Source: Candidatus Omnitrophota bacterium
GTDB taxonomy: Bacteria > Omnitrophota > Gorgyraeia > Zapsychrales > JANLHA01
Direction of reading: 5' to 3'
Length of the DNA: 32,000 bases
Assembly: GCA_963662715.1 (NCBI GenBank)
Contig: OY759724.1
Location: 600,001-632,000, forward strand
The position numbers and the translations under genes are program-made. The notes beneath the pieces were generated by a model, which did not search any database, was not told where the DNA came from, and worked only from the letters and a program-made list of their open reading frames with translations. Numbering within the stretch: the first letter of the stretch is position 1; every line of letters starts with the position of its first letter. Of this stretch, positions 1 to 32,000 are shown one piece after another.

Positions 1-336
1 CCCTGTTTTTAAAGCCTGGTCTCTAATCCCGCCCGTTTTGTCAGCTGTAATGATGATGACTGGACGAGTGGATCCGGATTTGATCATTCTCTTTATCGTT
101 TCCCATCCATCCATCATGGGCAGGTGTATGTCCAGGATCAAACACCCTTGCACGCTGTTCGGGACAGCGCTAAAAAATTCTTCTGCGGAACAGAATGTCC
201 TCACCGTGAATCCGTAAGTAACCATAAGGATTTTGAGTGCAGCGCACACGGACTCATCGTCATCCACAATGTAAATTGTTTTCTTAGCTGTGGATATTTC
301 ATCTGAAGCCGTAAGCCGTAATTCATCTACTTGCAT
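1..336 (-). CDS. stand-alone response-regulator receiver (CheY-like), 3' end off window
   Basis: Absent from the ORF track because no stop lies in the window. My translation from ATG 336 to base 1 is open for 112 codons: MQVDELRLTASDEISTAKKTIYIVDDDESVCAALKILMVTYGFTVRTF..CLILDIHLPMMDGWE..RPVIIITADK. It has the acidic DDD pocket, a phospho-acceptor D and a T in ITAD. 67 of 92 hand-aligned residues are identical to 9137..9502. GAAGG lies 7 nt upstream of the ATG. Confidence 0.85.
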   Translation of the reverse strand, partial: MQVDELRLTASDEISTAKKTIYIVDDDESVCAALKILMVTYGFTVRTFCSAEEFFSAVPNSVQGCLILDIHLPMMDGWETIKRMIKSGSTRPVIIITADKTGGIRDQALKTG

Positions 337-375
337 ATTCGCCTTCTTTGCTTGACCGTTAACAATTAATATTTG

Positions 376-729
376 CTATCTGCTCGCCTGGGTTGCAGGT
401 ATCTCCTGAAGCAAAAGCTCACGTATTCGATTCCATTTTCTCATTTGAGATCGCGTCAGGACTTCACTTAATTTTGTATATAGGTGCGAATCCAATGGTG
501 ACGATTGAGCCTGAGTAAGGCCCTTCTCCAATTGTGGTGTTATATTTTGGCGTTCAGCCATATTCTCTTCAATAATCAGTTTCACTTTATCAAATTGTTC
601 TTCGGTCAAATTTAATTCTGTCTTTATCTTTGAAACAATATGTTCTGCGCTAGGCCATTCTTGCGCATAGACAGATACACTTAAAATAAAAGATGCAATT
701 AAAACAAAGACTGTTATTTTTCCTTTCAT
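376..729 (-). CDS. periplasmic Spy/CpxP/ZraP-like LTXXQ protein
   Basis: Track ORF 376..777 trimmed to internal ATG 729, which follows GAAGGAGAA. Signal peptide MKGKITVFVLIASFILSVSVYA. Two LTXXQ motifs (LTEEQ, LTRSQ). Confidence 0.75.
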   Translation of the reverse strand: MKGKITVFVLIASFILSVSVYAQEWPSAEHIVSKIKTELNLTEEQFDKVKLIIEENMAERQNITPQLEKGLTQAQSSPLDSHLYTKLSEVLTRSQMRKWNRIRELLLQEIPATQASR

Positions 730-802
730 AGTATTTTCTCCTTCTTTTTTTAAAAAATGAATGCGTTTAACTATCAAAATATAGTTCAGACTTTTTTATT
801 GA

Positions 803-946
803 CTAAAAATGTTTCTCCATTGCAGGAAAGATTTCAAAAAATGCTGTCCCAATAAAATAGGCGATGATGATAACTACTAACGCTATTAGGAAATATTTCC
901 AGGATGAATCCGATTTAAATAAAGCTTTCTTTTCTTTTTTGTCCAT
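803..946 (-). CDS. 47-aa single-TM small protein (no family recognised)
   Basis: Below the track cut-off. MDKKEKKALFKSDSSWKYFLIALVVIIIAYFIGTAFFEIFPAMEKHF. GAGGA lies 7 nt upstream of ATG 946. It is the first gene after the conserved promoter element. Confidence 0.4.
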   Translation of the reverse strand: MDKKEKKALFKSDSSWKYFLIALVVIIIAYFIGTAFFEIFPAMEKHF

Positions 947-1011
947 GGATTTTCCTCAACTTTTTATTTTGTTCCTTGACCTAAGCACCTTGCCTTCTTC
1001 CTTTTAATTAC

Positions 1012-1039
1012 ATTGTAGACCTGATCTATAAAGTATCAA
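1012..1039 (-). promoter_or_regulatory. putative sigma70-type promoter (TTGATA-N16-TACAAT) inside a conserved 46-nt element
   Basis: Minus strand reads GGTTATACCTCGGTACAATTGATACTTTATAGATCAGGTCTACAATG. The -35 is at 1034-1039 and the -10 at 1012-1017. 38 of 46 nt match the element at 9525-9570. Confidence 0.35.
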
Positions 1040-1091
1040 TTGTACCGAGGTATAACCCTGCCTGTGGCTGAATGAGTTGAGAATAAATCCT

Positions 1092-1220
1092 TTACCATGA
1101 TGACCCCGGCAGATTTGAAGGCTTCATTTCAATACGTACACGCGGTAAATATTCAGGAAATTTATTTTGTAAAAATTCAAGAAGTTTTTCCCTAACCTCA
1201 CAGCGTAAATTCCATGCCGT
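1092..1220 (-). pseudogene. orphan 3' fragment of an MscS-family gene (last ~42 codons)
   Basis: 1117-1220 matches 3679-3782 (3' end of the intact MscS gene) at 97 of 104 nt. In frame it reads TAWNLRCEVREKLLEFLQNKFPEYLPRVRIEMKPSNLPGSSW versus TAWKLRCEVREKLLEFLQTKFSECLPRVRIEMKPSNPPGVSR. Similarity stops abruptly at 1220. The upstream part of track ORF 1092..1331 overlaps trkA and has no MscS similarity. Confidence 0.6.
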
Positions 1221-1276
1221 CAGAAACAACCCCCGATGGCTTCTCCACCCACCCGCAGCCGTTAAAACTATTGCAA

Positions 1277-1963
1277 TCAGTTCGTAGAGCCGGCATCCTT
1301 GCCAGCCTGCTGCACTGACTCCGGCTGCCAACGTTTCTGCAACGCGGGCATATTTTTACTGTGCGTTAGAATCACAACCTCGTCACCTATGCGGAATGTT
1401 GTTGTTTCATCTGCATGTGAAAACTTGCCATCACGGTAATAGCAGATAACCTTGGCTTCGGCCGGCAATTTCAAGGCCTTAGCTGCGACCGCATCTTCCT
1501 CCTTTGCAACAAAGGTGAAAAACCGGGCCTCTTCCTTGATAATCGTGGAAAGCTCAACGTTTTCAGTGCCGCCGGCCATGTCCTCCAGGTAACGGCTGAT
1601 TGTACGAAAGGGGACGATCGTGTCCTTCAGTCCTACCTCACAACAGATAGCCTCAAATTGCGGATCGCCGATACTCGTCACAACCCGCTTGAACCCGAGG
1701 GAGCGGCCGACGATGCTGGCGATGACGTTATCCTGGTCGCTGTCGGTAAGGCAAAATAGGATGTCGGTCTGCGTGGGATTGACTTCGCGCAGGATGTTCG
1801 GCTGACTGCCATTACCTTGCAGGAAGCTGCAGTCCATATCTTCGGATAATTCATCAATTTTTGCCTTATCGTTCTCGATAATGACAACTTCGTGGCCATT
1901 TTTGATCAGCTCTTTGGCTGTTCCAATACTCACTTTTCCGGCTCCAACAAAAACGATTCTCAT
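1277..1963 (-). CDS. trkA: Trk/Ktr potassium-uptake NAD-binding (RCK) subunit
   Basis: N-terminal Rossmann motif MRIVFVGAGKVSIG (GxGxxG) and a TrkA-C-like C-terminal half. ATGA start/stop overlap with trkH at 1960-1963. Confidence 0.9.
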   Translation of the reverse strand: MRIVFVGAGKVSIGTAKELIKNGHEVVIIENDKAKIDELSEDMDCSFLQGNGSQPNILREVNPTQTDILFCLTDSDQDNVIASIVGRSLGFKRVVTSIGDPQFEAICCEVGLKDTIVPFRTISRYLEDMAGGTENVELSTIIKEEARFFTFVAKEEDAVAAKALKLPAEAKVICYYRDGKFSHADETTTFRIGDEVVILTHSKNMPALQKRWQPESVQQAGKDAGSTN

Positions 1964-3426
1964 GTTACCTCCATTCTTTTACCAAACCATGTTCCAGGAT
2001 ACAGCATCACCAACCACGCTATGATTTCAAGTCTTCCCATCAGCATGTCAATACACAAAATCGATTTAAGCACTGCGGGCAATGCCGGGCTAGTCAGCCC
2101 CACAGAAAGGCCCGTCGTTGCTGTTGCGGAAACCACTTCAAATAAGGAGTCGAGTGGACTGTATCCCATTGCTACAAACGGCAGCCAAGACAACACAACT
2201 ACTGCAAAAAATGCCATGATAATGACCAGAGTTGCGTGAATCTCTCTATCCAACAACCGGCGGCCTGCAAGTCGAGGCTCAATGACAGCATGTTGCGGCA
2301 AACAGGTCCGTAGTAGGATTAAACGTAATACGCTTGCCACAATCAACAACCTCAACAATTTGAATCCGCCCGCGGTCGATCCTGTGCCACCTCCCACAAT
2401 CATCGAGAAGATCAGTACTAACTTTGAACCTGCATCAAGTTGCGCAACTGACATCGAGGAAAAACCTGTGTTTGTCTGAGCGGAAATAGCAAGTAATGGT
2501 GCGTGATGGAATACTTGTGGCCAAGCCATACCGCCACTTAGCCGCATTAAGGCACCCACCGCTATCGAAACGATTAAAGAAGCTATTACAATAGCTTTAA
2601 GCTGCAGAAAGTCCACTGCGATACGCTTATTTTTCGTTAACAACCGATAAAATAGCATGAGCGGAACAGCTCCAGCGAGACAGAGCAGAGTAATCCACAC
2701 CTGTGCGGGCCAATCTAACATTGCGAGGCTGCTGTCGTAAGGGGAGAATCCTGCAGTCGAAACCGCTGTAAAAGTATATAGTACCGCGTCGAAAAGCTTC
2801 ATCCCCAATAACAAAGAACCAATGATGCCCAGGGTGGTCAATATGCTGTAAACTGTTAAAACTCGCCGCGTGTGTGCACGAATGCCGCCTATTAAATTAT
2901 CGGGTTCGGTCTCTGTAACAGCCAGGCTCTTCGCAAAAAGACCAGGTTGTATAAAGAAGAACGCTAATGAGAAGACTAGAATGCCAAGTCCTCCATACCA
3001 CTGCATCCAAGCTCGGCCAAAAAGAAACGTAGATGATGCTCCAACTAGCGTCTCCGTAGTGGTCAACCCCGTGGTTGTAATACCGGAGATGACTTCAAAT
3101 AAGGCATCAAGAAACCCCAACCCCGAACCCATCATAGGGTAGGACATAACGAGCGATGTGAGGAGATACATTAGAGCGACCAACACCATGCCTTCATTAG
3201 CCTGCATCCTTACAGGAGTCCGCAGCCTGGCCAGACTGGCTCCAAAGACTGCGAGCATGCCAACCACAATACCATAACGCAGGCTGATAGTCAGGTCGCC
3301 AAAGATCACCGACATCACCAACGGCACCAGCGTCAGTGCGGCAAGTACAATACACAGCTGACCGAAATATTTTAAGACCACACGAAACCTGACAGCATAC
3401 TTAAGTTCTATTGCCTGTTTAGCCAC
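1960..3426 (-). CDS. trkH: TrkH/KtrB-family K+ transporter membrane subunit
   Basis: 488-aa polytopic protein with repeated pore-loop-like segments (TTTGLTT, VSTAGFS, QTNTGFS, TATTGLS). GTG start 3426 lies 6 nt after AGGAG. Translationally coupled to trkA. Confidence 0.9.
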   Translation of the reverse strand: MAKQAIELKYAVRFRVVLKYFGQLCIVLAALTLVPLVMSVIFGDLTISLRYGIVVGMLAVFGASLARLRTPVRMQANEGMVLVALMYLLTSLVMSYPMMGSGLGFLDALFEVISGITTTGLTTTETLVGASSTFLFGRAWMQWYGGLGILVFSLAFFFIQPGLFAKSLAVTETEPDNLIGGIRAHTRRVLTVYSILTTLGIIGSLLLGMKLFDAVLYTFTAVSTAGFSPYDSSLAMLDWPAQVWITLLCLAGAVPLMLFYRLLTKNKRIAVDFLQLKAIVIASLIVSIAVGALMRLSGGMAWPQVFHHAPLLAISAQTNTGFSSMSVAQLDAGSKLVLIFSMIVGGGTGSTAGGFKLLRLLIVASVLRLILLRTCLPQHAVIEPRLAGRRLLDREIHATLVIIMAFFAVVVLSWLPFVAMGYSPLDSLFEVVSATATTGLSVGLTSPALPAVLKSILCIDMLMGRLEIIAWLVMLYPGTWFGKRMEVT

Positions 3427-3653
3427 AATCGGCTCCTATCTCTTATATTAGTCTTAGTCCCGGGTACCAACGAAACTTGTACTGCCAGAAACTTATGGAT
3501 TAACTGGCACATTTGAGACTATTAAGCCATAAATCTTAACCTTTGCAGCTCTTATCGATACACGGCACTATTTCACCCTTATTCATTGCCTCGGCTATAT
3601 ACTTCGCATCTAAAGGTATGAAGGTATGGTTGAACGCCTCGGGAATGAAGCCT

Positions 3654-3782
3654 TTATCGGGATACCCCGGGGGGGTTAGAAGGCTTCATTTCAATACGTA
3701 CACGCGGCAAACATTCAGAAAATTTTGTTTGTAAAAATTCAAGAAGTTTTTCCCTAACCTCACAGCGTAATTTCCACGCCGT
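3654..3782 (-). repeat. direct-repeat partner of 1092-1220 (3' end of the intact MscS gene)
   Basis: See pseudogene 1092..1220. Weaker similarity extends to about 3650/1088 (cctttatcgggataccccgg versus cctttaccatgatgaccccgg). Confidence 0.7.
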
Positions 3783-4703
3783 AGGAGAATCTGCAGCGCT
3801 CATCAAGGCGCGCAATTCAATGACTCGTTCCTTTGCATCGGTAACCTGTAAAACATTAACCTTCTTATCCCAATACTGGCTTTCGCCAAGTATCCGTGTC
3901 AACTCGGCGCGCACGTCTTTCACGCCAATAGTGTAATCAGCATAAATAAACACACTTCCCAGAATATCGGCTGAAGTACGTGTCCAATTCTGAAACGGTT
4001 TTTCAAGTAAATATGATATGGGAATTACCAAACGCCTTAAATCCCAAATGCGCACCACGACGAAAGTAAGGGTAATTTCCTCGATCCAGCCCCATTCATT
4101 CTCGATAATGACCACATCACCCAACCGGATTGGTTGAGCGATGGCTATCTGAATACCGGCGATGAGATTCCCCAGTGTCTTCTGCGCGGCAAAACCAATA
4201 ACTATTCCCATTATTCCTGCCGAAGCCAAAATGCTTACCCCGATTTGCCTGACTTCTGCAAAACTCATCAAAATAAAAGAAACAGTTAACAAAACTATAA
4301 CCACGCCGATAATGTTTGCGATTAGACGTATTTGTGTATGCATGCCGCGGGCATGCACATTGTCCGGAGCATTAATATCATAATGGTTCAAAAGCGCATC
4401 GCGAATAATGCAAACAATCTTTACGATGACCCAACCCAACAACGCAATAAGCAGGATTTGAATAAAACGGCTAATAAAGCCTCCCACCTGTTCAGGTAAC
4501 CGCAAGAAAGGAATAACCACCGAGACACACAAAACTGGCATCAAAAATCGCAACGGCTTTTTAAGCAGCCCCAAGTTGACATTAAGCAATCTTACGGAAA
4601 CAGTACCCCTTCGTTTAATTAAGGCTGCGGCAAGAAAATAAAGCATCCATCCGATGGCAAAGCTAGAAGCTATTAAAATACCAGAAAAAAGATACTCACT
4701 CAT
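3654..4703 (-). CDS. MscS-family mechanosensitive ion channel
   Basis: 349 aa. N-terminal TM helices followed by the MscS beta-domain signature GNLIAGIQIAIAQPIRLGDVVIIENEWGWIEEITLTFVVVRIWDLRRLVIPISYL. SD GGAGAGG upstream. Confidence 0.9.
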   Translation of the reverse strand: MSEYLFSGILIASSFAIGWMLYFLAAALIKRRGTVSVRLLNVNLGLLKKPLRFLMPVLCVSVVIPFLRLPEQVGGFISRFIQILLIALLGWVIVKIVCIIRDALLNHYDINAPDNVHARGMHTQIRLIANIIGVVIVLLTVSFILMSFAEVRQIGVSILASAGIMGIVIGFAAQKTLGNLIAGIQIAIAQPIRLGDVVIIENEWGWIEEITLTFVVVRIWDLRRLVIPISYLLEKPFQNWTRTSADILGSVFIYADYTIGVKDVRAELTRILGESQYWDKKVNVLQVTDAKERVIELRALMSAADSPTAWKLRCEVREKLLEFLQTKFSECLPRVRIEMKPSNPPGVSR

Positions 4704-4748
4704 AATTTTAAACCTCTCCTAACAAACTTCGATGCCCAATGAGCACAG

Positions 4749-4886
4749 TTACATTTTTTTCACAGATGAAACAAACGCAAAAACGGCTATGCCGATTATC
4801 AATGCGATACCGATGATTATCACCTGAAAAATCAATGGCTTTAGAAATTTAGCGCCTGGTTTCAATGAATTATTCTTATCTTCCAT
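4749..4886 (-). CDS. 45-aa single-TM small protein
   Basis: Below the track cut-off. MEDKNNSLKPGAKFLKPLIFQVIIIGIALIIGIAVFAFVSSVKKM. AGAGG lies 8 nt upstream of ATG 4886. It fills the gap between two minus-strand genes. Confidence 0.45.
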   Translation of the reverse strand: MEDKNNSLKPGAKFLKPLIFQVIIIGIALIIGIAVFAFVSSVKKM

Positions 4887-4919
4887 GTTTCCAACCTCTA
4901 TCCTTCAGCATTTGCTTTA

Positions 4920-5849
4920 TTACAATTTATCGACTATTCCGTACAAAACCCCTCCGGCTATATCAGGCTTTGGAAAGAGATATTTGCGCGCGGAAATTGT
5001 TATCTCGGTCTTGTTATCCGATCCATTTCTGATTTGAATCGCTACCATAGCACCTTGTATGTTCGCTTTAATAGCACCGTTTTCCGCATCTTCTTTAGTC
5101 AATTTTCCCATGCGTTTTACTGACTCAAGGCTTACATCATACACGTGTTGAAAACCGGCATCCGTGGTTTGCTGCACGCTATCCTTGGCTAAAAATGTTG
5201 CCGCGATGCCAACCGGCAAGGCCGCCACGCCAGTTAACATGGCAACGCCGTATATCTTGGCACCTCTTATCCCCGCAGCCTTTACCGGCTCTGCAAGGAT
5301 CAGTACCGCCAGCTGTTCTGCGCTGGTAATATCCTTATAGCTTTTATGAATATTCACATCCTGGACTCGCACGGCCGGCTCCGTGCCGTTTGAGTAATCC
5401 TTGTAAACGATTCTTCCAATTCCCAGGGTTAAGAGATCGATTTGCATCGGCATAGGCTTAGACGGCTCTGATGTCTGCGCCACCTTTAACGAATCTACGT
5501 TTAGTTCTCCTTCTTTATTCTTCGTAAGCCCCATCTCATCTAACTCAACCTCGAGAAATACCAAATGTAATTTTTGTTTAAATAAAGCGGCGCGGTCATA
5601 GACAACGTTTATTTTTGAACAAGAGACAAGTATGCCTTCTGGGAACCCGCTCGGGTTATATATTTTGAGCCCGGATATATGGATAGATGATTTTAAAATA
5701 CTAAATGAAAAGCTGTCCATATGAACAGGTGTCCCGATGACAGTGACGGCGGCCCTTGTCACCACGGATTTCACAATCTGATTCTTGAAAATTGCGATAC
5801 ACACCAGGAAAAAAACAACTATCCCTAATACGATAAATAATTTTTTCAT
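4920..5849 (-). CDS. membrane protein: AsmA/DUF748-like N-terminal region fused to a DUF3568-like C-terminal domain
   Basis: N-terminal TM anchor, then a beta-rich VIGTPVHMDSFSFSILKSSIHISGLKIYNPSGFP pattern. There is an internal TM segment. The C-terminus (..AIKANIQGAMVAIQIRNGSDNKTEITISARKY) parallels lipoprotein 6094..6480. Confidence 0.65.
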   Translation of the reverse strand: MKKLFIVLGIVVFFLVCIAIFKNQIVKSVVTRAAVTVIGTPVHMDSFSFSILKSSIHISGLKIYNPSGFPEGILVSCSKINVVYDRAALFKQKLHLVFLEVELDEMGLTKNKEGELNVDSLKVAQTSEPSKPMPMQIDLLTLGIGRIVYKDYSNGTEPAVRVQDVNIHKSYKDITSAEQLAVLILAEPVKAAGIRGAKIYGVAMLTGVAALPVGIAATFLAKDSVQQTTDAGFQHVYDVSLESVKRMGKLTKEDAENGAIKANIQGAMVAIQIRNGSDNKTEITISARKYLFPKPDIAGGVLYGIVDKL

Positions 5850-5887
5850 AGGTCGCTCCCTCAGGCGAAAACAGCCCTGTCAAACTG

Positions 5888-6052
5888 TTACTTCTTACTC
5901 ATTAAAAAATACGCTGCCATGCCAATAACAGGCAAAAAGATTATCAAAACAATCCACAATGTCTTTTTGCCAGTGTCCATGGAACTTTTTAGAGCATCAA
6001 CAATAGCGATAATGTCTAAAACCAACACTAAAAGTCCTAATATCCCAGCCAT
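5888..6052 (-). CDS. PLD-nuclease N-terminal (PLDc_N) family small membrane protein
   Basis: Below the track cut-off. MAGILGLLVLVLDIIAIVDALKSSMDTGKKTLWIVLIIFLPVIGMAAYFLMSKK is the typical two-helix PLDc_N pattern. AGAGGAG lies 6 nt upstream of ATG 6052. Confidence 0.7.
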   Translation of the reverse strand: MAGILGLLVLVLDIIAIVDALKSSMDTGKKTLWIVLIIFLPVIGMAAYFLMSKK

Positions 6053-6093
6053 GAGTTCTCCTCTATCTCATTTTTTTAATCCAAGTTTATGCA

Positions 6094-6480
6094 TCATTTT
6101 AATTTCTTGGATATTTTTGCCAGTATATCCTTGGCAAACTGGACTCTGGGTGTGGCATATTTTCTGGCTGAAACCGTAATCTCGACCGTTTTGTCTGTTT
6201 GCTTGACGATATGGATAGCCACATTATTGTCTTCTGATTCTGACTTAATCCACCCCGTCGTCTCATCGGCCATATCAATTGTTCCCACCATGGCCTTGGC
6301 GACATCAAGGCTGGCTTTATAAGCTTTTTCGTAGGAAGAATCAAATTCTGCTTTGACGCTGTCCGCGCTTACTGTATATCCGATCGCGCCTCCGGCCAAA
6401 AGCGCAAAACAACCGGATAAAAGTGGCACTGCCAAAATTGACGCAACCACAATTACACCTATTCCCGTTTTTTTAATCAT
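6094..6480 (-). CDS. DUF3568-like lipoprotein
   Basis: Track ORF 6094..6636 trimmed to ATG 6480, which follows GGGAGGAG. Lipobox LLSGC. The trim removes the overlap with 6563..7141. Confidence 0.75.
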   Translation of the reverse strand: MIKKTGIGVIVVASILAVPLLSGCFALLAGGAIGYTVSADSVKAEFDSSYEKAYKASLDVAKAMVGTIDMADETTGWIKSESEDNNVAIHIVKQTDKTVEITVSARKYATPRVQFAKDILAKISKKLK

Positions 6481-6562
6481 TTTATTCTCCTCCCTAATCC
6501 AGAAACCTTCGCCAGAATAGCATTTCAATGACGTTTTTCCGGCGAAGATCCCTGTCTTACTA

Positions 6563-7141
6563 TTACTTTTCCTTGCTCTTTGGAAAAGGCTCCTTAACGA
6601 TAACCTTGATTCCGTCAATCGTTCCTGTTGCCGCATTCTTTACTTTATCCCCGGCCTCGGCGCTGATCTCATAGGCTGCTTTAATAGCTCCCGTAGCAGC
6701 CGCAGAGACTGCTTTTTCAGCATCAACGCCTGTATCTTTTGCCGAATGGATAACGCCTTTCAACAAACCTTTAGTTGCGGCTACAACATCACCACCCGCA
6801 TTAAAGGTGGTTTTTATAATCTTGCCGGCTAAAGCCCCAATTGAAGTCAATGCTTCTTCTCCCATTGCTTTTGAGCCCTTTAATATTCCTATGACAAGGC
6901 CCTTAACGCCTTCTTCCAAATTCTTTCCGGTTTCAACGACCCCACTGATTGTTGAGCTGATAATATCCTGAGCGGCTTCAATCAATGCCGCGCCGGTTTT
7001 TCCTGTCTCTTTTACCAGGTTACTCACCATTCCGCTTATCGTATCAACGATGGCGTTGACAATATCCCCCGCGCCTGTGATCACACTGACGATACTGTCC
7101 TTTACTGATTCAACAATTCCTTTTTTTGTTTCTGTAGCCAT
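6563..7141 (-). CDS. low-complexity Ala/Gly/Lys/Thr/Val/Ile-rich protein with about four degenerate ~40-aa repeats
   Basis: 192 aa. Strong SD (AGGAGGAG) upstream of ATG 7141. No TM segment or signal peptide. Repeat units end in ..ETGK.G / ..KDTG. Confidence 0.7.
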   Translation of the reverse strand: MATETKKGIVESVKDSIVSVITGAGDIVNAIVDTISGMVSNLVKETGKTGAALIEAAQDIISSTISGVVETGKNLEEGVKGLVIGILKGSKAMGEEALTSIGALAGKIIKTTFNAGGDVVAATKGLLKGVIHSAKDTGVDAEKAVSAAATGAIKAAYEISAEAGDKVKNAATGTIDGIKVIVKEPFPKSKEK

Positions 7142-7236
7142 GATACTCCTCCTTTATTTTTTATGACTCTGTCCTGATTTACCTTAAATCATCCAGCGGA
7201 AATCAGGGCTGTGCAAATTACCTCTCGCTGATTTAT

Positions 7237-7261
7237 GGAAAATTTGCCCGCGGGGGGCAAA
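7237..7261 (-). terminator. Rho-independent terminator candidate
   Basis: Minus strand reads TTTGCCC-CCCGC-GGGCAAA followed by TTTTCC, 34 nt after the GlsB-family stop. Confidence 0.5.
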
Positions 7262-7294
7262 CATTTCCCTTCGCTTCTTACATGCGGCCTAACG

Positions 7295-7558
7295 CTATGC
7301 GTGCCTTACAACAAAGCGTGTCAGGCCCACTAAAACCACTGCGCCAGCAAGGGCCACTAAAAATGAACCTACTGAACTGCTGGTATATAGCCCCATCACT
7401 CCAGCAATCCAGCCGCCAAGCATAGCTCCGACAATCCCGATCACGATGTCTGGGATAATACCGAAGCCTCGCCCCTGAATAATAAGCCCTGCCAACCACC
7501 CGATCACCCCACCGGTAAAGAGAAATACTACCCAATACCATAATGTATTCTGATCCAT
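7295..7558 (-). CDS. GlsB/YeaQ/YmgE-family stress membrane protein
   Basis: Track ORF trimmed to ATG 7558, which follows AAGGAGGG. MDQNTLWYWVVFLFTGGVIGWLAGLIIQGRGFGIIPDIVIGIVGAMLGGWIAG is the typical family pattern. Confidence 0.85.
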   Translation of the reverse strand: MDQNTLWYWVVFLFTGGVIGWLAGLIIQGRGFGIIPDIVIGIVGAMLGGWIAGVMGLYTSSSVGSFLVALAGAVVLVGLTRFVVRHA

Positions 7559-7664
7559 GATTCTACCCTCCTTGTCTGCCAGCCGATTAGGTCCCCTTGC
7601 CGTTAGGCTCCCTTTGGGAGGAAACAATCAGACTGTTTTTTACTTACGTTTGTTAATGATGAAG

Positions 7665-8435
7665 CTATTTCTTTGTCAAAGAATCATTAACGGTCATGTT
7701 ATTAATCACGCTTGTCACACCATTGACATCGTTGGCAACTTTAGCGGCCATGTCTTTTGCGGCTGCGCTACTGGCTTTGCCACTTAAAGTAACCACGCCA
7801 TTATTTGTCGCAACCCCTGTCTTAAAAAAACTGGTCGAGTGATGAGTCAATAGTGCCATCTTGACCTGGGCAGTGATAGACGCGTCATCGATTTTTTCAC
7901 CCATAGTCTGTTTCGGTTCATTTGAAACTTTGGCTATGGTCATTTCGTTCTTTACATCTTTAACACCTTTGATGTCTTTAGCGTATTCACCGGCCAAATC
8001 CTTTTGAGCCTGGTTCCCTGCTTCGCCGCGTAATGTTACGATTCCATCGGTAACAAATACCTGGGTGTTAATACCACTCACATGCCTGTTGTAAAGAAGA
8101 GAATATTTCACCTGCATGCTGATCCATCCGTCAGACTCTTCAGCCGGGCCTTTTAATTCCAGCTGATTGTCTACTTTTTTGACCCCAGGCAGGTTTGCAA
8201 CAGTCTCTTGAGCCAATGATTTGTGAGATTCTTCACTGACAGTTCCCGTCAATGTGACAACGCCATCCATGGACTTGGTTTTAATTGCATCGTCCTTAAG
8301 ATACGTTCTATAGACGTAGGAGTTCTTCGCGGATGATTCGATGTTTTGATCCATCTCAGAGGCGAGTGCAGATGCGCTAGTCAATAAGACTGCGGCCGTA
8401 ACAGTAATTAGTATTTTCGAGTAATTATTGTTCAT
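7665..8435 (-). CDS. periplasmic three-BON-domain protein (OsmY-like)
   Basis: Signal peptide ..ASALASE. Three BON repeats (GVVTLTGTV.., GIVTLRGEA.., GVVTLSGKA..), each followed by a ..GVK.V.N.. segment. Confidence 0.9.
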   Translation of the reverse strand: MNNNYSKILITVTAAVLLTSASALASEMDQNIESSAKNSYVYRTYLKDDAIKTKSMDGVVTLTGTVSEESHKSLAQETVANLPGVKKVDNQLELKGPAEESDGWISMQVKYSLLYNRHVSGINTQVFVTDGIVTLRGEAGNQAQKDLAGEYAKDIKGVKDVKNEMTIAKVSNEPKQTMGEKIDDASITAQVKMALLTHHSTSFFKTGVATNNGVVTLSGKASSAAAKDMAAKVANDVNGVTSVINNMTVNDSLTKK

Positions 8436-8583
8436 ATAACACCTTCCTTTATATTGTCGCTTGATTTTTGCGTTAACGACTGTTTAACAACTATTCATGT
8501 TTCGTCTTCTGTTAAAGACTTATGCTGCCAACTGCAACATAACATCCTCCTTTCTTTCAGTTAGCCTGATTCTTTTAAATTAT

Positions 8584-8955
8584 TTAACCACCAAAAATTA
8601 TCCGAAAAAGTCCACCGATAATAATAAATGGTAAAGAAATAACATAACCGATCGCATGAAACGTAGAACTTAAAACTCCCGGATGTTCGGCCTTTGTCTC
8701 AGTTGTTGTGGTGGTTGTTTCACTTTTTTCCATTACTTCTTTATTTTGTTGATCATCGGATGTTGTAACCGTAGTTGTAGTCTGTTGCCCTCCAGGATAT
8801 ATAACGCCTTTATTGGGATACGTTACGGTCGTTTCTGTAGTCGTTGTTTTATGAGTACTCGCACAACCAAACCCTATAGAAATAAGCAATGCGGTGAAAC
8901 ATAAATAAACGCCGTTTTTATACCAATATTTTATTTTTTGCGACTCGATTCGCAT
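8584..8955 (-). CDS. Thr-rich lipoprotein with C-terminal hydrophobic helix
   Basis: Track ORF trimmed to ATG 8955, 6 nt after AAGGAG. The SD overlaps the stop of the entericidin-like gene. Lipobox IGFGC. Several runs of four to six consecutive Thr. C-terminal segment AIGYVISLPFIIIGGLF. Confidence 0.6.
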   Translation of the reverse strand: MRIESQKIKYWYKNGVYLCFTALLISIGFGCASTHKTTTTETTVTYPNKGVIYPGGQQTTTTVTTSDDQQNKEVMEKSETTTTTTETKAEHPGVLSSTFHAIGYVISLPFIIIGGLFRIIFGG

Positions 8956-8965
8956 CTTCATCTCC

Positions 8966-9124
8966 TTAATCATTATGATCCACAGTCCTTTGAATACTTT
9001 CTCCTGCATTCGATATATCTTTCCCCGCGCCTCTCATCATATTGCAGCCAAGAACCGAGATTGTTAAAAATAACACTGCAAGAACGGTTATCAAATATTC
9101 AATGCGTAAGAATTTATTTTTCAT
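8966..9124 (-). CDS. entericidin EcnA/B-family small lipoprotein
   Basis: Below the track cut-off. MKNKFLRIEYLITVLAVLFLTISVLGCNMMRGAGKDISNAGESIQRTVDHND. Lipobox LGC followed by the N.MRGAGKDI..AG..I pattern typical of entericidins. Confidence 0.75.
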   Translation of the reverse strand: MKNKFLRIEYLITVLAVLFLTISVLGCNMMRGAGKDISNAGESIQRTVDHND

Positions 9125-9136
9125 AACATCCCCTTT

Positions 9137-9502
9137 CTAAAACGCCAGGTTAACCAAATCGACCAAAGCTTGGTCATTAAACGGTTTTTGCAAGAAGCCA
9201 ATGGCCCCTGCCTCTAATGCTTGAGCCCTTAGGTGGCCATTTTTGTCAGCCGTAATGATGACGACCGGGCGCGAGGATCCGGATTTAATTATCCGTTTTA
9301 TCGCTTCCCACCCATCTAATCCCGGCATATGAATGTCCATGACCAAACAACCTTTCATGCTGTTCGGTACGGAGCTAAAGAATTTCTCTGCTGAAGGAAA
9401 TGTCTCTACCTTAAACCCAAAAGTAACTAAGAGAATTTTGAGCGCGCGGCATACCGATTCATCGTCATCCACAATGTAAATTTGTTTTTTATCAATTGTC
9501 AC
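9137..9502 (-). CDS. stand-alone response-regulator receiver (CheY-like)
   Basis: 121 aa. DDD pocket, MDIHMPGLDG acceptor, ITADK, QKPF. GTG start lies 7 nt after GGAGGG. Paralog of 1..336. Confidence 0.9.
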   Translation of the reverse strand: MTIDKKQIYIVDDDESVCRALKILLVTFGFKVETFPSAEKFFSSVPNSMKGCLVMDIHMPGLDGWEAIKRIIKSGSSRPVVIITADKNGHLRAQALEAGAIGFLQKPFNDQALVDLVNLAF

Positions 9503-9525
9503 TTATCTTCCCTCCTTTTAAGTTC

Positions 9526-9553
9526 AGTGTAGACCTAATCAAAAAAGAATCAA
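9526..9553 (-). promoter_or_regulatory. putative sigma70-type promoter (TTGATT-N16-TACACT) inside a conserved element
   Basis: Minus strand reads GTTGTACCCAGGTACAATTGATTCTTTTTTGATTAGGTCTACACTG. It shares 38 of 46 nt with the element at 1011-1057. Confidence 0.35.
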
Positions 9554-9755
9554 TTGTACCTGGGTACAACACCAGCTTTTGCATAAAATAATTTTTATGA
9601 GCTTTATATATTATTTTGAACAAAATCCTGTGGGTAAATTGGACCATCGGAAGGGGAAAAATGGAATTCTTTCGGCCGCCTCGGTATAAAAAACAGCGCA
9701 TTTAATAAATCCTAAGAAGAAGATCTATTTTACTTAAAAGGGGTGAGAAATTATG

Positions 9756-10379
9756 TTACTTGGAAGAGATGAGCCCGGCTTTTTGGGCGAAGTGGATGAG
9801 TTCGGTAACGGTTTTGGCTTGCATTTTCTGCATGACCCGAGAGCGGTGAACCTTAATCGTCTGTAGGGCCTTTCCCCGTTTGTAGGCAATCTGTTTACTC
9901 AACATGCCGCTGGCGACCAAACGGAAAACTTCAAGTTCTCTGGGAGAGAGCGTCTTGATGCGCCGCCAAATTTTTTCTTTTTCGGCTAAATCTTTGTTGA
10001 TGATCTTGTCTTTGGCAATGGCACGGTCGATAGCTTCCAGCAGTTCTTTATCAGTGAAAGGCTTCGGCAGAAAATCCACAGCTCCCCCCTTCATCGCCTT
10101 CACACTCTTGGGAATATTGCCGTGTCCTGAAATAAAAATAATCGGGATGGTCAATCCTTGTGATGCCATTGTTTCTTGCAGGACAAGCCCATTCATATGA
10201 GGCAAGCGCAAATCCAGTATGAGGCAGCAGGTAGACTTGGGGTGCTTAAAAGCTAAAAAATCTGCCGCGCATGTAAATGTCTCAACGGTAAAATCGTGTG
10301 CCTTTAACAGCAAAGATAACGCCCTGCCGACAGAAACGTCATCATCGATAACATAAATAATGGGCTTACGACTGGTCAT
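9756..10379 (-). CDS. FixJ/NarL (LuxR-type HTH) family response regulator
   Basis: REC domain (DDD, LDLRLP, SGHG, PKPF) plus a C-terminal LuxR HTH (LSPRELEVFRLVASGMLSKQIAYKRGKALQTIKVHRSRVMQKM). 14-nt overlap with the upstream kinase gene. Confidence 0.9.
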   Translation of the reverse strand: MTSRKPIIYVIDDDVSVGRALSLLLKAHDFTVETFTCAADFLAFKHPKSTCCLILDLRLPHMNGLVLQETMASQGLTIPIIFISGHGNIPKSVKAMKGGAVDFLPKPFTDKELLEAIDRAIAKDKIINKDLAEKEKIWRRIKTLSPRELEVFRLVASGMLSKQIAYKRGKALQTIKVHRSRVMQKMQAKTVTELIHFAQKAGLISSK

Positions 10380-11811
10380 TAGGAATCCTTTTGCCTTTGC
10401 TTTTACTCAAAACTACAGGAAGTGTGAAATAAAAAGTTGCCCCGCCATCAGGATTATTCTTGGCTTCCAGTTGGCCGCCATGCGCTTCAATAATAGAACG
10501 GCTAATGGACAACCCCATGCCCAAGCCATCGGGTTTGCTGGTAAAAAAATGCTTAAAGAGCTTTTTCATGTTTTGTAACGGAATACCACATCCTGAATCC
10601 TTCACTTCAACCATGATCTCGATAGTAGCTTTGCAAGAGGTACGAATAACCAGCTCGCGAGATTCATCTTTAGTTTCCATTGCATCCAAACTGTTGCTGA
10701 TAAGATTCAGAAGAACCTGCTGCAATTGTATTCGATCACCGCGAATAAGCGGGAGTTTTGGATGCAATTTAGTTTTAATAACTTTATTCCTTACGGTAAC
10801 GTCAGTCGTCATGAGAACAACCGTTTCGTTAATGAGTGCGTTCATATCAATAGGTGTAAATTCTGGGTCGCTTTTCTTAAGCAAAGACCGTAACCGCCGG
10901 ATGACCTCTGATGCTCTTTGGTCATCATTAACAATGTACTGCAAAATTTCTTGAAGTTGAAGTTCTCGTTCTGCCTGTCCAGTAGGCGGGCCTGTAAGGA
11001 TACGTTGGGCAGCTTGAGCGTAAGCGAGAATGGCGGTTAAGGGCTGACTTATTTCATGAGCGAGGGACGAGACAAATTCCGCAAGTTTTCCTACCCGCGT
11101 TACATGTAAAAGTTCCTCGCGTTGTTCCTTAATCTTTAAATCCTTCTGTCTCATAACTGTGACATCCGTCTGAATCCCGGCATAATGGGTAACGATACCC
11201 TTGGCATCACGCACCGGAGCAATGCGTAAGTAATTCCAGAAATTCTCACCATTTTTACGAAAATTGATCATCTCTCCATGAAAAGACTTGTCTTGAAGTA
11301 AAGTGTTTTTTATTTCTTCAGCGATACGCGGGTCGGCAACAGCTCCATAAAGTAAAAAATAATTTTTTCCGAGGATATCTTTCTTGGGGTAACCGGTCAT
11401 CGCCTGGAAAGATTGATTGTAATAAATGACTGGGAAATCACCCTTTTGAGCATCGATAATAAAAATACCATCCGACGCCGAATCCATCACCTTGGTACGA
11501 ATAAGGATCTGTTCTTCTGCCAGTCGTTCTTTATCTTCCCATTTCTTTATTTGTCCATTCTTAGTCTTTAACTCATCCTCTTGGTGGCTGACTATCTCTC
11601 GAAGATGATTACGGCTTCCATTTTGATCAGCGGAACGTCGTTTAAAATGTCTTCGCTCTTTGATGCCATATTCCTTATCGGATATCAGCTTTTGTGTTTT
11701 CTCCCGGGCAACGGCGCTTGAACTTTTTTTACCCTTTTTGAGAGGCCGCGGTTTTCGTTTGGTTCTAATATCTTTTTTCATCGTCCTTTTCATTTTACTT
11801 TTATTCTTCAT
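10366..11811 (-). CDS. soluble sensor histidine kinase: polybasic N-terminus, LOV-like PAS, HisKA, HATPase
   Basis: H-box SLAHEISQPLTAILAYAQ (FixL-type) and G-boxes DSGCGIP / GLGMGLSISRSI. The PAS region aligns by eye along its length to YtvA-type LOV domains. No TM segments. Confidence 0.9.
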   Translation of the reverse strand: MKNKSKMKRTMKKDIRTKRKPRPLKKGKKSSSAVAREKTQKLISDKEYGIKERRHFKRRSADQNGSRNHLREIVSHQEDELKTKNGQIKKWEDKERLAEEQILIRTKVMDSASDGIFIIDAQKGDFPVIYYNQSFQAMTGYPKKDILGKNYFLLYGAVADPRIAEEIKNTLLQDKSFHGEMINFRKNGENFWNYLRIAPVRDAKGIVTHYAGIQTDVTVMRQKDLKIKEQREELLHVTRVGKLAEFVSSLAHEISQPLTAILAYAQAAQRILTGPPTGQAERELQLQEILQYIVNDDQRASEVIRRLRSLLKKSDPEFTPIDMNALINETVVLMTTDVTVRNKVIKTKLHPKLPLIRGDRIQLQQVLLNLISNSLDAMETKDESRELVIRTSCKATIEIMVEVKDSGCGIPLQNMKKLFKHFFTSKPDGLGMGLSISRSIIEAHGGQLEAKNNPDGGATFYFTLPVVLSKSKGKRIPNDQS

Positions 11812-12003
11812 AATTTGGGTCTTAAACCATTTAAGTTTTTGTATATTATACCCCTTTTGCCATATTATTTTAAGTGTTTTATTCCATAGGGGTTACGATA
11901 TCACTCAAGCTGAACCAACGCCTCGGCTATCTTCTCCATAGTCATCCTATAAGGTAACCATCGGCCGGCCGAAAGAACGAAACTAAAAGAGATGACAAAA
12001 TAA

Positions 12004-12504
12004 TTAAATATATCTTCCTTCAAACTCTTCCATATATTCCCTAAATCTAGTTAACTGCAACCGTTCTTCTCCTTGTCTCACAATATCAAGAAGTATTCGA
12101 AGGTGAAAATATCTTAAAGTTTCGGGATCCTCCTTGTTTTTCTTCAGAAAGTCTTTAATTGAGTCGCAGAGATTAAGAGTCTTTAGAATTCGTGCGATAT
12201 ATGACCAATCTTCCCCCGTTATTTTTGAAAGGCCCCTCACACTGTTTACAGCATGGGTTTCTTTCAATCTAACGTAATATTCTGCCTTATCTAACGGGAA
12301 TCGTTCTAATCGTTTTAAAAAAGCCTGATGTCTTTTTAGGCTCTTACTCTCAATAGTCTCAATATCAGCTAAATCTTCTGGACGTAAACCTACACAGAAT
12401 CTCTGCCGGGCATTTCTGATGATAGTGTAGAACGGAAGCTCAAAAGCATACGTCCTTGGCATAACCTCAGCATATTTCTGGATATATGCCGTAAATCTCG
12501 CCAT
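12004..12504 (-). CDS. hypothetical protein with ParB-like HTH-looking segment
   Basis: Track ORF 12004..12630 trimmed to ATG 12504 because its first 42 codons read through tRNA-His. The segment SVRGLSKITGEDWSYIARILKTLNLCDSIKDFL resembles ParB/KorB HTH. AT-rich. SD is weak. Confidence 0.5.
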   Translation of the reverse strand: MARFTAYIQKYAEVMPRTYAFELPFYTIIRNARQRFCVGLRPEDLADIETIESKSLKRHQAFLKRLERFPLDKAEYYVRLKETHAVNSVRGLSKITGEDWSYIARILKTLNLCDSIKDFLKKNKEDPETLRYFHLRILLDIVRQGEERLQLTRFREYMEEFEGRYI

Positions 12505-12587
12505 TTCAGAGGGATTAACCTCTTTACATGAAAAACCCTCATGCTCTTGTGGCTCGCAAGAGCCTCGGTTCGCATGAGGGTAATATA

Positions 12588-12665
12588 TGGGGTGGCTGAG
12601 GGGATTCGAACCCCCGACCTTCTGAACCACAATCAGATGCTCTAACCAACTGAGCTACAGCCACC
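12588..12665 (-). tRNA. tRNA-His (anticodon GTG)
   Basis: GGTGGCTGTAGCTCAGTTGGTTAGAGCATCTGATTGTGGTTCAGAAGGTCGGGGGTTCGAATCCCCTCAGCCACCCCA. The cloverleaf folds by hand. Anticodon loop is TTGTGGT. It has the extra 5' G(-1) opposite C73 typical of bacterial tRNA-His. CCA is encoded. Confidence 0.95.
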
Positions 12666-12792
12666 ACAAAATTTCGAATAAATTATTCTCTTGAAAAGCA
12701 AAAAAACCTCTCCCGGGAAGATTTTTATTTTAGCAGAATTCCGTTATTCAGCAAGTATTAATTCTTGCCGCCAACGGCCCTGCACAGGCCGT

Positions 12793-13764
12793 TTATTCCC
12801 CTGCTTTCAAAACATTTTTGTCTTCAAGCGTGCCGCTGAAATTTATTTTATCAAAACGGATATCATTCATAAGCGTCTTAATCTCAAAGTCAATAAGGAA
12901 CTCCAGCCCCGAAGACTGTATGGCTCCCATGACCAGATCCCCCAGGCGGAAATCATCAACGGGCTTGTGCTGAATTCTCCCGTTCAACAGCCCCAAGTTC
13001 AACTTGCCTTTGATGCTCATATGATTATCAACAGACGCAATTTGCGCAGAGATCCCTTCCGCCTCCGCCTCCTCAAAAACCTTGGCCGAGGCATTCATGC
13101 TTAAAGACACAAAATCAACCCAGCCCCGCAAGGCCACGGGATGATCCGAGAACGGGATACGGGAACCGAAGATCTGCCCCTGCAGAAAGAACAGGATCTT
13201 CTCGGGCTCCGGCGGGTAGGGGACATTTTCCGCCTGCAGCTCCAAATCTTTAATTTCAAATTGAAAAGGGCGCTCGGCATCCAGCCGCTGATAAAAAAAA
13301 TGTCCGTTTTGAATATGAAGATTTCTTATTAAAATGCGTAATGGCGCCACAGCAGGCAACGAAATGGCGGATGCAGATTCCGCTGCGCCGCTCTGCCCCC
13401 CGGAATCTGCTGCCTGACTGTTTCCCTTTACCATCCTTTTGGAATCAGACACGATATAGTAAATGACAGTATCTTGAATCCGGACATCGGAAAGCAAAAT
13501 ACGCGGAGATAAGGAGAATAAAAATCTCAGGTTAAAAGTAACGTGTTTTGCGGAGAAAACTCCGGGGATATGGAGTTGATTAACCTGTAACTGCAGGGGC
13601 CACTTTAAGGCAACGCTTTCCACAGCAACAGGTCGATGAAAAGTCTGCGTTAAGCGCTGTTCGGCAACCTCTTTTCCTTTGTAATTGACAAAGAAAAATA
13701 AACCCGCCCCTATTAGCAGAAAAAGGACAAGAAAAATAGCCAATAATTTTTCATAAAATTTCAT
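12793..13764 (-). CDS. membrane-anchored AsmA/DUF748-like protein
   Basis: 323 aa. N-terminal TM anchor LLAIFLVLFLLIGAGLFFFV, then a beta-rich region resembling the N-terminus of 4920..5849. No clear SD. Confidence 0.6.
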   Translation of the reverse strand: MKFYEKLLAIFLVLFLLIGAGLFFFVNYKGKEVAEQRLTQTFHRPVAVESVALKWPLQLQVNQLHIPGVFSAKHVTFNLRFLFSLSPRILLSDVRIQDTVIYYIVSDSKRMVKGNSQAADSGGQSGAAESASAISLPAVAPLRILIRNLHIQNGHFFYQRLDAERPFQFEIKDLELQAENVPYPPEPEKILFFLQGQIFGSRIPFSDHPVALRGWVDFVSLSMNASAKVFEEAEAEGISAQIASVDNHMSIKGKLNLGLLNGRIQHKPVDDFRLGDLVMGAIQSSGLEFLIDFEIKTLMNDIRFDKINFSGTLEDKNVLKAGE

Positions 13765-13799
13765 GGCTAAATAACAGTCTATTGATGCTGATAAATAAA

Positions 13800-13873
13800 C
13801 GACCCCGCCTGGATTCGAACCAGGGACCCTCTGCTTAGAAGGCAGATGCTCTATCCAACTGAGCTACGGGGCC
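13800..13873 (-). tRNA. tRNA-Arg (anticodon TCT)
   Basis: GGCCCCGTAGCTCAGTTGGATAGAGCATCTGCCTTCTAAGCAGAGGGTCCCTGGTTCGAATCCAGGCGGGGTCG. The cloverleaf folds by hand (one G-U pair in the acceptor stem). Anticodon loop is CTTCTAA. No encoded CCA. Confidence 0.95.
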
Positions 13874-14033
13874 AGGAAGCAATATCTACCTTCGATTAAG
13901 AATATCTTATACAGCTATCAAAAGGAAGATAGCTTGATAAACAACGTATAACGTCAATTGATTGATTTATTATACCAGCGATTTAAAAATTAGCAAGATG
14001 GTTCAAAAAGGATATGAAGCGACAACGGCCGTG

Positions 14034-14060
14034 AGGCAAAAGACGTTTATCTGAACGTCT
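14034..14060 (-). terminator. weak terminator-like hairpin
   Basis: Minus strand reads AGACGTT-CAGATA-AACGTCT followed by TTTG. It overlaps the stop codon of 14059..14514. Confidence 0.3.
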
Positions 14061-14514
14061 ACCGGGAAAGGCCTGGGAAAGTTAAATCAAACAATCTCCA
14101 AAGGATAGACCGCAAAATCCACAGTTCAACTCCGGAGACCTTCTCAATCGACAGGGCCGGGCTGGTTAATTCAATAATAACGTCAGAACGCTTCAAACCT
14201 TTCGCCCGGAATGTGATGTTGGCGCTAACGGATATTTCCCCTCCGCTGCCGGATTCGGCAAAATCATTCTGGCCGGCAGCGGTGACCTGCCGCCTGTTGT
14301 CCGGAAGGGAATCCTTCTCCTGCTCCTCTTCTCCTGATTTCAGAAGGATATCCATAGGGGCCATACGCCCCAGATTATTAACATATGACTCCAGTTGGGG
14401 CAACTGCTGGCTGAGTTTTGCATTGATGACGTCAAAAGCCCATCTCTTGGGGACATTTGTGTTGATGACAAGCCGGAATTTTCGCATCTTCTTATTCATG
14501 GCCTTATTTCGCAT
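14059..14514 (-). CDS. hypothetical protein
   Basis: 151-aa track ORF with no recognisable motif and no good SD at any of the three N-terminal ATGs. It is kept because it is co-directional, fills the gap and ends at a hairpin. Confidence 0.35.
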   Translation of the reverse strand: MRNKAMNKKMRKFRLVINTNVPKRWAFDVINAKLSQQLPQLESYVNNLGRMAPMDILLKSGEEEQEKDSLPDNRRQVTAAGQNDFAESGSGGEISVSANITFRAKGLKRSDVIIELTSPALSIEKVSGVELWILRSILWRLFDLTFPGLSR

Positions 14515-14685
14515 AATAAATTAATGGTCAAAATTATGATTTTTTTTATTCACCTGTCTTTTAGTCAGGATTACATCAAATGGCTTACAGGGAAAATGAA
14601 AAGTCCCCGGCATCCCCTTTTCCCCAAATCCTCTCCCCCATAAAACACTCTGACAAGGCCGTGATGTCTTATTTTTCCAAAAAGG

Positions 14686-14735
14686 CGGAAAAAGGGACCC
14701 CCTCTCATCAATTTTGCTTGATAAGAGGGGGTCCC
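14686..14735 (-). terminator. Rho-independent terminator
   Basis: Minus strand has a 12-bp perfect stem GGGACCCCCTCT ... AGAGGGGGTCCC followed by TTTTTCC, 25 nt after the stop of 14760..15242. Confidence 0.8.
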
Positions 14736-14759
14736 TGAAAACGGCTCTTCTTAAGGATA

Positions 14760-15242
14760 TTACAGCATGCCTTCAACGACTTCCAAAAACTTCTTTACCA
14801 CGGCTTTTTTCATAGCCCGCCGGGCATGTATTTTTTCCTTCAGCAAAGCAAACTGGTCCTGCGTAAGAGTTTCTTTAATGGCAACGACATTATCCACTTT
14901 AGCCGTGAGCAGCATGCCTCTTAAAACATTAATTTCCTGAATAATGGCTTTGACGTCCTGAGGATCAGACGCAGGCTTCTCGATCTCTTCTCTTAACAAA
15001 AGAAGTTTTGTCTTCAACTGCTCCAGAACAAGCTTGTTCTGTTCCCAGGCCTGCCGGCTTTGGGTTTTAATTTGTTCCTTCTGTTCATCACTGAGGTTTA
15101 GTTCCCTGTCCAGATGTTCGATGATTTTATCCTGAATCTTTTCGACAAAAAGATTCTGATCATCAAAGGACCTGGCCTGCGATGTGATGAAGAACAGCAA
15201 TAACAAACTTACCCCCGCACATAAAATCCATTTCTTTTTCAT
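14760..15242 (-). CDS. periplasmic Spy/CpxP-like LTXXQ protein
   Basis: Signal peptide MKKKWILCAGVSLLLLFFITSQA. LSDEQ and LTQDQ motifs. SD AAGGAGG. Last gene of the ECF module. Confidence 0.8.
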   Translation of the reverse strand: MKKKWILCAGVSLLLLFFITSQARSFDDQNLFVEKIQDKIIEHLDRELNLSDEQKEQIKTQSRQAWEQNKLVLEQLKTKLLLLREEIEKPASDPQDVKAIIQEINVLRGMLLTAKVDNVVAIKETLTQDQFALLKEKIHARRAMKKAVVKKFLEVVEGML

Positions 15243-15263
15243 GTTTTTTCCTCCTTTGCTTAT

Positions 15264-15290
15264 TTAGACGCCACAACAAAAAAAAGTTCC
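15264..15290 (-). promoter_or_regulatory. ECF-type promoter GGAACTT-N15-TCTAA
   Basis: Minus strand reads GGGAACTTTTTTTTGTTGTGGCGTCTAAATAAGCAAAGGAGGAAAAAACATG. It shares GGAACTT and GTCTAAATAA with the element upstream of the sigma gene. Confidence 0.55.
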
Positions 15291-15291
15291 C

Positions 15292-15789
15292 TTAAATCCA
15301 AAGACTTCCCCACCAGGCTCCCGGAGACAATTCCCCCAAGTAGTAAAAAAGAGGGTCATCCCAGGAAATGAGCGCCAAGAAGTCCACCTGTTCCGTTAAG
15401 TATTTATTAACAGTACGCACCTGCTGCTGATACCGAACAACTCCGGCCATGATCATAAGGCATAAAACGAAAACCCAAAGTGGGTTCCACTGAGGCGTCC
15501 ACGGCCGAAGGGACGGCTTCCAGCATACCCAGAAAAATCTTTGCGGGGATTTTGCGGGCCGGGCCTCGATATCCTTCTCGATACTCGACCATAAAGATGC
15601 CGGCGGAGAGCTCCGACGCTCTTCCTTCAATAAAGGGCCGACCTTTTCTTTGACTTCCTGCGCCAGTTCCCGGCATTGCTCGCATTGAGCAAGATGTTTT
15701 TCCACCGCCAGCGTCCGTTTGCTGTCGAGTTGCTCGTCCAGATAATCACTGAGAATGAAGTCCTGAACTTTTTCACATTTCATCATCAA
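15292..15789 (-). CDS. ZAS-type (zf-HC2) membrane anti-sigma factor
   Basis: HLAQCEQC (HxxxCxxC) near the N-terminus and one TM helix (WVFVLCLMIMAGVV). It overlaps the sigma gene stop. The exact ATG among MMM is uncertain. Confidence 0.8.
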   Translation of the reverse strand: MMMKCEKVQDFILSDYLDEQLDSKRTLAVEKHLAQCEQCRELAQEVKEKVGPLLKEERRSSPPASLWSSIEKDIEARPAKSPQRFFWVCWKPSLRPWTPQWNPLWVFVLCLMIMAGVVRYQQQVRTVNKYLTEQVDFLALISWDDPLFYYLGELSPGAWWGSLWI

Positions 15790-16333
15790 TCCCTTCCTTT
15801 CTCATAGCTTCCAAAATTTTCTCGCGGGCCCGCTTGATTCTCGTTCTGACAGTGTTCAACTTTATACTCAAAACTTCCGATATTTCCTGATAGTTCAATC
15901 CTTCCATTTCCCTTAATAATATGCAGGCACGCTGCTCGGGAGACAGCCCCCGCAGCACCGCATCCCTTATACGGGACTTATCGTTCCAGGATACCTCGTC
16001 TGAAAAAATACCGTGCGAATCTCTTTTCTGAACCCAATGCCACTCACCGCGTATTTTCTGTTCTTTCAAACGTCTTCGGTAATGATTGATCGCTGTGTTG
16101 ATCGTGATGCGGTAAACCCAGGTTTTAAAAGAGGACCGGTAGTTAAACCTTCCCAGAGAACCGTATATTTTCAGGAATACTTCCTGAGCCACTTCTTTGG
16201 CGTCTTCCGGGTTTTCGTTCATACGCAGCGCCAAATGATAGACATAGGCCGAACTGGCTTCATAAATCATCCTGAATGAAGTCCGGTCTCCTGCCGCTGC
16301 CTGTTTAATAATGTCTGCCGGGATGGATTTCAT
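15773..16333 (-). CDS. ECF (sigma-70 group 4) RNA polymerase sigma factor
   Basis: 186 aa. Region 2 (..VAQEVFLKIYGSLGRFNYRSSFKTWVYRITINTAINHYRR) and region 4 HTH (LREMEGLNYQEISEVLSIKLNTVRTRIKRAREKI). Confidence 0.9.
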   Translation of the reverse strand: MKSIPADIIKQAAAGDRTSFRMIYEASSAYVYHLALRMNENPEDAKEVAQEVFLKIYGSLGRFNYRSSFKTWVYRITINTAINHYRRRLKEQKIRGEWHWVQKRDSHGIFSDEVSWNDKSRIRDAVLRGLSPEQRACILLREMEGLNYQEISEVLSIKLNTVRTRIKRAREKILEAMRKEGIDDEM

Positions 16334-16345
16334 GGCCTCATTTAT

Positions 16346-16373
16346 TTAGACACGGGAACAAGGAAAAAGTTCC
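16346..16373 (-). promoter_or_regulatory. ECF-type (autoregulatory) promoter GGAACTT-N16-TCTAA
   Basis: Minus strand reads T9-CGGAACTTTTTCCTTGTTCCCGTGTCTAAATAAATGAGGCCATG. The very short leader is a caveat. Confidence 0.5.
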
Positions 16374-16551
16374 GAAAAAAAAAGAACCGCTTCCCTTATT
16401 ATACCCGATTTACAAGTGATCTTCCTTCTGGGGGGCCATCCAGAAGGGAAAAATCCGGATATAGGAAACGGCCCTTTGGGATGTATAAACTGCAGCCAGT
16501 TCTCACCACAAGTTTAATGCCACTTACACTGCTTACTCCCTCCTCTCCTGC

Positions 16552-16587
16552 AAAAAAAAACGACCTTTCCTGAATACGGAAAAGGTC
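16552..16587 (-). terminator. Rho-independent terminator (riboswitch expression platform)
   Basis: Minus strand reads GACCTTTTCC-GTATTCA-GGAAAGGTC followed by G and T9. Confidence 0.75.
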
Positions 16588-16604
16588 TGTTCTCCCAAAA
16601 AAAT

Positions 16605-16689
16605 CTTGTTTGGCAGCCAGGCTATCCGTATTTCAGGATCCTATGACTTTGCGTCCCCACCTTACGATGGGTTTGCCTTTTCATCAAGC
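16605..16689 (-). promoter_or_regulatory. c-di-GMP-I (GEMM-I) riboswitch aptamer
   Basis: Minus strand reads GCUUGAUGAAAAGGCAAACCCAUCGUAAGGUGGGGACGCAAAGUCAUAGGAUCCUGAAAUACGGAUAGCCUGGCUGCCAAACAAG. The GGCAAACC-(helix with GNRA loop GUAA)-GGGACGCAAAG core parallels the V. cholerae Vc2 aptamer as I recall it. CUUG...CAAG can close P1. Confidence 0.7.
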
Positions 16690-16708
16690 ATAATCTCTAT
16701 CTACCCGA

Positions 16709-16737
16709 AGTATAAAACATCCTGCGGCAAGAGTCAA
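16709..16737 (-). promoter_or_regulatory. sigma70-type promoter TTGACT-N17-TATACT
   Basis: The -35 is at 16732-16737 and the -10 at 16709-16714. It lies 42 nt downstream of the GT-C stop and about 15 nt upstream of the aptamer. Confidence 0.55.
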
Positions 16738-16778
16738 ATTAATTATTGTAGAAATATAAAGCTTTGGGATAAAACAAT

Positions 16779-18455
16779 TTATTGCCCATGAAAGCCGAAA
16801 TCATACAGATAAACCGCAGCCCCGTCCTTTTCAAGACTCTGCAGTCTTTGGGCGTTCTTATCCAGAATATATAAAATATAATCCTGCGCGACCGGGTTCA
16901 TGCTGGAAAAGAAAAACCACACTCTTTTCTGGTCAGAAATATGAAGCGGAGAATTGACAAATATCCTGCGAGGGCGGCCAATCATCTGGTTACTCAGCAA
17001 CTCCCGGAAGTATCCTTCCTGATTATAGACGTATACAACCTGCCGGAACAAGGCATAAGGCCGGCCCTGTTCTGTCAACAAATGGTCGAGGAACTGCCCC
17101 GCCACATATCCCAGCTTTATCCCTCCCTCCTTTCCAGTGGAAACCGGCAGAGAAGGAGACATAAAACGTTCACAGCCAAAGCGCTGGCTGTAGTACCAGA
17201 AAGGGAACTGGGCCTCGCTGTTGAGGACGAAAGCATCTCCCGTTTGCGCGTGGCTGGCCAGAAATTCAATGACGGCCCTGTTATCCTGGCGGTGATACCC
17301 GTGCAAAAACGACTTGAACGTCTGCGTCACGGAAGGATACAGCATAAAACCTATGACAAGCCAGCTTAAAAAATGATACGGGGGTCTTACAAAAGAACAA
17401 ATCCATACGCCCCCTTCAGCTAACATCAGCAGGATGAGAGGCACCAGAAACAACACCATCCGCCCCCCGAAAGGATACTTTTGTAAAGCCGTTGCGGTAA
17501 GGACAAAGACCAACGGAAGAAAGCACAGCCAAAAAATGTTTTTATCCTTACGAGATAAGGTCATGCCTCCCAGCAAGGCTATTATGAAGGCGGCCAAGGA
17601 ATGGCCCTGGCCGACCGGATCTATAAAAAACGACGACAGCATGTTTTTCAGCCAGCGGATACTTTCCGGAGAACCGACGGGTTGCGGCATAAACGAATTC
17701 TTCCACATATTCAGCAATAAAGGATCTGCGGCCATAATGGACAGGGAACAGCGGTATAAAGCGTAAAAGCTGATCAGCCACAGAAAAACAGCCGTGATGA
17801 GGTGTTTGAGCCGGGAATAATCCCGGGCAAGCATGATCGATATCAAAGAGGCTGTTGCCGCAGCCGCCAGGACGAATACCGCGGAATTGGAGAGCCACAG
17901 AGATATGGCTCCGGTGATTCCCAAGACAAGCGTTTTCTTCCGGGTGAAAGGACGGGACAGCCCCCAAAAGGCGGATAAAAACAGTCCCGTTGTTATTAAA
18001 ACATCAAGAGAATAGGGCTTGAGTTCTGCGGCATAGTAAACAAAAGATGGATTGAACGCAAATAAAGCGAGCGCTAATGTTGAAACAGCCGGCGAAAAAA
18101 ACCTTTTCGTGACAATATAAAACAATATAATGGAAAGAATACTGGCGCAAAAGGGCCCCAACCTTAAAACCCATTCCTGGTTTCCTAACCAAACCACCAT
18201 GACCTTTTCAAACACAGAAAAGATATAGGGTTGTTTAGCAAAACTTTCCGCCAGGGGAATCTGCTGCAACACCTCAGACCAGGAACGGTTGACAATAGAT
18301 ACGGCTGTAACCGTCTCATCCAGCCAAAAAGACCTGTTCTGAAGATAATGCTTCAGGCGGAATCCGGCCCCCAGCACAATGAGTAAAAGCTGAAAAGGCC
18401 GGGACAATATCCCCTGCCGTATGCGCTCTGTCATATGATAAAATTTCACAATCAC
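16779..18455 (-). CDS. GT-C fold glycosyltransferase (ArnT / PMT_2, GT39/GT83-like)
   Basis: 558 aa, polytopic. The N-terminal ..NRSFWLDETVTA.. (DE motif in the first periplasmic loop) is typical of polyprenyl-phosphate-sugar-dependent transferases. Start is uncertain (GTG 18455 or ATG 18434). Confidence 0.8.
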   Translation of the reverse strand: MIVKFYHMTERIRQGILSRPFQLLLIVLGAGFRLKHYLQNRSFWLDETVTAVSIVNRSWSEVLQQIPLAESFAKQPYIFSVFEKVMVVWLGNQEWVLRLGPFCASILSIILFYIVTKRFFSPAVSTLALALFAFNPSFVYYAAELKPYSLDVLITTGLFLSAFWGLSRPFTRKKTLVLGITGAISLWLSNSAVFVLAAAATASLISIMLARDYSRLKHLITAVFLWLISFYALYRCSLSIMAADPLLLNMWKNSFMPQPVGSPESIRWLKNMLSSFFIDPVGQGHSLAAFIIALLGGMTLSRKDKNIFWLCFLPLVFVLTATALQKYPFGGRMVLFLVPLILLMLAEGGVWICSFVRPPYHFLSWLVIGFMLYPSVTQTFKSFLHGYHRQDNRAVIEFLASHAQTGDAFVLNSEAQFPFWYYSQRFGCERFMSPSLPVSTGKEGGIKLGYVAGQFLDHLLTEQGRPYALFRQVVYVYNQEGYFRELLSNQMIGRPRRIFVNSPLHISDQKRVWFFFSSMNPVAQDYILYILDKNAQRLQSLEKDGAAVYLYDFGFHGQ

Positions 18456-18490
18456 CCAGGATAAAAGTACCGGCTCATGGTCACGGAGGC

Positions 18491-18697
18491 TCAGGGTTCA
18501 GGAACAGGCTCATGAGCTTTCCGGCCATAAACTTTTTCATAAGCCTGACAAAAAGGACAAATCTTGTTTTCAATCGTCTTCACAAACCAAAAAATAAATC
18601 CGCGTTGTTTGTCCCGGGCCTTGCGGCACACAGGGCATTCCACGCATTTCTGGGCCATCTGACGGTCCCGCTCTGTTACGGCATTCTCATGCGGCAT
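18491..18697 (-). CDS. small Cys-rich (CxxCxxC ... CxxC) protein, putative zinc ribbon
   Basis: 68 aa. Strong SD AAAGGAGGA lies 5 nt upstream of the ATG. Motifs CVECPVC and CPFC flank a hydrophobic GFIFWFV stretch. Confidence 0.55.
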   Translation of the reverse strand: MPHENAVTERDRQMAQKCVECPVCRKARDKQRGFIFWFVKTIENKICPFCQAYEKVYGRKAHEPVPEP

Positions 18698-18855
18698 ATC
18701 GTCCTCCTTTCCTGATTCGAGAATAATAACTCAATATTAACAGACCTTGCCCTTGTTCTGTTTATATACGACCCTGTCCTGCCCAATCAACGAGCACATT
18801 TTTCTAGTTCCTTTTGGCCCTGTTGGGGAAGCAAGTTCCTGTCCGATCTTATTGC

Positions 18856-19905
18856 CTAAAAGTATTCAATAATTTTCAATGATAAATATTGGGAGAATAT
18901 TTCATTCCCTGCATCATTCAAATGATTTGCATCCATAAAATATTTTTCTTTATAACTCTCAAGTATCGGCTGGATCACTTTCAAATTGTCATTTGAATTT
19001 AAAATATCTTTTACGGCTTGCTTATATATATTGTTCATGCCATTCTCTTCCCTCTGCTCAAAAAGTGTTTCAGGCAAAGGAGAATTGAACATGAAAACAT
19101 ATATTTTATGCTCTTTGGCTAAATCAATAAATTTATTAAACCAATAAAGGGCATCATGATTAATGACGACTTGCTGTTTATAAAATATTGACTCCTTTAT
19201 ATCGTCTTCGGTTATTATATTGTCTTTGCCAAAAACAATCCCGCCATTATGTTCCTTCAAAACAGTATCAAGCATTTGAGGGCCCGAAAACTCCTGCCAA
19301 GGATTCATCAAAAGAATTTTAATTTCTTTACGGAAGGTCAGCAGGTAAGAAAATCTTTCTATCTCCGGGATGATAATTTCTCCGGAGCATCCCGGCGGCA
19401 CAACACTCATCATATCTGCCAAATCAAATAATTCACAAAATCTATGAACATAAAGATATTTTCCATACATATCCTGACAGATATCCCATCCTTTGAATAA
19501 ACTTTCAGGCATTGTCGAAATAAAAACGATCTTCGGTTTTTCATGTTGCTGCAAATAGTTATATAAAAATAAATAGTACGTACGCATATCTGCATACGGT
19601 GTGGAGAAATTATAAATATCGACTCTTTTATTCATCTCCTTTGACAAGGCATCAGAAATAATCTTTGCGTTAATACCCAAAGCACGGCTGTCCCCAAGGA
19701 TGATACCGCTAAACTTTAATTTGTTATCACCGTCAATAATGGCTTTTTTCTTATAAATAATCATGTCCGCAAATCCCAATATTTTATCAGGGATGTTTCT
19801 AACAAAAGATTCCGTTAACGCCAGCATTAATAAACACAGGAAAAAGGCATACGGTATTTTCTTAGAATTGAAAATAGATAAATTCTTTTGCACCGGTAAC
19901 TCCAA
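18856..19905 (-). CDS. SGNH/GDSL-like (DUF1574-type) protein, probable periplasmic O-acyl transfer partner of MBOAT
   Basis: N-terminal TM anchor. GDSR (block I) and DANHLN (block V DxxH). TTG start 19905 overlaps the MBOAT gene by 44 nt; alternative GTG at 19893. Confidence 0.7.
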   Translation of the reverse strand: MELPVQKNLSIFNSKKIPYAFFLCLLMLALTESFVRNIPDKILGFADMIIYKKKAIIDGDNKLKFSGIILGDSRALGINAKIISDALSKEMNKRVDIYNFSTPYADMRTYYLFLYNYLQQHEKPKIVFISTMPESLFKGWDICQDMYGKYLYVHRFCELFDLADMMSVVPPGCSGEIIIPEIERFSYLLTFRKEIKILLMNPWQEFSGPQMLDTVLKEHNGGIVFGKDNIITEDDIKESIFYKQQVVINHDALYWFNKFIDLAKEHKIYVFMFNSPLPETLFEQREENGMNNIYKQAVKDILNSNDNLKVIQPILESYKEKYFMDANHLNDAGNEIFSQYLSLKIIEYF

Positions 19906-21295
19906 ATATTATTAAACATATAAAACACACATAATAAAAAATGGCTTTGATAATTACGTTACTTTTGTAAACAATCATTAAATCTTTCTTTGAATACTGC
20001 CAGACCTGAACTGCCAAAAGAATAAATATATATTTCAAAACACCCCAAAACTGCATTCCGAGCTCTTTCAAAGGCACATACTCCCACTGAAAACATAACG
20101 CATAGAACATATTGGAAAGCTGCGGGAATGATTGGGCGCGGAATATCAGCCATCCGATACATGTTATATGAAAAAAGATTATTATTTTGAGAGCAAAACA
20201 CATTTTTTTCGCAAAAACACTTTCAAAAAAACCTGTCTTAATTCCTATCGATTCTATCAGTCGTTGAAACATTAAAAGTAAGCCGTGATAAGCGCCCCAC
20301 GCAATAAATGTCCAGGAAGCCCCGTGCCACAGCCCTCCCAGCAACATTGTAATAGCTAAATTTCGATGCATTCTATTCGCGCCTTTTTTATTCCCGCCTA
20401 ATGGGATATATAAATAATCCCGAAGCCAGGTTGATAAGCTGATATGCCATCTGCGCCAGAATTCCCTAGGATTAGTTGAAAAATATGGCAGGTTAAAATT
20501 CACCATAATTTCAAAACCCATACATTTGCTTAACCCTCTTGCGATATTGGAATATCCGGCAAAATCACAAAAAATTTGAAATGAGAATGCATATAAAACA
20601 AATAATATTTCAAAAGCATTGTCAAAATTCTTTACTTTTCCAAAAACAGTATCCACGTATAAAGCCAAATTATCGGCGACAAAAACCTTCTGGAATAATC
20701 CCCAGAAAATCAAGTAACACCCTTCATAAAATTTCGTTAATGTGACCTGTCTTGACTGTACGACTTGAGGAAGAAGATGTTTGGCTCTTTCGATTGGGCC
20801 TGCCACGAGTTGCGGGAAATAAGCGACAAACAACGCAAAATCTAAAAATCCTCTCGTGGGCTTAAGTTCCTTTCTATAAATATCAATTGTATAGCTCATC
20901 GTCTGGAATGTATAAAAAGAAATACCAACGGGCAAAGTAATTGCTAAGGAAAATTCGGGGATCTGGAATCCAAACGAATTCATCAAATGCTGCAGGTTTG
21001 ACGTAAAGAAATTACAGTATTTGAAAATTCCTAAAACACCCAAATTACCTAAAACGCTGAGAAATAGAAATCGTTTCCGAGTCTTTATGTCTTCAGTTGA
21101 ATCTATTTTCAGCCCGCAGAAATAATCCAACACTGTTGAGATGACTATTAAAGACAAGAACCGATAATCCCAACTGCCATAAAATATATAGCTGGCAATT
21201 AGCAGCATCCTATTCTGCCATTTGTGATTGAGCACGAGATAAAGAGAATATACTATGGTGAAGAATATCGCAAATTGTAATGAATTAAACAGCAT
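19862..21295 (-). CDS. MBOAT-family membrane O-acyltransferase (AlgI/DltB-like)
   Basis: 477 aa, polytopic. FWRRWHISLSTWLRDYLYIPLGGN and LLGGLWHGASW contain the conserved MBOAT His. Confidence 0.9.
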   Translation of the reverse strand: MLFNSLQFAIFFTIVYSLYLVLNHKWQNRMLLIASYIFYGSWDYRFLSLIVISTVLDYFCGLKIDSTEDIKTRKRFLFLSVLGNLGVLGIFKYCNFFTSNLQHLMNSFGFQIPEFSLAITLPVGISFYTFQTMSYTIDIYRKELKPTRGFLDFALFVAYFPQLVAGPIERAKHLLPQVVQSRQVTLTKFYEGCYLIFWGLFQKVFVADNLALYVDTVFGKVKNFDNAFEILFVLYAFSFQIFCDFAGYSNIARGLSKCMGFEIMVNFNLPYFSTNPREFWRRWHISLSTWLRDYLYIPLGGNKKGANRMHRNLAITMLLGGLWHGASWTFIAWGAYHGLLLMFQRLIESIGIKTGFFESVFAKKMCFALKIIIFFHITCIGWLIFRAQSFPQLSNMFYALCFQWEYVPLKELGMQFWGVLKYIFILLAVQVWQYSKKDLMIVYKSNVIIKAIFYYVCFICLIIFGVTGAKEFIYFQF

Positions 21296-21505
21296 TTGTT
21301 CAGGGATTCAGGTGTTTATGTTAAAAATTTATACTAATAAAAACAGGGACACACTGACCCGGGTCTCGGATATTGATCCAAAATGTCAGATAGATTATGC
21401 TCCCAAGGACGCGGAACCCCCAATTCGGTTAAGGCGTCCATCGCCATGACCTGCATCTTCGACGTTTCCCTCGTTTAGCCAGAAAAAAAATCCGGCTAAA
21501 AGTCA

Positions 21506-21640
21506 CTACCCTAAGATGGAAAAAGGGATGATGACACAATCCACATGATTCCAGGTTTTTAAATTTAATGTTCTGGTTAAGAAAAGTCCTAAGGATAAGC
21601 AGAATAGCGAAAGGAAGAAGACTGTCAGGTAACGTGTCAT
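21506..21640 (-). CDS. possible 44-aa hydrophobic small protein
   Basis: MTRYLTVFFLSLFCLSLGLFLTRTLNLKTWNHVDCVIIPFSILG. It starts 19 nt after the receiver gene stop. No SD, so the call is weak. Confidence 0.2.
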   Translation of the reverse strand: MTRYLTVFFLSLFCLSLGLFLTRTLNLKTWNHVDCVIIPFSILG

Positions 21641-21659
21641 AATTTTGGATTTTTAAAAT

Positions 21660-22085
21660 TCAGCTTCCTTCTATCGGGGACGGATTTCCGTGCAGGCGGC
21701 GGTTGATCGATTTCCGGATTTCGCTTAACAGCTTTTGGGGATGCAGGGGTTTGGCAAAAATCCGGTATAAACAACCGTCAACCTCAACCGTCTCATCGCC
21801 TTTATCCTGTTCAACGCCCATGGTTACCGTTATGAAAAAAACGGGAATCCGGTTCGTCCCGGGGTCTTTCTTGATCTCTCTCAGGACATCCATACCTCCG
21901 ATATCCGGGAGCATGACATCCAGTAAAATAAGGTCCGGTTCTTCGGCCCGGGCTTTCGCAATCCCGTCCTGCCCGTTGAGGGCGCCGACAACGTCCTTTC
22001 CGGCACTAACACACCATTTCTGCAATAAACGTACGGTATTAGGATCGTCATCAATAACAAGTATCTTTGAAAATTTTTTTACCAT
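21660..22085 (-). CDS. stand-alone response-regulator receiver, atypical alpha4-beta5 region
   Basis: DDD, LLDVMLPD, FITVT, AKPL. No output domain and no kinase nearby. Confidence 0.85.
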   Translation of the reverse strand: MVKKFSKILVIDDDPNTVRLLQKWCVSAGKDVVGALNGQDGIAKARAEEPDLILLDVMLPDIGGMDVLREIKKDPGTNRIPVFFITVTMGVEQDKGDETVEVDGCLYRIFAKPLHPQKLLSEIRKSINRRLHGNPSPIEGS

Positions 22086-22161
22086 ACAGGATGCCTTCCT
22101 CTAAAATAAAAGCACTGCCCCTGCCAACGGAAGAAGCTGTTCAAAGCGGTTAAAACAATGA

Positions 22162-22320
22162 TTAAAAAAGAGTGTAAATAAACGGGGCCACCGCTGAGCT
22201 TTCCGCAAAAATAATAAGCAAAGATAACAGTCCCAGAATAATGATGATAGGCGCTAACCAGTAACGTTTGCGCACCCGCAAAAAAGCCCACAATTCTTTA
22301 AGGATCGACATTTTTGACAT
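22162..22320 (-). CDS. DUF5989 (SxtK-like) small membrane protein
   Basis: Below the track cut-off; track ORF 22079..22291 is a different frame. MSKMSILKELWAFLRVRKRYWLAPIIIILGLLSLLIIFAESSAVAPFIYTLF matches the family pattern, including the C-terminal APFIYTLF. AGAGG upstream. Confidence 0.75.
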   Translation of the reverse strand: MSKMSILKELWAFLRVRKRYWLAPIIIILGLLSLLIIFAESSAVAPFIYTLF

Positions 22321-22386
22321 AACAACCTCTTAGATATGTTTTAACGCTTGCTGTATTACCCCTGGGGCGTTTACAGCTGAGTCCCT

Positions 22387-22785
22387 TTAAAACTGCCTTA
22401 AATAGGATTCCTTATGAAATTCGGTTTTCGGCCGCGTGATCCAGTAACTGCTTTTTCCCCGGGCAAACGCCTGATCCAATAAATCTTTACGCAACAACCG
22501 CAAAACACAGCCGACAACTCCAAAAACACCATAATAGAGAACCGTGAGGGTAACCGTGGACAGGACCAGACCGACAAATTTCGCGACTGTCATCCATTGC
22601 CGGTAGAATCCCTTTAAAAAAAAAGGGTTCCGCCACGTCATCCCGGCCAAAACCGCGGCGATAAGCAGCTGGAGGACATGCCCGAGTCCGAAGCCGTATT
22701 TCCATCCCCAGCGGCCGCCAAGAACGATAAGAATCAGGGACAAGCCGTAACCGAAAACAAGCAAATCTTTTTTTTCTTTATCCAT
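22387..22785 (-). CDS. SxtJ-family membrane protein
   Basis: 132 aa, hydrophobic. The C-terminal ..LLRKDLLDQAF..SSYWITR....YLRQF resembles the SxtJ family. It starts 1 nt after the carbamoyltransferase stop. Confidence 0.65.
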   Translation of the reverse strand: MDKEKKDLLVFGYGLSLILIVLGGRWGWKYGFGLGHVLQLLIAAVLAGMTWRNPFFLKGFYRQWMTVAKFVGLVLSTVTLTVLYYGVFGVVGCVLRLLRKDLLDQAFARGKSSYWITRPKTEFHKESYLRQF

Positions 22786-22786
22786 T

Positions 22787-24619
22787 TTAATCTAAAATCT
22801 GCGAAATGTCTTCTTTTTGATATTTATCTTTATTCGGCTGCTCGTCTTTTCGCAAAAGAAAATGCCCCAGCACCAGATAATCCATGTTCGTGCACATAAA
22901 ACACCGGTAGGCATCCTGGGGGGTGCAGACAATCGGCTCTCCCCTGATGTTAAAAGACGTATTGATAATCACCGGGCATCCCGTCATATGCTCAAACGCC
23001 TTAATGATGTCATAGTAAAACGGATTTGTCTGAGACGAGACCGTTTGTATCCTGGCCGAATAATCCACATGGGTCACAGCCGGAATCACAGAGCGCAGGA
23101 CTTTCAGCTGCTCCATGCCTGATTGAGAACTGGTCCTGCTTTCCGGGCTGACCTTATCATCCTGCACAGGCGCCACCAGCAACATATAGGGACTTTCCTT
23201 TTCTATCTGAAAATAATCCCCCGCTTTTTCCTGCAGCACGCTGGGCGCAAAAGGACGGAACGACTCCCGGAATTTTATCTTCAAATTCAGCAGTTCCTGC
23301 ATTTGGGGAGACCGGGCATCGGCGATGATGCTGCGGGCGCCCAGGGCCCGCGGACCGAATTCCATGCGTCCGGAGAATAAGCCCACAATGTTCTGGTCCA
23401 CCATCAGAGAAGCAACCTCCTGCGCCAGCTGTTCCGGTTCAACATGGCGGTAAGGGGCCCCTTCGTGATCCAGAAATTCCTTAATGGTCTCATCCGGAAA
23501 GACCGGCCCCAGGAAGGACCCTTTTTGTCGATCATGTTTATCATCCGCCGAACGGGGGTTGTTCAGATACTGATGCCAAACCAGCAACGCTGCCCCCAGA
23601 GCCCCCCCGGCATCACCGGCGGCAGGCTGTATCCAGACCTCCTTGAAAGGCGTCTCCCGCAAAATCCTCCCGTTACCGACGCAGTTTAAGGCCACGCCTC
23701 CGGCCAAGCACAAATGATCACACTGAGTTTCCCGGTGGACATGGCAGGCCATTTTCAGCATAATCTCTTCCGTAACCACCTGTATCGACCTGGCGCAGTC
23801 CATTTCTCTTTGCGTGATTTCGCTCTCGGGTTTGCGCGGCGGCCCGCCGAAAAGGTTATGAAACTTGGCGTTGGTCATGGTCAAGCCGGCACAATAATTA
23901 AAATACCTCATGTTTAAGCGGAAAGACCCGTCCTCTTTGATATCCACAAGTTCCTCTTTAATGACATCCACATACCTCGGCCGGCCGTAAGGGGCCAGGC
24001 CCATGAGTTTGTATTCCCCGGAATTGACCCGGAATCCCGTATAGTAGGTAAAAGCGGAATAAAGCAGCCCCAGAGAATGCGGGAAGCGGATCTCCGCCAT
24101 AAGCCGCACCCGGTTGCCTTCCCCCTGCCCGTAACTCGCCGTGGCCCACTCGCCCACCCCGTCCATGGTTAAAACGGCCGCTTTATGATACGGCGACGGA
24201 AAAAAAGCCGCGGCCGCATGCGACTCATGATGTTCGGGGAAAATAATATCTCCGTCATAATGCAGTTCCTGCTGCAGGAAATCTTTCATGAATATTTTCT
24301 GCTTCAGCCACAAGGGCATGGCTTTTAAAAACGACCGGATGCCCAGAGGGGCATACGTGAGATAGGTCATTAATATCCGTTCAAATTTGATGAACGGTTT
24401 TTCATAGAAACCAACGTAGGACAGTTCCTGTGCTGTGATCCCCCCTTCCCGCAGGCAATAATCGACGGCCTGTGCCGGGAAGGAAAAATCATGCTTCTTG
24501 CGGGTAAAACGCTCTTCCTGCGCCGCGGCCAGTATCTCTCCGTTCTTCACCAGACAGGCGGCACTGTCATGGTAAAAGGCTGAAATTCCTAAAATAAATA
24601 TATCTTTCGCTTCTGACAT
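22787..24619 (-). CDS. NodU/CmcH-family carbamoyltransferase
   Basis: 610 aa. ILGISAFYHDSAACL, EERFTRKKHD, PEHHESHAAAAF, GLAPYG, LAGGVALNCV. Confidence 0.92.
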   Translation of the reverse strand: MSEAKDIFILGISAFYHDSAACLVKNGEILAAAQEERFTRKKHDFSFPAQAVDYCLREGGITAQELSYVGFYEKPFIKFERILMTYLTYAPLGIRSFLKAMPLWLKQKIFMKDFLQQELHYDGDIIFPEHHESHAAAAFFPSPYHKAAVLTMDGVGEWATASYGQGEGNRVRLMAEIRFPHSLGLLYSAFTYYTGFRVNSGEYKLMGLAPYGRPRYVDVIKEELVDIKEDGSFRLNMRYFNYCAGLTMTNAKFHNLFGGPPRKPESEITQREMDCARSIQVVTEEIMLKMACHVHRETQCDHLCLAGGVALNCVGNGRILRETPFKEVWIQPAAGDAGGALGAALLVWHQYLNNPRSADDKHDRQKGSFLGPVFPDETIKEFLDHEGAPYRHVEPEQLAQEVASLMVDQNIVGLFSGRMEFGPRALGARSIIADARSPQMQELLNLKIKFRESFRPFAPSVLQEKAGDYFQIEKESPYMLLVAPVQDDKVSPESRTSSQSGMEQLKVLRSVIPAVTHVDYSARIQTVSSQTNPFYYDIIKAFEHMTGCPVIINTSFNIRGEPIVCTPQDAYRCFMCTNMDYLVLGHFLLRKDEQPNKDKYQKEDISQILD

Positions 24620-24655
24620 AATACAGACTGAAGGTCAAGGAAGGCAAAAAGGACA

Positions 24656-26179
24656 TCAGATAGATTCGGCTGCCGTCATTGTCTTTAACACGGTTGTGGC
24701 CGGACAATCGAGATCTTCCAGCAAACGCCTTTTTAAAGGTGTGGCCAGCATCCGCAAAATATGCTCTTTCGTTTCTCTCCCGAACTTCTCCTCTATCATC
24801 CAGAGATATTCCGGCCGGCTGTGATACCGGGCAAAGGCTTCGTCCCGGAATTTCAATACTTCACGGGCCGGAATCGTCTTCGTCGGCATGGGATAACATT
24901 CATAACCGTACAGGGAATATCCTTTCCAGCTTTCCGGTTCCTCGATATAGTCATAAAGTTTTGTCCCCGGATACGGGAAGACCGGATACATATTCACCCA
25001 CTCAAAATTGTACTTCACTAAAAATTCATAGGTGCGCATCATGGAGTCCAGGTCTTCTTCCCAGAGTCCGAACATAACATCCGCGCAAATACTCACGCCT
25101 TCTTCCTGGGTCATCCGGATAACGTCATCGACATTGGGGTTCTTGCACCCTTTTTCGGCCTGCAGCAAAATTTCACTGGTGGCCGACTCAAACCCATAGG
25201 AAATCCAGTTCAGGCCCACTTTCTTAAGCCGGCGTAAAAGCCGGCGGCTGATCGTATCAACCCGGGAATAAGCCCACATATTCAGATCGTAATTTTTGGC
25301 CTCCAGCTTATCACAGAATTCTTCGATTCTTTTCGGGTTCACCACAAAAAGCTCATCCAGTATTTTAATATGCTTCACCTGATATTTTTCAACCAGGAGG
25401 CTGATTTCATTGACGACATTATCGACGCTGCGGAAACGCTGGATTCTTTTTCCAAACAGGTTGTTGATACAGCAAAAATTGCATTTAAACGGGCAGCCGA
25501 AACTCGTCCAGATAATGGCATACGGCGAACGGTTAAAGATATCGCCGAAACAATGCCAGTTATGCGCCCGGTACCGGGCGGGATTCATGTTTTTCCAATC
25601 TACCGTCGGCAAAACGTCCAGGTCTTTGACCAGCGGGGCATCTTGAGTCTGAATATAGATTTTTTCTCCGCCACAGTCCTCATAATAAGCCAGGCCGGCG
25701 ATATCCGCCAAAGAGCCGCCGCTGTACAGGACATGATACAGGTTCACGATGGTCTCATATCCTTCACCTCTGACAATAAAATCGGTACCGGTTTCTTTCA
25801 GCGAGCGCTCCGGGAGAACTGTGGGATGCGGCCCCCAGACAAAAGTCCGCACGTCTTTTACCTCATTTTTGCGGGCGCGATATTTCTCAAAGAACTGCAC
25901 GATACCTGCCATGGTCATCGTGGATGACGACGGGTTGGCCCCGGTGCAGATGACCCCGAACAAAAGGGGCTTTTCGCGGGCCACAATATCGATCAGGTCA
26001 TCCATCAAAACCATATCCACGTTGGATTCGATCATTTGGCAGTCAATATCTTTGGCCTTAACATAAGACGTCAATAACCCCATCTGGATATTCGGGGCCA
26101 CAGCGGAAAACTCATCAGCGGTCGATGAATAAAGCTGCTTTTTGCAGTTGACTGTTGCTAAAATAATCTTATCGCGCAT
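24656..26179 (-). CDS. B12-binding-domain radical SAM enzyme
   Basis: Track ORF trimmed to ATG 26179, 5 nt after GGGAG. N-terminal B12-binding-like fold (..VWGPHPT..VRGEGYE..). Radical SAM motif CPFKCNFC (CX3CX2C). Confidence 0.9.
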   Translation of the reverse strand: MRDKIILATVNCKKQLYSSTADEFSAVAPNIQMGLLTSYVKAKDIDCQMIESNVDMVLMDDLIDIVAREKPLLFGVICTGANPSSSTMTMAGIVQFFEKYRARKNEVKDVRTFVWGPHPTVLPERSLKETGTDFIVRGEGYETIVNLYHVLYSGGSLADIAGLAYYEDCGGEKIYIQTQDAPLVKDLDVLPTVDWKNMNPARYRAHNWHCFGDIFNRSPYAIIWTSFGCPFKCNFCCINNLFGKRIQRFRSVDNVVNEISLLVEKYQVKHIKILDELFVVNPKRIEEFCDKLEAKNYDLNMWAYSRVDTISRRLLRRLKKVGLNWISYGFESATSEILLQAEKGCKNPNVDDVIRMTQEEGVSICADVMFGLWEEDLDSMMRTYEFLVKYNFEWVNMYPVFPYPGTKLYDYIEEPESWKGYSLYGYECYPMPTKTIPAREVLKFRDEAFARYHSRPEYLWMIEEKFGRETKEHILRMLATPLKRRLLEDLDCPATTVLKTMTAAESI

Positions 26180-26210
26180 ATATTCTCCCGTTTTTTTGTT
26201 TTTATTATAC

Positions 26211-27758
26211 CTAAGAAATGCGACTTTCATTGCGATAAAATATTTTTTTTCGCAGGGTGCGTGCGGCCCTTAATTCCGGAGCGAAACGGTACCATTTGTG
26301 TCTGAGCCGGAATCTTTCAAAACGGCTGAAAGGATAAAACAAGGACCTGAGGAGCAGCCGCATCGCACTCTGACTTATGCCGCCGATCGCGTTTAAAGAA
26401 CTGTTCGCAAGAATGCTCATATACGTGATGTTGCCGATAATGTTCCGCTCCTGTTTGTTAAACCAGGGGATGATCCGGCCGCTGATATCATATTCATCGG
26501 AAAGCCAGTCAATCCAGCCCTCCAAATGATCGGGAGGCTGCAGCCCGTGCTGCAAAGCCAGAGAATACAGCGGGGTCTGCGGCAGAGCGGTGAACGTCCC
26601 GATGACTTCGAACTGTGCGCGGGGGTTGTCTTTTTTCAGGCGGACAAAAAGATCGATGGTCTGGTGAATATCCTCGAATGTTTCCGTCGGGAATCCTATG
26701 ATCAAAGCAAAAACCGGGACAATCCCGTGGGCTTTGGCTTTTAAATTGGCCCTCACGGTGTCCTCGACCCGGATGCCTTTCTTCATCAGTTTTAGCATGC
26801 GGTCCGACCCTGATTCCGCGCCGAACTTCAACGTGTCCGCCCCGCTCGCCTTATAGGAAAGAATTTCTTCGGTTGTCGCCCGGTTAAAAACATCGATCCT
26901 GGTGCCGGAGGAATACCACTTAAATTTTAAACCGCTCCGGATAATGCCCTGGCAGATCTGAAAAGCTCTTTGACGGTCGATATAAAATTCGTCATCCCTG
27001 ATCCAAATACTGTCCAAATTAAACCGCCGGACAGGCTCCAGGATCATCTTCAGGGATTTCTCCACGGACATCGCCCGCCATTTCCGCTGTCTTAACGTCG
27101 CGCTGGAACAAAAACCGCACTGATAAGGACAGCCGCGGGAGGTCTGCCCGATATCCATGCTCCGCGTCATTCCTTTCAAATAGAAGTCCCGGTGGATATA
27201 CTTTTCCACCTCCACCAGTTCCCAGGGAACCGGAAGAAGTTCTTCCACATCACATAAAGCCCGGCCCGGAGCGATAATTTTCCTGTCCCCGTCTTTATAG
27301 GCAATCCCCGCTATCCCTTCCAACGGACGTTTCCCGGAAAGCGCCTTGACGATTTCAGGAAACGTGATATCGCCCTCCCCCACACAAACAATGTCAACCA
27401 GGTCATGGTCCAGTGTCTGCTCCGGAAGACTCGACGGGTGGGCTCCGCCCCAAATAATAGGAACGGCCCCGTCCGTATGCTCCCGGATGACTCTGGCGGC
27501 CTGTAAGGCAAAATATATCTGCGTGCCGGTCATTGTCGAAATTCCGGCACAAACAGGTTTTTGCTTGAGAGCTTTGACGAGGCTTTCCCGCCAATCCTCT
27601 TCCACCCGCTGATCAATAACAGCAACTTTATAACCGGCTTTCAGCAAAGGGGCCGCCAGGGAGAGAACGGCATGAGGCGGGGCCACCGTGGCCCCTAAAT
27701 CGACCCCTGTCTTGGGATAAATGAGGATAACATCTGTATCGTTATAATATAAAGGCAT
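26211..27758 (-). CDS. B12-binding-domain radical SAM enzyme
   Basis: 515 aa. ..IIWGGAHPS..CVGEGDITF.. then CPYQCGFC (CX3CX2C). Confidence 0.9.
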   Translation of the reverse strand: MPLYYNDTDVILIYPKTGVDLGATVAPPHAVLSLAAPLLKAGYKVAVIDQRVEEDWRESLVKALKQKPVCAGISTMTGTQIYFALQAARVIREHTDGAVPIIWGGAHPSSLPEQTLDHDLVDIVCVGEGDITFPEIVKALSGKRPLEGIAGIAYKDGDRKIIAPGRALCDVEELLPVPWELVEVEKYIHRDFYLKGMTRSMDIGQTSRGCPYQCGFCSSATLRQRKWRAMSVEKSLKMILEPVRRFNLDSIWIRDDEFYIDRQRAFQICQGIIRSGLKFKWYSSGTRIDVFNRATTEEILSYKASGADTLKFGAESGSDRMLKLMKKGIRVEDTVRANLKAKAHGIVPVFALIIGFPTETFEDIHQTIDLFVRLKKDNPRAQFEVIGTFTALPQTPLYSLALQHGLQPPDHLEGWIDWLSDEYDISGRIIPWFNKQERNIIGNITYMSILANSSLNAIGGISQSAMRLLLRSLFYPFSRFERFRLRHKWYRFAPELRAARTLRKKIFYRNESRIS

Positions 27759-27763
27759 CTTTC

Positions 27764-28732
27764 CTATTTAACCGGATGCTCTTTATACCAAGCCATCGTT
27801 TTCAGAATACCGGTCTTAATCTCTGTCTGCGGTGCAAAATTTATAAGTTGAGCGGCCCTGGAAATATCCACCAGCCTGACGGGAATCATGGTGGGTTTGT
27901 CCGGATCAAAGACGATCCGGGCATTCTTGAATCCATCCACGTCACACATCATATGCAGCAACTCCTTAACGCTGTATCCCTGTCCGCAACCGACGTTCAT
28001 GGCGGAATAAGAATCAAGCCGTTCCATGGCCGTGAGCATCGCCGTCACAAAATCCTGGACATAAATGAGGTCACGGACATCGTCCCCGGTGCCCCAAACC
28101 TCGAGCGGGTCATGTCTTTCAACCACCCTCCGGACAAGAGCGGCAAAGACATGAGATGTTTCAAAATGGAAGTCATCATATTCCCCGTAAATATTGGTCG
28201 GCCGCAGAACCAGGGTCGTCATCGGAGGATGAACCTTTTCGGCGTACATCCGGCATAACACCTCGGTATATCTTTTCATCCATCCGACGGAAAAATATTT
28301 GTCATACGGGTCTCCCGTCAGCATTTCCTCCTCGCGGACCGGGCGGTCTCCGGTGGGAGGATATCCGGTGGAACTGCTGAGCCATAAAAATTTTTTGACC
28401 CGCGCTGTGTATGCCGCCTCCATCAGCTGGGCGTTCATGACAATGTTCGGGGTGACATGCACCAAAGGCGTCTTCTGAATAACCGCCGCACCCGAGGTGC
28501 TGGCCGCACAGTGAAACAGATAATCTATACCCTCGACAACTTTTCGGCAATCCTCATTTTGCGTCAAATCACAGGAGACATATTCGACACGGTCGTCCTC
28601 GATCACCGGCGGACGCAAATGCCGGGTTGCCCTGATCTGCGCCCCGGTTTCCAGCAGGCGCCGGATCAAATTCGCCCCGACAAATCCTGTTGCTCCGGTG
28701 ACTAAAATTTTCTTCTTATAGAAAAAAGACAT
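27764..28732 (-). CDS. extended-SDR NAD(P)-dependent sugar epimerase/reductase (GDP-fucose synthase/GME-like)
   Basis: GATGFVG Rossmann motif. PTNIYGEYDDFHFETSHVFAALV parallels E. coli Fcl [23 protein letters not shown] as I recall it. Confidence 0.85.
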   Translation of the reverse strand: MSFFYKKKILVTGATGFVGANLIRRLLETGAQIRATRHLRPPVIEDDRVEYVSCDLTQNEDCRKVVEGIDYLFHCAASTSGAAVIQKTPLVHVTPNIVMNAQLMEAAYTARVKKFLWLSSSTGYPPTGDRPVREEEMLTGDPYDKYFSVGWMKRYTEVLCRMYAEKVHPPMTTLVLRPTNIYGEYDDFHFETSHVFAALVRRVVERHDPLEVWGTGDDVRDLIYVQDFVTAMLTAMERLDSYSAMNVGCGQGYSVKELLHMMCDVDGFKNARIVFDPDKPTMIPVRLVDISRAAQLINFAPQTEIKTGILKTMAWYKEHPVK

Positions 28733-28733
28733 T

Positions 28734-29513
28734 TCACCTGTTTTTCCTGCAGAATTCTTTGATGATCATACACAACTCGCTGATCCCGTTTTTGATGGGA
28801 TGCATCTTGCGGACGCCCCCTATGCGCGGCGGTTCGTCCCCGGGAATCTCCCCGATTTTAAGCTTTCTGCGGGCAGCCCTGGCCAGAACCTGCGTGCCCC
28901 AGGAAACGACTTCCGCACTGATATCCAGCTGGGCGATGATCTTGCGGCGGTAAGCACGGTACATGACTAAGGAATCGGTAATCTTCAACCTGAACAGCAG
29001 ACTAATAATGCGTGTAAACATCCAGTTCCCGAAAGCCGTTACGATGTCGTCATCATAACTCTTGGCCCCGTCCAGGTACCGGGACACGATCACAATATCA
29101 TAACCTTCTTTCATTTTATGGATAAGGTCCGGGATTTTCTCCGGTATGGAGTTCCCGTCCGGGCTGAAAACAATGACGATATCGCTCGTGGCCCGTGACA
29201 CAGCTTCCATAAAGGCGGCGCCGGCGCCTTTCTTCTCCTGCACGAAAATATCATACCCGTGGGCCTCCGCGTATTCGATGGTCCCGTCGGTTGACCCTCC
29301 GTCAACGATCAGCAGCTGGTCACACCATTCCGGCTTGATCCGCGGCATAATCACTTTCATCCCGTCAATTTCGTTCAAGCTGAAAATGATCAATGTCGCG
29401 GTCAGCTTCTCTGTGTCCTGTCCGGATCCCTGCTGCTGTTTTTGTGCCGTTTCTTCTGCCTGCATGGCCGCCCCTGTTTTTCTCCCGCGGTTATAAAACA
29501 ATTCTTCCCGCAA
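28734..29513 (-). CDS. GT2 glycosyltransferase (polyprenyl-phosphate sugar synthase, DPM1/ArnC-like)
   Basis: LIIFSLNE, IVDGGSTDGT, VFSPDGN (DxD-like). Short soluble GT-A. The track start is TTG 29513; ATG 29465 is the more likely start. Confidence 0.85.
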   Translation of the reverse strand: MREELFYNRGRKTGAAMQAEETAQKQQQGSGQDTEKLTATLIIFSLNEIDGMKVIMPRIKPEWCDQLLIVDGGSTDGTIEYAEAHGYDIFVQEKKGAGAAFMEAVSRATSDIVIVFSPDGNSIPEKIPDLIHKMKEGYDIVIVSRYLDGAKSYDDDIVTAFGNWMFTRIISLLFRLKITDSLVMYRAYRRKIIAQLDISAEVVSWGTQVLARAARRKLKIGEIPGDEPPRIGGVRKMHPIKNGISELCMIIKEFCRKNR

Positions 29514-29537
29514 ACCCTTTCCGTAGGGATAAAATAT

Positions 29538-30323
29538 CTACAACATGCTTTGACTCTGCCCGCCGTCAACAGGAATAGACGTCCCGTTAAGCAGACTTGC
29601 CGGCTCTGAACAGACAAAAGCCACAACGCTGGCCACTTCTTCCGGTGTTCCGAAGCGGCCCAGCGGCAATTCCCTCTGCACAAACTCCTCAGTCTCCTGC
29701 CCCCGTTCCTTTTGCTGCTTGGCCCACCCTGTATCGGGAATCATAATGGCGCCGGGGGCAATGCTGTTAAAGGTGACGCCGTCCTGAACAAGATACCCGC
29801 TTTTCGCCATGGCTTTCATAAAACTCGTCTGGGCGCTCTTGGCCATACAAAACCACGGCCGGCCCCCGGATTCCCGGCCGTAAATAGAGGTGATCGTGAC
29901 CACCCGGCCCCATTTCTGCCCGCGCATATAAGGGATGGCCAGTTTCGTGAACCGGATCGCGGACAAAACATTTTTCTCATAGACTTCCATCCACACCTTT
30001 TCATCGGTATCTTCGTATATCTCTTTCCCCCAGCGGCCGCCGCCGCCGACATTATTGACTAAAATATGTATCGTCCCCCACCTCCGGATCACCGCATCCA
30101 TAACTTTGTAAACATCCGCTTCCGTTGTTACGTCGGCCTGCAGGGATAAAAAGTCGGCGCCCGTGTCCTGAAGTTCTTTCTTCATGGCAGACACCTTTTC
30201 CTCTGTCCGTGAACAAACAGCGACCCGGCAACCTTCACGCGCCAAGGAAAAAGCGATCGCGCGTCCTATCCCGTGCGTCCCGCCGGATATAAAAGCTACC
30301 TTATCTTTAAGCCCTAAGTCCAT
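29538..30323 (-). CDS. classical SDR-family oxidoreductase (FabG-like)
   Basis: ISGGTHGIGRAIA (TGxxxGxG) and LVNNVGG (NNAG). See the finding on the missing Tyr. Confidence 0.85.
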   Translation of the reverse strand: MDLGLKDKVAFISGGTHGIGRAIAFSLAREGCRVAVCSRTEEKVSAMKKELQDTGADFLSLQADVTTEADVYKVMDAVIRRWGTIHILVNNVGGGGRWGKEIYEDTDEKVWMEVYEKNVLSAIRFTKLAIPYMRGQKWGRVVTITSIYGRESGGRPWFCMAKSAQTSFMKAMAKSGYLVQDGVTFNSIAPGAIMIPDTGWAKQQKERGQETEEFVQRELPLGRFGTPEEVASVVAFVCSEPASLLNGTSIPVDGGQSQSML

Positions 30324-30331
30324 GGAGATTC

Positions 30332-31306
30332 CTATGCTGTTTCCCTGTTGTTCCTGACCCAGTTCAAAACCCGTTCAGCCACATGATCCGCATCCAACCG
30401 GTAATGACGATGAATGCTGTCCCTGCTGCTGGGTATTGTGCAATGGCTGTCCGGGCAGGCCAGTCTTTTCATCGGGACACCGCATCCCGCATCTGCCCTT
30501 ATTTCAGCTAAAGCTGTTCCCAGCCCGCCGATCAAAGAATTTTCTTCCAGGGTCACGATCCTTTCGGCCCGCAACATCATATCAATCAAATCCGGTTCAT
30601 TCAACGGTTTCACTTTGAAAACGTCGATAACCCTGACCGAAAGCCCTTCCCGGGCTAAAGATTCAGCCGCTTTAAGCGCTGTATGCACCATAAATCCGGT
30701 CGAAAAGATAACGACATCCTGCCCCTCACGGACTTCGGACCAGCCTTTCTGAAGGTCATGGTTCCGGTCGTCGTAAAGCAGCGGCAGCTTCCCTTTTTCT
30801 AACCGGATATACACCGGCCCGGGATGGTTGTACGCCCAGCGGACACTCGCCTCTGTTAAAACAGAATCCGTGGGATTAATGATTGTCATCCCGGGGAGCG
30901 TCCGCATGACGGCGATATCATGCAGGGCATGATGGGTCGGCCCGTCGCCCCCGTACATAACGCCGGCACCTATGCCTATAATTGTCACCGGAAGGTTCAT
31001 CCCGGATAAATCCACTTTGATCTGTTCGTAACATCTTAGGGTGACAAAAGGCACAATACTGTAAATAAAAACATTCTTTCCGCCCAAGGCTAAACCGGCC
31101 GCCACACTCACCATATTCTGTTCGGCCACGCCGACATTGATATACTGCTCCGGAAGATTCTGTTTAAACCGTTCCAGACTAAAAGCGCCCATATCCGCGG
31201 TCATAAAAATAACATTCCTGTCCACCCGGGCCATCCGGAACAATTCGTCAAAGAAAGCGTCCCGGGTGTCTACGTCGGATATTTTCATACATTCAGTTCC
31301 GTTCAC
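30332..31306 (-). CDS. transketolase, C-terminal (Pyr + TKC) subunit
   Basis: TRDAFFDEL.., GVAEQNMVSVAAGLALGG, GPTHHALHDIAVMR. The track start is GTG 31306 (overlapping the upstream gene); ATG 31288 is an alternative. Confidence 0.9.
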   Translation of the reverse strand: MNGTECMKISDVDTRDAFFDELFRMARVDRNVIFMTADMGAFSLERFKQNLPEQYINVGVAEQNMVSVAAGLALGGKNVFIYSIVPFVTLRCYEQIKVDLSGMNLPVTIIGIGAGVMYGGDGPTHHALHDIAVMRTLPGMTIINPTDSVLTEASVRWAYNHPGPVYIRLEKGKLPLLYDDRNHDLQKGWSEVREGQDVVIFSTGFMVHTALKAAESLAREGLSVRVIDVFKVKPLNEPDLIDMMLRAERIVTLEENSLIGGLGTALAEIRADAGCGVPMKRLACPDSHCTIPSSRDSIHRHYRLDADHVAERVLNWVRNNRETA

Positions 31307-32000
31307 AATTCAGCAGCTCCTCAAGCTCGGTTCTGGCCTGCTCCACCTGCGCTTCTTTCGGGACCCCGTGGTGCCACTCCAGCCGGCTTTCCATAAAAGA
31401 AACACCTTTTCCTTTGACCGTATGGGCCACGATCATTAACGGTTTCCGGGAAGAACGCTGACGCACATCTCCCAAAACAGACAAAAGCTGACAGAAATCA
31501 TGTCCGTCCGCCTCCCGGACCTCCCAGCCGAAAGCGGACCACTTTTCCGCCAGCGGTTCCATCGCCGCACAGTCTTCCAGTCTGTCTGTCACACACATTT
31601 TATTATGATCAACGACAGCGATCAGATGGCTGAGATGATGTTGGGCGGCAAACATGGCCGACTCCCATACCGCCCCCTCGCAGCACTCGCCGTCTCCCAA
31701 TAAAACAAAAGTCAAAAATCCTGCCCCGTCCATCCTGGCGCTTAACGCCAGCCCGGCCCCGATCCCCAATCCGTGCCCCAGAGAACCGGTATCCGCCTCT
31801 ATCCCGGGGATGGATCTGTCAGGATGGCCTCCTAATATACAGTCCGGCTGCTGGTAACGCGACAGCTCCTCTTCCGGGAAAAAACCGCAATCCGCCAAGA
31901 TGGCATACAACGCTTCACACGAATGACCTTTACTGAGGATGAAACGGTCCCGGTCCGGCCAGGCAGGCTTTTGCGGATCAAACTTAAGGATCCCGCCGTA
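31293..32000 (-). CDS. transketolase, N-terminal (ThDP-binding PP) subunit, 5' end off window
   Basis: The frame stays open upstream of the track start to base 32000 (YGGILKFDPQKPAWPDRDRFILSKGHSCEALYAILA..). GSLGHGLGIGAGLA and the GDGECCEG ThDP/Mg motif. Confidence 0.9.
   Translation of the reverse strand, partial: YGGILKFDPQKPAWPDRDRFILSKGHSCEALYAILADCGFFPEEELSRYQQPDCILGGHPDRSIPGIEADTGSLGHGLGIGAGLALSARMDGAGFLTFVLLGDGECCEGAVWESAMFAAQHHLSHLIAVVDHNKMCVTDRLEDCAAMEPLAEKWSAFGWEVREADGHDFCQLLSVLGDVRQRSSRKPLMIVAHTVKGKGVSFMESRLEWHHGVPKEAQVEQARTELEELLNCERN

Follow-up and report, generated by a model that had tools for sequence, protein, structure and literature searches.

A canonical class I c-di-GMP riboswitch (c-di-GMP-I, GEMM-I), equipped with a promoter and a Rho-independent terminator (T1) of its own, lies upstream of the gene for an ECF sigma factor on the minus strand of the stretch of DNA analysed here, which is 32 kb long and is referred to below as the window. 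Before the sigma gene is reached, the same strand carries a second terminator hairpin (T2) and a promoter of the ECF type. The reading that we prefer, and to which we assign a probability of roughly 55%, is that of a canonical OFF switch of class I, with most of the transcription passing T1 stopped at T2 and the sigma gene transcribed mainly from its own promoter. The expression platform and the sigma ORF do not form a single transcription unit free of intervening terminators and promoters, and with T2 and a separate sigma promoter in between, the riboswitch probably does not simply switch the sigma gene on or off; read-through into the gene would be attenuated at most. The product most likely to be under the direct control of c-di-GMP is instead a long RNA isoform of ~330 nt. 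The features of the locus are, in 5' to 3' order along the minus strand:

16779..18455, minus strand: gene for an upstream membrane protein of 558 aa, with a weak PMT_2 glycosyltransferase match
16709..16737, minus strand: sigma-70-type promoter TTGACT-N17-TATACT, with 10/12 matches and a 17-nt spacer
16605..16688, minus strand: c-di-GMP-I (GEMM-I) aptamer of 84 nt, matched by Rfam models
16588..16604, minus strand: variable linker between the aptamer and T1
16552..16587, minus strand: terminator T1, with a 9-bp stem and an 8-nt loop, then G and U9
16478..16551, minus strand: 5' part of the T1-T2 RNA, made up of a purine-rich tract and a poorly conserved hairpin domain
16551-16536, minus strand: the purine-rich tract GCAGGAGAGGAGGGAG, within the 5' part of the T1-T2 RNA
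16375..16477, minus strand: terminator T2, a ~100-nt hairpin of ~35 bp, then U9
16346..16373, minus strand: ECF (sigma-E-type) promoter GGAACTT-N16-TCTAA, read directly from the sequence
15773..16333, minus strand: ECF sigma factor gene, 186 aa (Pfam Sigma70_r2, Sigma70_r4_2 and Sigma70_ECF)
15292..15789, minus strand: zf-HC2 anti-sigma factor gene (Pfam zf-HC2), with a 17-nt overlap with the end of the sigma gene
14760..15242, minus strand: gene for a periplasmic Spy/CpxP-like protein (Metal_resist/LTXXQ), a weak Pfam match in the window

Judged by the homologues of its sigma protein, whose alignment begins at residue 1, the window belongs to Candidatus Omnitrophota or a close neighbour of it; among genomes and metagenomes, the best matches reach only 40-52% identity. 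Two closer relatives of the sigma factor (55-59% identity) were found by protein search on the metagenomic contigs L161 and L162, and both contigs are syntenic with the window throughout. The common order of genes runs from a response regulator, a 68-aa protein and the PMT_2-like membrane protein of ~558 aa to the intergenic region, and then through the ECF sigma factor, the zf-HC2 anti-sigma factor and the Spy/CpxP-like protein to a ~150-aa protein; promoter, aptamer and terminator are found at the same place in both contigs. The neighbouring proteins are 32-59% identical to those of the window (74-79% for the 68-aa protein). The PMT_2-like upstream gene is syntenic only in these two contigs, while the zf-HC2 anti-sigma gene is linked to the sigma gene in 146 of 162 loci, and orthologues of the Spy/CpxP-like protein exceed the Pfam threshold at three further loci (L013, L163 and L164). 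Within the window itself, an Rfam scan of the whole 32 kb at gathering thresholds returned two tRNA genes and one riboswitch match and nothing else, and no c-di-GMP-metabolising gene was seen.

The segments of the intergenic region have been conserved to very different degrees. In the comparison of the window with the two syntenic contigs, identity reaches 96% in the aptamer, 78-81% in T1, 75-82% in T2 with its loops included, and 76% in the promoter, whose hexamers are both invariant and whose spacer varies; it amounts to 43-48% in the 5' part of the T1-T2 RNA and to 25-46% in the linker, which also varies in length among the three loci. Since the aptamer is 96% identical where the coding DNA of the sigma and PMT_2-like genes is 56-62% identical, strong purifying selection on the RNA element is indicated. 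The aptamers of L161 and L162 are identical to each other, so that the three loci represent two independent lineages and support from covariation is thin; within the aptamer, covariation is uninformative because the sequences hardly vary across the loci.

The affiliation of the aptamer was established with Rfam covariance models. The c-di-GMP-I clan is matched at 16686-16608 of the minus strand with E = 1.9e-12 (32-kb window against 4227 families), in line with the class named in the initial annotation, which had been made by eye. The top model in the window is RF03167 (c-di-GMP-I-GGC; 61.7 bits, cut-off 59), and as the scan reports only the best model of a clan, other models of the clan are masked by it in the window. 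A second, lower-scoring clan model also passes its own cut-off in the window, and the orthologues suggest that it is RF01051. Indeed, the aptamers of L161 and L162 score 58.0 bits against RF01051, which is 23 bits above the cut-off of 35, and 58.8 bits against RF03167, slightly under the cut-off of 59; RF01051 is displayed for these two loci because their RF03167 score falls below that cut-off. At L013, a further Omnitrophota locus, where the GEMM-I element sits elsewhere, after a ShlB/FhaC-type gene, RF03167 is again the top model (62.0 bits).

The choice between the two models has consequences for the presumed ligand, and it turns on a single nucleotide. In the RF03167 consensus (GCGAAG), the closing C of the second helix is immediately followed by a G, which occupies model position 37. 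Counted from the unpaired G of model position 10 the distance is 27 nt, and model position 37 is therefore the equivalent of A47 in Vc2. In the 'GGC' variant, reportedly so named by Weinberg et al. in 2017, the middle letter is said to stand for a G at the A47-equivalent position, and the consensus nucleotides G10, G37 and C75 of RF03167 fit that meaning. The window reads GCAAAG and thus has A at model position 37, as do L161, L162 and L013. In the covariance-model alignment, the equivalents of the ligand contacts G20, A47 and C92 are G at 16677, A at 16650 and C at 16613, all three identical in L161 and L162, and the first two are 27 nt apart. This contact set is the canonical one known from Vc2, Vc1 and Bc1 (PMC4744006, PMC11218506), and the same 27-nt spacing from G20 to A47 is found in Vc2 and Bc1 (PMC11218506, PMC4744006).

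Because A, not G, occupies the A47 equivalent, the family is assigned as canonical c-di-GMP-I, and by its diagnostic nucleotides the element is a standard c-di-GMP-I aptamer, neither a GGC variant nor a cGAMP variant. The 3'3'-cGAMP riboswitch (GEMM-Ib) was ruled out by the G at 16677, where A would be expected, and the initial annotation had read the same G correctly. That the element is an RF03167 GGC riboswitch or another specificity variant with a ligand other than c-di-GMP is very improbable: the rank of RF03167 as top model in the window and at L013 speaks for it, but A stands in place of the consensus G in all four aptamers, L161 and L162 fall under the RF03167 cut-off while lying well above that of RF01051, and position 20 is not the A of cGAMP-selective variants. 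RF03167 evidently draws in such compact aptamers through their scaffold and not through the diagnostic base. More generally, RF03167 as a top Rfam model can mislabel canonical aptamers, and the diagnostic nucleotide must be read.

The secondary structure of the aptamer is that of the class. Helix P1 is formed by CUUG and CAAG, the second helix is capped by a GUAA tetraloop of the GNRA type, and the third helix, here called P3, carries a short hairpin; all helices can be formed with standard base pairs. Both partners of the conserved inter-helix pair are present, the C within GGGACGC and the G within the third-helix AG bulge, and GGGGACGC and GAUAGCC are both found in the window aptamer.

Upstream of the aptamer, TTGACT-N17-TATACT is the best promoter-like site within 14000-18500, and transcription from it would be expected to start near 16702. 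The segment GAUGAAAAGG begins 23 nt past the -10 hexamer and ~15 nt past this likely start, so that the distance of about 15 nt given in the initial annotation holds from the start and not from the hexamer; its other statements on the letters of promoter, aptamer and terminator between 16737 and 16552 of the minus strand all check out. The terminator, GACCTTTTCCGTATTCAGGAAAGGTC-G-T9 at 16587-16552, is transcribed as the T1 hairpin GACCUUUUCC-GUAUUCA-GGAAAGGUC (16587-16562), after which come a G and a run of nine U that ends at 16552. As had also been proposed, there is no credible ORF directly 3' of T1, and the sigma ATG (16333) is located 218 nt downstream of the T1 U-run.

The 5' arm and loop of T1 are complementary to the loop and 3' strand of P3, so that an antiterminator can be drawn. 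The one-bulge complementarity noticed at the outset is real and coincides with the minimum-free-energy fold of the window leader, in which UCCUGAAAUACGGA, from the loop and 3' strand of P3, is base-paired to UCCGUAUUCAGGA of T1. This antiterminator fold is predicted at -44.7 kcal/mol, compared with -38.0 kcal/mol when the aptamer helices are enforced and T1 is formed, a gap of 6.7 kcal/mol; by fold prediction, the expression platform of the window therefore competes with the aptamer. L161 has a weak and shorter equivalent, in which GGAUAG of the aptamer can pair with CUAUCC of T1 before the 3' arm of T1 is made. In L162 the equivalent pairing requires a G-U pair and is not predicted, and T1 forms by default. 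The stem of T1 is kept in both contigs despite substitutions. Changes in T1 that looked compensatory were, on inspection, one-sided (U-G to C-G) together with one A-C mismatch, and the conservation of T1 is best described as structural retention, not as proven covariation. Since ligand binding, with the aptamer helices formed, would favour T1, the element is best read as a transcriptional OFF switch, a reading that we infer mainly from the predicted folds of one sequence.

The spacer between T1 and the sigma ATG contains a long hairpin of ~35 bp at 16477-16381, whose apical loop reads AUGGCCCC. At the base of the hairpin, AAAGGGCCGUUUCC and GGGAAGCGGUUCUUU form a G+C-rich stem that leads straight into a run of nine U (16383-16375). 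The hairpin is recovered, with a U-run, in the consensus fold of the three loci, and its base shows a few both-sided changes (UUCC:GGAA versus UUUU:AAAA). The minus-strand fold has a predicted energy of -42.3 kcal/mol and z = -4.2 relative to shuffled sequence, with z = -4.4 and -4.1 for the orthologues, whereas the plus-strand fold is no better than shuffled sequence (z = -0.65); because only the minus strand beats the shuffled sequences, T2 is an RNA-level element on the strand of the riboswitch. By every sequence criterion T2 is a second intrinsic terminator, and it looks strong. A covariance model of T2 (R2) matches only the three riboswitch-bearing loci, the hairpin is single-copy, and the spacer from T1 to the sigma gene, T2 included, has no Rfam family match at E <= 1. 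The single copy rules out a repeat or mobile element, and a terminator for the plus strand was dismissed on account of the plus-strand fold and of the lack of a convergent gene. Neither T2 (16477-16375) nor the ECF-type promoter (16373-16346) figured in the initial annotation. The downstream anatomy is unusual in that a conserved long terminator hairpin abuts an ECF promoter.

Several further roles for the spacer were considered. No conserved antiterminator for T2 was found; the purine-rich tract, a weak candidate, shows some by-eye complementarity to the upper 5' arm of the hairpin, and no fold prediction favours that pairing. Small ORFs between T1 and T2 (~33-38 codons) have frames shifted by single-base indels and share no common start codon or Shine-Dalgarno sequence, and a direct reading of the alignment revealed no conserved ORF or pair of Shine-Dalgarno sequence and start in the 5' part of the T1-T2 RNA. 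A 9-codon ORF in the apical loop of T2 (MAPQKEDHL in the window, MAPQREYHL in L161) is without a Shine-Dalgarno sequence, and all of these frames were rejected as coding. Pairing of the T2 loop with the translation start of the sigma gene (AUGGCC:GGCCAU in the window) was likewise rejected, since L161 and L162 do not conserve it.

Directly after the U-run of T2, and 39 nt upstream of the sigma ATG, lies GGAACTT-N16-TCTAA, with T2 abutting its -35 element. This is the pattern of sigma-E/ECF promoters, and E. coli rpoE P2 likewise reads GGAACTT-N16-TCTAA. A scan for the looser pattern GAAC-N16-20-TC[TA]A over the 150 nt that precede the start of orthologous sigma genes found it in 46 of 79 Omnitrophota loci and in none of 79 control coding segments; in the orthologous loci it typically takes the form GGAACTTTT...TGTCTAA, ~45 nt from the ATG. 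Because the motif is conserved before orthologous sigma genes across Omnitrophota, the sigma/anti-sigma operon appears to have its own family-wide promoter, which is presumably autoregulated. In the syntenic clade, T2 would then shield this promoter from transcription arriving from upstream. The proposal made in the initial annotation, that the riboswitch feeds read-through into an ECF sigma/anti-sigma/Spy-like module, thus stands as far as the riboswitch's own promoter and its terminator-based platform are concerned, and is weakened with respect to what follows them, as T2 and the ECF promoter intervene. The wider lesson is that the next gene downstream of a riboswitch is not necessarily the regulated gene.

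The riboswitch is confined to a small clade. A covariance model built from the three aptamers (R1) was run over the window and 166 loci, and it agreed with a regular-expression scan and with nhmmer, for which the whole intergenic region served as the query: a GEMM-I element upstream of the sigma gene is found only in the window, L161 and L162, which make up the whole syntenic clade (3/3), and the other 164 orthologous sigma loci that were retrieved all lack one at this position. The next-closest sigma loci (L163-L166, ~50% identity) have no R1 match, and their intergenic regions are short, 120-250 nt, where the contig covers the upstream region.

Taken in order along the transcript, the preferred reading would work as follows. 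The sigma-70-type promoter at 16737 would start transcription near 16702. At low c-di-GMP, the loop and 3' strand of P3 would pair with the 5' arm of T1 and polymerase would pass T1; at high c-di-GMP, the aptamer helices would form, T1 would fold, and transcription would stop after ~150 nt. Read-through would add ~175 nt, consisting of the purine-rich tract and the ~100-nt hairpin, and would end near 16375 with a total length of ~330 nt. The sigma/anti-sigma/Spy-like operon would be driven mainly by its own, presumably autoregulated, ECF promoter, and only polymerase that escapes T2 as well could contribute a basal, sigma-70-dependent level of sigma-operon expression, at low c-di-GMP. The efficiencies of T1 and T2 in this scheme, as well as any function of the long RNA, are ones that we infer.

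Two objections can be raised to a switch whose read-through mostly ends at T2. It is unsatisfying that a conserved aptamer should end in an RNA without known function, and the promoter at 16737 could be the basal housekeeping promoter of the ECF operon. Less probable than the preferred reading, in our view, is the simpler model of the initial annotation, in which the riboswitch is part of the leader of the sigma operon and c-di-GMP gates sigma-70 read-through into it as the main output; T2 would then attenuate only in part, or would be a second checkpoint under regulation. The difference from the preferred reading lies only in the leakiness of T2. For basal expression, ECF operons commonly need a housekeeping promoter, and often they have one in addition to their own; the elements share a strand, no ORF separates them, and the arrangement is kept in three genomes, with riboswitch and T2 co-occurring only at this sigma locus. 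There are also precedents, namely the long 5' UTR of Cd1, in which a second cis-acting element precedes an operon with a sigma gene (PMC5386303), and the two terminators that follow the c-di-GMP riboswitch Bc1 (PMC11218506). However, T2, with its G+C-rich base, its 7-9 U and no conserved antiterminator, resembles a strong constitutive terminator, a sigma promoter conserved phylum-wide stands immediately after it, and 0/164 of the other orthologous sigma loci have an upstream GEMM-I element. More speculative is the idea that the conserved ~175-nt T1-T2 RNA, with its ~100-nt hairpin, is itself a non-coding RNA gated by c-di-GMP and made at low c-di-GMP only. Its targets would be the ECF module or others, and it might work as a sponge for protein or RNA, or in cis, through transcription of the stretch that directly precedes the ECF promoter.

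It is unlikely, in our estimation, that the riboswitch acts as a 3'-UTR element, with the mRNA of the PMT_2-like gene running into it and ending at T1 or T2 and c-di-GMP altering its termination or stability. Between the stop of that gene (16779) and the promoter and aptamer of the riboswitch, no terminator-like site was found, the gene keeps its syntenic place in just the three riboswitch-bearing loci, and Vc2 is known to control the stability of an upstream small RNA (bioRxiv 10.1101/617340); such an arrangement is nevertheless difficult to reconcile with a well-placed promoter, with invariant hexamers, directly before the aptamer, and it leaves the conservation of T2 unexplained. A chance match, or a decaying relic without function, can be regarded as effectively refuted by the E value of the clan match and by an aptamer that is nearly unchanged across lineages in which coding DNA is ~60% identical. 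All in all, a canonical OFF switch with T2 as the main stop for read-through and a self-promoted sigma gene is the reading that we retain.

Compared with known systems, the aptamer has the architecture of Vc2 and Vc1 from Vibrio cholerae (RF01051), with the contacts G20/A47/C92 and a GNRA tetraloop on the second helix. It differs from them in that the third helix is short, on a scaffold like that of the GGC model, and that the tetraloop is GUAA, not GAAA; in addition, the platform is a Rho-independent terminator, the antiterminator makes use of the third-helix loop, and the host is Omnitrophota-like. Vc2 is itself an OFF switch (PMC4744006; bioRxiv 10.1101/617340). The GGC aptamers of RF03167 have a similar compact scaffold and provide the best-scoring model, and their defining G at A47 is absent here. 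A succession of two terminators is known from Bc1 of Bacillus thuringiensis, where two serial Rho-independent terminators follow the aptamer, the first responding to c-di-GMP and the second being folded whatever the c-di-GMP level and dominating in vivo (PMC11218506). The terminators of Bc1 are 28 bp apart, and the second overlaps the translation start region of mcpE, whereas here they are ~175 nt apart and T2 is an unusually long hairpin, conserved in sequence, with a separate promoter after it.

The possible production of a long RNA at low ligand concentration brings to mind systems in which ligand-dependent termination picks between a short and a long structured RNA and no ORF is the direct target. 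In the AdoCbl riboswitches with EutX (Enterococcus) or Rli55 (Listeria), the long RNA sequesters an ANTAR response regulator. In those cases the partner of the long form is known, whereas the T1-T2 RNA is seen here as a sequence with a predicted fold. Should the long RNA have a function, the locus would offer a rare example of a non-coding RNA controlled by a second-messenger riboswitch, and if that RNA acts on the ECF module, a route from second messenger to riboswitch, small RNA and ECF sigma factor would be added that is not yet described. A full-text search of the literature collection used here found no described case of a c-di-GMP riboswitch beside an ECF sigma factor, so that the ECF context appears to be undescribed and the regulatory link is putative. 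The data extend c-di-GMP-I riboswitches to the uncultivated and little-studied phylum Omnitrophota and place one beside an ECF sigma module of the envelope-stress type.

The closest described architecture is that of Cd1 from Clostridioides difficile, an OFF riboswitch for c-di-GMP (class I) that precedes the flgB operon, of which sigD is part (PMC5386303). This precedent weakens the novelty that the initial annotation had claimed for a second-messenger riboswitch ahead of a sigma operon. Transcription of Cd1 depends on a housekeeping promoter and is terminated by c-di-GMP at about 160 nt, and the 5' UTR extends for 338 nt beyond the riboswitch termination site and contains a second cis-acting element (PMC5386303). 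That second element is an invertible DNA switch; its counterpart here, a terminator hairpin, is fixed, and a separate ECF promoter comes after it. Where the sigma factor downstream of Cd1 is the flagellar sigma-D, encoded within a long operon, the one found here is an ECF factor accompanied by its anti-sigma factor.

Two elements lie between the riboswitch's own terminator, T1, and the coding sequence of the ECF sigma gene, in addition to the tract that directly follows T1:
16536-16551, minus strand: conserved purine-rich tract directly 3' of the T1 U-run (counterpart at about 4773-4790 in L161, a syntenic riboswitch-bearing locus)
16375-16477, minus strand: second terminator, T2, a conserved and strand-specific hairpin about 100 nt long with U9 after it
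16346-16373, minus strand: sigma-E-type promoter motif, GGAACTTTT-N-TGTCTAA, conserved ahead of this ECF sigma family in Omnitrophota-like genomes

T2 is restricted to the three riboswitch-bearing loci, in which its loops, AUGGCCCC and AUCACUUGU, are near-invariant, and it has no match in Rfam. Its conservation exceeds the needs of a plain terminator. In the window the purine tract reads GCAGGAGAGGAGGGAG, and its L161 counterpart reads GCAGGGAGGAGGGCAG. The tract resembles either a Shine-Dalgarno sequence of great strength or several GGA motifs in a cluster; no start codon is found at a usable distance 3' of it.

The sigma-E-type motif is present at 46 of the 79 sigma loci and at none of the 79 controls, and in the orthologous sigma loci L002-L075 it stands about 45 nt 5' of the sigma start codon, a position which implies that the leaders of these genes would be very short. 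In the window, a GAGG Shine-Dalgarno sequence is placed just 2 nt from the ATG of the sigma gene (15773-16333, minus strand). The public genome record, in which it lies on a contig of 3.36 Mb, gives this gene as protein P0001, with 165 aa and an internal Met as its start; this annotated start looks too short, because homologues match the 186-aa ORF from residue 1.

The surroundings of the sigma module contain the following features:
18856-21295, minus strand: MBOAT (AlgI/DltB-like O-acyltransferase) gene and DUF1574 gene, between the response-regulator and 68-aa genes
3654-8435 and 12793-13764, minus strand: run of envelope-related genes
13799-13874, minus strand: tRNA-Arg(TCT), downstream of the module
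12588-12664, minus strand: tRNA-His(GTG), downstream of the module

The MBOAT/DUF1574 pair is missing from the corresponding place in L161 and L162, the two syntenic loci, and therefore has the look of an insertion, specific to this lineage, into a cluster of cell-envelope glycan genes, which further upstream comprises carbamoyltransferase, two B12-radical-SAM, epimerase and GT2 genes. The envelope-related run, with two DUF748 paralogues (4920-5849 and 12793-13764), two DUF3568 proteins, a triple-BON-domain protein, an MscS channel and TrkAH, is consistent with the ECF module being set among genes for envelope or osmotic stress. In L161 and L162 both tRNA positions are kept in synteny, and since a 208-aa ORF (12004-12630) begins within the tRNA-His gene, its true start must be further downstream.

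A second GEMM-I riboswitch of Omnitrophota is found on the contig of another sigma locus, away from the sigma gene:
L013 6160-6460, plus strand: GEMM-I riboswitch, matching RF03167 with 62.0 bits

It lies 3.5 kb downstream of the orthologous sigma/anti-sigma/Spy operon of the same genome, is preceded by a gene for a ShlB/FhaC-type outer-membrane transporter, and the gene under its control is partial, as the contig ends within it. Its aptamer also carries A at the position of A47, a ligand contact of Vc2, and the order of its elements follows the textbook layout, that is, a TTGACT-N17-TATATT promoter, the aptamer, a terminator, a Shine-Dalgarno sequence and the ORF.

Follow-up and report, generated by a model that had tools for sequence, protein, structure and literature searches.

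We report a conserved operon, from an uncultured Candidatus Omnitrophota bacterium, whose most probable role is to assemble an extensively modified sugar on a lipid carrier and to attach that sugar to the cell envelope. The stretch of DNA analysed, called the window below, is 32,000 nucleotides long. We give slightly better than an even chance to the reading that the operon is a three-component-type (Gtr/Arn-like) envelope glycosylation system in which one sugar is tailored to an unusual extent. Its conserved logic is a polyprenyl-phosphate-sugar synthase of family GT2 and one or more GT-C transferases, with tailoring enzymes around them.

Gene layout and limits of the operon

Eleven tightly packed genes occupy positions 21660-32000; these, and all other features of the window described here, lie on the minus strand. 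In gene order they encode the N- and C-terminal subunits of a transketolase-like enzyme, a classical SDR, the GT2, an extended SDR, two B12-binding radical SAM enzymes (A and B), a carbamoyltransferase, an SxtJ-like protein, a DUF5989 protein and a receiver domain. The successive intergenic distances are -14 (or +4), 8, 72, 1, 5, -20 (or +31), 36, 1, 66 and 76 nt. The ORF listing and these measured junctions bear out the original prediction of an eleven-gene run with gaps of at most 76 nt. Its domain calls were likewise all reproduced in Pfam, NCBIfam and PDB sequence searches, the SxtJ call being weak for the window protein. The intergenic gaps of 21660-32000 are free of terminator-like hairpins, and the hairpin total equals the shuffle expectation.

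The limits first given to this unit, 21660-32000, are wrong, as relatives show that it extends both upstream and downstream. In nine related Omnitrophota contigs it starts further upstream, with at least five more genes (an SDR, a radical SAM/SPASM protein, a PHP hydrolase, a radical SAM protein and a third B12-radical SAM enzyme), themselves preceded by YfhO-like membrane proteins. This upstream half is known only from the relatives, not from this genome; the window ends at base 32000. Downstream, the unit runs past a 68-residue Cys-rich protein to a GT-C gene at 16779-18455. At the boundary itself (16562-16737), which stands ahead of an ECF sigma gene, a promoter-like site (16737-16709) is followed by a c-di-GMP-I riboswitch aptamer (16686-16608) and then by a terminator (16587-16562) made of a hairpin and T9. 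The riboswitch is kept at the equal position in L001-L004 and L039.

This operon is also found in L001-L004 and L038-L040, and its core in L005, L009, L016 and L037. Gene order in the former set is kept at 50-94% protein identity, and the arrangement is thus not due to chance. The flanks (ECF sigma, tRNAs, DUF748) are syntenic in all relatives, as is the cluster, and this points to vertical inheritance. From spacing and synteny we infer co-transcription: the genes appear to be the middle and end of an operon of about 20-25 kb, vertically conserved in one Omnitrophota lineage.

Not every gene downstream belongs to it. An MBOAT (DltB/AlgI-like) membrane O-acyltransferase (19862-21295; Pfam MBOAT, E=1.8e-30; NCBIfam DltB, 170 bits, below cut-off) is accompanied by a DUF1574 protein, an SGNH-like MBOAT partner (18856-19905; E=7.3e-12) with an N-terminal anchor (TM segment 17-38) and the block-I motif GDS in ILGDSRALG. 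This acylation pair had been counted as a pathway member, but it forms a 2.9-kb insertion of 33-38% GC that is found in none of the six relatives whose sequence spans the junction; it is a lineage-specific acquisition outside the conserved pathway. The Cys-rich protein (18491-18697; CxxCxxC...CxxC), in contrast, is conserved between the receiver and GT-C genes, with orthologues 74-78% identical in L001-L004, L038 and L039; it gave no family match.

A probable lipid-carrier route

The GT2 (28734-29465; Pfam Glycos_transf_2) is a small, soluble protein of the polyprenyl-phosphate glycosyltransferase type (ArnC/DPMS/GtrB/AglJ-like), with no TM segment by hydropathy. Its ATG start fits orthologues of 241-242 residues; an alternative TTG lies at 29513. 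Its best NCBIfam matches, to AglJ, Dol-P-hexose transferase, ArnC and PpgS, stay below the cut-offs, and its PDB matches are ArnC, DPMS and GtrB only. The 558-residue protein encoded at 16779-18455 is PMT_2/GT39-like (Pfam PMT_2, E=4.5e-5, below cut-off). Its homologues carry the GT39 name, and a W-x-D-E motif after TM1 is near-invariant. An AF2 model (pLDDT 93.6) confirms a bona fide GT-C fold: the top 28 Foldseek matches are GT-C enzymes, PglB, ALG12, AglB, Pmt4, AftA/B and ArnT among the matches, with one exception, chain 7wld_U of the GPI-transamidase complex, at rank 29. Its donor is predicted to be a polyprenyl-phosphate-linked sugar. Given the type of the GT2 and the fold of the GT-C protein, an Arn-like scheme, in which the sugar is lipid-linked and then transferred in the periplasm, is the best reading, and the ArnC/ArnT-type route originally proposed gains support from both. 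Relatives carry further membrane proteins: YfhO-like proteins upstream in L003, a PMT_2 GT-C in L037 and L007, and, in L005, L009 and L037, a 765-residue protein following radical SAM B. Neither the window nor the relatives showed a recognisable flippase of the GtrA, ArnE/F, MATE or Wzx type.

Is a lipid carrier needed at all? In a conventional cytoplasmic pathway for an LPS-core or O-antigen residue, all tailoring would occur on an NDP-sugar (a derivative of GDP-heptose or GDP-mannose, for instance), the GT2 would be an ordinary Leloir chain-builder, and the GT-C protein an unrelated ligase, polymerase or modifier. The extended SDR (27764-28732; Pfam Epimerase, E=1.2e-48) is Fcl/GME-like overall, most like GDP-fucose synthase (PDB GDP-fucose synthetase, E=7.5e-31) and GDP-mannose 3,5-epimerase, as this alternative would have it; against the NCBIfam Fcl model it scores 166 bits, with a cut-off of 500. 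We also show that the GT2, the extended SDR and radical SAM B travel across phyla as a module in O-polysaccharide/heptose loci. In L034-L036, outside the phylum, they recur at 47-59%, 32-38% and 49-52% identity, respectively, beside GmhA, GHMP-kinase, NTP-transferase and GmhB genes and Wzm/Wzt-type ABC genes. Such sugar genes, together with the DegT and RmlC-like genes of related loci, are typical of NDP-heptose tailoring, and Wzt/Wzm genes lie close by. The GT2, however, is stand-alone and matches none but polyprenyl-phosphate enzymes, GT-C or YfhO-type proteins stand beside the core in nearly every variant, and the window operon lacks sugar-activating genes, no nucleotidyltransferase or primary dehydratase being found within the window. 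We consider an exclusively nucleotide-linked pathway unlikely.

Tailoring enzymes

Radical SAM A (26211-27758; Pfam B12-binding and Radical_SAM, motif CPYQCGFC) has OxsB as its nearest solved structure (E=5e-19) and is optional, missing from L001, L003, L004 and L038-L040. Radical SAM B (24656-26230; assigned through Pfam) has a conserved partnership with the GT2 and extended SDR and is BchE/HpnJ-like at sub-threshold scores (NCBIfam BchE, 150 bits; HpnJ, 146 bits). All the radical SAM proteins fall far under every curated NCBIfam cut-off, and we therefore keep C-methylation and rearrangement as alternatives.

Rearrangement is central to another explanation, in which the operon makes a membrane glycolipid head group by an HpnI/J/K- or calditol-like pathway: the GT2 would attach a sugar to a membrane lipid, and radical SAM B would rearrange it, ring contraction to a cyclitol being one example, before carbamoylation. 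HpnI, a GT2, and HpnJ lead to bacteriohopanetetrol cyclitol ether. The near-best HpnJ match, the tight coupling of GT2 and radical SAM B across phyla, and the likeness of radical SAM A to the non-methylating, ring-contracting OxsB all fit. Yet the HpnJ score is far under its cut-off of 578 and on par with that for BchE, hopanoid or other lipid-scaffold genes and a deacetylase are lacking, and the GT-C transferase would have no role, making this explanation quite improbable.

The transketolase-like ThDP enzyme is split. The N-terminal (PP-domain) subunit (31293-32000; Pfam Transketolase_N, E=3.5e-24) shows the GDG...N ThDP motif and His residues in translation; its frame is open up to base 32000 and its 5' end lies beyond the window, the listed ORF of 31293-31910 merely reflecting the first TTG start. 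The C-terminal (Pyr and C domain) subunit (30332-31306; Transket_pyr, E=1.8e-36; Transketolase_C, E=3.2e-26) has the split transketolase of C. hydrogenoformans (6yaj, E=2.8e-47) as its nearest PDB entry. The canonical phosphate-binding His is replaced by Gly in this family at all 30 loci. The classical SDR (29538-30323; Pfam adh_short_C2, E=1e-49), which reached no NCBIfam model, has Phe in place of the catalytic Tyr (PWFCMAK in the motif alignment), and the extended SDR has a Y-x6-K motif instead of YxxxK; both thus lack the canonical Tyr at K-4. Of the ketol transfer and redox steps first proposed, the domain classes stand; the chemistry is less certain and may be wrong, given these departures from canonical catalytic and substrate-binding motifs.

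The carbamoyltransferase (22787-24619; Pfam Carbam_trans_N, E=1.6e-101; Carbam_trans_C, E=8.8e-73) is an SxtI-like O-carbamoyltransferase of the NodU/CmcH/TobZ family, and its PDB matches are GdmN, NovN and TobZ (E about 1e-84 to 1e-73). The SxtJ-like membrane protein (22387-22785; 132 residues, 3-4 TM segments by hydropathy) matches Pfam SxtJ at E=0.21. We accept this weak call on the strength of its orthologues (50-59% identical; E<=0.001), its size, which matches sxtJ, and its place between the carbamoyltransferase and DUF5989, exactly that of sxtJ. The SxtK-like DUF5989 protein (22162-22320; E=7.5e-25, full length) has 52 residues and one TM segment by hydropathy; the overlapping 70-residue ORF at 22079-22291 was rejected as this gene. 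The stand-alone response-regulator receiver (21660-22085; Response_reg, E=7.6e-18) is kept after DUF5989 in L001-L004, L038 and L039 and absent in L037. The three-gene carbamoyltransferase block is missing from the orthologous cores of L037 (Ca. Saelkia tenebricola), L005 and L009, and is a modular, lineage-specific add-on. The carbamoyltransferase homologues belong to Omnitrophota. In other members of the phylum the trio has as neighbours LptD, UDP-sugar dehydrogenases, a split ThDP enzyme, epimerases, a GT9 heptosyltransferase and a protein homologous to radical SAM B at 30-37% identity. These neighbours tie the trio to LPS-type sugar metabolism.

Such modularity could mean that independent modules merely sit side by side, the transketolase being a housekeeping enzyme (supplying sedoheptulose-7-phosphate, for instance) and the trio and receiver serving another substrate. 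Each of four parts (the trio, the receiver, radical SAM A and the MBOAT pair) is lacking in some relatives, and transketolase homologues occur in heptose loci where that phosphate is the precursor. This is nevertheless very doubtful: the order of the transketolase, SDR and GT2 genes and their 1-70 nt spacing are constant from Omnitrophota to one Elusimicrobia MAG, the transketolase-like genes accompany orthologues of both SDRs even in CPR genomes, and the His-to-Gly replacement is universal in the family. Least probable is a specialised-metabolite cluster with a diffusible bioactive product (aminoglycoside, nucleoside or moenomycin-like), for although the carbamoyltransferase is nearest to antibiotic-tailoring enzymes among solved relatives, the radical SAM enzymes to AprD4, OxsB and TokK, and the trio occurs in a toxin cluster, the cluster lacks an exporter, a resistance gene and any enzyme to form a scaffold (PKS, NRPS, cyclase or prenyltransferase), synteny with the flanks indicates vertical inheritance, and related modules are located in LPS and O-polysaccharide loci.

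Proposed pathway and known systems

In the favoured Arn-like scheme, the sugar would be remodelled while nucleotide-linked or, as is more probable for some of the steps, once on undecaprenyl phosphate. The transketolase-like enzyme would add or extend a two-carbon unit on a carbonyl, the two atypical SDRs would reduce or epimerise, and two to three B12-radical SAM enzymes, together with the two other radical SAM enzymes of the upstream genes, would C-methylate or rearrange. In this lineage a hydroxyl would be carbamoylated by the SxtI-like enzyme, which its SxtJ- and SxtK-like partners may hold at the membrane. A flippase would flip the lipid-linked product, and the GT-C enzyme would move the sugar onto a target in the envelope, which may be lipid A, a surface protein, or the LPS core or O-polysaccharide. 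In this genome only, the acquired MBOAT/DUF1574 pair may afterwards O-acylate a periplasmic glycan. A branched, C-alkylated, carbamoylated sugar as the product is purely conjectural.

Parts of this scheme have counterparts elsewhere. The sxtI/J/K trio of the toxin cluster (sxtJ 405 bp, sxtK 165 bp; PMC2679770) matches the window's trio in all three gene sizes. WapO carbamoylates a heptose of the LPS core (PMC8005017), and tailoring of a lipid-linked donor by an SDR before GT-C transfer has a precedent (PMC11127046). Full-text literature searches on the combination gave no characterised equivalent, in line with the original prediction; the tailoring set of this Arn-like system is unprecedented.

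Extent and conservation of the operon

The original prediction placed eleven minus-strand genes in one operon at 21660-32000. ORF listing and translation confirm an unbroken run of minus-strand genes from the right edge of the window down to 21660, and the junctions have the sizes first described, from a 20-nt overlap up to a 76-nt gap. The proposed limits did not hold, as relatives carry extra genes both upstream and downstream. The domain calls were all reproduced by family searches: Transketolase_N; Transket_pyr with Transketolase_C; adh_short; Glycos_transf_2; Epimerase (Fcl/GME-like); B12-binding with Radical_SAM, twice; Carbam_trans_N/C; DUF5989; and Response_reg. The frame of the transketolase (TK) N subunit stays open to base 32000, and therefore the start of this gene lies outside the window. 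A closed 205-aa ORF with a TTG start (31293-31910) was rejected as the whole gene: the frame is open, cut by the window edge with no stop codon. Likewise, the true DUF5989 gene is a 52-aa ORF at 22162-22320 (minus strand), not the 70-aa ORF that overlaps it. GC content is 49-54% at 23000-32000 versus 38-47% in the rest of the window; an acquisition further in the past, or simply its amino-acid or codon composition, may account for the higher GC of the operon.

The operon occurs in identical order on two contigs (L001, L002) encoding 77-79% identical carbamoyltransferase (CT) proteins, in two GTDB species representatives (L003, L004) and on three metagenome contigs (L038-L040). The downstream flank is syntenic in relatives as well, with ECF sigma/anti-sigma genes, two small proteins, tRNAs and a DUF748 protein. 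The synteny of operon and downstream flank argues for vertical inheritance. In every relative that reaches far enough, the genes 5' of TK encode a third B12-radical SAM protein (509 aa) and a radical SAM protein (345 aa), followed further 5' by genes for a metallohydrolase of the PHP family, a radical SAM/SPASM protein and a further SDR. Junctions upstream of TK in these relatives are overlaps or a few bases. YfhO-like membrane proteins lie still further upstream in L003. This upstream half of the operon is known from relatives alone; the window ends at 32000. At the other end, the receiver gene of relatives is followed after about 57 nt by a gene for a 68-aa Cys-rich protein and then by one for a membrane protein of about 557 aa.

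Three more distant loci, L005, L009 and L037 (the last from Candidatus Saelkia tenebricola), define a core at 50-70% identity: radical SAM/SPASM, PHP, radical SAM, B12-radical SAM, TK-N, TK-C, SDR, GT2, extended SDR and the two enzymes we call radical SAM A and B. The CT gene with its two partners, the receiver and the 68-aa protein are missing there. These loci have instead, after radical SAM B, a 765-aa membrane protein with no Pfam match, whose C-terminal part resembles YfhO-like ORFs alone, and weakly. Only L037 further encodes GHMP kinase, nucleotidyltransferase and DegT aminotransferase enzymes and a GT-C protein of the PMT_2 type; a Wzt ABC ATPase is extra in L005. An Elusimicrobia MAG (L007) carries the upstream genes, TK, SDR and GT2, then a PMT_2 GT-C gene. 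Radical SAM A is absent from six close relatives.

Between the receiver and the 68-aa gene, the window holds a 2.9-kb segment (18700-21660) encoding MBOAT (E=1.8e-30) and DUF1574 (E=7.3e-12) proteins by Pfam. Its GC content is 33-38%, against about 50% in the operon, and it is missing in all six relatives that cover the junction. Low GC together with this absence marks the segment as a lineage-specific insertion; no flanking repeats or mobile-element genes were found there. The MBOAT/SGNH acylation pair of the original prediction is a genuine adjoining pair, and the DUF1574 protein has an N-terminal TM anchor and the sequence GDSR (GDS block I), but relatives keep the operon without it. It has the features expected of a periplasmic O-acylation pair of the AlgI/AlgJ, DltB/DltD or PatA/PatB type, and may act as one.

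Where does the operon end? A promoter-like site (16737-16709), a c-di-GMP-I (GGC-type) riboswitch aptamer identified by Rfam (16686-16608) and a strong hairpin with T9 resembling an intrinsic terminator (16587-16562), all on the minus strand, lie 3' of the gene for a GT-C glycosyltransferase and ahead of the ECF sigma gene; the ECF sigma/anti-sigma genes occupy 15292-16333. The aptamer sits at the same position in five relatives (L001-L004, L039). The hairpin was rejected as the operon's own terminator because the aptamer is directly upstream of it. This region of promoter-like site, riboswitch and hairpin is the latest possible end of the operon. The arrangement suggests an ECF sigma factor under c-di-GMP control beside a glycan operon.

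Several other features of the neighborhood may be recorded. Genes for tRNA-His(GTG) and tRNA-Arg(TCT), at 12588-12664 and 13799-13874 on the minus strand, lie on either side of a DUF748/AsmA-like gene (12793-13764), whose paralogue at 4920-5849 is near a gene for a triple-BON protein (7665-8435); the DUF748 genes and the triple-BON protein form an envelope-related set downstream of the operon. At 9756-11811 (minus), a histidine kinase with a PAS domain (10366-11811) forms a two-component pair with a response regulator of the LuxR type (9756-10379). The receiver within the operon (21660-22085) is an orphan with no cognate kinase nearby.

Atypical transketolase-like, SDR and radical SAM enzymes

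The TK-like N subunit contains LLGDGECCEG...VVDHN, SKGH, GGHP and WHHG. It retains the catalytic His residues of canonical TK (EC 2.2.1.1) as well as the motif for ThDP and metal, GDG-x(25-30)-N. The sugar-phosphate residues of TK are Arg358, His461 and Arg520 in the E. coli enzyme and Arg318, His416 and Arg474 in the human one. The C subunit keeps the Glu that activates the cofactor, along with the Asp/His pair and the Arg equivalent to Arg358. The equivalent of His461 is Gly in all 30 loci examined, and that of Arg520 varies between Lys and Arg; the Pyr domain lacks the full canonical sugar-phosphate binding set. Against the curated TK equivalog of NCBIfam (NF004559, cut-off 488 bits) the scores are 196 and 204 bits; a DXS model scores 179 bits. 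The closest solved structure, the split TK of Carboxydothermus hydrogenoformans (PDB 6yaj), is likewise divided into two subunits and shares the ThDP motif, the activating Glu and the His residues of catalysis, but keeps the phosphate-binding His (THAG) where the window family has Gly (IGAG).

C subunits with IGAG occur among loci L001-L036 in Omnitrophota, Elusimicrobia, CPR, Deltaproteobacteria, Verrucomicrobia and archaeal MAGs, and in the loci examined always inside sugar-modification clusters. The Gly-for-His exchange, found in all split TK C subunits of sugar clusters, defines a distinct subfamily. The pair can also be compared with YerE and AviB1/B2, which are ThDP-dependent sugar-branching enzymes. 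In three loci from CPR and Omnitrophota (L014, L017, L019), a PDH-E1-like alpha/beta pair and a split TK-like pair share one sugar-nucleotide cluster, which also encodes a GHMP kinase, a cupin of the RmlC type and several extended SDRs.

Both SDRs depart from their reference motifs at the catalytic Tyr. The classical SDR (29538-30323) has the Gly motif and NNVG (reference TGxxxGxG, NNAG and Ser...YxxxK), but the Tyr four residues before the Lys is replaced by Phe (PWFCMAK); this residue is Phe in Omnitrophota and Elusimicrobia orthologues and Tyr in those of CPR. In the extended SDR (27764-28732) the same position is Val, and a Tyr lies seven residues before the Lys (YFSVGWMK), giving Y-x6-K for YxxxK, a spacing known from FabI-type enoyl reductases. 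Y-x6-K is kept in 22 orthologues. Thr stands in place of the epimerization residue Cys109 of Fcl, while His179 is retained; the altered spacing and the Cys-to-Thr exchange are both preserved down to 30% identity. With an Fcl score of 166 bits against the NCBIfam cut-off of 500, no YxxxK dyad and half of the Cys109/His179 pair, the protein is unlikely to be a GDP-L-fucose synthase (Fcl) or GME.

Radical SAM A and B have B12-binding and Radical_SAM Pfam domains above cut-off and the motifs CPYQCGFC and CPFKCNFC (CxxxCxxC core), and belong to the class B (B12-binding) enzymes. Their best NCBIfam scores, 144-150 bits for BchE and 146 bits for HpnJ, fall below cut-offs of 481-578, and no radical SAM protein reaches the equivalog cut-off for BchE, HpnJ, HpnR, PhpK, GenK/Fom3-like, OxsB or AprD4. 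The nearest structures in the PDB are OxsB, AprD4 and TokK (E=1e-10 to 1e-19). Given these anomalies, the TK-like, SDR and radical SAM proteins belong to their families by fold, and none can be assigned to a characterized function. Two specific pathways were rejected. Phosphonate or phosphinate biosynthesis comes to mind since the upstream B12-radical SAM protein is nearest a P-methyltransferase model, but there is no PEP mutase in any locus. Cofactor maturation of the mycofactocin, PQQ or heme-d1 type, to which the radical SAM/SPASM matches point, lacks precursor peptides and partner genes, and no score comes near its cut-off.

Homologues of radical SAM B number about 1,000; a metagenome scan with this protein yielded just five loci, too small a number for statistics on co-occurrence. 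In one Deltaproteobacteria MAG and two further MAGs (L034-L036), copies of about 50% identity each adjoin a GT2 (47-59% identity to its counterpart in the window) and an extended SDR (32-38%). The module is surrounded there by GmhA, GmhB, GHMP kinase and nucleotidyltransferase genes (GDP-heptose type) and by ABC-2/ABC transporter genes. CPR bacteria and other phyla also have the split pair of TK-like genes together with SDR and/or extended SDR orthologues, again within sugar-nucleotide clusters.

A carbamoyltransferase with SxtJ-like and SxtK-like partners

CT homologues number in the thousands, and the best 120 (68-100% identical) are nearly all from Candidatus Omnitrophota. The window CT covers the whole profiles of Carbam_trans_N (Kae1-like, E=1.6e-101) and Carbam_trans_C (YrdC-like, E=8.8e-73), contains the metal-binding His motifs FYHDSAA and HHESHAAAA, and matches GdmN, NovN and TobZ in the PDB. 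Domains and motifs alike place it among the O-carbamoyltransferases of the NodU/CmcH/TobZ type. The DUF5989 protein matches Pfam with E=7.5e-25 and has a single TM segment, and its gene follows directly in the order CT-SxtJ-DUF5989. The SxtJ call was upheld in part: the window's own 132-aa protein reaches only E=0.21 against Pfam SxtJ, but its orthologues score E<=0.001 and size, topology and position agree.

The three genes reproduce the SxtI-SxtJ-SxtK arrangement of saxitoxin clusters. Order and Pfam families (Carbam_trans_N/C, SxtJ, DUF5989) are common to both, and the products measure 612/134/54 aa in sxtIJK (PMC2679770) and 610/132/52 aa in the window. Context differs. The window locus has no other sxt genes, and the Omnitrophota trio is widespread and found in LPS-type loci. 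The literature on sxt genes names SxtJ and SxtK just as partners of SxtI, with no role assigned, and a full-text literature search found no mention of DUF5989.

In other Omnitrophota (L031-L033; CT 68-70% identical) the trio lies in a different locus. It neighbors genes for LptD, for epimerases and two UDP-sugar dehydrogenases, and for a split ThDP enzyme of the E1 type. Also encoded there are a B12-radical SAM protein homologous to radical SAM B (30-37%) and GHMP kinase, nucleotidyltransferase, DegT and GT9 heptosyltransferase proteins. The locus has the look of one for LPS core or heptose, and may make a carbamoylated heptose. Since the trio stands beside similar enzymes in distinct loci, the combination of CT trio, split ThDP enzyme, extended SDR and B12-radical SAM protein is a recurring theme of Omnitrophota LPS-type sugar loci; the trio itself is modular. 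Precedent for a NodU-family CT in LPS biosynthesis comes from WapO (PA5005) of Pseudomonas, a putative LPS-core heptose 7-O-carbamoyltransferase (PMC8005017). It resembles the window CT in family and is unlike it in gene context: the neighbors of WapO (PA5004 WapH and the PA5006 kinase) are not SxtJ/SxtK-like (PMC8005017).

A proposed glycosylation model and known systems

Every NCBIfam or PDB match of the GT2 is to the polyprenyl-phosphate glycosyltransferase subgroup (GtrB/ArnC/DPMS/PpgS type), all below cut-off, and we regard it as a candidate member. The GT-C gene (16779-18455, minus) was recognized from homologues named GT39/PMT_2, from an AlphaFold (AF2) model (pLDDT 93.6, pTM 0.92) and from Foldseek, whose top 29 matches are all GT-C enzymes save rank 29, a GPI-transamidase complex chain (7wld_U). 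Matches include PglB, ALG12/9, AglB, STT3, Pmt4, AftA/B and ArnT; the probability is 1.00 for PglB, ALG12, AglB, Pmt4, AftA/B and ArnT. A W-x-D-E motif (W28-D30-E31) is near-invariant after the first TM helix; the predicted fold is thus that of a GT-C enzyme with many TM helices, whose first periplasmic loop carries an acidic motif. At least one GT-C protein accompanies the GT2 in nearly every variant.

The type of GT2, the accompanying GT-C protein and the surrounding O-polysaccharide/LPS loci make Gtr/Arn-type three-component modification of the envelope the best-supported reading. The sugar would be tailored and borne on undecaprenyl phosphate, the carrier-linked sugar would be flipped across the membrane, and the GT-C protein would transfer it in the periplasm onto an envelope acceptor. 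SDR tailoring of a lipid-linked donor ahead of GT-C transfer has direct precedent (PMC11127046). The main weaknesses are the atypical SDR motifs and the missing flippase: family searches for GtrA, ArnE/F, MATE and Wzx found none in the window operon, L001-L004 or L037. A bolder proposal, which we consider rather unlikely, has the sugar built while on undecaprenyl phosphate into a higher-carbon or branched product that is carbamoylated and either C-methylated or ring-rearranged.

An ordinary NDP-sugar pathway is a less probable alternative. This explanation accounts less well than envelope modification for the pairing of GT2 with GT-C, for the synteny and for the genomic setting.

If the three-component reading is correct, Omnitrophota, a widespread phylum of very small bacteria that are possibly predatory or parasitic, would make an envelope sugar by chemistry new to glycan pathways: TK-like C-C bond formation, as many as five radical SAM enzymes and a CT tethered to the membrane. 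On the bolder and rather unlikely proposal, the Gly-for-His TK-like family would be an unrecognized class of ThDP enzymes, acting on non-phosphorylated sugars, whether lipid- or nucleotide-linked, to extend or branch them; the combination across phyla of GT2, Y-x6-K extended SDR and B12-radical SAM would represent a new radical tailoring of lipid-linked donors; and SxtJ and SxtK would be membrane adaptors that present lipid-linked substrates to the CT. The immediate impact is limited, as this is gene-content inference from an uncultured organism and uncharacterized sugar clusters are common in MAGs. Several questions would become directly testable: the role of SxtJ/SxtK beside CTs, that of the sugar-cluster TK-like family from CPR bacteria to archaea, the action of B12-radical SAM enzymes on polyprenyl-phosphate sugars and the activity of SDRs that lack the canonical Tyr. 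The operon is also a source of new enzymes for glycoengineering.

A full-text literature search found no characterized cluster with this gene combination, as originally claimed. Partial likenesses are instructive. HpnI/HpnJ/HpnK and calditol synthase combine a glycosyltransferase with B12-radical SAM ring contraction of a lipid-bound sugar, and a GT2 tightly coupled to a BchE/HpnJ-like enzyme is found in the operon too. Radical SAM B, however, scores 146 bits against an HpnJ cut-off of 578, and the operon has a GT-C transferase and no hopanoid genes. A glycolipid head group of this kind fits the GT2/GT-C pairing, synteny and context worse than envelope modification, as do unrelated modules that happen to be juxtaposed. 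Moenomycin biosynthesis offers the same trio of classes on a lipid-linked sugar (MoeM5 CT, MoeK5 B12-radical SAM methyltransferase and MoeE5 epimerase, the last among the PDB matches of the extended SDR), but the likeness is at family level only: the operon has no prenyl-phosphoglycerate synthase, multi-GT assembly line or antibiotic-cluster context, and a specialized metabolite again agrees less well with pairing, synteny and context.

Three-component envelope modification has closer parallels. The Arn pathway (PmrHFIJKLM, L-Ara4N on lipid A) likewise unites sugar tailoring, an ArnC-like GT2 and an ArnT-like GT-C protein in one operon. ArnD tailors the lipid-linked sugar, and the pathway is controlled by envelope-signaling systems. 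The parallel is one of architecture: the window GT2 scores 44 bits against the ArnC cut-off of 529, the GT-C protein resembles ArnT in fold only (TM about 0.5) and has no sequence-level PDB match, and family searches of the window found no ArnA, ArnB, ArnD or ArnE/F homologues. GtrA/GtrB/Gtr* and CsbB/GtcA/YfhO pair a polyprenyl-phosphate monosaccharide synthase with a GT-C fold transferase, as proposed for the operon, and the PPPRS/MATE/GT136 system of Citrobacter youngae is likewise three-component (PMC11127046). Such systems are sited in or near O-polysaccharide loci, and auxiliary SDRs can alter the sugar before transfer. Unlike the operon in the window, L001-L004 and L037, they have a dedicated flippase; they have no counterpart to its TK-like ThDP enzyme, its four or five radical SAM proteins or its CT. 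In architecture the operon belongs with known envelope glycosylation systems of the three-component or Arn-like kind; its set of tailoring enzymes is without precedent.
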